Assembly: GCF_963676685.1 (NCBI RefSeq) | Contig: NC_092355.1 | Span: forward strand, 44,826,001 to 44,890,000 | Length of the DNA stretch: 64,000 nucleotides | Direction of reading: 5' to 3' | DNA from: Mytilus edulis | Taxonomy: Eukaryota | Shown here: in pieces, positions 1 through 64,000 of the stretch | Numbering within the stretch: position 1 is the stretch's first letter | Layout of the letters: each line of letters starts with the position of its first letter | The notes under the pieces: generated by a model | The model's input: only the letters and a program-made list of their open reading frames with translations | The model's database searches: none | Told to the model about the DNA's origin: nothing | Position numbers and translations under genes: made by a program

Positions 1-660
1 GATGTATGTGCAACTTCCTAGGTCAAAGGTCAAGGTCAAAAAACTTTGGTTTCAGATGACAACCCTTTGTCCTGTGGTGAAGATCGTGTCCGCTCTATAT
101 CTTGAGAACCGTTATGATTTCAAAGTTTATACTTGACATGTATATGAACCAACACCAGAGGGTGTGTCATAATTTATGAACGACTGCCTAGGGCAAAGTT
201 CAAGGTCAAACACTTTGGTTTCAGTTGACAACCCCATGTCCTATGGTAAAGATTGTGTCCGCTCTATATCTTGAGAACCGTTATCATTTTGAAGTTTATA
301 CCTGAAATGTATATAAACCAATATCAGAGGGTATGTCACAATTTATGTACAACTTCCTAGGTCAAAGGTCAAGGTCAAAAACTCTGGTTTCAGTTGACAA
401 CCCCATGTCCTATGGTAAAGATCGTGTCCGCTCTATATCTTGAGAACCGTTTTCATTTCAAAGTTTATACTTGACATGTATATAAATCAACACAAAAGGG
501 TGTGTCATAATTTATGTACAACTTCCTAGGTCAAAGGTCAAGGTCAAAAACTTTGATTTCAGTTGACAAACCCATGTCCTATGGTAAAGATATAATTTTT
601 TAATGCACATTATTCACAGCGGGGCCCAAAGAGATGGCTCCCATCTCAATGATATCTAGT
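1..660 (+). mobile_element. Helentron-associated non-autonomous element (HINE/pearl-like), 3' part
   Basis: ~170-bp tandem core x3.5 containing GGTCAAAGGTCAAGGTCA, then a GC-rich segment and a TCTAGT end before a T-run. Confidence 0.65.
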
Positions 661-857
661 TTATCCTGGTATCTATCTTTGATGAGTTTATTAGGCATCC
701 GTTCGAGCTATCCGTTAACGTGTGACCGAGGCTTTATACATTTCTAAGTTAGCCGTAGAATCAATAAAAAGAAAACAGACAAAAGAACAGAGAGAACAAT
801 TGAAATGTGTCATGCTTACAGAATGAAAAACGTTTTAATTATTTCTGTATTATACAG

Positions 858-980
858 CTGGTGAAATAACAGCTACAGAAGATCTAACCTTACATAAAGT
901 AAGCCCATATAAAATTTATGTGGTAGTAAAGGACGAACAGCGAACAACTGGACCAAAAACACTGACCGTAGAGCTAACAG
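858..980 (+). CDS. Cadherin gene 1 exon
   Basis: tacag|...|gtaaaa, phase 1-1; GEITATEDLTLHKVSPYKIYVVVKDEQRTTGPKTLTVELT. Confidence 0.85.
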
Positions 981-3900
981 GTAAAATTAAAAATGATTAA
1001 AATATATGTTCTGAAAAGCGAGTCGTTTTGTACAAAAGTTGCTATTTTTAATTCGTAATTACACAAAATCATGCTTTTAAAAAACAATCTCTGACGTCTT
1101 TAATCTAAATCTATTGAATGTGTACTGATTGATGTTTTAGTCTGGAAGAACGTTATTAATGACTTTGAGCTAGCTTTCAGTAACTTCGAGTGCTCTGAGA
1201 TTGGTAATATGTATATTTTGTTTCCTACGTGTTTTTTTTTTGTGATTCTTACCAAATATTTGATTTCAAGTTCCGACAGATTTTTACAGTTTGTTCTTAT
1301 GTTTTGCGGTAACACCAATCAACTACTATACACAAATGTGATAAAGTGACTTCAAACTCATACAAGGAAAATGAGTCCTCACGATGTCGTATGACAGGAA
1401 ACAAAACTATACGACAATGAATTATTTTTGAATTACAAATAGATATAAGAATACTAATATAACACCGATTTTGTATATGCAGGTACTGATACAAATTGTT
1501 AACAAATGATTCCTCTTGAAAAAGATATACATTTTGTACCTTGTTCCATGAATGCTTTTCATCATTGTTGACGAACATACGTAAAAGAATCATAATATTA
1601 CAGTCAAATTCAGTTGCTTTATTACTTTTCCCCTTTGTAAAATGCAAATCAAATAGTGATACTTATAAAATGTAAAGCATTTGTTAATATTTATCTCACA
1701 GTTCAAAGAAATAAGAAATGTTGTATAGCATGCACAGAACAATACTTGTGCTGTAATGAATAAAATGTTTGCAATTATTTTAAAGATATCAATGATAGAC
1801 CAGAAATTAATAACCTTGGTGTGACGTCACTTACACAGCCAATCGACGAAAATATAGATGGTGACACCACAATAGGTCGACAGGTTTACGATATCGATAT
1901 CACTGACGACAACATTGGTGATACCCACACATTTTCTGCTACAACGAATCCGAATGGTTGCTCCGACTTGTACAGCCTCGATCCAACAAGTAAGTTTGTG
2001 TTGTTTGTATCATATGTAATTTGCTTTTCTTTAAAGAGAATCGTCGATTGATAATATAAAGCTTTTCTGTCAAAGTTTTGATAACGTGGTTTGCAGTGGT
2101 TAAAACGTGAAACAAAGTCAGTAAGCCATAACGGAAATAAACAGTCGTTTAAAAATAGAAGCCAAAGATACCCAGTTGATACTCAAACTCATAAGTCGAA
2201 AACAAACTGACAAATGAATGCCATCGCAAATAAAAGAAAGGAAATAAAAATAAAGACAAACAATAGTATGAAAAACGCAACAAAGAAAACTAAAGAATGA
2301 GCAACACGAACGCCTTTTAATTTCGAGGTGATTTTAAAATATGTCGCATTAACATGTATTAATTTCAGAAAAATTAGCTTGATTTGATCTCAGAAACATT
2401 TGTAATCATATAAATAATAGTCTTAACAGTATTACTCCTTCGTGTGTAAGTCTACTTTGCCTGATGGAGTATGTAATTCATCTAAGTAGCACACACACAT
2501 ACACACATCCAAAGAAGTTTTGCAATTCTTCTAAATCCATATAATCAAATGAAAATTCCTTATTGTGTAAAATTGAGATTGTCAGGCGACTTCAATTTTA
2601 TGTGGTTTTTCGAGATGAGCGATGAACTAAACAAAGTATCACCAACCACTTTTTTTCAAAAACGCGTATGTAAAGGACGCTTGATCGAATTGCGGCTTTC
2701 GGGTAATATCGGGCTTCCGGGAAATATCCTGCTTTCGGGAAATATTGCAATTAATAATCTACCTGATGGTCTTTCTACTTCTTGTTTAACAAATAAAATT
2801 ACGTTTGAAAATTTTATAATAAGCAATACATAACTTATTTTTAAAGCTGGTGTTGTGTCTACGACAGCCATATTAAATTATGAAGAACTTAAAACAAGTA
2901 GTCCTCAACGTCATATCTGCGATTTAATTGTTACGGTGGATGACGGAAGGGAAACATCAATACAAAAGAAATTAAGGATAGAGGTTACTGATGTCAATGA
3001 GCAACAAACTGGTTTTGAAAAAGATTTATACACTATCACTGGAACAGAAGGAACTGTGAGTTACTCCTGAGGGTACTTCTAAAATTTATAGGAAAAAGAG
3101 GTTTAAACTCCTCCACATGTTAAGGTGGTCGCCATGTCAGTATCCCCGTTGGTGACTAGGTTGTTTGTTTATAAAACTAATTTGATGTTGGGTAAAATTT
3201 TTTAGTAGTTTGTTTTTGTTATATTAATTGGCATCTAAGTGAATTAAGCACGACATACAGTATAGTCACTTGGATATGCTGAAATGCAGTGGAAACTGTT
3301 CACTCAAAATCTTTATTTAATTTTCATTTAACAGTGTTATGACGCATTTCTATAATTTTCAATGAAAAGCGTAAACGGTTTTGAATATCAAACTATTTAA
3401 TATGTTCTTTCTGCAAGTGTGCATATTATGATGAATTTCATTTTCGTCAGTCAGTAACTAACAAGATCATAAATGTTTTCTTGAAAGTATCCGAGGTTTT
3501 GAATTGTATGTTTTGTATGTATGGTGTACTGTTTGTCTTCCTTTCATTCGAATGGTCTTTGATTATGGACTTACCGTTTTGAATTAACTTCGGCGTTCTG
3601 TATTTTGTGATTTTACTTTTTTTCAAAATCCTACATGTTTTTTTTTTATTAGAAAGGAACTGTTCTACCGGCTGCTGGATTTGTGGTCAACGACGTGGAT
3701 ATTAATGATGTACAGACTTACACTATGGACTGTAAAGACAAACAAAGTTATTTTGACATGGATCCAACTACAGGAAGAATAACACAGCTACAAGAATATG
3801 ATTTAGATCCGAATAATTGGCAATTCAATACCCCGAAGTGTGATGTTACAGCCACAGACAAAGCCGGTCATACAGTTACAACAAAACTTAATATAAGGAT

Positions 3901-6900
3901 CGAAGAAATTAACGACAATCCCCCGAAACTAAATCAAAGAACATATTACAAAAATGTACCACAAAATACACCTGTAGGATCCCAACTTTTGTCGTGTACA
4001 TCAACAGACGATGACGTCAAAACAGAACATACACAACGCTCATATTCTTTGGGTGATTCAAATTTTGCCGTGGACAATAGCTGTAATATTCGATCAGCTA
4101 CAGATTTCAGCGGATATCCAGTGGGCACAACATTCACTTTCCCACTTACTGCCACTGATTCAGATGACACATCATTAAATGACGAGGCAACTGTCACTAT
4201 TGTCATAATTGATCCGACGACTACTACCGTCACAACTACAGTTGCTAATACCATAACCAATGCAAACAACAATAATGGTAATACAGGAACCGGAACTGGA
4301 ACCGGAACCGGAACTAGTAATACCGGAAACAGTGGATCACCTGCTGCTTTCTTAAGTCGTCCTACAGACCTTGCATGGTTTATTCCTGCCATGATAGCTC
4401 TTGCAGTCATGACTGCATTGTTGGGTTATATGATATACCGGTGTTGCCGGGTTCCTGGGTTCTGCGCACGACTGTTCTCTGATACGTGTGGTTGCTTGTG
4501 AGTAAAATTTTATTTGCATATAATAAGCATTTCATTATGATGCAATGGGATGTGATACAAATGATAATATAACAAATTTTTAACGAATCAACTTCATTAT
4601 AAAGAAAAGCGCTTCTGTAAATATTGTCTCCGCAGTCTTGTTCTGACATGAAATGTCATTTATTAGGAAATTGTCTGTACTTTGTTTTGTTCATTTGACA
4701 TTGAGATCATTCGAAACAATATGGGTTTTCGACTTAAAAGCATAGAAGACCATCGCCGGTATGGAATTGATTTCTTTATTTTCAATGGTTTTAACGGAAA
4801 TCGATTCGCATTTCAACTATTTGAACTCTACGGATACCCATTCCAACATACAGTGGTGTACCTCACACTTGTTTGACAGTCGCATAGAATGGCATTGTAT
4901 TGAAAACACTATGTGAGCAGAACAAGTAAACATAAGACAAGAAAAAAAAAGACCATAGCACAATAGCACTCTGGCGATATGTTAAAATATCCAGCCACGC
5001 CAAATAGATACTTCCATTCATGGACAGTAATGGTAAAAAATGTACAAAGACAAATAGAAAGATCAATATGACACGTCATTAAGATGATACACAACGTCAT
5101 TACCCGGAATCTTAAATTCAAGACCATCATGTATATTATCTCATAGATTTAGACTGGTTTATGTTTTATTATTTTTCAGCAATGATAGGGATTGCTGTGG
5201 TAAGAGAGGTAGAGGTAAAATAACCAGTAAGTTTCTTTCGTTAAATTTTCATAAATAGCTATAAACTGTTTGAAAATAGCGTTATTAAAGGAAATAGCAA
5301 GTCCAACTGTCGCTGTCGTTATCGTGTATCAAATTATATTTTTAACTAAAACGTGTAAATATTTTCGTATCTTTAAAGAAAACAACTTTGTACATCTAAT
5401 TCCGTGTTCAGGCTTTTGATAATCTTATTGGTATGGTAGGTAGACTTGAATTTGTTTTTATTCTGTCTTCTTGTTTAACGATATATGGTCTAGATATGCA
5501 CAAAATTTGCGGACACAAAACTAGTTTAATTCCTTCACGTTTTGTGATTGTCCGAGGCTGCACCATGTGTTTTTTTTAATTGTTTATCTAAATGCATTGA
5601 TGTCGGTTTGTTGGTTTGATCTCTTAGGATAGGACTGGTGATTCCCTTTGTCCTTATTATTTACCTCAGTAATATTGAGTTTACTAAAATAAATGTGGCA
5701 GAAATGTCGTTGCTAGCTTTTTTTTTGGTCATGAAGTACGACATTTGCAATATTTTACGAAACAACCTTTATATATACAAATATGATTGTTTAGTACTCA
5801 GTGGCAACTGATTATGTTTATGCAAAATATAGAACCACTGAAATATGAAGCATTTAAGCAAGCAAAATCAAAGACAACCCGTCACTTGCTGCAAAGGTTG
5901 ATTGACGGGATGACTTCCATTTCTACATAAGAAGTTGCATTACTAAACCCTTTCCAACCATTCATGACTGCTTATCTCTAGCGCTGTGGTTGTCGTGTTG
6001 AAGCGTGTTTGTCGTCGGTATAAGACCAAAGAGTTCACAGGTTAATCCTAATGTCACTCCTAAACTACGAAGGAAAAATAAGATACATATGATTAACAAA
6101 AAACCTAAATCGTTGAAAATGTAATTGAAAGGAAACAGATAGGGACTTATCTACAAACACTATACAGAACTCTAAATAATAAGAAAGTGTCATGCGTATA
6201 TATGTTTGTAATTTTCAATTTTTATTCAACAATAGTAATTATCAATTACCTACGTATGTTATAGAATCAGGTATAATTCAGTTATTCCTTTTTTAGATCC
6301 AAAGGCAGCTAAGAAAAACAATGCCGTGAGCGGTAAGTATTTGCTTTGGAAGTTAATTTGAAGTTCCCCGTGGGTTATTTCCTCTCGAAAATTTGCTTTT
6401 CTTCAATGGTTGTCGAGGTCAATTAATAAAAAAGGCAAATGAACCAAATGTTCACAAGCATGATGGTCTTTTTTCATCTAACGTAATAAAACTTTTTCTT
6501 TTCACATTTACTTATTCAAACGCTTTCTGAATACTTAATACGGTAATACATATACTAGATTTATACACATGCATCGAGTTCTTTCTTTTGAGAACATTAT
6601 ATTGGTATTTCCAACAGGTACACCCTTCGACAAACAATACAACCAGTGATATATTGACGAGTTGTGTTTAGTATTTACATTGAAGAAAATGTTAGACTGA
6701 TCAAAACATACGTTTACGATGTGAATTTCGTACAATAAATGTATCAAATGTGAACAGTCATTCCAGGGGCTGACATATTGGATCAATCCAAAATATGTAC
6801 CAGCATTTTATATGATACGACACCCACCAATACTTCATATTAATCTAGTTTTTTCACCTTAGATAAATCTGAACCACGCAGTAAAGAAAAACCACAGAAA

Positions 6901-9540
6901 CCAAGAAAGAGTAAGTTACCAGAATTTCGTGCAAGGTGAAACGTATATTTTTCAATGTTAATTACAAAGGCAAGGTGAATATGTGTTAAACACATATGTG
7001 GATCTCTTCTTTTTGTATTTAAACAAGAAATTTGAAATATGTATATGTTTTTTTTCTACGTCTAACCATTAAAATAGTGTATATCTCTTATGAATATATG
7101 ACGGTGACTGGTAAGAAGGTAATTTATTAAAAAGTTATTCAAAACCTGGTTTGCCGGATATGATTACCCTTCTTTGAACTTGTAATCGTTTATAATTCCG
7201 TGCGTCAAACGCTCGCTTCGTCTACATGAGTTTTGGTGGAACTCGATTAAAAATAGATGGAAGGTCAAAACATTGAAGAAGTTGAAGAACATTAAAAACC
7301 AAAATTTCAAGATGTTGTGTTCTTACAGGAACAACACGACGGGTACCACTTGTGGGGCAGCATATGCTTATCGTTCTGGAGCACCTGCGATCACCCTGAT
7401 TTTTGGTGGGAGTGATGTTGTCAGTCTTTAGTTTTCTATGTTGTTTTATTATGGCCCCTCAACGAAGTTGTAAGTGCCACATAGTTTTATCCTTGTCCGT
7501 CATTCCGTCATTCCATAATTACGTCATTCCGCAACAAACCACTATACGGAGTTTTTTCTAAATGCCTTCAAATATTAGGCTGATTTTTGGTATGTGAGTT
7601 AACCACGATTAGTTACAGATCAAGTTTAAGTTTTGTTCTGCTCCTCTAATTTTTACCGAAATTATGGGCTTTGAACTTTGATAAATTGTTGAAAAACAAA
7701 GTTATACAGACTTTTTTTCTAAACGCATTTAGATATTTGGTATGTCAGTTACCATTGATGAGTTTAAGATCACGTTTAAGTTTTGTTCCGCTCGGATAAT
7801 TTTTGCTGTAATTTCGGGCTTTGGACTTTTTGAAAATCACAATTATACGCATATCTTTCTAAATGCTTTCAGATATTGGGCTGAATTTTAGTATGTGAGC
7901 TAATCATGATGAGTTACAGATCAAGTTTAAGTTCTGTTTCGCTCCGCTAATTTTTGCTAAAATTAAGGGTTTACAATTTTGCAAATTGTTGAACATCACA
8001 GTTCTACGGACTTTTTTTCTATACGCCTCCAGATTTTGAGACTACCATCGTGTTTGTGTCCACATGTGTTATTGAAATTGCATATTTTTCAATTTTTTGA
8101 GACGGGGCAATTCGTGTCGCTTTGACACATCTAGTGTGTACTATTATTTATGTGTTATGTCTTTTCATTTTAAGCAATGGTGTTGTCAGTTAATTTTCGA
8201 TTTATGAGTTTGACTGTTCCTCTGGTATCTTTCGCAACTCTTTTAATCTACATTTTCTATGTTGTGTTTTGTGTAGTGTTTGTTTGTCGTTTTTTGTTGT
8301 TGCAATTATAACGTTGTCAGACTATTTTCGACGAATGAGTTTGAATGTCCCTCTAGTATCTTTCGCTTCTAAGAATGGAACTCCCTAATAATTTGGAAAA
8401 GTTCTCAATGTTTGTGGAAATTAATTTGAATAATACTTTATGTTTGTTAGCTTCTGTTCGTTTACGTCTTTCCGCATGTACATAACAATTAAAGAACAAT
8501 ACATAATGCAATTGTGGTGGGTATGTAACTAATGCATAACTTTTATTATTTCTGCCTTTAACTTATTGCACGAAAGGTACCGATTTATTATCAATCTCTC
8601 TCAACTCTATATTTGATAAATCTTTAGACAACTTGGGTTCCAAATAATCTCTTCTATGTCAGGATTAAAATTAAGTACGCCAGACGCGCGTTTTGTCCAA
8701 TAATTTATTTTATCTTAAGTGAAAATATTAAATGTGTTCTATGTTTTAATATTTTTTATGTAAATTTTCAGTTCGTGATCCCGAAAGTAATGACGGGAAT
8801 AGTGAATGGAATATATGGTCACATTCTGACTTTTCTGCCAAGTAAGTACACTGAACTTATCTTTTCCGAATTTTTACTTGAACAATAAGATGATTGTATA
8901 ATAACTTGTCCAAAATTTCAAATAAAGAAATATATTCAACGCGTGACCTCACAACACATTAACATAGCCCTCTGCAAACCGTATTTGGTCATATTTCTGC
9001 AGAAAAAAATAGATTGTTTGTCTGTTCCTTTAGTATCTTTCGTCTCTCTGTGCATATTAGCGTGAATTGAAGTTGGTATGCATAATGTACTGTTTGGATA
9101 ATAACCTCACCTTAGCCATTATTATTTTTAAATTTTGATTAATTCAGTAATGAGAAATAATAAAGCAGGAATACATGGACTTTTGCTTCTGTTTCAATGA
9201 GATCTAACAGGTCTTATACGCTTTACCGCTTAACAGTGTTTGCGAGAAGTAATTTGCAGGTTTTAGCAGACATATGTAAGCGGTACAAGCTCTTTATAGC
9301 AATACTGTTTTAAATGAAAAGTCTTAGAATATCTCTTGAATTCTTATAAGATATTCATTGGTTTCTCAATTAACAAACAAAAAAGAAGAAGAATTTACCA
9401 AACAAAATTTATAACTTTATATGTACATACATATCACTTTTTAACATGCATTTACAGATACCCAATTTACTCTTTAAGTTTCTGATGTAAAATATTGATT
9501 TCGGAAAATGTCTTTATATTGCAGGACCGATTGTCGTTAA
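858..9540 (+). CDS. Non-classical cadherin / protocadherin-like single-pass membrane protein, 3' part (5' exons upstream of window)
   Basis: Phase-consistent GT-AG exons 858-980, 1786-1989, 2847-3055, 3653-4497, 5180-5226, 6297-6332, 6863-6910, 8772-8841, 9525-9540(TAA). Cadherin Ca-binding motifs DINDRP, LNYE, DVNE, DVD, EINDNPP, DDD; T/N/G-rich stalk; TM WFIPAMIALAVMTALLGYMIY; ~91-aa tail; AATAAA near 9775. Confidence 0.9.
1786..1989 (+). CDS. Cadherin gene 1 exon
   Basis: taaag|...|gtaagt, phase 1-1; DINDRPEI...YDIDITDDNIGD...YSLDPT. Confidence 0.9.
2847..3055 (+). CDS. Cadherin gene 1 exon
   Basis: taaag|...|gtgagt, phase 1-0; TGVVSTTAILNYEE...VTVDDG...VTDVNE. Confidence 0.9.
3653..4497 (+). 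CDS. Cadherin gene 1 large exon (last EC repeats, stalk, TM)
   Basis: polyT-tag|...|gtgagt, phase 0-2; matches ORF 3683-4501; EINDNPP, TM helix. Confidence 0.93.
5180..5226 (+). CDS. Cadherin gene 1 cytoplasmic micro-exon
   Basis: ttttcag|...|gtaagt, phase 2-1; FNDRDCCGKRGRGKIT. Confidence 0.75.
6297..6332 (+). CDS. Cadherin gene 1 cytoplasmic micro-exon (36 nt)
   Basis: ttttag|...|gtaagt, phase 1-1; NPKAAKKNNAVS. Confidence 0.7.
6863..6910 (+). CDS. Cadherin gene 1 cytoplasmic micro-exon (48 nt)
   Basis: ccttag|...|gtaagt, phase 1-1; DKSEPRSKEKPQKPRK. Confidence 0.7.
7446..8135 (+). mobile_element. HINE/pearl-like non-autonomous Helentron
   Basis: Starts in a T-run; CGAAGTT head, TCCGTCAT microsatellite, ~150-bp core x3 (7611, 7761, 7912), 3' hairpin GTGTC..GACAC and CATCTAGT end. 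Confidence 0.7.
8772..8841 (+). CDS. Cadherin gene 1 cytoplasmic exon
   Basis: ttttcag|...|gtaagt, phase 1-2; IRDPESNDGNSEWNIWSHSDFSA. Confidence 0.72.
9525..9540 (+). CDS. Cadherin gene 1 terminal coding exon
   Basis: ttgcag|G ACC GAT TGT CGT TAA = (K)TDCR*; followed by a U-rich 3'UTR and AATAAA at ~9775. Confidence 0.55.
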
Positions 9541-10286
9541 TTTGGAACAACATCTGATATATTGTGTATTATATCACTGGATAGTGGACTGTTAAATATA
9601 TTTCAAGCAAATGTTATACAACTAAATTTTAATGTTTCCGCCTTGTGATAAAAAGTGCTTTCAAAATGTATGTTCTTTTTTGTTTTTGTTTTCTGGCGTG
9701 ATTGTTGACGTTGTATATTGAATGTATTTGTTTTTATATTATTTTTTTATTATTATTTTTAACGCTTCACATTAAATAAAAAAAAATGTGTTCTATTTCA
9801 ATTTATCTGATTCAGAACTTGTACACTTTGTTAATAGAAATTTTGTTATCTTTGTTATCATTGTATTAACACAGTGTAGTTTAGAACATGTTTCCAATAG
9901 ACCTCTATGAAATCTGGATAAGCATATACTAATATAGTAATGACAGAATCTTAAATTCTGCAATCATGTATTATTCATGTGCAGACACTAAAATTTTTAA
10001 TAAAACATCTAAAAAAATCATCATTTTTATTTACCTGTCCTGTCCTCTAGATACTCTTTGAAAGATCTTTTAAATGTACCACATGCAGGAAAAGATGTTT
10101 TTAACAATTTTGATATCATTATACTTAAGCAAAAGTAATTACTATGATTTTGAAAGAAAGTGATGAAGCTTTTTCCACAGAAGTATGTTGTAGACACGAA
10201 ATCTGTATTTAACTGATATAATCATCACTGAAGGTCTGCCACTCTTGATATCATTTGATACTTTTTCGTGACAAATAAAATACAAG

Positions 10287-10632
10287 GGATACCAGGCTAA
10301 TAATTAAAGTTAGAGAGCCAAACAAGTACAAAGTTGAAGAGCATTGAAGACCCAAAATTCAAAAAAGTTGTGCCAATTACGGCTAAGGTAATAAAATTAA
10401 CGGTACCAATTTTCTTGGACCAGATGCTATGCCTAAGCTATGCCTAAGCTATGCCTGGGATAAGAAACTCCTTAGTACTTCGAATATTTTTCACTTTTGC
10501 AAACAAAAAATTCATCAACATTACCATATCATTATTATTCATTAACACCGAAGTGCTGACTACTGGGCTGGCAATACCCTCGGGATCGAAACGTCCAACA
10601 CCAGTGTCATCTACCCTAAATAGTTATCAAGG
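10287..10632 (-). mobile_element. Copy of the same hammerhead-associated repeat family (partial)
   Basis: gttgaagagcattgaagacccaaaattc...tacggctaaggt...tgcctggga...caccgaagtgctgactactggg; collinear with 48152-48432. Confidence 0.55.
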
Positions 10633-11339
10633 GGCGAAAGATAACAGAGGGACCGTTAAACTAATAAATCGAAAATAAACTGACAACGCCATGGCTATAA
10701 ATGAAAAAGACAAACAGACGAACAAAAGTACACATGACACAACAAGAAAATTAAAGAATAAGCAACACGAACCCCACCAAAAACTGGGTTGATCTCATGT
10801 GCTCCGGAATGGTAAGCAGATCCTGCTCCACATGTGGTTCCCGTCGTGTTGCTCAGGTTATAACGAAGGGGGTATGTGGTGGATATGTGTTCCAGACACC
10901 ATTTGCATATGTGTCTTTATAATTTAAACAAAGTACAATACAACAGAGAGTGTTTATAAATCGAGAAGAACAGTTCTGATGGAATTGTTACACGATATCT
11001 TTTAAAATCAATGCTTCGAATAACTGGTATTTTTAATAAGGCAGTAAAACAACTTTCTTATGGACTTTTTTATAATTTGGAATGTAGTATGACGTCCATT
11101 ATCACTGAACTAGTGTGCATTCTTGTAAAGGGGCCAGCTGAAGGACGCCTCCGGGTGCGGGAGTTTCTCAATGCATTGAAGACCCCATGGTGGCCTTCGG
11201 CTGTTGTCTGTCCTATGGCCGGGTTGTTGTCTCTTGAACACATTCCCCATTTCCATTCTCAATCTTATTTTGATAATTTTTTGGTTTATAAAGTTATAAC
11301 GTTATATCTCATTTTGTGATTGAAAATTGTCACAGTTTT

Positions 11340-11510
11340 CACTTGGGGTTCTTTTATGAATGTTGGTCCTCTATGCTCTTCACCTTCGTTCTTTATTTGG
11401 CCTTTTTTAACGTTTAAGGATTCGAGAGTCACTGATGAGTCTTTTGTAGACGAAACGCGCGTCTGGCGTATATATAAAATTTAGTCCTGGTATCTATGAT
11501 GAGTTTATAT
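11340..11510 (+). mobile_element. Retrozyme/Penelope-type repeat fragment carrying the hammerhead
   Basis: Homologous to opposite-strand copies at ~7140-7320, 8660-8700, 10287-10632 and 48152-48432. Confidence 0.6.
11426..11469 (+). ncRNA. Minimal type I hammerhead ribozyme motif
   Basis: GAGTCA-CTGATGA-GTCT(tttgt)AGAC-GAAA-C(GCGC)G-TC^-TGGCGT: intact CUGAUGA/GAAA/UH core, 4-bp stem II, short stem III with palindromic loop, stem I with one mismatch. Confidence 0.8.
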
Positions 11511-11731
11511 TCAATAACATAGAAATGACTGGATACATTGATATTGTTCCGACGTTGAGAATAGTTCTCGTAGGTATTAAACATTTAATAGGTGTATAAA
11601 ATTTGCAATGAGTAACAATGTTTTCGACGGTCATATCCTTAACCTTTTTATAACTAAAATCTAACAGGTATCATAAAATATTAAAATGCAACAATGGTCT
11701 TTAAAAAGATATCAAGATATCAATATGGCAA

Positions 11732-11969
11732 NNNNNNNNNNNNNNNNNNNNNNNNNNNNNNNNNNNNNNNNNNNNNNNNNNNNNNNNNNNNNNNNNNNNN
11801 NNNNNNNNNNNNNNNNNNNNNNNNNNNNNNNNNNNNNNNNNNNNNNNNNNNNNNNNNNNNNNNNNNNNNNNNNNNNNNNNNNNNNNNNNNNNNNNNNNNN
11901 NNNNNNNNNNNNNNNNNNNNNNNNNNNNNNNNNNNNNNNNNNNNNNNNNNNNNNNNNNNNNNNNNNNNN
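11732..11969. other. Assembly gap
   Basis: Run of N. Confidence 0.99.
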
Positions 11970-12717
11970 AAATTATAATAAATAAACAAACAGATGGAAA
12001 AAACAAATATTGAGGATCATGAACGCAACCAATAAACTGGCATTAAATCAGGTAATTCAGAAGGGTAAACAGTAATAGCTCTATAATGACATAACATATC
12101 CTCATTAAAATATACGACTGGGGGTTTCAAACAATACAATACCAGTCATACCTTTAGTAATGTTAACACACTCGTGAAAGGGGCTAACAGAAACTACGAA
12201 CATAATGATAAAGCATAACTTCATTAAATGATGCTTAGAATTCAGTGGGTGTGGTGTTCGGAAAGAACTTCTACAAAAGGTACAAAATATATGTCGATAT
12301 CTAATTGTGAGTTAACATTTTTGGACTGTTGACGTAATGTAGCTGGATATTACTGGTGGATGTACAATTTTCATTTGTCACAGTTCTGGAGTAATACTTA
12401 TCAAAACCATTGCAATTACTTACATTGGATGCGCACGACTTCAAATTCCGTTCTAAACGAATCCCATTTCGTCCTCATTGATTTGTTCGACATAAACAGA
12501 TTCTTTTGTATGACAATTTCGCAAAAAGTACAATAACAAAAATACTGAACTCCCGAGGAAAATTAAAAACGGAAAGTCCCTAAAGAAATGATAAAACACA
12601 TCAAAAGAAACGCATCAAACATTAAGCAAACGTTTGAAGATAACCCTAGTAGGATTCCAAAAAAAAGAAATACAAAAATAGAGATAATGGTGTTGATTTC
12701 CTTCATTTCAATGGATA

Positions 12718-13753
12718 ATTAAATATGGTGTAAAACAAATGGATGGTTAAATATGGTGTAAAACAAATGGATGGTTAAATATGGTGTAAAACAAATGGAT
12801 GGTTAAATATGGTGTAAAACAAATGGATGGTTAAATATGGTGTAAAACAAATGGATGGTTAAATATGGTGTAAAACAAATGGATGGTTAAATATGGTGCA
12901 AAACAAATGGATGGTTAAATATGGTGTAAAACAAATGGATGGTTAAATATGGTGCAAAACAAATGGATGGTTAAATATGGTGTAAAACAAATGGATGGTT
13001 AAATATGGTGTAAAACAAATGGATGGTTAAATATGGTGTAAAACAAATGGATGGTTAAATATGGGGTAAAACAAATGGATGGTTAAATATGGTGCAAAAC
13101 AAATGGATGGTTAAATATGGTGTAAAACAAATGGATGGTTAAATATGGTGCAAAACAAATGGATGGTTAAATATGGTGTAAAACAAATGGATGGTTAAAT
13201 ATGGTGTAAAACAAATGGATGGTTAAATATGGTGCAAAAACAAATGGATGGTTAAATATGGTGTAAAACAAATGGATGGTTAAATATGGTGCAAAACAAA
13301 TGGATGGTTAAATATGGTGTAAAACAAATGGATGGTTAAATATGGTGTAAAACAAATGGATGGTTAAATATGGTGTAAAACAAATGGATGGTTAAATATG
13401 GTGTAAAACAAATGGATGGTTAAATATGGTGTAAAACAAATGGATGGTTATGGTTAAATATGGTGCAAAACAAATGGATGGTTAAATATGGTGTAAAACA
13501 AATGGATGGTTAAATATGGTGTAAAACAAATGGATGGTTAAATATGGTGTAAAACAAATGGATGGTTAAATATGGTGTAAAACAAATGGATGGTTAAATA
13601 TGGTGTAAAACAAATGGATGGTTAAATATGGTGTAAAACAAATGGATGGTTAAATATGGTGCAAAACAAATGGATGGTTAAATATGGTGTAAAACAAATG
13701 GATGGTTAAATATGGGGTAAAACAAATGGATGGTTAAATATTATGTAAAACAA
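12718..13753. repeat. 28-bp minisatellite, ~36 copies
   Basis: Unit TAAATATGGTGTAAAACAAATGGATGGT with GTA/GCA and GGGGT variants; no spacers. Confidence 0.97.
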
Positions 13754-13927
13754 ATAACACAAGATACATACGACATTTGCTTCCGTAGTGTCCGTTAATG
13801 CAATTACAGGAAAAGGACGATCTTGTATATGTGCAAGAACCACCATTGTTACATGGATTTTGTAGAACAGGGAGTGTCTGAAAGAATTGATAATACTATT
13901 TATATTCAGTTAAAATATATTTGGTAG

Positions 13928-14027
13928 NNNNNNNNNNNNNNNNNNNNNNNNNNNNNNNNNNNNNNNNNNNNNNNNNNNNNNNNNNNNNNNNNNNNNNNNN
14001 NNNNNNNNNNNNNNNNNNNNNNNNNNN
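13928..14027. other. Assembly gap (100 N)
   Basis: Run of N. Confidence 0.99.
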
Positions 14028-15213
14028 GTAAATTTCAAAGGGGGTTCATGACGCGTTAATGGCGACGTCACCTGTCAATGTTGTTGTGTCTCATTGTTTA
14101 TTTTTCAAAAAAAAAAGCAGCAGAAAAAGTCCAGCGTGCAATAAATTCGTTATACGGTTAAATACTGACCCCCTACGGACCATAGAGGGTGAATAAAATT
14201 CATATTCATATAACTTATGATATTTGACAATCTTATAAAATCAATGTTAGTTTTTCATTGTGTTTGAAAGAAAAAAGGTGACAATGTTAACGTGACGGTA
14301 CCCAAATTGCACCTATTTTGACAGTTTTTTCACCTACGTTTTTTTTATGATAAAGACAATAATGTCCATTCTGTGTTTATTTTGTAGCCGTATCCTTCTT
14401 TATTATATATGTATACCAATTCGATTTTTAATCCATATGGAATCATAGAAAAATTGGTCTAAACTGACCTCCAAACCATCAATGATTCTGAAATGAGGAG
14501 TACCCAAATAGACAACTTTCGAGTTCGATGCATTTCCGTCAAAAACTCTGGTTTTAGTGAACGTCATTTGTGCGTTTAGGGGCGGCTTCACTTCCATTCC
14601 AATGTTGAGCGAGTGGTTGGAAAACTATAATTCTATATTGTACGAATTATACGACAAATCGAATTCTCAAAATTAACAATCAGCATTGATGTCATTAGGG
14701 AATTGTCATTAAGTACCTACAGAACAACCATTATTTCTAGTTTATCCTGCACAATGACAATCACCAAGACGCTTGATGAACGTAAATAGTGCAGGGATAC
14801 AGGCGACCCCCTCTATCTGGTAAATGACGTCATCATAGCCAGAAATTAGTAGTGGTTTTGCTAATTAATATTCATAATATGTAAATGAGAATTGTACCAC
14901 GTGATAGTACTTTGAACTGGACTGGCTTGATAGGCTTGATATCATTAAAATCTTTAAAACACGGATATTATAAGTTGCCCGTCACAGAGTCCTTATTTAC
15001 AATCACTTTGATATTTCCGTAAAGTTGTCAGGCGGTCAAAATCAAAACAATGAACGCGAATTTAGTGAATTTTTCGTGCTTTCGTGAGTTTATTCTTCTT
15101 GAAATAGTGACATTTTAATTTTACGTGGGAACCTAGAGTTCAACGAATACACATACAAGGTTTGGACTTGCTTATTCTTTGGAAATTCAAGTTTCATATT
15201 TCACCCCGGCAAC

Positions 15214-16099
15214 CACAGGCACTTGTTTCTATCCATACGAAGGTCGACTATCCATATAAATAGAAGAAGGTGGCTAACGAAATTTTTTTTAGGTCACGAC
15301 AGTCTCCACTTGGGACGCTTTTTCTACCTTTCAACTTAATGCTAAAAATCCCTACCTTATATGAATCGATTCAGTGAATATTTTCCTTTAACACTAAACT
15401 AATTTCATAATCTTCACGGTAATCTACTCTCAATTCACTAAACCATGTCCAAAAGTTCAACTACCATCTTTTCAATGTATCTACTTCCGGTTGTGGGCAG
15501 AATGCTATCTTTTTAAAAACGAAATGATTCTGTAAAATTACCAGTTTATTATTTTCATTATCAATATATTTTTAAAGATGAAATTTCACCGAAATAAGTA
15601 CATTTATCGTTGTTATTTAAAAAAATCAGAAAGTCAGAAACTAATTTGAATGAATTCGATAAAACTAGAGAATTCCGAATGTATATGGTAACTCTAAAGA
15701 ATTTCATCGATCTTTTATTTTGGAGGTAAAAAACGTATTCAGATTCATAAGAATTAGGGGAAAGAAACTGAGTCAATGAAAACAAAATAAATTTACTGCG
15801 ATGTCAACCGGAAGTAGATACATTGAAAAGATGGTAGTTGAACTTTTGGACATGGTTTAGTGAATTGCGAGTAGATTATCGTGAAGAGGAACACTGTGGG
15901 GATTATGAAATTAGTTTAGTGTTAAAGGAAAATATTCACTGAATCGATTCATATAAGGTAGGGATTTTTAGCATTAAGTTGAAAGGTAGAAAAAGCGTCC
16001 CAAGCGGAGACTGTCGTGACCTAAAAAAAATTTCGTTAGCCACCTTCTTCTATTTATATGGATAGTCGACCTTCGTATGGATAGAAACAAGTGCCTGTG
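15214..16099. mobile_element. P-element-like fold-back MITE (886 bp)
   Basis: Termini CACAGGCACTTGTTTCT...AGAAACAAGTGCCTGTG; ~280-bp near-perfect arms (15214-15493 / 15805-16099); 8-bp TSD CCGGCAAC. Confidence 0.85.
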
Positions 16100-17344
16100 C
16101 CGGCAACCTGTTTTTGTAAATACCTTGTAAGCCAATTTTCAACACGAAGTTTGCAAATTTGACGTTTCAGCTATTTTAGCCTGTATTTTACACTGCAATG
16201 TTAAAAGCCTCTCGCTTCGATTTTTAAAATAGCTCAGGAACCTGTATTTTTGCAACAACAGTCATTTTTTTTTCGTTTAAATGGTGTATATTGTTGTGTA
16301 TATTCATTTTCTGCCCCGGCAACCTGTCTATCACTTAAATTAAATTTAAAACAGACATTTTTTCAAAATTCCCTATCATTTTAATGTACTTTCCGTGACC
16401 CGTATCCGATTTCTTTAGTATAATATTCAAATAAGCAAAGTGGCGTTGATTTCTGGATATGTAAAGGCGCGTATAATTGACGAGTTTTTTCCGGTGACGG
16501 ATGAACTCGAAAGTGGTCTATTGCATCTATGCTTCAATTCGCATCATCAAACGTCGAATAACAGAGCTTTTGCTTAATTTCTTCAAACATTTTGAACAAT
16601 TGGATATAAGTCCATGGTTACTCTTCATTTTTTTAAATGGGTACTTGTGATATAGTATTTGATCATTTTAAATAAAAAGATGACGTTTTGATGACGTCGC
16701 ATGGCGACGTTTCAGTACATTTTTGCTTTTTCAGTAAACACTTCATCTATTGATAAATACTGTGAACGTTTTGTACATATCTAAATATTTTCCCCTATGT
16801 TGAAAGATGTGCATAGTATCAAATCATAAAAATACAAATTGTGTAGTCTCTAGGAAATCTTGTAATATGTCCGCTGCTATTTTTGCTAAATAGGTGCAAT
16901 GCATTTGGGTACTGGGTACCGTTATGTTAAATGTATGAAAAATCTGGGAGCTTATTCCCAAGTACTGTTTAAGATCAACATTGTTTGATGCATAAATGCA
17001 CACATATTATATACAATACTTTTTATGGACACTTTTAAATATCACAGAAACTCTCTCATAAAATCGGGGATGTTATATTGGAGGACACAACTTTTTTTGT
17101 ATTTTGGATAGGAAACTATCGTCGTGGACAGCAAATTTTTTTATAACGTTTCACGAAGGACTGAAGGACGCATTTTCATATTTTAGTATTGTCCTTGGCA
17201 ATATTTCACAGTGTTTCAATATAAAATAGTGTCTGCAAACAATACTTTGCATGAAAATTTGTCCTGAAGATTATTTTATATTGGGATTTTTACAACATGG
17301 AACAAAAGTTGGAAAAACGAATAATTTACCCCAGTCTACCATAA

Positions 17345-17643
17345 GGGAGCTACCATTTGATTTTTATGGGGGGGGGGGGGGGGGGGGGGCTAGGATGAAA
17401 TTTGAAAAAAATAGGCAGGACAGGAGTTTTGAGTAAAAAAAAAAGGCAGGATGAGACACTTGCAAAAAAAAAATAGTCAGGACGACAATTTAGGTAAAAA
17501 AAAGTCAGGATTATTAAAAAAAAAAAAAGGCAGGACCGAACAGAGTGAAAAATAAAAAGGCAAGACAGAGATTACAGCTAAAAAAAAATGCAGGACAAAA
17601 TTTTTCATCCTAGCCCCGCCATAAAAATCAAATGGTAGCTCCC
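17345..17643. mobile_element. Harbinger/ISL2EU-like MITE
   Basis: TIR GGGAGCTACCATTTGATTTTTATGG / CCATAAAAATCAAATGGTAGCTCCC, TSD TAA, internal ~30-bp AAAAGGCAGGA repeats. Confidence 0.85.
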
Positions 17644-18003
17644 TAAAGCAAAAACATAATATACTGCTATGTGTGTATACAGCGTGTATTTATGTTTCAC
17701 TCCTTAAACTATCATAATATCAATAATGTTTCATTTGACATAATCACAAACTTATTGTACTTTATAGTAAAGACTCTATATGGGGAATATGTTGTTTTCG
17801 GTAGTAGATATTTCAAAATAAATAAATTTGGTGTATTTACTGTCTTCTGATTGGCTAAAAGAATTGGCTTTATTTTCAATGTTATCAATTTTTATAGAAA
17901 CACGCCCACTCTAACGTTGTGTATTCATACGCAAACATCTGTGTACGTTGTTATTGGTATTAATATATATCTTTGAGCATTATTTTTGATAGAAATTTAT
18001 TTA

Positions 18004-18162
18004 TAATGAATGGCAATAATTTATTTTGAATTTATTGAACCATAAAATTAATTTTTGACTGTTCACATTTAACATAATCCGCTTCGCGGATTATTCAATG
18101 TGAAGAGTCAAAAATTAATTTTATGGTTCAATAAATTCAAAATAAATAAAAGCCATTCATTA
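18004..18162. repeat. ~160-bp palindrome, probably the end of a Crypton-like non-autonomous element
   Basis: Arms around CCGC-TTC-GCGG; upstream TCTGATTGGCTAA motif; no TSD. Confidence 0.6.
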
Positions 18163-18563
18163 AATCTCTGTTCAATTTATTCATAAAGACTTTGAGCCTG
18201 ACATATTGCATGTCACGGTAGACACTAACCTATGATTGTTGAAGACTATCTTTTTACCTATAGATAACCTACATGGGTTTGAATAAATCTACCATTTACA
18301 AATAGTGAAATACCTCACGTCTCCTTTTATTCACAATTTCCTACAGAAACAATCAAGTGAATGAACCATGATTGATGGGAATGGTTGAATTATTCCAATA
18401 GCGACACACACTATATCATACATGTATCTGTATTAGAGACTCGTGTTTTGTTGTTCCCATTACATTTTACATCCTCGACTTTCAATGTATAAACAGACTT
18501 TCGTAATACTGTGTATACCTTGAAGTTATTACTATAAGCAAAACATTATTGATTTTATTCTTG

Positions 18564-18898
18564 GGCCACAAATAAAAGAATTTTGGTTTGTCCAAACCCT
18601 ACCCAAAGGTTGAGACAGTGGGTAGGTAGGTAGGCATTTTCTTTTTTTTTTCGAAAAGAGAAATTGAAGTATCAGGCCTCACGGTCATAAAACTTTCGAG
18701 CATGATTTTTGTACTCAGACTCGAAAATCAACCAATCAAATTGCTGGATTTCATGTTTCGAGCACGTGTTTATTAGTCTTCATGCCTATCTGATTAAAAA
18801 AAAACTTCTTCAAATCAGGACAATAAAAGAATTTGAGTAGGCAGTTTTTTTCTTGGTAGGTAGCGTTTGTGCAAACAAACCTTTTCTTTTTTATGGCC
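18564..18898. mobile_element. Zator-like MITE
   Basis: GGCCA...TGGCC termini, 3-bp TSD TTG, subterminal CCTACC/GGTAGG motifs. Confidence 0.7.
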
Positions 18899-19928
18899 TT
18901 GTTTGATAGATTTTTTTTAATATATGGTCATGTAAATAACTGAGAATAAATTACTTACGTTCTGCAAAAGTATGTTCTAAGAATGTTAATAACACCAGTA
19001 GTACAAATTTATTGGTATCCATATCCGAATCTGTAAAAAGAGGATATTCTGAATTAAATAACTGTTTGTAGCAGTAAAACAAATTGCAGAGAGAGAGTTC
19101 AAAATAAGCTTATCAGCTAAGAATGTATTCTACTTTCTAAAAGTAACGGAAGTGTTACAAAAAGCATTTAGACGCAAATTGTATATTGAACGGTTAGAAT
19201 TAAAAAGGATTTATTTTGCTAAATTCCCAATGGTGAATATCTCATATATATTATATATCCCAGTAATTCAAGACGATAATAAATCACATCAGCATGTTGA
19301 TTGTTTTCTGAACGCGAAAAAGAAGTTGGTTAAATTCTGCATATTGGATCGACAATAATGAATCGGTTATCAAAATTGAAAAAAAAAAATATCAGTGTTT
19401 TTCACATAGGCCGATTTAAGTGTGTGTGGGGGGGGGGGGGGAGGGCGGGGGACCGAAAAAAGACTTCCACGGACCCATTAAGGGAATAGGAGTTCCTTCA
19501 TAATACAAGTTCAAAATAGAAACAGTAAACAGTAATATTATTTCTACTGGAATAAATATGACAGTCAATGTTCCTAACGGAATAAATGGTATAGAATATT
19601 TGTTTCCAACAGGAACATGTATATACTATGACATTATTTATAACAAAGTTTCCAGTTGAACTTCTGTTAGGTGGGACAAATTTAATTTACGTTGACACCC
19701 ATGCAGAGAGCTGAATACCTTCCTGCGCGATCGATGCATCGAGATATAACTTTACCATTTTGATTGAACGCTGTATACAAACATGAGGGTGGGTAGAAGC
19801 CCCCGAGGAAGTGACACTGGGTTCAGTTTTGATACCGCAAGTACCGTCAGGGTTTGTTAACAAAAATTACCCACGTGTATAGTCGTTACCCCAGAATTAC
19901 TCACGTGTATAGTCGTTACACCTGTCCA

Positions 19929-20272
19929 CAAGAGACCAAAATGACACATACATTATCAACTATAGGTCACCGTACGGCCTTCAACAATAAGCAAAGTCCA
20001 TACCGCATAGTCAGCTGTAAAAGGCCCCGATATGACAATGTAAAACAATTCAAACGCGAAACTAACGGCCTTATTTATATAAAAAAATGAACGAAAAACA
20101 AATATGTAACACATAAACAAACGGCAACCACTGACCAAGGCTTCTGACTTGGGACAGGCACATACATAAATAATGTGGCGGGGTTAAACATGTCAGCGGG
20201 ATTCCAACCCTCCCTAACATGGGATAGTGGTATAATAGTACAAGATAACAACGAACTATAAAAATCAGTTGA
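19929..20272 (+). repeat. Abundant interspersed repeat (unclassified)
   Basis: aactataggtcaccgtacggccttcaacaat...gacttgggacaggc; related copies at 22905-23222(-), 28860-29010(-), 42385-42870(+). Confidence 0.7.
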
Positions 20273-22675
20273 AAACCCTAGGAAAAAAACTACTCACCAT
20301 TAAAGACAGCCGTATTGATGTAAACAAAATGAACACTTAAATTTAAAATAGAAATCAACTACCACGTGATTGTTATTTTCAAAGAACTCTGTTCACGAAT
20401 GTGGCTATTCGTCGATAACAGCCGGCGTTGCATACCCATTCTATACATTTGAGAAAATATGTGTTTGACTTTTCAAAAAATCATGTTTGATATACTCTAT
20501 TCAAATATGCAAGAAAAAACATTCCATCAGTTGCGACTTTTCGAGATATAAGTTTAAAATAAGCTTTCGTGTAAAAAAGGAAAATTCTTTACCGACAGAA
20601 AAACATTCAAACAGAATGCTATATTTTCATATTAAATATCATAATACCTACAAATAATGTAGTAACATAAAATATAATGTTATGAAATCGTGTGGTTTTA
20701 CACTTATTATCGGTATAAACTGCATTACATAAACGATTTCAAAGAGCAACGTGAACATATACGGGATGCGGGAAGACACAATACTTTACGATGATCATGT
20801 CAAAAAACGATACAGAAACACATAAGAAACGATTTATGATTTCGTGAGCATTATAACTTAAATAATTAATTTTAATAAAAAAAAATAAAAGTCTCTGAAT
20901 AACAACATTATAATAAACACAGCCTACCTTTACAATATTTACACTGCTCTTCGTTACCTTCACCTAAAATAATTCAAATCCTGTTGATTTTATGACGTAA
21001 TCGCGCCAAAAATCATTGATCCAATAACACTATTTCGCGGAATATTTACATTTTGGGAATTCATACATGTAGGCCATTCCGGATGCGGTAATTTCTTCGA
21101 CTGCATTGAAGACCTATTGGTGACCTTCTGCTCCTGTCTTTTCTATGGTCGGGTTGTTGTCTCTTTGACACATTCCCCATTTCCATTCTCAATTTCATTG
21201 AAATGTATAATATCATATTTTCCAGAAAGAAGAAATTAAACATTTAAAATTTTAAACTATGCAGATTTTACCATCTTAAATTTGTAGAAGAGTTTTTTGA
21301 AAGCATCACAGTATTGAGACAGATTTATGACAAATTATAATTTGCAAAAATAATAAATAACGCAAATTTTCAAGGAATAAAACCACTATTTCATAACACG
21401 CTAGCGTTCTATGTTAAATTATATACAAGTTCGAGCATTCATAACTTTTTTTGACTTACGTTTAAATAAAGTGGTAGTAATTTTATCTCAAAACTATACA
21501 GACTTGTACTAAAAAGTATCATATCTTAAATTGTCATAGCACACGGGTTTCCGAAAATTGGGTAGTACAAAAACTTCTGATCTGAGCAACAGGGCACATA
21601 AAAGTCATATGCCCTCCGTCTTAATTTAATAGTTCTGTATTTATTTGCAAAAGAAACTGTAATCAAAGGTTCTGGTTATAAAAAATAAACAGAAACCGAC
21701 CGTGAGAGCGATTTTCAGCCAGTCAAGGGGTTTAAAAAAACAATATTACAGTCACTTCTCATAATTAAATTCTTAATTCCATAAATCATGAATAAACGTT
21801 GATAATGTCACCGTCACATGACAAAATGATGTCCAGTGGCGTAGCTAGGTGTTTGTTACGTGTACGCCCGAACCTCGGCGAGGGGTCCGAGTGCCCAAGT
21901 CATAGTACCTGTTGGTAGTTGGTTCAACGTGGCGAAGCCCCCGTAAGCTAACAGGTTATCAAGAATGAGATATCGTTCCCGTTATTGAAAATTCTTATCA
22001 GTAGCAAAATACTTAAAAAATTTAAATGGTTTATTTTAATGTTTAGTTTATTCATCGTGTTGATTTGGAATTTAATGGTCATTGGATATAGAGAAAAGTA
22101 TAAAACAGTTTCTTAAAAATAATGTTCAAAAGGAGCCATGGGGTAATTGTCGTTAAAGAACATAAAATAATTAATGTTCGGAAGGTTTTTTTTCAATTTA
22201 CGTTCAAAGATTCTGATTCGCATTTTTCTTTTTTGTACTTTTTTTTGTACTTTTGTTCCTTTTTAAATTTTTTTTTTTAGATCAAGCTCATCTGGTCTAC
22301 TGTTAACATATTTTGCGACATCTGTTAATGAACGAAATGTCTTTGCATGGACTAACGAATTAAAGCATTAATTAGAAAGCGAATCGTGAAATACAGAATA
22401 GGACTTCGTGATCAATTTTACAAAACTGACCAACAGCAATACAATTATACGTCAATTTTCATTAATTAAAAATAGCCATACTTACTTAAATTCGAAGTTG
22501 TTGATTGTAAAGTATCTGATATTGATTCACAAAGTTAAAGCAACAGGTGTCACCTATATTGTATTTAATGACATGCAATCAGTGCGAGGGTCTTAACCGT
22601 TTTGTACACATATGTTCATCATGGTAATATCGTCGTAAAAAATCGTTTACCTAGTAAACTATGACTTTTAAACTA

Positions 22676-22845
22676 CATAGGCGGATCCAGGGGGACCCTA
22701 GGGGGCCGGCACCCCCCCCCCCTCCCCCTTTTCGTGGGAAAAATTTGGTTGATTATATAGGGAATCATTGAAGCATGACTGGAGCGGGCCCCCTCTTAGG
22801 TCAGTCAGCGGGCCCCCCTTAGGAAAAGTTCTGGATCCGCCACTG
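22676..22845. mobile_element. Small hAT-like MITE
   Basis: CATAGGCGGATCCAG...CTGGATCCGCCACTG, flanked by the 5-bp direct repeat AACTA. Confidence 0.7.
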
Positions 22846-24133
22846 AACTACAAGCAGAAGTTTCCTCTGTAAAATTGTACAGTACTATTACACACGTATG
22901 TCCCAAGTTAGAAGAGGGTTAGCGCCATCAAACATGTTTAACAGCGCCACATTCTTTATGTGTCTGTCCCAAGTCAGGAGCCTGTAGTTCAGTGGTTGTC
23001 GCTGGTTAACGTCTGTCATATTTGTTTTTCGTAATATGTTTTATTTTAAATTAGGCCGTCAGTTATCACAATTGAATTGTTTTACATCCTACATTTCATA
23101 TAATTTTCTAGCCGACTATATGGTATGGGTCTCATTGTTGAAGCTCGTACGGTTGCCTAAACTTGCTCAAATCCACTTCATCTGAACTTTAGTGGCAATT
23201 ATACCACATCTCCTTACTTTCATATTGTCCTTTACAATGCAATTGTTTTCCAAGTCAATGACGTGAATTTTGTCTGCGCGAATCATATCTTGAATCTTAC
23301 AAGTTTCATATAAAACAAAAAACAAAAAAAAACATGTATATATTATGGGTTCTCCTTTAAACCCTGAACAATTACCATGGAGAGAGTCTAGCATATGTAT
23401 TGTAATTTTCACCGTTAAAAGAGGATTAACTTTGAACTTACAAAAAATAATCATAATATAATTGTTGTTAAGTTGGGATTATATCAAAGATGAATATGAC
23501 CTTTAAATTCCAAGCCGCCTCACAATGTTTCAGGCTTTAAACTTCAACAACTGATAAAATTAATCTTCAAACCGACCGGAAGATTACATGATGTCATGCT
23601 AAGTGATTCATTCATTCAGTATAAATCATAATCCTACAATAATAACTTTGTTTTTGATTATAAGACATATTTTTTTTTAAAGTAACAAGAAAAAAAGGTC
23701 AGACCATGAAAAAAATAAAAGGAATATGTGGAGAAACGTCAATTTCATCTATAATAGTCCTTGGCGATTTAATGAGAGCAAAATGTATGTAAATATATAA
23801 ATATATAGCAAATAGAAAGAAATACTTAATGACTGGCGCCACCTGATTTTTACAATTTTAGATTTTCTGCTGCCCTCTTAATTATAAAAGGAAATTGAAA
23901 TAGTGGGAAATGAGTGTTTGCTTTTTGTGTAGAAATAGCGAGACATTTGGAGGAAACTCTCCCTGTACAGTTCTTTACTAAATTAATACTGTTTCGAAAA
24001 TTCCGGAACCACCGGGAGTTCTAAAAAATATGCAACTTTTCTATCAAGAAAGCTATGACATCATACGCGGCTACCATTGCATCTATATAAATAATTTCTA
24101 CGTTTAATTCATATCTATAAAGACACACTATAA

Positions 24134-24369
24134 GGGACGACATCAAAAGATCAATGTAAGATAAAAAAAAAAACTTAATTCAAATAGTTTGGGGGTGGGG
24201 GGTTGAACTGCTGCAAGATTTGGTTATCCGACATTGATTTTTACATATATCCATATGGGTCAATCAATTTTTCCCAAATTAAGTTAAGAGGGGGTAGGGG
24301 GAGGGGGTCAGTGAAAAAAACTATAAGAATTAAGTTTTTTATCCTTCATTGAACTTTTGATGTCGTCCC
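24134..24369. mobile_element. Harbinger/ISL2EU-like MITE
   Basis: TIR GGGACGACATCAAAAG / CTTTTGATGTCGTCCC, TSD TAA. Confidence 0.85.
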
Positions 24370-24911
24370 TAATAGTATTTTGTTATGTTTTGTTGCAGAC
24401 CGTAACAATGTTAGCTCAGTCTTGTGATTGTTTGTCATCTGTAAAACCTACATATCCTTTCATTCGTAATTTTACTATTACATGTATCTAAAATGAACGT
24501 AAATACTGGTAGAAAAAGACGCTGTGTGAATATTTGAAGCATCAAAACTTGAACTATAAATAACAACCCCAAATTCAAAATAAACATATTGCTTTACACG
24601 ATGATAATTTTTTTGAAATTAATTTCCTATAATAATGAGGCAGATCAGTTTAAGACCAGACTCGAATTAGGTGTCTTTCTCCTCCCAGACATATACAATC
24701 TTTAGTCCTATTTAGCACAACAATTTCGAGATAATGTTTTGCAATGTTCTTCAAGTTGGTTTTGACTTTCAAACTATTTTGTATTCGAGCGACAGTTTTC
24801 AGTTTTTCCTTAGGGGATAGATAACAGTCTTTAAAATATCGACCTTTGGTAGGAACACTAACAATACTAGACGAATTATAAGTGCAGTGCGGGAGTCGAC
24901 TTCTTAAAACA

Positions 24912-25348
24912 ATAAAATTGAGAATGGAAATGGGGAATGTGCCAAAGAGACAACAACCCGATCATAGAAAAAAGCAACAGCAGAAGGTCACCAACAGGTC
25001 TTCAATGTAGCGAGAAATTACCGCACCCGGAGGCGTCCTTCAGCTGGCCCCTAAACAAATATATACTAGTTCAGTGATAATGAACGCCATACTAATTTCC
25101 AAATTGTACACAAGAAACTAAAATTAAAATAATACAAGACTAACAAAGGCCAGAGGCTCCTGACTTGGGACAGGCGCAAAAATGCGGCGGGGTTAAACAT
25201 GTTTGTGAGATCTCAACCCTCCCCCTATACATCTAGCCAATGTAGAAAAGTAAACGCATAACAATACGCACATTAAAATTCAGTTCAAGAGAAGTCCGAG
25301 TCTGATGTCAGAAGATGTAACCAAAGAAAATAAACAAAATGACAATAC
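24912..25348 (+). repeat. Abundant Mytilus-type interspersed repeat
   Basis: aaaattgagaatggaaatggggaatgtg...; partial reverse copies at 11066-11266 and 21086-21197. Confidence 0.75.
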
Positions 25349-25590
25349 CACTCAGTTACTGAGTTCCCTGGTAAAGGAGAGGTAAAGTATACCAAAGGGA
25401 CATTCTAATCATAAGTAAAAAATAAACTTATTTGTATCTCCAGATATCAGAGTTTAAAATATACCCGTTGTTGAAGACCTTTAGTTCTCCTGGTATATAC
25501 CTCCCATCAATGTAGACATAAAACCAATACTTGCACCAAAAAAACAAGTATAATCAATACTTGTACCAAATATCCAAGTATACATATGTC

Positions 25591-26014
25591 TGTCAACGTA
25601 TATTTGTTCCGCCCAACAGAAGTTCCACTGGAAACTTTGTTATAAACAATGTCATAATATCTGTTCATGTTGGAACAAATATTCCATACCATTTATTACG
25701 TTAGGAACATTTACTGTAATATCTATTTCAGTGGAAATTATATTCCAGAATACTTTTTTTCCATTTGGAACTTATATTATTAAGGAACTTCTATTCCGTG
25801 ACATGTCAACGTATATTTGTTCCACCTAACAGAAGTTCCAATGGAAACTTTGTTATAAACAATTTCATAATACCTGTTCCTGTTGGAACAAATATTCTAT
25901 ACCATTTATTCCGTTAGGAACATTTACTGTAATATTTATTCCAGTGGAAATAATATTCCAGAATAATGTTTCCATTTGGAACTTATATTATGAAAGAACT
26001 TCTATTCCGTGACA
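25591..26014. mobile_element. Head-to-tail dimer of a ~212-bp TGTCA...TGACA MITE (Ginger-like)
   Basis: Units 25591-25803 and 25804-26014; a third, inverted copy at ~19481-19697. Confidence 0.65.
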
Positions 26015-27094
26015 CATATACACTCTGAATATACAGGCCATAAAAGGCTATAATAAAACTAAAGACTTTGTAAAGTGGATAGTCGCACGACAACGCCGAT
26101 GCTCTATATTTAATAAGAAATAAACACAATTTATACATATATATATATCTACACATATAATATATAATCAAACATCAGTATCAAACAAAAACTCTCCAAA
26201 TAAAAACCTTACTAAACTTTAACCAGAATTAAAATTTACCAAGAAAATTCGACTGCTCAGACTGACGATGTCGTGCTGAATGATTACATAGGCAATACAA
26301 TACCGCGAAAATAATTTTGAAGCGGGAAAACATTTCGCCCTCTATGCTACATATGATGAAACACCCAGGAGAAATTAATTTCATTCTAATGCACTGCCCG
26401 TTTAAATGAATGAAATTAGAATGACTTTATCCTATAATGGTTTACTTTTATAAATTGTAACTTGGATAGCGATTTGTCTCATTAGCACTCAAACCACATA
26501 TTCATGTATCCGTTTTTAAAACAACAAAAAAGTAAGCATATATGTTATTTCTCAATATGTGTTTATCTCTCTAAATAAATGTTTAAATGGCTCGCAAAAT
26601 TATTTTGTAATAGCTTAATTAGCAAATTGGTCAGAATTGGAATGTTTGTATAATTTTGATATTTATGATCGTGAAAGATCAAGACATTTAGTACCACTTT
26701 TTTAAGATAGACAAACGGATCCTGGGATATTCGATTGTTTTATTCATTGCCCCAGAAAAAGCTAGAGGCATTGCAAAATACTAATGCAATGTTCACGAAC
26801 CTAACTATCTGGCAACTCATTATATATGGTTTTAAAAATCTATTATTTCATAATTTATTTGTCCCTTTATTGCTCAATGATTGACAGTATTCAAATCATC
26901 TTATAAATTTATTAAGAATTGGAACGGCGATCGATAGACTGGACCTCCATGACTTTTTCCAGATTTGTTGGGGAATAATTTGTTAAGATATGATGGTTCA
27001 ATTTCGTTTAAATCTGGGTTTTTTTTCAAGACAATGTCGACTAGTCGAGTGGTGTCCTTTACTAATTACTGTACATGTCTTTCCGTCCCTCAAA

Positions 27095-28060
27095 ACCGAC
27101 TCGGTGGTTCCGTGGTAGCGTATTTGCCTCGAATACGGAAGGTCGTCGATGAAGTATGAACAAAATTAAAACAATGACATTGAAACATCGTACAAGCTTC
27201 ATGGTCACTCTTTACAACCTGTCTATAGTGCCAAATACCGAGGCAGCACATTCACATCCGATTTGAAATGGAAAGACAATGTTAACAACATCTACATCAA
27301 AACCAATAGAACAATTGGTTTCCTAAAACGAAACCTGAATTTACGCTCTATTTCTGTAAAGGAACATGCATATAAGGCACTTGTAAAACCTATAACAGAA
27401 TACGGGAGTCCGGTATGGGATCTATACGACAAAACAGAGATTGACTGACTACAGATGATACAAAGACGAGCAGCAAGATATGTGATGAAAAAACACCATA
27501 ATCACTCGAGTGCAAGTAAAATGCTAAAACACTTAGAAAGGAGATCTCTGGAACAAAGGTAAAAAAATGCAAGACTCACCATGCTTTCAAAATTGTTAAT
27601 GACAAAGTTGCAGTGACAAAGGAAGTTCGTCTGATGCCACCTAAACGACTATCAAGAAATATGCAAGGCAGAAGCTTCTGAATGTTAGCTGCATCAAGTG
27701 ATTTCCGGAAATATTCCTTCTTTCAACGTACCATCAAATATGGGAACACTCTCCCTCCTGGAGTTGTATCAGAACCGCCAGTCGAGAATTTTTACGCCTC
27801 GGTGACAAAGCTGATATAAATTCAAACAATATTTGCGGGGGAAAAGGGGGGTCCGTATGCGCACCGAAGTCATGGCAACATATTATGTTTGTTGATTGTG
27901 GCCATTATCCGGTAGAAGTAGAAGTAGAAAACTAGTCGGTTCGGAGTCAGAATAATTTGTCCGGGTAGAATGCGGTGTCTTCCTTCAAACAGTTTCATTG
28001 GCGATAGTCATGGCATCCAAAATGTTTAAACGTGTTCACACTCGGTTCGTGTCGTCACCT
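27095..28060 (+). mobile_element. tRNA-derived Meta-type SINE interrupted by a LINE fragment
   Basis: tRNA-like head 27095-27148 (CGGTGGTTCCGTGGTAGCG...) and a core resembling the Meta domain (TCGGAGTCAGAATAAT) from 27931. Confidence 0.5.
27170..27929 (+). mobile_element. 5'-truncated LINE (CR1/L2-group RT C-terminus), decayed
   Basis: LKWKDNV...IGFLKRNL...AYKALVKPITEYGSPVWD..*LQMIQRRAARYV with stops; (TAGAAG)n tail at ~27912. Confidence 0.8.
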
Positions 28061-28094
28061 GTTTCATGAAGAGAAAAAACAACAACGAAAAACA

Positions 28095-29269
28095 ACGCTA
28101 GCCACTCATTTTTTTTTTTTTTTTTTTCTTACTATGTTTTCGTTACAACGCAAACCTTTGCGATATAACGCAAATATCTTGATTTCAATTATTCATTAAT
28201 TTTTGTATATATGTCTGTCTGTCATTCATTTCGGATGTGATTAACTAGTAGATAAAAAAAAGAAACACATACAAGGCCAAATCATTATAATAAATATGCA
28301 TAGGAATAATGAAATACTTGAAGTGCAATTATACATAAATTAAGACTGATTTGTGCATCAGAAAAGTATATAATTTAACAAGAAAATAGATATAGTTTAG
28401 TATATAGTCATATTTAAATTGAAAGATAAAAAATAATGTCATACAATTGTGAAACCTCCAGGTCAAATAGACAAAATGATCTTTCTGCTTTAAAATGAAT
28501 TATTAATAAGGAAACATTTTTTTTAAATCTCAGAATATGTTCAAGATTCTTTGATAGAAAGTCATTGAATTTTCATTTCAATATAATGAAGTATTTTTAA
28601 GATGCTTGGGTAGCAATTTGCATAGAGAGAACATAATTTTGTTAATAAAACATCTTCATTCTATACATTTATTGTCAAAGGGTAGCTTGTTTGAATCTAA
28701 TCTACTTTACACAGTTCTCAAACCAGAGCTTACTTTGGACAATGTTGGAAGTATATTTATATTCGGCTATAGCTATATTAGCAGGGTTGATATTTTTCTT
28801 AGGTATAACATCAATTTACTCAATTTTCTTTGTAATATATATACTAGTAGTAACATGGATATCGTTTTGGGGGGCCTTTATAGTTTGTTGTTCAGTGTGA
28901 GCCAATGCTCCGTGTTGAAGACCGTACTTTGACCTATGATGGTTTACTAATACGAATAGTGACTTAGATGGAGATTTTTCTTATTGGCACTCATACCACA
29001 TCTTCTTATATTATTCTGCTCATTATTAGTCAATGATATGATATAATTATTCAAGCATTTTACTTTGCAATGACTACAAAGGTGATAAATTTTAATATAT
29101 ACAGCCTCCTCCATTAATAACTACTGTTTCCTTTGAATCTTAAATAAGAAATAAGAACATGTTTGCGTTATAACGCAAAGGTTTGTGTTATGTCGCAAAG
29201 GTTTGCGTTATAACGCAAACATAGGAAGAAAAATTAAAAAAAAGTGTGTGGCGCTAATACGCTTCCTTA
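28095..29269. mobile_element. Degenerate IS3EU-like non-autonomous element upstream of CYP
   Basis: Palindromic subterminal units TTTGCGTTATAACGCAAA at both ends (28135-28175, 29161-29220); right end GTGGCGCTAATACGCTTCCTTA resembles the GCTTCCGTA end at 36484; left terminus eroded. Confidence 0.5.
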
Positions 29270-29296
29270 GAAAAGACAAATATATCTTTTACAGTC

Positions 29297-29303
29297 TATA
29301 AAA
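29297..29303 (+). promoter_or_regulatory. Candidate TATA box of CYP
   Basis: TATAAAA ~215 bp upstream of the ATG; weak evidence in AT-rich DNA. Confidence 0.2.
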
Positions 29304-29512
29304 GATCACTTAGCCTTCACCTAGTTAACAAGAAGTAATAACATAACATGTTTATTTATAGTGCATGATAAACATGATAAAGGGTATCACAGTCATGAGA
29401 TTTTTAGATAACAAACAGTATAGAACAGTATAGAAGTAAACAGTTCTGTGTTTATTGATAACTCAGAACTTATTGTGAACGCTGTATTTCCTTGTTTGAC
29501 CTCCACAACAGC

Positions 29513-29885
29513 ATGTTGGGCCATTGTTTTAACCTATTTAACTATTTGAATTTATCTTCATTTTTTATATTAACAATAGTTTTATCAACAACTTACATTA
29601 TGTGGAATACTTACTTAAATGGCAGAGTGAATATTCCTGGACCTATACCATGGCCAATTGTTGGAAACCTTCCGATGTTACTACGAACCAAGAACCCGAA
29701 CATACTGTTCTTAGAATTGAAAATGAAGTATGGAAATATTGTATATTTCACACTTGGATCACAGCCTTTTGTACTTTGTTTCGGATTTAAATTAATACAC
29801 GATGTCCTGGTAAAATATGGCGACAAAACTAAGTTCAGACCGCTATGGCTACGATCATTCGTTAAGCTGTTTAAAGGACAAACTA
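29513..29885 (+). CDS. CYP exon 1
   Basis: ATG 29513; membrane anchor, PGP-WPIVGNL; donor gtaagt, phase 1. Confidence 0.92.
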
Positions 29886-32800
29886 GTAAGTTGTTTAGTA
29901 CTTGGTGATACACATTACAATATGTCTGCTTGGTTTTCACGCCCAGTAGCAAATATTACAAGCATATTAAAATACAATAACATAAATACCATGAAACTCT
30001 TAAATCAAACGTATGCATGCTAAATACAATTTAGAAGATAAAACTAAAAGTCTGCAAGTAATTACCCTTTCAGATATATATGGAAGTTTTTAACGACCTT
30101 GACTAGCTATTTACAGCCCTTGCACGGTTGGTAACCTTCAGAGGGGGAGGGAGAAGGTGTTCGTGGTATTTGATCTTTGGTTGGCTATGAGCGTTCATGA
30201 CTTTTCGTTGTTGTACCATTTTTAGCATGGCCCGTGTTAGTTTGCCTTCGACTTGGTATATTCCACATCCTGTTATAATGACATACTTTTTTAACAATAG
30301 AAATTAATGTTTATTGAGGGTTTGTATTTTTTTGCCTATCATTCTCTTTTCTCTATATTTTATCACCCTTTTATTCTCTATGCTTGATACTTTAGCACCG
30401 AAATATTCTCTATTCTTTATATTATTTCCTATTCTTAATTTTGTTTGCCTTTTTACTCTATACTGTTCCCCTATTAGTTCTTTAGAATTGGCCCATTGTT
30501 CTATGTTCTCTATATTTTATCACCCAATTTTTCTCTATGCTTAATACTTAAGCACCAAAAATTCTTTATATTATTCTCTATACTTTATATTTTTTGGTCC
30601 TTTTACTGTTCCCCTAATTGTTCTATTTCTACTTTATACTGTTACCGTACTTGTTTTGTAGAAATGACTCATTACTCTCTATTCTTTATTGTTTGGCCTT
30701 TTACTCTATACTGTTCCCCTACTTGTTCTGTAGAATTGGCCCATTATTCTCTATTCTTCATTTTTTTGGCCTTTTACTTTATATTGTTTCCCTACTTGTT
30801 CTATAGAAATGATAGAAAATTCTTTATATTATTCTCTATACTTTATATTTTTTTTGTCCTTTTACTGTTCCCCTAATTGTTCTATTTCTACTTTATACTG
30901 TTCCCTATTTGTTCTATAGAATTGGCCCATTACTTTCTATTCTTTATGTTTTGTCCTTTTACTTTATAGTGTTCAACTATTTGTTCTGTAGAAATGACTC
31001 ATTATTCTCTATTCTTCATTTTTTGGCCTTTTACTTTATATTGTTTCCCTACTTGTTCTATAGAAATGATAGAAAATTCTTTATATTATTCTCTATACTT
31101 TATATTTTTTTTGTCCTTTTACTGTTCCCCTAATTGTTCTATTTCTACTTTATACTGTTCCCTATTTGTTCTATAGAATTGGCCCATTACTTTCTATTCT
31201 TTATGTTTTGTCCTTTTACTTTATAGTGTTCAACTATTTGTTCTGTAGAAATGACTCATTATTCTCTATTCTTCATTTTTTGGCCTTTTACTTTATATTG
31301 TTTCCCTACTTGTTCTATAGAAATGATAGAAAATTCTTTATATTATTCTCTATACTTTATATTTTTTTTGTCCTTTTACTGTTCCCCTAATTGTTCTATT
31401 TCTACTTTATACTGTTCCCTATTTGTTCTATAGAATTGGCCCATTACTTTCTATTCTTTATGTTTTGTCCTTTTACTTTATAGTGTTCAACTATTTGTTT
31501 TGTAGAAATGACCCATTACTCTCTATTCTTCATTTTTTGGCCCTTTACTTTATACGGTTCCCCTACTTGTTCTGAAGAGTTGGTCCATTATTCTCCATTT
31601 TTTATTGTTTGGCCTTTTACTCTATACTGTTCCCCTTCTTGTTCTGTAGAATTGGCCCATTACTCTTTATTTTTAGCCTTTTACTTTATACTGTTCCCAT
31701 ATTTGTTCTGTAGAAATGGCCAATTACTCTCTTTTTTTAATTTTTTTTTTGACCTTTTACTTTATACTGTTCCCCTATTTGTTCTGTAGAATTGACTCAT
31801 TACTCTCTATTCTTTATGTTTTGGCCTTTTACTTTATACTGTTCCCCTACTTGTTTTGTAGGTCAAAACATAATGAATAGAGAATAATGGGCCAATTCTA
31901 CAGAACAATTAGGGGAACAGTAAAAGGACAAAAAATATAAAGTATAGAGAATAATATAAAGAATTTTCGGTGCTTAAGTATCAAGCATAGAGAATAATTG
32001 GGTGATAAAATATAGAGAACATAGAATAATGGGCCAATTCTACAGAACAATTAGGGGAACAGTAAAAGGACAAAAAATATAAAGTATAGAGAATAATATA
32101 AAGAATTTTCGGTGCTTAAGTATCAAGCATAGAGAATAATTGGGTGATAAAATATAGAGAACATAGAATAATGGGCCAATTCTACAGAACAATTAGGGGA
32201 ACAGTAAAAGGACAAAAAATATAAAGTATAGAGAATAATATAAAGAATTTTCGGTGCTTAAGTATCAAGCATAGAGAATAATTGGGTGATAAAATATAGA
32301 GAACATAGAATAATGGGCCAATTCTACAGAACAAATAGGGGGATTGTATAAAGTAAAAGGCCAAAACATAAAGAATAGAAAATAATTGGTCATTTCTACA
32401 GAACATGTAGGGGAACAGTATAATGTAAAAGGCCAAAAATAAAGAATAGAGATTAATTGGCCAATTCTACAGAACAAATAGGGTAACAATATTATTTGTT
32501 TGGCCTTTTACTTCATACTGTTCCCTTATTTGGCCCATTACTCTTTTTTTGGCCTTTTACGTTATACTGTTTACCTACTTGTACTGTAGCATTGGCTAAG
32601 TACTCTTTTTTTTTCTTCTTTTTTTGTCCTTTTACTTTATACTGCTACCTTATTTGATGTAGAATTGGCCAATTACTCTTTATTCTGTAGACCCCATCCA
32701 GACCCTCTTACTATTAAACTTTATGTATATACCGTGTGACATGTACACAGGACATATTCTGAAAAACAAACATTTATGTATTGAGTTAGCTACGGAAGCC

Positions 32801-35800
32801 GATAAGGGCCATTCAAAAAAAAAAATTATGTCGTAATTACGACATAGCATGTCGTAATTTCGACATAACATGTCGTTATTACGACATCGCTATGTCGTAA
32901 TTTCGACTCAACATGTCGTTATAACGACATCGCTATGTCGTAATTTCGACATAACATGTCGTTATTACGACATCGCTATGTCGTAATTTCGACATAACAT
33001 GTCGTTATAACGACATCGCTATGTCGTAATTTCGACATATCATGTCGTAATAACGACATCACTATGTCGTTAAAACGACATAGCTATCGCTATATATAAA
33101 AGAATATGTATTATGATTGCCAAGAGACTAAATGACACAGAAATTAACAACTATAGGTCATCATAATGCCCCCAATAATTAGAAAAGCCCTACATAGTCA
33201 GCTATACAAGAGGGAGGAAAGATACCAGAGGAAGAGCCCCCGAAATGCTGTGTGGCAGACAGTGTTATAATTAATTATTAGCTCCCTTGGTAAAACTCCA
33301 AATTTTATATTTAATGTATTTCATTGTTAAATAATTTACATGAAGCTTAATAAGTACATATTTGTGAATTGCATAGACTTTGCTATTTGAATCCATTGGT
33401 TAAAGATATTCATTTATATTGTAAAGTTTAATATTTGCATCGTCGCAAAATCTTTGGTTACCTTCTTTGAATAGATTCAGTGAGAAACTTATATATTTTA
33501 TAGATCCCATGTAACAATACCGACCCGACCGTGTATGTTAGGTCAAACAATCATTCCTACCAAAGCAAGTCAAGCTGTTCATCTCCCTACAAATAAGTGC
33601 AAACTTCAAGGCTTTTTGCGAAAAGTTTGAATTGAAGTCTTGATTGCTCTATTTCTAATTTCAAACGTTGGGCACGATGTTCCTACAACGCCTAGGATTT
33701 AAAACAGAATCTTCGAAATTTCATTCGCAAAACAAAATAAAAATAAAAATGTTAGAAAACACGAAACAATATTGTAACAAATTCAGTATATGTTTTAAAT
33801 TATGTTTTTACAGCTCTTGATCATATACTAAGTAATATCTAGTTTATTTGAGGATTAAAATAAGACAGCTATTTAAAAAAAAGAATGTCCAACGTTACAT
33901 TTAAGAAAAACTGTTTTAACTCTTATGTATAGTGATCCCATTTCTTATTCTCTGATCTTCTTGATTCTTGGCAGGAACAACGACATGTGTTGGTTCTCTG
34001 TGCCGTTAAAGCCGTTATTTTGCCAAATTTCATTTGACTCGGTGGCTGCATATTAAGCTGGAATAAAAAAAATGTCCAACGACGTTTTTCATTAACTCAA
34101 CATCTGAAAGTGAATTTTATAAGTAGATATAGCAGAAAATGAATTAAAAGAGTAAGACAATAATAATATCTAACAAAAGTACAAATATTTGCCTCATGTG
34201 AGTTCAAATATTGCTGATTCAATAAAATCTTCTCTACACAGTCGTTTTTCAAACGGTAGCCATTTTGTCCAAGTTGATATTTCATTTTTCAAATCAGTTA
34301 ACGCGTATTTTTTATAATTGAAAAGAACAAAAGTTAGATACACGAAGAGTAAAAATGCCAAGATTCTTTTCTTATTACCTACATATTTAGGTCTTAAAGG
34401 AATAAAATGCTTCCACACATTACAAAACGGTAGCCAATTTGTCCAAACGTCTGAAAACGCCTAAAATCCTAAAGACGCTAATTTCCGACGTTACATGTGC
34501 TAAAGTTTCAATTAAATGTTCAGGATAATTAAAACAAATCATGTTATGAAATTTGGAAAAAGAGGTTGATGATTGCTGCCGAAAAAAAAGAATAATGCAT
34601 GTTGCTATAGACTCCGCCCGGGAACATAGGTTCGACACAGGTTAAATTTTGCAATTTTTATTAATCGTTTATAGCTTTTAACGATTTATTTAAAAGAATT
34701 GGGAAATGGGGAAAACATTCCATTACATGAACTTCGTCCAACTTTTGCAAAGACAAATTGGAGACACCAAGACAGTCTCTAAATGTAAAATGCGAATTGA
34801 AATTTATGTTACGGAAGTTCTCCGAAATAGATCATTTAAAGTCGTCACTTCAGTAAGGTGCAATCACCAATATTAAAAGACTTAATACCAGTTCACGGAA
34901 TGTTTTACTTCGCGATTTGTCCTGCTATTCATGTTATAACAGTCGTGATGAAAGTAATTCCTGTACTAGCGAAGCCGGAACTTTTCGTCAATATAAACTT
35001 GTGCATGAAATGGAGGTAATTGAAAGACGAATCCCAAACAGCAACGAAAACCGTTTCATCGAATTGATAAAAACCCGGGATTATATTTGCCGTTTTCGCG
35101 GACGATCCAGGAGTAGATTACTATATTTTAGAATGTATATCAGAAGTTAAACGCTATATATGACTTGAGAAATGATTCTCAAGCCAAGGTTCAAGTAATT
35201 GAAGGAGTGTATTTCGACAACTTATTTGCTAGGGAAAATACAAATTTAACCAAGGGTAAAAATGTTCGATTTACTTGCAGAGTGTCAGATATATTTGTAT
35301 TGATTGAATTAAGATATAGAAATTTTACAATGGCAGATGATATGCACCTTGAAAGTTAAACATCCTATGATAAAACAAAAATATGGAAAACCGTATACAT
35401 GTACTTCCGTCCCATCTTTCCTTCCTACATTACTTGCGACAGTACTGCATTTTTAGTTTCCACAACTCGAGGTAATGTTTTATAAAATGACATCACAAAA
35501 CGAACAGAACCAGAATCAACCAACAATATAAAAAAACCGAATAAAACTTGCAAAAATTAGACGAAGTCACAAACCCTCTTCGACACCGCAATGTGAAAGT
35601 GTAACGTCGTGTTGTAGGAATGTCGTGCCCAACGTTTGAAAGTAGAAATAGAGCTATCAATACTTCAATTCACCCTTATTACAAGAAGCCATGTAGTTTG
35701 CGCAGATATAAAGGGAGATGGAATGATTGGCATGCAATGTCAGTCCTCATATATTTCCACGTCTTATTTGTCTATTTCAAAGTGGTCTGACTGAACAGCC

Positions 35801-38800
35801 CTTCCACGGCAGGTATCTTATAAAACTTAAATGGGATTTTAAAAATATATAAGTTTCTCACTGAAGGTATCCAAAGAAGGTAACCAAAGATTTTGCGACG
35901 ATGCAAATATTAAACTTTACAATATAAATAAAAAACCTTTAACCAATGAATTCAAATAGCAAAAGCTATGCAATTAACAAATATATACTTATTAAGCTTC
36001 ATGTAAATTATTTAACAATAAAATACATTAAATATGAAATTTGGAGTTTTACCAAGGGAGCTAATAATTAATTAATAACACTGTCTGCCACACAGCATTT
36101 CGGGGACTCTCCCTTTGGTATCTTTCCTCCCTCTTTTATAGCTGACTAATCGGGGGCTTTTCTAATTATTGGGGGCATTATGATGACCTATAGTTGTTAA
36201 TTTCTGTGTCATTTAGTCTCTTGGCAATCATAATACATATTCTTTTATATATAGCGATGTCGTTATTACTATATAGCTATGTCGTTTTAACGACATAGTG
36301 ATGTCGTTATTACGACATGATATGTCGAAATTACGACATAGCGATGTCGTTATAACGACATGTTATGTCGAAATTACGACATAGCGATGTTGTAATAACG
36401 ACATGTTATGTCGAAATTACGACATGCTATGTCGTAATTACGACATAAAATTTTTTTTTTGAATGGCCCTTATCGGCTTCCGTAGTTAGCTGAATTATCA
36501 GTTGATTTTTTTTTTATTAAAGAAAGGCACTTATTTGACAGAGTTAAAGTCACAGCGGACATGATATTAGAATATAACTGCTGGTGAATTTATAGGTTTT
36601 TATTTCTTTTATCAGTTTTTCAGAAAAGAAAAAAAGTTCTTCGAAAAAATGCTCTTTTACATGGTGATCGTTTTTTTTTTCTTTTCTTCTTCTTATATGT
36701 GACCAGCCACGACATATCCAGGCTGAGGAGGGTACATTGTCTAAAATTTGCTTTTTGTATATTTACCTACAATATTCCGAAACAAAACTCTCTGCCATGG
36801 TATTATGACATATTTGTTGTAATAGCAATGAAACGAGTCATATCGAATACCGGTATGAAAATGAGACTGTTCTACGACGACTTTTATTTATAGAATGCAC
36901 TAATTTATAAAACACAAAATTATTGTATTTATTGGCTCTTAGTGATGTTCAATAGAGTATTTGAATAAAATTTCAAAGAGTTAAATTTACTACAATTAAC
37001 TTGTTGAAATGAGGTAAGTTTAAAATTTGTCAAAGTAAGCTTTAAGAATTCCTTTTTTTAATTTAGATTTATTATGCACACATGTCTCTAAACATAGTAT
37101 GAGACGCGTAACAGTTTATAAGTAGGTGTTCTCATATATGTATTTGATACAGTGCATTTATTATGGATATATTTCAGACTTCATTTATGAAAGAAAATCT
37201 TTAATTTTGTTTGTTTGTAGCTCTATTTTAGAACACGTAATTTAAAGTTGTTGAAATGAAGTTATTTTAAAATTTGCCAAAGTAAGCTTTAAGAATTCCT
37301 CTTTGTAATTTAGATTTATTATGCATGTCTCTATACAAAGTATGCGACGCGTAACAGTTTATAAGTAGGTGTTCTCTTATATGCATTTGATACGGTGCAT
37401 TTATTATGGATATATTTCAGACTTCATTTATGAAAGGAAATCTATAGAGCAGAAATTTGATTGTTTTCGTATCAATTTAAAATGTAGATTCAATTTCACT
37501 TCAAACGATAAAGTAAAACTTCTTCAAAACTTATATATGATGTATAGTTCGGCGTCCGCAAAAAAGAAGCCAAGAAAAGTGTTTATCTCTTCTTCACAAA
37601 TACGTATTTCATTGAATCTCGATATTTATCATGTTTATAAATTTTCTTACAATGACGTTCTACCTCCATAAGCCTGCAAATGTCATGGCGGGTCACATAT
37701 TGGCATGATAGTTTCAATTTTGTATCATTTAATCTACGACTCATTTTAGGTTTAGTGTTTAGCAATGGACAAGAATGGGTAGCTGGACGAAAATTTACTG
37801 CTGCAGCATTAAAAGATTTTGGGGTTGGAACAAAATCGATTGAAGAGAGAATTCACGAGGAAACACGATACCTGATTGATTTTTTCTCCAAAAGTCAAAA
37901 TTCTTCAATCGATGCTAGCAAACTATTTCCGAAAGTCGCATCGAATGTTGTTTCAAATATCATTTTCGGGGAACGGTTTGTATAAACATTATAGTAATTA
38001 AAAATATGATATTATTGTATATTACTTAAGAAGGAAAAAAAAAACAAACACTTTTTAGCGACCATTTTAATATGATAAGCACAGGGTATAAACTGAACTG
38101 ACAAAGTGATCCGAAAATTTTATCAGTTAAAATGATGGGATGGGATCTGCAAACAGTACCATTCTTTCACGTGGACAAATATATATGTGTGCAATCTAAA
38201 AAAAAGTATACTAGTATGTGAAGTTTAATTGATGAAGACTAAAAATTGAATTGATTACAAAGCAAAGTACCTACTATACACCGCCTGCCAACCCGATCGT
38301 ATATCGTCTACTTTTTTTTTTAGAAAAGGGATGCTATTACTTCATATAAGAAATAAAGAAGAACTCACTGCAAGATCACACATTAAAATGGTACCAGTTT
38401 CCAATTCGATAATTTTCTGTTTAAACATGAACTATGTTTGAATAATGCATGCGAGTAAATTTCTACACTTAAGTTATCATTAATATATATTAACAACCGG
38501 TGTAGCAGACATCATTCTTAGTATTCTATTATTGTTCATAAAGGTTTCAGTGTACAACACATTTCTGCATACCGGTAACACACTGAAATGGGTGGAAATT
38601 TCACAGTTACCTTTAAAGGCTGGCTCAAATATTCACGATTTTTACTGCCGTCCTTGCAGCATTACCGATAATAATTTGTTAAAAGTCTGATCAAGATCTT
38701 GTAAATCGTGAATGGAAATTCAAACTTTTAATAAAATTTGTGAAAACATTTATTTTTATAAAGTCTGATCAAGATCTTGTAAATCGTGAATGGAAATTCC

Positions 38801-41800
38801 AACTTTTGATAAAATTTGTGAAAACATTTTTTTTATCAAGACAACAATGAGATATTGTTCAGGAAGCGTGCAAATTCAGCCGTTTCCTTCCAAAGTTATC
38901 CCGATTATGCCGTTCTCAACCCGGTTCCTATCCGATTTGCATCTTTCTCATGGTTAAAAACGACCGAATCTATTCCGACAGGGTCCCATTTCTGCCGAAT
39001 GCGACACGACAGACACCAAACAGTGAACCGACGCTGACGAAAGATATCCGTAAAGGAAAACTGTCGCCATATTTGGGATGATCAGGTACTGTCGGAACCA
39101 GGGTTTCCCCTGGGTCAATTATTTTTTTCGCCACCTCTTTCGCCAAAACAATATATTTTTCGCCACTTTATTATTTTTTTCGCCAAGTAACATAAATATA
39201 TTTTTCCTGTTGTGCCCTTTTGTACTAAGAAGTAATTTTTACAACAAAACAAAAGCTTTTATCACATGAAATTGATCCCTCATTTCATGTGTAGTCATTA
39301 CATTGAAGGGTTACTCTCATTCGAGAGGATGTTCCCAGCCTTTTGGATTAATATACATTTTTTCATAACGACAGTTTTCTTTTCTTGACCATCGTAAATG
39401 AAAAAGTTGAGACGTACAACTATGCTTGAAACACGTGCATGTGTCACTCAAATGACTTTATTAAAGTCAAAGGATAAAAGAATTAAAGTTTTAAATCGGA
39501 GATTTTTCTTGCTTTTGAACAATTTTCGTCACAACAACAGCTTTTTTTTCAAAACTATCTTTAAAGGGAGAGATGTCAAAAGTTTGCTTCAAACACGTGC
39601 GTCGCAAAGATGTAAATAAATTCTGTATGTGACATTTATAGCGGAAGCCATTTGACCATATCATTTTGTGAAACAATTCAATCAACACCTTTATTAATTA
39701 GTCCTTTGTTGTCAATAGCTATAAAATGCAATCAGCTGATTATTGATTTTCTGTCTAAATCTTAATGAGGTCAAGGTGAATTCCGAGTATTGTCGGATCA
39801 GGTAAAGTCCGAGAAACTCGAAAAAAAGTAAATAAACAAGATGGAGGAAAATAAATCGGTTTATATATTTCTTTCGCCAAATTCTTTCGCAAATGACGAA
39901 TTTTTATCGCCACAATTATTATTTTTTCGCAATTTGCGAAAATGGCGACCGCCAGCGGAAACCCTGGTCGGAACACAATCCTATCACAGTCTGCTGCACT
40001 GCACTGCAAACGGCTTTGTCTGGACTCAGTCGTATATTGTGTTCTGTAATTGTCGGTACTCTGACGAGGGTATTTTGTTGAGTTTCGTATTAATAACGGG
40101 ACTGTTCCCGAACGGTTCGTCAAAGACAGTTCGCATTCGGGATGCAATCTGGACACAATCGGCAAAAATACAGCAATGACAAATCTATACAGATCATGCC
40201 CGTTCTACAGTATACCGTCCACAAAAAAATAAAAACAACAGAGCATTGTTACGATTTTGATCCGATAGAGCAGAATATTTTACCACATAATCACGATTGT
40301 AATCCTACCAGACAAAATCGGATGAGTTTTCCCGAATGTTATGTCGTGACAGATTAGAGAATCGTAACAATGTTCTGTGTTTTCTGGACGTTGTTCTTTG
40401 AAACCTGCATGATCTGGAGACATTTGGCATTGCTGTTTTTTTGCCGATTGAGTCCAGATCCTGCGGAATGAGAACCGTCACTGTCGAAAATGTTTTGAGA
40501 ACTGGGTAATCGGGAGAAATCTGATTAAATTTTGACGCTTCCTGAACAATATCTGATTGTTGTCGTGATTAAAAAAATGATTTTAAAAAAGTTGATAAAA
40601 GTTTGACTTTCCAGCCACGATTCACAGGATCTTGATCAGACACATTTTAATCGGGAATAGTGCTGTCAAGGACTGCAGTAAAAATCGTGAATGTGTGACC
40701 AAAGCTTATGTCATGACGATTAAGAAACGAATCAACTTTTGTATATTCAATTTAGTATTTCATGCGTTATGTGTAATTTGGATGATGCGTTTCTGAAGTC
40801 CCTCAGTATATTATTCGTAAATGTTTCCTTTCGAAAAAAAAAAAATCGTGATATGAAAGAGACGTTTTTCTATTTTTCCGGCCATCTGTTTGTATGGGTT
40901 TAAATGTTCGATATCAACAGTAGTATAGTGCAGATATGATGGTTTTGGGAAAACAATATAACTAAATTTGGATTTTTTCTTCTTTTTAAATTCCTTTGAC
41001 ATTGTCATAATTTAATTGCGCTGATAATTTACAATTCAGTTCATTCGGCCTCCAGAATATTTGACCAAGATGAAACACCTGTTAATCATGCGTAAATCGG
41101 TACTTATAAGTGTATCTACATTATTTTTCAAATCTTTCATTTGTTCATACTTGAAGTCATGTGTAACGTTAAATCATAGATAAAACAATGAAAAACGTGT
41201 TTCATACAATAGTCATTTCCGTTGCTTTTTGAGGGTTTTTGCAGTTGTGTATGTACTGATTTGGTGTCATAGATGGATACCCCATATCTTTTGTTTTTAT
41301 ATTTCCACCGATTTTTCTCCACTGCTTTGATATCATGCACTGAACAAAATATCTAGATGCCAGTCAAATATTTTATTCTCGCACAAACTCTTAAGACTAT
41401 TATCATTGACTATACTTTTTACATATCTACTGATAAATATGTTTAACCAGCTTCATATTTTGATATTATCTCTTCGCATCTATATCGATAATTATAAACT
41501 AATTATCTTATTTTATATTCCTAGATTTGACCACGAAGACCCAGAATTCATTAGACTCTTAGAGAACGTACAGTTTATCATAGAGCAAAATTCGCCTTTC
41601 AGGCCTGATAATTTCTTCCCAATTTTAGAAGTTTTTCGAACAACTAATCAGGTAGTTCATATCTTTTAACATTATTTCTAGATCTGTTTACGCTTATGAA
41701 TTTAAATGTATTTATTGAAGCTGCATTCTAGAGAGTACTAAAAGCGAAGTTTTAAGCATTGAAACCATCCCTCTCAAAAACACTAGAAGATACAAATAGC

Positions 41801-44800
41801 TAACGTCAAGACAATAAACAACACATTGGTCAGGAAAAGAAACGTTAACAAATTAGCATAGATAAGAGGCATCAATAATTTACCGATGTCCAAATCTCAT
41901 AAAGTTCTCCCTTTAGAAGATATCAATCTAGATAGGAAACAAATCCTCAAAACTTCAGGAATCGCACGCACTCCATTACAAACGAGACCATATTCGTCGA
42001 CAGGGTAAGCGTTATTTTGAAGTTATATTTAACATTGCCATAAAAGCGGGAGGTTTGGCTTGCCACAAAACCAGGCTCAACCCACCATTTCTTTTCTTAG
42101 AATATCCTGTACCAAGTCAGGAAATTGTTATATTATATTTCGTTTCTGTGTGTGTTGCATTTTAATGTTTCTGTTGTGTCGTAGTTCTCCACTTATATTT
42201 GATGTGTTTCCCTCAGCTTTAGTTTGTATTCGGATTAGTTTTTTCTCTAAATCGATTTATGATTTATGAACTTGGAACAGCGATATACTACTATTGCACT
42301 CGTTTAGAGTGTCCACCTATGTTTAAATTTCCAAAGTTTTAACCTAGCAATCTTTAATTATTTACTGATTGTTTAATAGAAACAAGAAGATGTGGCATGA
42401 GTGCCAATGAGACAACTCTTAATCTAAATCACAATATGTAAAAGCTTAATCATTATACGTCAAAGTACAGCCTTCAAGACGGAGCCTTGGCTCACACCGA
42501 TCAGCAATCTATAAGGGGCCCCAAAACTACTAGTGTAAAATTAAATATAGATAGATATAGGAAGATGTGGTATGAGTGCCAATGAGACAACTCTCCATCC
42601 AAGTCACAATTATAAAAGTAAACCATTATAGGTCAAGGTACGATCTTCAACACTGAGCCTAGGCTTACACCGAACAGCAAGCTATAAAAGGCCCCAACAA
42701 TTACTAGTGTGAAACCATTCAAACGGGAAAACCAACGGTCTAGATGAATAGATAATCTATATAAAAAACGAGGAACGAGAATCACTTACAAATGTAGGAA
42801 CCACATAAACAGACGACAACCACTGAACATCAGATTCCTGACTTGGGACAGGTGCAAACAATTGAAGCGGGATATATGTAAATCATGTATCTTGTTTTAA
42901 GGGTATCTGTAGGACAAAACCTAGACAAAGTCTTCATTGATTACCTTCACTCGGCAGTTCCGTAATGATTGCCAAATAAACGAAATAAACCTCTTTTACA
43001 GCTTCAAGCTGCTGTCGAACGTTTCAATGAGACGAAGGAGTGTATACGGAGACGAATAGATAAACAGAGACTAACTTTCGATCCTTGTGTTATCAGAAAT
43101 TTTCTTGATCTTTACCTTGCTCAGGAAGGAAAACAGGATTCGAAAATATCAGGTAGCATTTTAACTTATTATCATATCAGGTAGCAATTTAACGAATATC
43201 AGGTAGCATTTTAACTACTAATATCAGGTAGCAATTTAACGAATATCAGGTAGCATGAGGTGCTAATTTTTTACATCATATCCGGATTTCGACAATAGGG
43301 ATCGAAAAGTATTTGGAAGGCGATTTAATTTATCTCAATTTAGGATAGACTCTTGAATTTTAAAGGGTCAAAATAGGATGAACGGATTATAGAAACCGTA
43401 GGGAAAATATAATACAAGCCCAAACGAAATAAATATGAACAATTCTAAATTTAAAACATCGTTCAAACCTATGATTATGTTGGATAAAAACAGCAGTTTT
43501 AATACGTGTGCATGTTACAAATTTTGTTGTAGAGGGGTTTAAATACAGTTTTTAAAAATTTTCAAAACATTTTCAAAAAGACCAAAAAAGTGAAAAAGTA
43601 TATTTTTAACAAAACACATTTGACTAACATGTCGAACAACAGATGTTCTTAAACACTGCTGACTGCCATTGACGATTTCAAAATAATTTAATCACAAGAT
43701 GTAACGAAGGGGATCTTCAATTTAATACCAAATAGAAAACAATAAACTTGCGGCAAAGATGGTAAACCACAAACATGAGGTGCTAAAATTTGTACACCAC
43801 AACCGGATTTCTTATATATTATTTATCGCTATTTTTGCATTTTTCCTTTGAATTTTTTTGTGATAATTTTTCATATCATGCTACTCGCTTTGGATGGAAA
43901 ATTATCGCTAGAAACTAAGGAAGCACGTGGTGTTGCTAATGAAATTGACTACGTCGTTATAGGTAAAATAGCGGTAAACAGATTATCATTGGTCATCTCA
44001 ACGATAATCTATAAATATATATATATGCGCTATGATTTATAGAGAAATATATTAAGCTTATATCTAAACTGTTCTTACATAAACATCTTTATCCATATTT
44101 TATTTTGGCAGAAAGTTATCTTTTTAACACAATTGTTGACATGTATTTTGCTGGAACCGACACAACATCTGGCGCATTGCAGTGGTGCATGCTATATATG
44201 TTAAAGTTCCCGGATGTTCAGCTAAAATGTCGAGCAGAGATACTAGAAGTAAGTTAATATTGTTTTGTTGTAAATATAATCTTTTTACCGTAGGATAAGC
44301 AGATATTCTGTGAGCAGATTTTACGAGTTACATATGGCACACTACGGAAGAGTAATACACAAACTTTTTTATATAGTTTTTCCTTTTTTGATGTAACACA
44401 AATCGTTGCAATATAGAACACATCTTTGTGACTTAACGTAAAACTTTATCTTATTTGTTTTATATATGTTTAAATGGAAGCAGATGTTATAAAAGTATGA
44501 GGCTGCATGTGTTAAATCTTATAACTATTTGCCCTTATTCCTGGAGTTTTACCAACAATGTAGCACACAATCATGACATACCAGTAATGATAAGCAGAAC
44601 ATTACAAAGAAAAATTACCCTGTTACACGTAATACATTGGATGCTACTTGTAGAGCATTTGAGATAAATCCACTTTTATGTGGGGTCGAGTTGCACTGTG
44701 CTTAGTTTCATTATAGTGTGGGAATTCGTTTCTCGTGTCGTATTTGTCCCCTTTTTTACATGGCGATGTCAGTTTCTCTCGTGTATGAATTTGAATGTCC

Positions 44801-47800
44801 GGTAAGTAACTTCAGTCTCTTTGAGTGTTCCACTCACTATCTTGTAGCATATAGCCGCAGAGTATGTTCTTGAGGAAACGATGATAATCCGTCGGAAGGG
44901 GACAATAAATGGCTGACCCGTGTTAAGAGAGAGCCATATCTCTTTCACGTTAAAGACACCCTTGTAGATTTCGAAAAAGAGCAGGCTAATGCCGCTACAA
45001 GGCAGCACTCGCACCCGCAAAGTGGAAAGGGATTAATATAAGTTGCAAAACATGTTTCCCAATCCACTATAAATAAATATGTTTAAATTAATGGTTGAAA
45101 CCGTATTAAATTATGGAGAATGGAAATGGGGAATGATACATGTTTCATTCGAATTCGTTTGTCTATTGAAGGCAATTGGAGACAGTAGGTTACCAAAGCT
45201 TAGTGACCGAGAAGACCTATCCTACGTCAATGCTACACTTCATGAAATACAACGAATTGCGACAACAGGTATTAAAATATAGCATATTTTTTATAACCAT
45301 ATATGCCGTTTAGCTAGCAATTGCTACATTTGTACCAATCTCCATCAATAGTTTGTCCTTAAGTTGTGGGAAACAAACATTCTAATAATGGCCGCAATTT
45401 AAATTTGTATAACATAATAAGAGCGAAGTTCATTCTATTGGGTTTGGCTTTTATTTAAGTCCCCTTTAATCATACAGCCTTTCACACGGGCTTTCGTTCG
45501 ATGGTATGAGCATTCTTGATGAGGATTAACAAAAAAAAAAAAAAAAGCGCTACGAACCCTTAACATTTATACAGTGTTATTTTCATTTAGCAATATTATC
45601 AATACCGGTGCTGAAGGACTGTTATTATTCGAGTTTATCCCATAAATTTAGTTCTTAATACAGATATTTTGTATATCTAATAAAGGTTCTTTTCTCCAGT
45701 CTGTGTTATCTACCATATGTCGTATAGCTAAACCCGTAACGCATAACACGTATTGCACCCCTTTTGGAACTCGAGATTGTTTCCGACACAGTTTTTATCC
45801 GCTTGAAATTTTAGAGACGACAATGATTCGTGCTGCCGAATGAACTCTTGTATGTCAATGTATTCAATAAATGCAGTCACTTTTTATTACAAAATCTCTT
45901 TTAAAAAAGGAAGATTAAAGACTTGTTATTCCTCTTATCTAGATTACACCGATAATATCAGTGCACTAAACTCAATTCTCTAAGTTAAAATCTCAATAAA
46001 TGGTATAACAAAAGGTAAAACAGTACACAAGTACAAGTTTACATTCTTTATGGATAAGGAGTGCTACTGCGACAGCATTAAAAATGACGTCAACCTGAAA
46101 CCACAGTTCTTGTGTCATTTGCATAACTACAAATACTCAAATTTGATTGTTCCGTTACATTTTTCCCTTCTGGTTTAAACTCCGATAGACTATGTTGCCG
46201 AAACCAAATTCGTAACATTCATTGTGATCTATTCATGCGCGATACAACTTGATGTTTGGGGTTCAAGCAAAATAAGATTGAAAAAAAAATCCATAAATGC
46301 TATTTCTATGCAAATAAATGATAAAAAGAAATAATGGATTAACCGTCTTGCTTCCCTCAGTTTAAGGATGTTCAATCCTCTTGTTTTAGAAACTTTTCCT
46401 AGATATTCGGAATCCTCTGGTTTTATCCATTTATTGTCATTAAAAAGAGTATTGCCCATTTCATTTTTTTAGTTGTAGGTACTGATGGATTAGCTAGTAA
46501 AATGCGTGAAAATCGACAGAATGTGAATTAAACAATACGTATATTAATCAATGAGACAACAACACATCAACGACAAAAGCAACCAAAAGACATAAACAGG
46601 TCAAAAGACAGCTTATATTTCAGTTAAGATCAGGAACATAAATATTTCATGCTGCAAAGCCTCTCAGATTCACACCCGTTAGATTTACTCTTCCAAGTAA
46701 TAAACTAACTGGTCATTTGAGAAATATGTCTGGTAATGCCGGTTAATGAGACACAAGGTTACAATGTATTTGTATATTAAGGTTTCATTTTATATGGTCT
46801 TTAAACATTTTGAGAAAATCATTGGTATACACTGTATATTGTACAGCCATCTTAGTAAGAATAGTCGTTTTCCGTTCACAACTTGTCATTATTATATGTA
46901 CATTGTAGCTCCGATGGCAGTTCCCCATACTACGCTAGAAGATATTTATATTGAGGGAAAATTAATCCCGAAGAAGAGTATACTTCTCTGCGACTTGATG
47001 TCCGTACATCTTGATCCTATTGTATGGAACGAACCAGACATATTCCGTCCTGAAAGATTTCTTGATGACAAGGGTCATTTCCTTAGAAGTGAAAATTTCT
47101 GTCCGTTTTCACTGGGTTTGTTATTCGAGTTTTATATGATTACCATCATTTTTGTTTGTTGTTTTTTTATATAATGACATACAACCTATTTGAAAAAATA
47201 TTGTCTTTGGGTTTTGTAATGTTTACCCTGCTTTTTTATTCCATTATAAAACATTGAAAATAATATCGAATAGTTCTATAGGAAAAATATGTTTGAGTAA
47301 AACAAAAGTGTTGGTGCTTTTCAAAACCATTAGGACAAATACAACTGATAGTCAATTTTATGAAAGAAACAAAGTGCAAAACTTTATATGCATGCATTTA
47401 AAACTACAGTCAAACATGCTTAAAAGACCATATATTGTATACCCCTCTGTAAAACATTTCAATTAAATTGAACCTGTATTAACAGACCACCTCTCTTTAG
47501 AGACAAATGTTTGCTCTCCTTTAAGTGGTCTCTTAAAACAGGTTTTACTGTACGTGGTTTCATTATTTCAATAAAAAAAAACTATTACTGGTATAACTAG
47601 TATAGTTATTCAAATGATACACTTCTCATTATCCTCAGTACTTTGATAGGAAACAACAATCTGAAGATTATATGGTATTTGCTAGAACCGTGGAGCATAG
47701 TGAATTTTATCATTATTGCTAAGATAGTTCCAATACATCATGCCTGTCATGTTTTGAAAGTGAATCCCCACATGTTCTTTACTTTTCTAAATAAAGGTAA

Positions 47801-48890
47801 CAGTAGTATACCGCTGTTTGAAAATCATAAATGGATAGAGAAAAAAAAAAAAAAACCTAAAACTGAGGGAAACTTATAAAATATAAGAGAACTACGACAC
47901 AACAAAAACAAAAAATTAAAATGCAGCACACACAGAAACTAACTATTATATAACAATGGCCATTGTCCTGACTTGGAACAGGGCATTTAAAGAACAAAAT
48001 GGTGGGTCGAACCTTGTTTTGTGACATGCCAAACCTCCCGCTTTAATGGCAATGTTTATTATAACATTAAAATGACAATATTACATGGCAGGACTACAAT
48101 ACACATAAATGGGAGAACATATATGACAGGGAAACAAACGAATAGCTAACTAAAGGTACCAGGTTAAAAATTTAAATACGCCAGGCGCGCGCCACGTCCA
48201 CACAAGACTAACCAGCGACGCTCAAATGAAAGAAGTTTGAAAGTCAAAACAAATACAAAGTTGAAGATTACCGAGGACCAAAAGTTCCAAAAAATTGTGA
48301 CCAATACGGCCAGGGTTATCTGCCTGGGACAAGAGCATCATTATCATTTACAATAATTCATACTTTTGCAAACAGTTAATTTTATAAAATGACTATACAA
48401 TAGATATACATGATTAAACTGAGGTTGTGACTAGCTACAGAATAAAAACGGATACATTATAAAAATACACAGCCGTGTTAGCCAAAGCTAATGCAACGCA
48501 GAAAGTACAAAGTGACGTCAATTGAATTTCTAAAACGAGTTCCCAAAATTAAGAAAGAATTTGGATGAAATTTAGTATGACTTATCTAACATTTATTAAT
48601 AACAGTGAATAGCATTTGGTAATAAAACTAGTCCGTGAGTAGGAAAAAAAATAAACAACAATCATTTATTGCATAACGTGCTCTTGTTTCTTCTTATATT
48701 TCTAGGACCCCGTCAGTGTGTTGGAAAACATTTAGGTGAAGCAGAATTGTTTTTAATTTTTACTTCATTACTTCAACGATTTGACCTAATAAAGGCTAAC
48801 CCTGATCAAACTTTGTCTACAGAAGGAAAGCAGACGTTCGTAACACTAGAACCACAACCTTATGAAATGAAATTCGTTATCCGAAATTAG
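29513..48890 (+). CDS. Cytochrome P450, clan 2 (CYP2-like), complete, 8 exons, 500 aa
   Basis: Exons 29513-29885, 37750-37975, 41525-41651, 43002-43152, 44112-44248, 45172-45268, 46909-47115, 48706-48890 sum to 1503 nt with consistent phases. N-terminal anchor + IPGPIPWPIVGNL, WxxxR (WVAGR), I-helix AGTDTT, ExxR (EIQR), PERF, heme motif FSLGPRQCVG; AATAAA at 49099. Confidence 0.96.
30330..32690. repeat. Complex AT-rich minisatellite with 257-bp higher-order units and an internal inverted block
   Basis: Identical ORFs recur 257 bp apart (30909/31166); 31861-32490 is reverse-complement with 141-bp units. Confidence 0.9.
32791..36484. mobile_element. IS3EU-like non-autonomous fold-back DNA transposon (3694 bp)
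   Basis: Termini TACGGAAGCCGATAAGGGCCATTC...GAATGGCCCTTATCGGCTTCCGTA; 6-bp TSD GTTAGC (32785-32790, 36485-36490); arms ~0.7-0.9 kb with palindromic ATGTCG..CGACAT arrays; no transposase ORF recognised. Confidence 0.88.
36998..37445. repeat. ~245-bp tandem duplication in CYP intron 1
   Basis: ttgttgaaatga...aaagtaagctttaagaattcc...gacttcatttatgaaag occurs twice. Confidence 0.85.
37750..37975 (+). CDS. CYP exon 2
   Basis: LVFSNGQEWVAGRKF...LKDFGVGTKSIEERIHEE...SNVVSNIIFGER. Confidence 0.95.
38617..40706. mobile_element. Harbinger-like non-autonomous element (CYP intron 2)
   Basis: Imperfect long TIRs ATTCACGATTTTTACTGC / GCAGTAAAAATCGTGAAT extending ~200 bp inward; 77-bp tandem duplication in the left arm. 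Confidence 0.7.
39099..39966. mobile_element. hAT non-autonomous element nested in the Harbinger-like element
   Basis: CAGGGTTTCC...GGAAACCCTG, 8-bp TSD GTCGGAAC, subterminal TTTCGCCA repeats. Confidence 0.88.
41525..41651 (+). CDS. CYP exon 3
   Basis: RFDHEDPEF...NFFPILEVFRTTNQ; phase 2-0. Confidence 0.93.
43002..43152 (+). CDS. CYP exon 4
   Basis: LQAAVERF...TFDPCVIRNFLDLYL; phase 0-1. Confidence 0.92.
43145..43256 (+). repeat. Five tandem copies of the exon-4 splice donor ATATCAG|GTAGCA
   Basis: GT at 43153, 43181, 43203, 43228, 43250. Confidence 0.92.
44112..44248 (+). CDS. CYP exon 5 (I-helix)
   Basis: DMYFAGTDTTSGALQW...FPDVQLKCRAEI; phase 1-0; absent from the ORF track. Confidence 0.95.
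44872..45085 (+). mobile_element. V-type SINE 3' fragment
   Basis: cggaaggggac...cccgtgt...cacgttaaagacaccc resembles the bivalve V-SINE core; AT-rich tail. Confidence 0.5.
45172..45268 (+). CDS. CYP exon 6 (K-helix)
   Basis: AIGDSRLPKLSDREDLSYVNATLHEIQR; phase 0-1. Confidence 0.95.
46909..47115 (+). CDS. CYP exon 7 (PERF)
   Basis: APMAVPH...DPIVWNEPDIFRPERFLD...PFSLG; phase 1-1. Confidence 0.95.
47407..47550. mobile_element. Tc1/pogo-type MITE
   Basis: TA|CAGTCAAAC...GTTTTACTG|TA with internal GACCAC motifs. Confidence 0.7.
48152..48432 (-). mobile_element. Degenerate copy of the hammerhead-associated repeat (CYP intron 7)
   Basis: tacgccaggcgcgcgcc...cacaagactaaccagcgacgctc is the mutated reverse complement of the 11426-11469 ribozyme. 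Confidence 0.55.
48706..48890 (+). CDS. CYP exon 8 (heme Cys)
   Basis: GPRQCVGKHLGEAELFLIFTSLLQRF...PQPYEMKFVIRN*. Confidence 0.95.
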
Positions 48891-49829
48891 CCATAATGTA
48901 TGGATTGATCATTCTACAAACTTTGTTAATTTGATTTACCATTTTAATCATATACATGATATAAAACAGAAAGCAGCCACTAATGTAATATGCAGTATAT
49001 GTGTATGCAAATATTTAGTAAATTTTTTTTATTCTATATTGTATTTACTTACAACGTAGCCTCATTCTCCTCATCTAATTAACTTGAAAGACAAAAACAA
49101 TAAATGGAACCAATTGTGAACCACAAAACATTGAAAATGAAGTCAAAGTCATTTGAACCATACCAGATAGTTACGTACACCTAACAATTGTTCAATAACT
49201 ATTAATCATTTAGAAATTGACCTTACCACGCACGTATAAAAACGTAACGTACAATGGCAGATCCATAATTATTTATAAGAGAGTCCCACTCCACTCATAC
49301 TTCTGTGATTACCTATCTAATCAACCATTTAAAAATCATCTCCTTGTATGCTATATCTCCAAGAGCTTTAATAGTCCGATGATTCTATTTATATACTATG
49401 TGTATATAACATAGACTGGCCGACAGATATGCATATTGATAATGTACACCTTCTTGAGTAATGCAATAGAAGGAGCTACAATTTATCACAAACTGTACAA
49501 TATCTTGCTTATTTAAGAAAGTACTAGTAGTTTTCAAATTTTTTGGTCCAATTATGTTTATTGCATAACTTTTCAGCTCTTGGAAGGCCACATTTCGTTG
49601 TTACAATAGAGCCGGACAAACTACCAAGATATGAATCTCGTCCTCATCAGTCAATTCACAGCATTTACAAGTTGGTGCTTACTTCCCCCCAGAATATTTA
49701 CAATTCAAACTTTGTAGGATATACCGTATGTTCCAGTAATCAGGCGTGCATTTAAAGCTCGTTTTCCGATTTGATTTTCCTCTGAGTTCAGTATTTTTAT
49801 GATTTTACTTTTTATATCCAAGATAGTTG

Positions 49830-50620
49830 AACATAGACAGCTCAAAGATAGATGAGTCGACCCAAAAGTTTTGCAGTTTTGATATAAGTGTTTTAAAGAA
49901 TATATTTGAGATATATCAGATTTTTTTTGAGTCCAGAACTCTCGAATACTAGTAGATGTTTTGAATGTAGATATCCATGAAAGCAACCCTTGTTGGAAAG
50001 CAGTTATTGCTTTTTAGATTTTTAATATTCATGAGTGTTTGCAGCTTAGAGAGATCATTAATAGTAATATTTTCGCATGAAAGTACATGATGGAGAAATG
50101 TCAGTTGCCTTTGGTGAATTTCTGCCTCAAGAGGCTATGTCCCATTTAGAAGTAAAACTGCACAGATTGCTGTCAGGTAAGGATTGGAAACTCTTCAAGT
50201 TGTTCTTTAGATGAAATTTATTCAATTTATCCATCTGTGAATTGTTCAGTGGGAAAATGTCCAAACAAGAAGTCTTGGGGGGGGGGGGGGGGGGGGGGTA
50301 CGTAGCACTGATAAATGTGAAAGGAGAGTGTCGGGTTTGATCCGTTCGATCCATGCACTTCAGTTTTTATAAATGATTTGATGGTTCTACTTGCTGTGCT
50401 CATTCTAGCATCAATGTAAAGGTTGTTTTCCTTTAGTTCTAATCTTATTAATCACAGACGGGTTGTTTCATTGAACGGGTATATGATGGATACTATCCAG
50501 TGTCCAGCTAAGTTTTAATCGATTCAGTTTTGCTGATTTATTAAGGATAACAGCTTTTAGTTTTTTAGGGTGCAGAGTTGCATGTACATGGTCCTATTTT
50601 GAATGCCAAATGAATGTAGC
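49830..50620 (-). mobile_element. Decayed LINE (RTE-X-like RT C-terminal region)
   Basis: Frameshifted translation LHPKKLKAVIL...ARMSTASRT...VHGSNGSNPTLSFHIYQCYV...FHLKNNLKSFQSLP...IHQRQL; poly-C insertion. Confidence 0.65.
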
Positions 50621-51019
50621 TACCATTGTTTGAAGTATGGTTAGGTCGCTACTATTAATATTTGGTTGTGCAGGTATATCTAAATTAGTTTTGACTGAAT
50701 TCTGATATTAAAATATTAACAGTATTGTTACATCCAATCTTCTTTAAATAAAATAATTACATGACATTTATTTTACCAATTAAAGTCATATATAAACAAA
50801 AACCAATTAAAGTCATATTCAGCACCTAAGAAATTTAATGTCTAAATGCGAAGTTAAAGTCAAAGATATTGTCATAATGATCGCTTTGCATACATAAAAT
50901 ATATCCTAGCGGTTGTTTGAAAACACCACTTCTTTAATACACGAGGATATAGTTGTGTACATTATTTACACGAGATCACTTCAGGGATTATTATGCCCTG
51001 TACGCACTTGTGATCTACT

Positions 51020-54000
51020 CGCACACAAAATTCTTAAATCGTGCTGGTGGTTTTATATTACAACTCTTTCTGGTCGTGTTATTATCGGTGTTTCTTTCAC
51101 ATTTTCGATTTCTTTTGCATTTTCACAATGGTCTTGATTGTTTATTTCTCCATGTTCAAACTCGAATTCAATTTCTGTGTTTTCTAGTGCGTGTTTAATT
51201 TGTGAACGATTTCTACGTATGGTTCGCGCTCCAACATCAACTTCGTACGATCTGATGTTGACCTGTTGTTTGATAGTCCCTTTCTTCCACTCTTTGTTGA
51301 ATTTTGATGGTTGTAATTTTAAAGTATCTATTTTCTTTAACGTTGGTAAATCTTTTGTTCCTTGATTGTAATAGAATTGTTGCTTTTGTTTTTGTTTTGT
51401 CAATTCTATTTGTACCTTATTCGGGAAAACCACTTTCGGTCTCAGAAGAGTTGGCAAAAGTGTTCTAGTTTTTCTGTTCATAAGTTTTTCAGCTGGACTA
51501 TTGTCAAAACCCTCTGTTGGTGTATTCCTAAAATCGAGAAATGCTAAATATGGATCCTTTTTGTCAAATTTTGATTTCTTCATTAACCTTTTTACTGTTT
51601 GTACTGCTTGTTCCACTTTTCTATTACTTTGAGAATACAATGGAGATGAAGTGTTATGTTGAAAATCCCAGAGTCGGCTAAATTTTCTAAACTCTCCACA
51701 GTCAAATTGTGGACCGTTGTCTGTAAAACACACATCGGGTATACCGTGTCTTGCAAATTGAGCTCTGAGTTTTCTGATTACTTTTAGCGCAAGAGTATCC
51801 ACAAGATAATCGACTTCCCAGTAGTTAGAATAGTAATCTTCTGTCACTAGATAGTTCTTACTTTGAAATGCCATTAGATCGATTCCTACTTTTGACCATG
51901 GAGGACTTGATGTTTCGCATCTCTGTATAAAATCTTTTACTTCGGCATTCATTCCTGGCCAATAAAGACTTTCACGTGCTCTACGTAAGCAGCATTCTAT
52001 TGCTATATGTGATGGATAAATCTTTTTAATCATATCAGTTCTTAGAGATTTAGGAATAATAACTCTCTCTCCTTTGAATAAAAGACCATTCTGTAATGTC
52101 AGTTCATCTCGATCGTCGAAATATATTGATACGATTGATGGTACAATCCATTTGTTATTCGGCCATCCTTCCTGAATAACTTAATCCTTTCAGTTTGTGC
52201 ATTTGTTGATCATTCTTAGTATGTTCTTGAAGTTCAGAAATTCGCTCTTCAGATATCGGCAACTCTTCTATCATGTTAATGCTTTCAATTTCATCTGTTG
52301 TATGACTGCTATCGGAAGTCTCTTTTAAGTACGCTCTACTTAAAGTATCGGCTAAGTACATCTCCTTTCCTGGCCTATATTGCAGGATAATTTCGTACTT
52401 TTGTAAACGTAAAAGCATACGTTGTAACCGCCTTTGGTGCAGCATGGAGTGGCTTTTTCATGATTGATTCGAGAGGTTTATGATCAGATATTACATTTAC
52501 TATTCTACCATATGTATACGAGTGATATTTTTAAAGTCCGAAAATGACTGATTATAGTTCCTTCTCTATCTGAGCATACCTCGTTTCGGTATCAGTGAGA
52601 GTTCTACTCGCATATGCAACTGGTCTTTCTTCCTGCATAACTGCAGCACCAAGTCCAGTTTTTGAAGCATCGCTTTGAACTGTTAGCTGTAGTTAAGGTT
52701 CATAATATTTTAAAACTGGCTCAGCATGCAGTCACTAGCCTTTTAATTTTTTCAAGTGCTTTATCATGATTTTGAATCCAACGAAATTCAGAGTCCTTCA
52801 AAGTTAGCTTTCGAAGTGGCTCGCAAATGTCTTGGTAAGAACTTGCTTAGATATGTGACAAATCCAATAATTCTTCTTACTCCGGAAACATCGTCAGTTT
52901 TGGCATATCCATTCCGGAATATGACAGTTTTTGTCCATTCGTTTTTGATGCGTTTTGTTATTTGATTTTGCCATGTGATTATGGACTTTCCCAATTGATC
53001 TTCCTCTAAGTTCAGTATTTTTGTGATTTTACTTTTTACGGGTCGAATCTTTTCTGGATTCGGCTTCAAACCTTCACAGGTTACTAGATGTCATATGAAT
53101 CGAACTTCCTTCCATAACCTCAACTTTTCTTTGTTAAGTTTTAAGTTTTCTGTCCCGACAACGTTCCATTAAAGCCCGAAATATTTATTATCGTTGTCAT
53201 CAATGGCTTCTTCTTCTGTATCGCCTTCGCCATAGACCTTCCACAGCTTGGTCTTGCCTTCGTTGATATTCTTCTGGTGCAGAAGATAAACCGAACGGCA
53301 TTCGCAACCATCTGTAGTGTCAGAACGGTGTGTTGAATGTTGTCAACGACAAGCTTTCTTTATCCAGTTCCACATGCCAAAATCCATTCTTAGCATCAAC
53401 GACACTAAATACCTTTGCTCTACTCATTTCAGGTAGTAAATCATCGATAGTTGGAAGCGGATAATGACTTCTGTTCAACAGCTGGTTTGAATGTTTCGGA
53501 TCAATGCATATCCGAAGTTTGTCTGGTTTTACGACAGTTACCAAACTTGAAATCCACGACGTTGAAACTGGTTTCATAATTTCTAACTTTGTCAGTCTTT
53601 TCAAATCGGAATGAAACTTCTCTTTTATAGGTTTATAGCGACAGGTACTTTTCGTGGCGGATGCACTACATGATTTGCAGTATTGTCCAATTCTAAATGA
53701 TATTTTACTTCCAATTTACCAGTCCCTTCAAATATGACTGCATATTCCTTCATAACTATTTCTTTTAAAAGGGGTTTAGAAAGTGCACCTTGTCTCCATG
53801 CCTTAATATTTTCATAATTTACAGTTACCAAATTCATAGCTTGCACTGCTTTGCTACCTAACAACGGAGTCAAATTGCTATCTTTTACTACTACAAATTC
53901 TGCCTTAAACTTATTATTGTTCTTTGGATTCACCAATTTTAGAATGCATTTTCCTATCGGTTTTATTGTGGTACTGTTGTACATTGTTAGTATTTAACTT

Positions 54001-54520
54001 GTTTTCTGTAATTGGTTTATATCAAGCTTTTTCAATGTTCTTGCAGTGATTATAAATGCATGTTGCTCCACTGTCTAATTGAAATCTTGTTAATATTCTT
54101 TTCTCATTTTTGCCTATTATCTTCATAAATGCATATATGTGCCTGCTGTGTTTTTCTTTAACAGAGTTACTGTGTTTATTTCAAAATAATCATTACTTTC
54201 GTCGGACACTTCAGGTATTTCTCGTAGTCTGTGTCCTGGGTGACGTCTTTACCTTGATTTTTGATTTACACATACTTTCAAAATGATTTGATTTCCAACA
54301 TTTCCTACAATCCTTCCCAAAAGCGGAACATTTAGCCTTGTTAAATTCATGTTTTCTTCCCCAATATTTACAAGTCGAGAATGTTTGTGCGTAAAATGGT
54401 TTAGTTTTATGTGTATATTGCTTTTGCTGTTGATAATTAGGATTTCGTTGTTTGTGTTTTAAACCATGCACTTCCAAGTCAGAAAAACATGGGTTTTCTA
54501 GTGTATTTACTTCTGTTTCG
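51020..54520 (-). mobile_element. Decayed Ty3/Gypsy LTR retrotransposon internal region (gag-pol)
   Basis: Gag zinc knuckle CRKCWKSNHFESMC, protease FQLDSGATC (~54060-54085), RT (LRICIDP, DAKNGFWH), RNase H (DASKTGLAAV-like, YAQIEKEL), integrase (TDNGPQF, SNRKVE); order PR-RT-RH-IN; many stops and frameshifts; LTRs not found. Confidence 0.93.
52910..53038 (+). repeat. Interspersed repeat fragment inserted in Gypsy pol
   Basis: Matches 56278-56400 (…gattatggactttcc…ttcagtatttttgtgattttacttttt); interrupts EKIR/MPK. Confidence 0.8.
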
Positions 54521-54769
54521 GACCTTTTTATACTAGGCGACGTCCGAGCTAGTATCCTGTTTGATCTCCGTAAATTCATGCTACTGGGCGGATGATGTCC
54601 TCGGGGACAAAATGTCCACAGGACAATAAAAATCTCCCAAGTTTATACTTGATATCTTAACTTTACATGTACAAAAACGAAGCAACAAAACGTTTGAGTA
54701 ATTTAAAACCTCTTTCAAAAGATCTGATCCCCACTGTCTCTTTCTTTATGTGTGTGACCAATTGAAACC

Positions 54770-55800
54770 AGATTTCCCATGCATGTAACCAGTGTAACCA
54801 GCAATCCCCATGTATGTAACCATTGTAATGATCATTCTCAATGTATGTAACCATTGTACATGTTGTAACTCAACTTCCCCATGCATGTAACCATTACAAC
54901 ATGATTTACCATGTATGTAACCATTGTAACTGGATTTCCCATGTATGTAACCATTGTAACCTGTCTTCCCCATGCATGTAACCATTGCAACCAAACTTCC
55001 CCATGCATGTAACCATTGTAACCTAATGATCCATGCATGTAACCATTGTAACCCTCATTTTCCATGTATGTAACAATTGTTTCGTGATTTCTCATGCATG
55101 TAACCGTTGTAACTAGCAATCCCCATGTATGTAACCATTATAACCTGATTCTCCATGTATGCAACCATTGTAACCTGACTTTCCCATGCATGTAATTATT
55201 GCTACCTGATTTCCCATGCATGTAATTATTGCTACCTGATTTCCCATGCATGTAACAATTGTAACTCAACGTCTCCATATACTGTAAATTCAGAAATTAT
55301 TGCGAAAAATGCGACAGGGTTATAATTGCAATTATTTGAACTCACATTTCTTCATTTTTTATATGAATTAAACAGGATTTTTAACAATATCGCAAAAATT
55401 CAAATCGCATTTCAGTCTAAAATGACAAAATCGCAATGATAACATGGATAAATGCATACACTAATTTCGGAATTAACGGTATCCATGTAACCTGATTTTC
55501 CAGGTATGTAACCATGGTAACCATTGCAACCCTCATTCTCCATGCATGTAACCATTGCAACTGAACTTCCCCTTGCATGTAACCATTGCAACCGAACTTC
55601 CCCTTGCATGTAACCATTGCAACCGAACTTCCCCTTGCATTTAACCATTTTAGCCTGATTTCCCATGCATGTAACCATTATTTCCTATTTATGTAACCTT
55701 TGTTATCCCCCATCCATATGTATTTTATCATTGTAACCAGACTTCAACATGCATGTAACCATTGTAATCTAACTTCAATGTATATGTAATCATTGTAATA
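54770..55800. repeat. ~33-35-bp minisatellite
   Basis: Unit ~CCCATGCATGTAACCATTGTAACCTGATTT. Confidence 0.92.
55282..55479. mobile_element. Tc1/mariner-type MITE inserted in the minisatellite
   Basis: TA|CTGTAAATTCAGAAATTA...TAATTTCGGAATTAACGG|TA. Confidence 0.75.
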
Positions 55801-56771
55801 GCCTTACTCCTACCTACTCCGTTTGCAGCAGATATGGTCAATCATAAAGCTGTTATTGCATATCATTTAGTTATGGCACATGTGTGTTACCAATTTAACT
55901 AATTAACCATTGCTTCAATGGGGGTAACAAAACAAGATGCATATATTCAGGTTCACATTTTGTGCCATGTCTACTCCTTCTACAGATATAGATGGCTTTT
56001 ACAATTATTGTGACAAGATACTTTAAACCAGCTGTGTGAATAAGATGTAGATTCCTTAAATTTCGAAAGGACTACTCTATATTTTACATCAACTATCTTT
56101 AAAATTTTACAGAAATATCAAAACCTCTAATCTTTAAATTATTCTGCATTATCAAGTGACGCATCATTGTAAATATAACGGAATTTGATGAGACTGTCAA
56201 CAAAGTGAGAGGGTTAGCGCTATAAAACCAGGCTTAATCCACCATTTTCTACATTTGAAAATGCCTGTACCAAGTCAGGAATTTGACAGTTCTTGTCCAT
56301 TCTTTTTTGATATGTTTTGTCGTTTGATTTTGCCATGTGATTATGGACTTTCCGATTGGATTTTCCTCTGAGTTCAGTATTTTTGTGATTTTACTTTTTG
56401 AAAGATCGACAACATCATCTCATTAAACTACAAAAAATAACCCAGAAAAGTAGATATAAAATTCCTGTCAAAGTTCCAAGGTTCGAAGAGCCAGAGATAT
56501 TCCCACAACAAATAAACTTATAATAAATCATCTTATTACATTGGTTGCAATGAATTACATTGATTTCCCAGTTAGATAAAAACCGATAATTTCACATGTG
56601 AAATAAACGTGGTTATTTCACTCTCTGACGTCATACAACAATAGGCGTTGTCAAGACGTCGATAACGTCGGATCAAAACAAATTGTCAATGCGTAGGAAA
56701 AAGATATAGTTCCTTACATTTTCTACATTAATTTCATAAAAAAAAAGCCATTTGCCAATGTAATAAAAAGA

Positions 56772-56923
56772 ATAACTAATCGCCGTATTTGAATATCAAA
56801 AATAAGACAACTTGTGACCGAACGCCGCTATGGATTAAACTCGTGCTGCGCACTCGTTTAATCCATGCGTCGTTCGGTCACGCGTTGTCTTATTTTTGAT
56901 ATTCAAATACGGCGATTAGTTAT
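56772..56923. repeat. ~150-bp palindrome, probably the end of a Crypton-like non-autonomous element
   Basis: ATAACTAATCGCCGTATTTGAATATC... / ...GATATTCAAATACGGCGATTAGTTAT around TCGTGCTGCGCACTC; upstream TTTCACATGTGAAA palindrome. Confidence 0.6.
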
Positions 56924-58268
56924 ACTATAAAGAATGTTGGATTGTTTTCAATCAACAAATTTGGTGGATTGATATCTCAACAGACAGTTAGTTTTCTAAT
57001 GGGTTTTCATTGTGTGATTTGTTTTCGTACTCACATGAAGCAGAATTCATACAGAACCTTATCCAAAATAAAACGAATCCAACAAAAATCTTTAATTTCA
57101 CATTCAGATATATTATAATGATGAAAAATATAATACAACCATATATAAATGTCACAAAGTTGAATTCACTGCAAACATTTCCTGACAATGTAAAAACTAT
57201 CAGTGGTCAATATAGAGTAATCTATATACCAGAGCACTCATAAAACATATTTTGATGAATATGGATATTTTTTAAACAGAAAACTACATGCATTTAAATA
57301 ACTCTGGACTTTTTTAAATATTGATTGGTAAAACATATTCTCTTTTCTTTACTTGTTTAAATCAGCACAACAGAATGCTGGACCTACTGACCTACATACT
57401 ACCATTAAATTATGGACCCTTCCCTGTTTTTGAATACCTGTTTGATTGTTTTATTGTTTGCATACCATAACAATAGTCATTGTGGATTTACAAAATGTTA
57501 TTGTCAGATTTTGAACATATAACCCATATCCCCTTTTATTCCTCCTTTTTTATGTCATTGAAAATATATAAATAACTTCTCTTGATAGGTTTCTATTAAG
57601 AGGAAAGGTCTAATAATAAGGCACTTTCAAAAATCATTATTTTCATCTTCTTAAAATGAGACAGTGGAGAGCTTTTCAAATATTATATTGAAAGAAGTAG
57701 CCACAAACAAGCTTAAGATTAAAATTCCAGTAGTAAAGGAATGGTCACTTATATCTACATGAGTCAAATCAGTGAACACGAATTTGACAGTTGTGCCCTT
57801 TAACAGTATACTAATAATGTCATTTAGTTGGGAATAGTAAGATTTTAAAAACAAACATGAATGAATAAATAAATAAAACAATAAAAAAGACATAATGTAT
57901 ACAATCTCTAGTCTCAATATGAGATATAAAGTAAACAAACTCAAACAAACTTATAATGAAACAGCTGGTTATTTTACCCACCAAGATTTTTATAAAGTTG
58001 TCAAGTATAGTTTGAAATCAAAATGAAGATATATTTTGCTTTACATTTTTTCTGGAATTGTCAAAATTAACTTTGAATTAAAAATTGAGGGTAAATAAAT
58101 TAAAATCTCTGATGCCTTCAAATTTATGAAATGGACAATCGTAAAATAAAAAGGTTAAATAATTGATTAATACAACTGAATACATGGTCAGACATATGTT
58201 TGATTTTACTTTTGTTTTTACAATAACAGTTGTCCTTATTTCCTTAAATATACACTGAATAGCTGTCT

Positions 58269-58381
58269 TTAATAGAAGGCAGGCATACCATTCATAATGA
58301 TGTTGAATATCGTAAATGATGAAATTGTGACAGAGGCAATGGTTACACTCCCTAACACATATGATTCAACTTCAACCCATT
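58269..58381 (-). CDS. Cadherin-like gene 2 terminal (hydrophobic) exon
   Basis: ttttcag|; EWVEVESYVLGSVTIASVTISSFTIFNIIMNGMPAFY*. Confidence 0.7.
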
Positions 58382-61300
58382 CTGAAAACAGAACATACAA
58401 TTATTATCACACAATTTATAGGAAGTGTTTTGGCACTAGTTAAATACCAGTATTGTCAATGAAATTAATGATTCTTTATTTTAAATTAAGTTTTTTTATT
58501 ATTTAACTTGCGTTGCAGCAAAAGCCTCCAATGGTCAAGTTGCCTATTATACTTCATTGTGAACTGGGTAAATATGATATGAAGTTGTACCAAATTAGCT
58601 GATAAGTGCTAGCAGATAAGAAATAAATAAGATTTTTCAAAAACGAAGATCTTCTGTAGTAATCCTTATTGTAATTAAGGGGTGGTCATTAAGTATAAAT
58701 CAGAAGGGGGTCAGTAGTATAATATTGTCAAGAAAGTTTTGTACAAATTCAGGTGAAAATGTTCTTTTGGATATTCTTTTATTAAGAATGTTTAAAACAT
58801 TCTTCCCCATCATTTGTATGATCTTTGTTGTCTGTAATCTATTGGCTTTTAAAAAGATTTTTTTTTCTCATTTTTTTCTGATACACTATTGGAACATTTA
58901 AACAAAAGCCTTGAGATGTGTATGTATGTTGGCATTTGTTTTTGAAGCAGTTCAGTGTTCCTGTTGTAACGTTGTTTTCCTCTTATAGTTGATGTGTTTC
59001 TGTGGGTTTTGGTTTGTGAAACGGATTTGTTTTGATCAGCAGTATACTACTGTTAGTACATAACTAAATATCCATTACATTTATAAAGATTTCGTTTTTA
59101 ATTAACCTACCCTCTGGCAATTCATTGTCTGTACTATCTTTAGAAATCTCTATTCTCAGGAAACCCATGGTTGTATCTGTACCATCAGAACAGGAAATAT
59201 AAATCTCATATTCAGGGAAGGTATCTGCATTCAAGGTCGCCGAGCTACTCAGATGGATTGTCTGACCTAAAATTCAAAAGTACATCTTTTTCATTGACAT
59301 TTGCCATTAAAAAACATGACTTTTTGAAAAGTTTGAAAGAGAGTAGAGTTTTTGTTCTTTTTTTGGTACTTTTGTTTAGAAATTATCAATTTCTTTGCAG
59401 AATAGCAATGGTTTATCATAAATTTCCCATGAAAGTCTTCATAATGAAGTCTGGACCTACTGATGGACATATATATATACCTTCTAGAAAAAAGACATTT
59501 TCTGTTTCTGGATTTGTTTTTGTCATGTTACATGTGATTGGGTCTGGACCTTTAGATGGATCATCAACAGTGAAGGTATATAAAGCTCCAGTAGCTGTTT
59601 CTTCAATATATATCTTCTTGTTGAAATCTGGGAAGGTAGGCGGCTGGAATTCAATTGTATATGCATATTAGTCTATAAAAGTTAGTCAATATTCCAAAAT
59701 CTTTCTTCTTTTAAATTATCCATCGAGTATGGAGTAAACAAGCATTTAAATAAAAAAAAAAACGAAAATGTACTGTCATTGATATCAATGTCTTATGATC
59801 CTTTAAATTTAATAACAAAAAACATGATTATTTTCTGCATAGACCTTAAAGTATAAACAAACAGTACAATATGATGCACATACAATGTAAAATGTGGGAC
59901 CTAGTTAAATTAATGCATGACACATCACCTTTATAAATTAATGACACCAAATGCAATGAACAGCCAATTATTGATATTAATAACTATACCCCATTAAATG
60001 TTGTTATGGTAACAGTTCCAGTAACTCTGTTGTAGCAGGAATCCTCTGCCCACATGACATACAAGTGATACTGGTTTCTTTCTCCAACTATATGCAGAAG
60101 ATCATCTTTCACATGAACAGATTCTATAAGAAATAATTGTAATCCGTTACTGTAAAAGTTAGAGACTAGGCAATCATTTTCATATAGAATAATGACAACA
60201 AGCTATATTTGAAATTGAAAGAAAAATAATTATGGGCACACTACAACTATAAAATGGTCACATAAAGCATCTGTTTGTAATCTTAATATTGTTCTACTAG
60301 TATATTGTCTTAAGTACATTTCTGTCCCGTATGAATTGGTAAATACTATGAAAATTGCTTTGATGGATATTGTATTTAAAAGAAAACTTTATTTTACATG
60401 TTAGCCATGTCATATGTAATACTATATCTAGGTTTTAATTTTTTGCATTTTTTATTGTTTTAATTTCAGCAGTGTTTACTTAACCATAAACTTACTAGAC
60501 CAAGTATCAAAGTAGAAGTACTGATCATTATCATATTCTGGTTGGTAATCAACAAACCAATCAGCATAATCTGTGTCATTGAAGAAAAAATCTATCAGAC
60601 TGAAATCTATTGGTGAATGGTCTGGTATCGTCTTCTCATAACGTGATAAATTAAAGTAGGGTAGTGTATCTAAAAAAAAAAGAATATTGAATTATCATAA
60701 TGTCAAAGTTAAATATCTGAAAATGAACATGATTATAAACAGATATTTCAAATAAAAGTATACAATTAAACTTGAAATAGTCGAATGCAAACAAATAATT
60801 CCAAATTTGAATAGAACATGCTTTGTAACACTAAAAATATTCAGAAGAAAAATAAAGAATGAAGTTCACAATAATATTAGGCCAGGGTTTTTTAATTTGT
60901 TGGTTTACGGATTTTCCCCATGAAAAAGTCAGGTCGGTCGGTCGGGGAAAAAAATTAAAAAAAAATCTTTCAATGTCGACAGAAAAATATGGAAAATAAA
61001 TATCTTTCTAACAATATATTTGTTATGCTATTTTGTCATCATTTCTTAGATTATAGTTCGATGAAATGTTATTGCTCAGCTGTCATAAACATCCAATGAC
61101 ATTCTAAAAATTTCCCGTAAAAAAAGGGGGTGCATGGACAAAGACGAAATTAAATCGTCATTTCACAAACAAGAAAAACAGATTCGCGTACACAGGCACT
61201 TGTTTCTGTCAATGTGGTGTTTACTATCCAAACCAGTACAAAAACAGTGTTTTTTTTGTATTTTTGTACTGGTATGGATAGTAAACACCACAATGACAGA

Positions 61301-63836
61301 AACAAGTGCCTGTGTTCGCGTAGCTCTTAATCAACTCCAGAAAACTTATTTTGAATTATGATATTCAAGCACAAAAACTGATAAAGAAAAAAAATGTAAA
61401 AACGTCGTACGAAAATAAGTTTCAACACACGTGTCAAACAGACTCGTCCACGAGAAAAACGGGTTAATCTGTTGTCCTGCATTCCCGTTTTTTTTATCCA
61501 AATGGACGATATTTTTTTATTATCTATGAAACAAGAAAATATACCAAATGATCATTTAATTATCGACTCCTAGGAGTTGATATTAAGAATTGAACGATGG
61601 ACAGTTAGTGCGTGAATTTTTCTTGCTACCTGATGGGAAGGTATTAGGAGACGTGAATAATCAAAGTTTATTGATTGGTTAGGACAATCCAAACCTAGTA
61701 AATGTCCTTCAATCCCTTAGAGTATCGGATTTGTCCTTTCTATTTTAGCAATTAGATTTTGCCTGGTCATTAATCATGCATATTCATGATATTGGTACAC
61801 AGGTAACTTCTATCTATAAATAGTCGAATCTTCTGGAGTTTCGTAAACAAGTTAACAACGTTAAATGATATATACTACTTCATAACGTGTGTGGTAAAAT
61901 TTGTTGATTGATGCACGTGGCTATTCTAGTAAATGAATTAATCTACAAAGCAAGAGGCTAGAGCACTTTCCATATTCCTCAGCTAAGAGTCGACTAGCCC
62001 TTTTTGAAAGGCTAATGCTTGTATTCAGTAATTTAACTTGATGTCTTCCACCTGTCCACATTTGGACAAGTCTATTTCTATCAGATGATGCATCTTACGG
62101 ACTGATGACAAATACGGGAAACGAACTTATTGTGTAATAGGTTTTAAACACAGGTTTCGTTTTGCAGAATTATTTGCGCAATTGACATTTCAAGGTCAGT
62201 TATAATTGATTTGTCTATTTTTAGAAATGTAAACTTGAAGTTTTATTTTTTCACTATAGAAAGTGTTATCAATTTTGTTAGTGATTAATGCAATCATTTC
62301 ATAAGAAAAGAATATTTTAATTATTTTTTAGGGATAATGCATTTGTTAGGGTCGGCGGGAATAAAAAAAGTATGAAAAGTCAATTTTATTTTTATTCTGG
62401 AAATCGGCAAAATCGGGTTGGCGGATCCGTAAACCAACAAATTAAAAAATCCTGGCCTTATGGGGAAAAAAATCTTTGAAAATTTCATTGAAATTCAGTC
62501 TGTCAGTGAGAGAAGCTGCAGATATCAGTAACATCTTTAATTAATTTTTCTAAGTTAGTTTAATAACCCTATTCCAGTTAAAAGGCGTAAAAAAATCAGT
62601 ACCTGGATCATCTTCTGTTTTTGAGTCAATAATAAATTATAAAAGTTGTTTCCTCTTAAAAAGAGATTGATAATTTCAATGAACAAAATATATGATGTTC
62701 TAGCTTTAAACATGTTTGTACTGGATAATAACATTAAATAGGCTCTTTTAAGGTGGTACCTAACACCTGAACTAAAATTAATTTGGCTCGTTTAATTTTC
62801 TTTAAATTTTGACAAAGTATTGAGTTTGACCCTTTGACAAAAATATAAAAATTTCAAAAACTTTGAACCAACCGTTTAATCAGAAAAATTACACTGGTTA
62901 TATAGCAGTTTGACAAAAACTGATTTTGATCATCGAGAAGCTTAAAATTCCCTTAATAACACAACGTCATTAAAACGTTCTGCTGATTTTACAGAGTTAT
63001 CTCCCTGTAGTGTTAGGTACCACCTTAAACTCTAAGGAACATATTCCATGGAGTTCTTACTTTCTATCATGGTACACAATAATGAGTTTTTACTCAAGAC
63101 AAGAAAACTTTCAATGGGATACTCACCAGTCTATATATAAAGTTTTCTCCCGCATTCAAAACTGATAAAGAAACTCAAACATAAAATCTACAATGCACAT
63201 TAAACAATAATACCATTAAAATGTAAGGGAGATAATCCATGTAGATCTTACTTTCAACAGTGGTATACTGAATGGCAAACACTTGTTCATACAAAATCTC
63301 TTTGGTCCCATTCCAGTTGACCACATCACCATCTTGGGGATCCTCTGTAACAATTTTATAAGTATCTGTAGGACACAGGTTTTCCCTGAGATCTCTGTGT
63401 TCAGGATAAGAAGCATTGTACGAGGCATTGCACCAATCATAAGATAAAATCTGAGCTCCACCATCATACCTGAAATAATCTTGTCATATAAACAAGCTCT
63501 TCAAATTTATCCTGTAAAATTTCCAAAATATCAGAGCAATTACTCAATTAGTTTTAAACTTTAGTTTTAAAATAATCTAAAAATTAATATCTAAAATCTG
63601 CAAAAAATAATTTATAAGAATTTATTACAATCACTGAAATGTTTGATTCCTGGAGGTAACTTGAACAGCATCAAGGGTCAAGGTCAAATTTTGTCATTTG
63701 GTACATGTATTCCAATCACATGATGCTTCTACATACAAAGTTGTATATACTTACCATCCAATAAAATCTCTGGCGACTATAGTGATTCTTTGCTCATCTG
63801 GTGGGATGAATGTGTTTATCTTGTTAAGGTCAGTAT
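58269..63836 (-). CDS. Divergent cadherin-like membrane protein, 3' part (5' exons beyond window end)
   Basis: Minus-strand GT-AG exons 63836-63755, 63469-63252, 60669-60496, 60123-59990, 59643-59481, 59266-59111, 58381-58269(TAA) splice in frame (~346 aa). Two degenerate cadherin repeats (VENTLPYF...YEKTIPDHSPI...NDTD...YHLYVMWAED; FNGPPTF...IEE...VDDP...LNAD...YEIYISCSDG), then a hydrophobic C-terminus. Confidence 0.82.
59111..59266 (-). CDS. Cadherin-like gene 2 exon
   Basis: ttttag|...|gtaggt, phase 1-1; GQTIHLSSSATLNADTFPEYEIYISCSDG...LRIEI. Confidence 0.82.
59481..59643 (-). CDS. Cadherin-like gene 2 exon
   Basis: ttccag|...|gtatat, phase 0-1; PPTFPDFNKKIYIEETATGALYTFTVDDPSKGPDPITC. 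Confidence 0.8.
59990..60123 (-). CDS. Cadherin-like gene 2 exon
   Basis: ttatag|...|gtatag, phase 1-0; VHVKDDL...YHLYVMWAEDSCYNRVTGTVTITTFNG. Confidence 0.8.
60496..60669 (-). CDS. Cadherin-like gene 2 exon
   Basis: tttttag|...|gtaagt, phase 1-1; NTLPYFNLSRYEKTIPDHSPI...FNDTDYAD...YFYFD. Confidence 0.82.
60880..62457. mobile_element. Zator-like non-autonomous element in an intron of cadherin-like gene 2
   Basis: TIR GGCCAGGGTTTTTTAATTTGTTGGTTTACGGAT / ATCCGTAAACCAACAAATTAAAAAATCCTGGCC, TSD TTA, GGTCGG motifs. Confidence 0.85.
61191..61314. mobile_element. P-element-like hairpin MITE (124 bp), nested
   Basis: CACAGGCACTTGTTTCT...AGAAACAAGTGCCTGTG, 8-bp TSD TTCGCGTA. Confidence 0.88.
62752..63024. 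mobile_element. Kolobok-like MITE
   Basis: TTAA|GGTGGTACCTAACAC...GTGTTAGGTACCACC|TTAA. Confidence 0.85.
63252..63469 (-). CDS. Cadherin-like gene 2 exon
   Basis: tttcag|...|gtaaga, phase 2-1; YDGGAQILSYDWC...VFAIQYTTVE (a different frame from track ORF 63216-63467). Confidence 0.8.
63755..63836 (-). CDS. Cadherin-like gene 2 exon
   Basis: ttacag|...|gtaagt, phase 1-2; TDLNKINTFIPPDEQRITIVARDFIGW. Confidence 0.8.
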
Positions 63837-64000
63837 CTGTAACAAAGGAAATCATCTTAATACGTTTTGGCTAATCAAAACTCCTTTACTTTTTTGCTTC
63901 TTTTTTTTTTAGAAATCAGTCTCTTAATCTTTGGTAACATTTATATAACTGAGATACCTATCGATTTCTTTTATTGACATTATTAATCCACAATGTATTC

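What the first reader, a model, noticed from the sequence alone, without database searches (positions are those of the whole stretch)
11426..11469. Intact minimal hammerhead ribozyme ~2 kb downstream of the cadherin gene, on the same strand
Seen: full catalytic core CUGAUGA (11432-38), stem II GUCU/AGAC, GAAA (11452-55), a tiny stem III with palindromic loop GCGC, GUC^ site (predicted cleavage after 11463), and stem I GAGUCA/UGGCGU with one mismatch. Knowledge: minimal type I hammerheads with a palindromic stem III occur in Penelope-like elements and animal retrozymes and are thought to cleave as dimers. Inference: this is the only copy here with an intact core, and it could cut read-through RNA from the cadherin locus.
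Basis: partly seen in the sequence, partly recalled or inferred. Interest (0 to 1): 0.7.

Follow-up and report, generated by a model that had tools for sequence, protein, structure and literature searches.

The report
Clipped retrozyme copy, Naiad-type insertion end
This is a real hammerhead (self-cutting RNA) motif, but it lies in one clipped copy among more than 15,000 of a repeat that is likely the known mussel retrozyme, and it probably does not control the neighbouring cadherin gene; the family's copies stop just before an RNA hairpin shared with Naiad jumping genes, which likely names the enzyme that spreads them.

Summary
The hammerhead at 11426-11469 is real (Rfam Hammerhead_1, 32.9 bits, gathering 34) and is the only intact core in the window. 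It is not special to the locus: the core occurs 15,388 times in the genome, about 0.7 per 64 kb. It sits in a 5'-truncated solo copy (11351-11508) of a 350-383-bp tandem repeat matching the described Mytilus non-LTR retrozyme. It is a canonical metazoan type I motif, not the Penelope min-HHR, and its stem I mismatch is a minority variant (2 of 74 copies). Cadherin RNA contigs from three studies stop at 9974-9988, about 1.4 kb upstream (weak hint against read-through). At family level, 50 of 56 terminal copies end 36-52 nt past the cut, just before a covarying hairpin that three Naiad (Penelope-like) families share; 28 of 30 Naiad-3 ends fall at the same place. Naiad reverse transcriptase therefore likely mobilises the retrozyme. 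This scan noted the Naiad link before on other DNA; I took that lead and retested it. I did not find it in the papers searched.

The parts
11426..11469 (+). Type I hammerhead ribozyme motif (canonical metazoan form: 6-bp stem I with one mismatch, 4-bp stem II, 2-bp stem III with palindromic tetraloop); predicted cut after 11463
   Evidence: covariation across subfamilies
11351..11508 (+). 5'-truncated solo retrozyme copy, subfamily A: 113 nt before the cut and 45 nt after it; no target-site duplication; ends 9 nt before the place where the hairpin would start
   Evidence: 92% identity to a tandem unit of L012; ends; loose ends pile up at 11508
11455..11462 (+). 8-nt palindrome (stem III and loop) able to pair with a second copy
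   Evidence: predicted homoduplex -14.7 kcal/mol
9525..10004 (+). Last exon of the cadherin-like gene (stop about 9538-9540; AATAAA at 9775 and 9999); context only
   Evidence: spliced RNA contig of X17 and contig ends at 9974-9988
10306..10633 (-). Older retrozyme fragment (closer to subfamily B) without the hammerhead, holding a decayed copy of the shared hairpin (about 10560-10616)
10630..10867 (-). 3' end of a Naiad family-3 element abutting the retrozyme fragment
   Evidence: 89% over 240 nt to L205
48152..48433 (-). Diverged retrozyme copy with a broken core, similar to the dead copy carried in the Naiad family-2 3' region
54509..54619 (-). Remnant of the Naiad family-3 hairpin and 5' region

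Best explanation
The motif is the hammerhead of a 5'-truncated solo copy of a very abundant tandem repeat, likely the mussel non-LTR retrozyme, that was likely inserted here by a Naiad reverse transcriptase and is probably a passenger with no role for the cadherin gene. Shown: the motif, the 350-383-bp tandem units, the copy number, the fixed 3' end, the variable 5' ends, the lack of target-site duplications, and a hairpin shared with three Naiad families whose own insertions stop at the same distance before it. From the literature: mussel retrozyme arrays are transcribed, self-cleave (kobs about 0.1 per min) and accumulate as circles. Inferred: the Naiad protein binds the hairpin, nicks AT-rich DNA and starts reverse transcription 5-10 nt 5' of the hairpin, about 45 nt downstream of the ribozyme cut; the template must be continuous across the cut site (a circle or an uncleaved multimer); early stops give short copies that nearly always include the whole hammerhead. 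This copy lacks the hairpin and a tandem partner, so it would be neither mobile nor able to make a circle, and it would cleave weakly if transcribed.
For: Copy number 7866+7522, reversed-pattern control 0. Fourteen distinct cut-to-cut units of 359-383 nt, GC 34-38%, a third subfamily of 350 nt; PMC7229834 reports two similar HHR families in 350-390-bp repeats in M. galloprovincialis. In 74 copies from L021-L090: 18 run on into a next unit, 50 of the 56 terminal ones end 36-52 nt past the cut, 1 of 56 at the cut; 61 of 74 are 5'-truncated at 36-336 nt; shared flank word of 8 nt or more in 1 of 43 solos against 1.9 in shuffled pairs; inverted neighbours in 5 loci. Hairpin: 65 of 77 and 62 of 78 letters shared between retrozyme B or A and Naiad-3; 103 of 104 cells paired, 5 of 13 pairs with double changes, 0 of 500 shuffles as high (9 hand-chosen sequences, related). 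Hairpin just upstream of the ORF in 21 of 30 Naiad-1 loci by pattern (2 of the 9 misses carry it with one change, 7 are truncated before it), in 6 of 6 Naiad-2 and 7 of 7 Naiad-3 loci, and in 0 of 44 loci of C-terminal-endonuclease PLEs. Naiad-3 ends: 28 of 30 stop 5-9 nt before the hairpin, 2 of 30 run on in tandem. Internal RT initiation at an AC-rich stem-loop with ends marking the start site is shown in vitro for another PLE (PMC11167929). Hammerhead pairs covary between subfamilies A/B and C (4 of 12 pairs, 93 of 96 cells paired).
Against: Sequence identity with the cloned M. galloprovincialis retrozymes could not be checked: the supplement was unreadable and the preprint text holds no sequence. 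No biochemical test links Naiad protein to the hairpin; it could also serve transcription or translation. Only 150 of 858 GIY-YIG candidates were scored and many control loci cover only part of an element, so another PLE family with the hairpin is not excluded. The 74 copies were selected for an intact core and all come from the first 7.2 Mb of C1, so copies ending before the cut are invisible. The number of covarying pairs in the hammerhead alone is not above shuffles (224 of 500). Ensemble folding does not single this copy out as misfolded: 41 of 72 other copies have stem I pairing as low or lower. A single cloned mussel repeat did cleave in vitro, so lack of a tandem partner does not make this copy silent.
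Confidence: 0.72

Rival explanations
1. One reading: the ribozyme cuts read-through RNA from the cadherin gene and so helps termination or regulation.
For: Same strand, 1.9 kb after the stop, intact core. The insertion's 5' junction is bridged in DNA runs X3 and X1, so it is not private to this assembly.
Against: 0.72 copies expected per window. Stem I is weakened here (-1.0 against -5.7 kcal/mol for the L012 copy). Raw RNA reads over the motif carry the family's C at 11427 (110 of 122 and 214 of 222), so they come from other copies.
Confidence: 0.05
2. Same retrozyme, but copied by a hammerhead-bearing Penelope/Neptune-type PLE; the hairpin shared with Naiads reflects ancestry or a promoter role, not the present helper.
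For: The genome holds intact C-terminal-endonuclease PLEs with min-HHRs. bioRxiv 10.64898/2026.07.22.740005 derives Xenopus retrozymes from pLTRs of such PLEs.
Against: No hairpin match in 44 such loci; their similarity to the retrozyme is limited to inserted copies; retrozyme and Naiad-3 ends lie at the same distance from the hairpin.
Confidence: 0.13
3. The motif is the remnant of the pseudo-LTR of an autonomous Penelope element (min-HHR).
For: Penelope-type insertion marks: no TSD, 5' truncation, inverted neighbours.
Against: Both flanks match a short non-coding tandem unit at 92%; the architecture is canonical, not min-HHR; no RT or GIY-YIG ORF near it.
Confidence: 0.04
4. A satellite unit spread by DNA-level processes (unequal crossing-over, extrachromosomal circles), with the ribozyme as a by-product.
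For: Tandem arrays exist.
Against: A fixed 3' end with scattered 5' ends in 50 of 56 copies is the polarity expected of reverse transcription; pairings are kept by double changes.
Confidence: 0.04

Closest known systems
Mytilus galloprovincialis non-LTR retrozyme (Cervera and de la Pena 2020, PMC7229834; read: part 2 of 6, sections 14 and 17, passages; supplement not readable)
   Same: Type I hammerhead in low-GC repeats of 350-390 bp, two similar main families, thousands of copies, PLE proposed as helper.
   Different: The paper counts about 5000 motifs in an older assembly (15,388 here), mentions TSDs when present (none above chance here), and in the text seen names neither a helper clade, a fixed 3' end nor a hairpin. 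This copy is a 158-bp solo fragment. Sequence identity to the clones not checked.
Naiad PLEs (Craig et al. 2021, PMC8557442; read: section 6 and passages)
   Same: 5' truncation, tandem and inverted copies, abundant 3' ends, presence in Mytilus; here also the hairpin and end position.
   Different: Naiads code for EN-RT and lack canonical hammerheads; the retrozyme is non-coding and has one. The passages seen mention non-autonomous partners only for Chlamys; the words hairpin and stem-loop do not occur in the main text.
PAc Poseidon of Anolis (Frangieh et al. 2024, PMC11167929; read: passages and second half of the main text)
   Same: Reverse transcription starts inside the RNA at an AC-rich stem-loop downstream of a hammerhead; genomic ends mark the start site; AT-rich targets.
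   Different: Autonomous element of another clade with two start sites; shown biochemically, whereas the mussel case is inferred from sequence.
Penelope min-HHR (Cervera and de la Pena 2014, PMC4209133; read: part 2 of 4 and passages)
   Same: Type I core, palindromic stem III region, dimer model.
   Different: min-HHRs have a longer helix II with a bulged 5' base and a short helix I; this motif has 4-bp helix II without bulge and 6-bp helix I.
Vertebrate non-LTR retrozymes as PLE derivatives (Li, Clavereau, Pollet, bioRxiv 10.64898/2026.07.22.740005; read: parts 1-3 of 5, supplements closed)
   Same: Retrozymes as non-autonomous users of PLE enzymes; solo monomers regarded as non-mobile offspring.
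   Different: No mollusc sampled (0 hits for Mytilus, mussel, bivalve); origin from hammerhead-bearing pLTRs, whereas the helper here appears to be hammerhead-free.

Membership tests
Type I hammerhead ribozyme (Rfam RF00163) | Conserved core CUGANGA, GAAA, NUH with three helices | tested here: met
   (32.9 bits, E 2.4e-4; 26 of 34 listed matches in the genome pass 34 bits)
Type I hammerhead ribozyme (Rfam RF00163) | Helices kept by compensatory changes | tested here: met
   4 of 12 pairs change on both sides between subfamilies; 8 hand-chosen related sequences, one event
Type I hammerhead ribozyme (Rfam RF00163) | Self-cleavage of this copy | not testable with these tools
   No pile-up of read ends in X24, but fragmented RNA-seq is not suited
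Penelope min-HHR | Long helix II with a bulged base between positions 9 and 10.1, short helix I | tested here: not met
   against definition; true min-HHRs seen in L091, L096, L101
Metazoan non-LTR retrozyme | Type I HHR in each unit of a 150-450-bp, low-GC tandem repeat, no ORF | tested here: met
   family level; this copy is a solo fragment
Metazoan non-LTR retrozyme | Dispersed high copy number | tested here: met
Metazoan non-LTR retrozyme | Expressed as circular RNA | tested here: inconclusive
   Family reads exist in RNA run X24; circles cannot be told from tandem transcripts with these data
Metazoan non-LTR retrozyme | Target-site duplication longer than 4 bp (optional in the paper) | tested here: not met
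   1 of 43 solos against 1.9 shuffled; none at this copy
Mytilus galloprovincialis retrozyme | Sequence identity to the cloned circles MN642551-MN642576 | not testable with these tools
   only unit length, family number and host type agree
Active retrozyme (two or more intact HHR units) | Tandem intact ribozymes | tested here: not met
   single core in 64 kb
Naiad (the proposed helper) | N-terminal GIY-YIG before RT, DKA motif, CxC motif | tested here: met
   ORFs of 1000-1053 aa, YIG at 147-191, DKA at 557-610; CxC read by eye in P0002 only; no tree built
Naiad (the proposed helper) | No canonical hammerhead | tested here: inconclusive
   no core within 600 nt of the stop; Naiad-2 carries a dead retrozyme hammerhead further down its 3' region
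Non-autonomous partner of Naiad | Shared cis signal and shared end position | tested here: met
Non-autonomous partner of Naiad | Mobilisation by Naiad protein | not testable with these tools
   needs in vitro priming or a cell assay

The most novel reading that the evidence does not exclude
Mussel retrozymes are ribozyme-equipped parasites of the hammerhead-free Naiad retrotransposons: their RNA circles carry the Naiad reverse-transcription start hairpin, are copied from a fixed point about 45 nt downstream of the ribozyme and across the ligation junction, and so leave an intact hammerhead at almost every insertion. The helper and its RNA signal would then be identified for an animal retrozyme, with the hammerhead and the RT signal coming from different sources.
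Probability: 0.62. Interest if true: 0.62.

Novelty: new variant of a known kind. Interest (0 to 1): 0.42.

Why it matters
The single copy is ordinary. The family-level link matters because the helper of animal retrozymes is only proposed in print (PMC7229834 discussion; the 2026 preprint calls the mechanism unresolved). A named helper clade, a 60-nt hairpin and a predicted start site turn this into one in vitro experiment, would extend internal RT initiation from Poseidon to Naiads, and explain why a genome carries over 15,000 intact hammerhead cores. Not found in print in searches of the held library; unread supplements of PMC7229834, PMC8557442 and the 2026 preprint could bear on this.

Tried and rejected
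MFE folding of the 44-, 66- and 131-nt stretches did not give the hammerhead and was no better than shuffles. A comparison with one L012 copy suggested that this copy is misfolded (stem I pairing 0 against 0.5-0.6), but against 72 copies it is unremarkable (41, 18 and 34 of 72 as low or lower in three context sizes), so I dropped that argument. No RNA cover over the unique flanks 11298-11374 and 11529-11730 in X15, X17, X19, X24: absence in contigs proves nothing, and X24 (about 6% of the run read) shows no cadherin reads at all, so it cannot test read-through. No empty-site allele among the joints shown (203 and 219 rows were not shown). No TSD. No autonomous PLE carrying this hammerhead in its terminal repeat among 30 GIY-YIG loci or 16 longer PLE loci; the hits in L099, L120, L155 are short inserted copies. 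The Rfam search of the genome scored only 74 candidates and the 30 fetched all belong to this family, so it gave no outside covariation. The miRNA hits are far below their gathering scores and lie on palindromic repeats. No earlier notes near this place.

Full report
Observation. Rfam Hammerhead_1 matches 11426-11469 over the full model at 32.9 bits (gathering 34, E 2.4e-4), and the 38-nt core has one match in the window and none in 100 shuffles. It is the only intact core on either strand. The architecture (6-bp stem I, 4-bp stem II without a bulge, 2-bp stem III with a palindromic tetraloop) is what PMC4209133 calls the canonical metazoan type I form, not the min-HHR of Penelope elements; real min-HHRs appear beside GIY-YIG ORFs elsewhere in this genome.

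What it sits in. A core pattern occurs 15,388 times in the 1.37-Gb genome, control 0, or 0.72 per 64 kb. Many copies lie in tandem units: 14 distinct units of 359-383 nt in two subfamilies and a third of 350 nt. The window copy is 92% identical to a subfamily A unit from 11351 to about 11508, that is 113 nt before and 45 nt after the predicted cut. The stem I mismatch is a minority state: 60 of 74 sampled copies have the pairing base, 2 of 74 have this 5' strand; the constrained fold is -1.0 against -5.7 kcal/mol. Between subfamilies A/B and C, 4 of 12 hammerhead pairs change on both sides and 93 of 96 cells pair, and the stem III palindrome is kept with other letters; these are 8 hand-chosen related rows and the count of covarying pairs alone is not above shuffles. 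Unit length, two main families and host type fit the M. galloprovincialis retrozyme of PMC7229834, which self-cleaves at about 0.1 per min and accumulates as circles. I could not compare sequences with its clones, so the name is an inference.

The cadherin idea. The gene is on +, with a weak Pfam cadherin match and a stop at about 9538-9540. RNA contigs from three studies cover the last exon and stop at 9984 (X15), 9988 (X17) and 9974 (X19), just short of AATAAA at 9999, while DNA contigs go on; the X17 contig is spliced to the previous exon. This is a weak hint that the mRNA ends about 1.4 kb before the ribozyme. Raw reads over the motif carry the family base at 11427 (110 of 122, 214 of 222) and show no pile-up of ends. 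Two other repeats and an antisense retrozyme fragment lie between gene and motif. The insertion's 5' junction is bridged in DNA runs X3 and X1. Nothing points to a regulatory role; nascent read-through was not testable.

How copies are made. In 74 distinct copies from 70 loci (L021-L090, the first listed matches on C1, selected for an intact core), 18 continue into a next unit; of the 56 terminal ones 50 end 36-52 nt past the cut, at a TATT(T) motif, and 1 ends at the cut (next to an inverted segment). 5' ends scatter from 36 to 336 nt in 61 truncated copies. A shared flank word of 8 nt or more occurs in 1 of 43 solos against 1.9 in shuffled pairs, and 5 loci have inverted neighbours. A cleaved linear monomer primed at its end would give ends at the cut, so the template is inferred to be a circle or an uncleaved multimer primed internally, as shown in vitro for a Poseidon element whose genomic ends mark RT start sites at an AC-rich stem-loop (PMC11167929). 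A strong hairpin begins 49-55 nt past the cut.

The helper. Earlier notes of this scan on other DNA proposed Naiads; I tested that. Among 16 PLE loci only L159, with an N-terminal GIY-YIG and DKA motif as defined in PMC8557442, shares the hairpin, just before its ATG. It is found in 21 of 30 loci of that family by pattern (2 misses have one change, 7 are truncated) and in 0 of 44 C-terminal-endonuclease PLE loci, many of them partial. Two further Naiad families carry it in 6 of 6 and 7 of 7 loci; family 3 shares 65 of 77 letters with retrozyme B, and nothing else of the unit. Across 9 aligned sequences 103 of 104 cells pair and 5 of 13 pairs change on both sides, 0 of 500 shuffles as high; relatedness limits this control. 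Of 30 Naiad-3 ends (8,279 pattern matches genome-wide) 28 stop 5-9 nt before the hairpin and 2 run on in tandem, the same distance as most retrozyme ends. Binding and priming by Naiad protein remain inferred.

This copy. It ends 9 nt before the hairpin position, has no partner unit and a weakened stem I, so it would not be mobile or circle-forming. Whether it can cleave is open: a single cloned mussel repeat cleaved in vitro, and ensemble folding does not mark this copy as worse than most.

Known or new. The element class and probably the family are described. PLEs as helpers are proposed in PMC7229834 and argued for vertebrates in a 2026 preprint without molluscs. The Naiad hairpin and fixed end were not found in searches; supplements unseen may hold them. 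Verdict: the given finding is ordinary as a locus; the family-level mechanism is a modest, directly testable addition. Interest 0.42.

Noticed in passing
L198, L200-L204 (3' region about 0.7-1.1 kb after the stop); window 47788-48442 (-): All six Naiad family-2 loci examined carry a decayed retrozyme segment (about 70% identity, broken hammerhead core) in their long 3' region, so an autonomous Naiad appears to have captured and spread a retrozyme copy; the window's dead copy at 48152-48433 resembles it.
   Followed up: partly
window 10306-10867 (-): A Naiad-3 3' end (10630-10867) runs directly into a retrozyme fragment that begins just before the shared hairpin; either a Naiad insertion at the retrozyme's AT-rich end site or a template switch.
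   Followed up: partly
L213, L214, L215; window 10388-10422 (-): A third retrozyme subfamily (350-nt period) with compensatory changes in all three hammerhead stems; its arrays also end just before the hairpin. A 35-nt piece lies in the window.
   Followed up: partly
window 11065-11269 (+), 21078-21199, 24911-25114: Another very common repeat with a fixed AT-rich 3' end and variable length, directly upstream of the finding; possibly the 3' end of a further PLE family.
   Followed up: no
window 56159-56399, 52913-53039, 49763-49814, 12523-12619, 3560-3622: 3' ends of Naiad family 1; the one at 3560-3622 lies just before the acceptor of the large cadherin exon.
   Followed up: no
window 848-9540 (+): Cadherin-like transmembrane gene with a Thr/Gly/Asn-rich linker and a short Cys- and Lys-rich cytoplasmic tail without an obvious classical catenin-binding domain (read by eye).
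   Followed up: no
window 51053-54642 (-): Broken ORFs with Integrase_H2C2 and weak RVT_1 matches, likely a decayed LTR retrotransposon.
   Followed up: no
window 46737-47174 (+): Cytochrome P450 exon.
   Followed up: no
window 12710-13755; 32828-33070; 36251-36447; 61184-61321: A homogeneous 28-bp satellite (37 copies, 96% matches), two arrays of a 43-bp self-complementary unit, and a near-perfect 138-bp inverted repeat; the last three cause the sub-threshold miRNA hits.
   Followed up: no
L091, L096, L101, L117: Distinct hammerhead variants downstream of C-terminal GIY-YIG PLE ORFs, three with the bulged base typical of min-HHRs.
   Followed up: no
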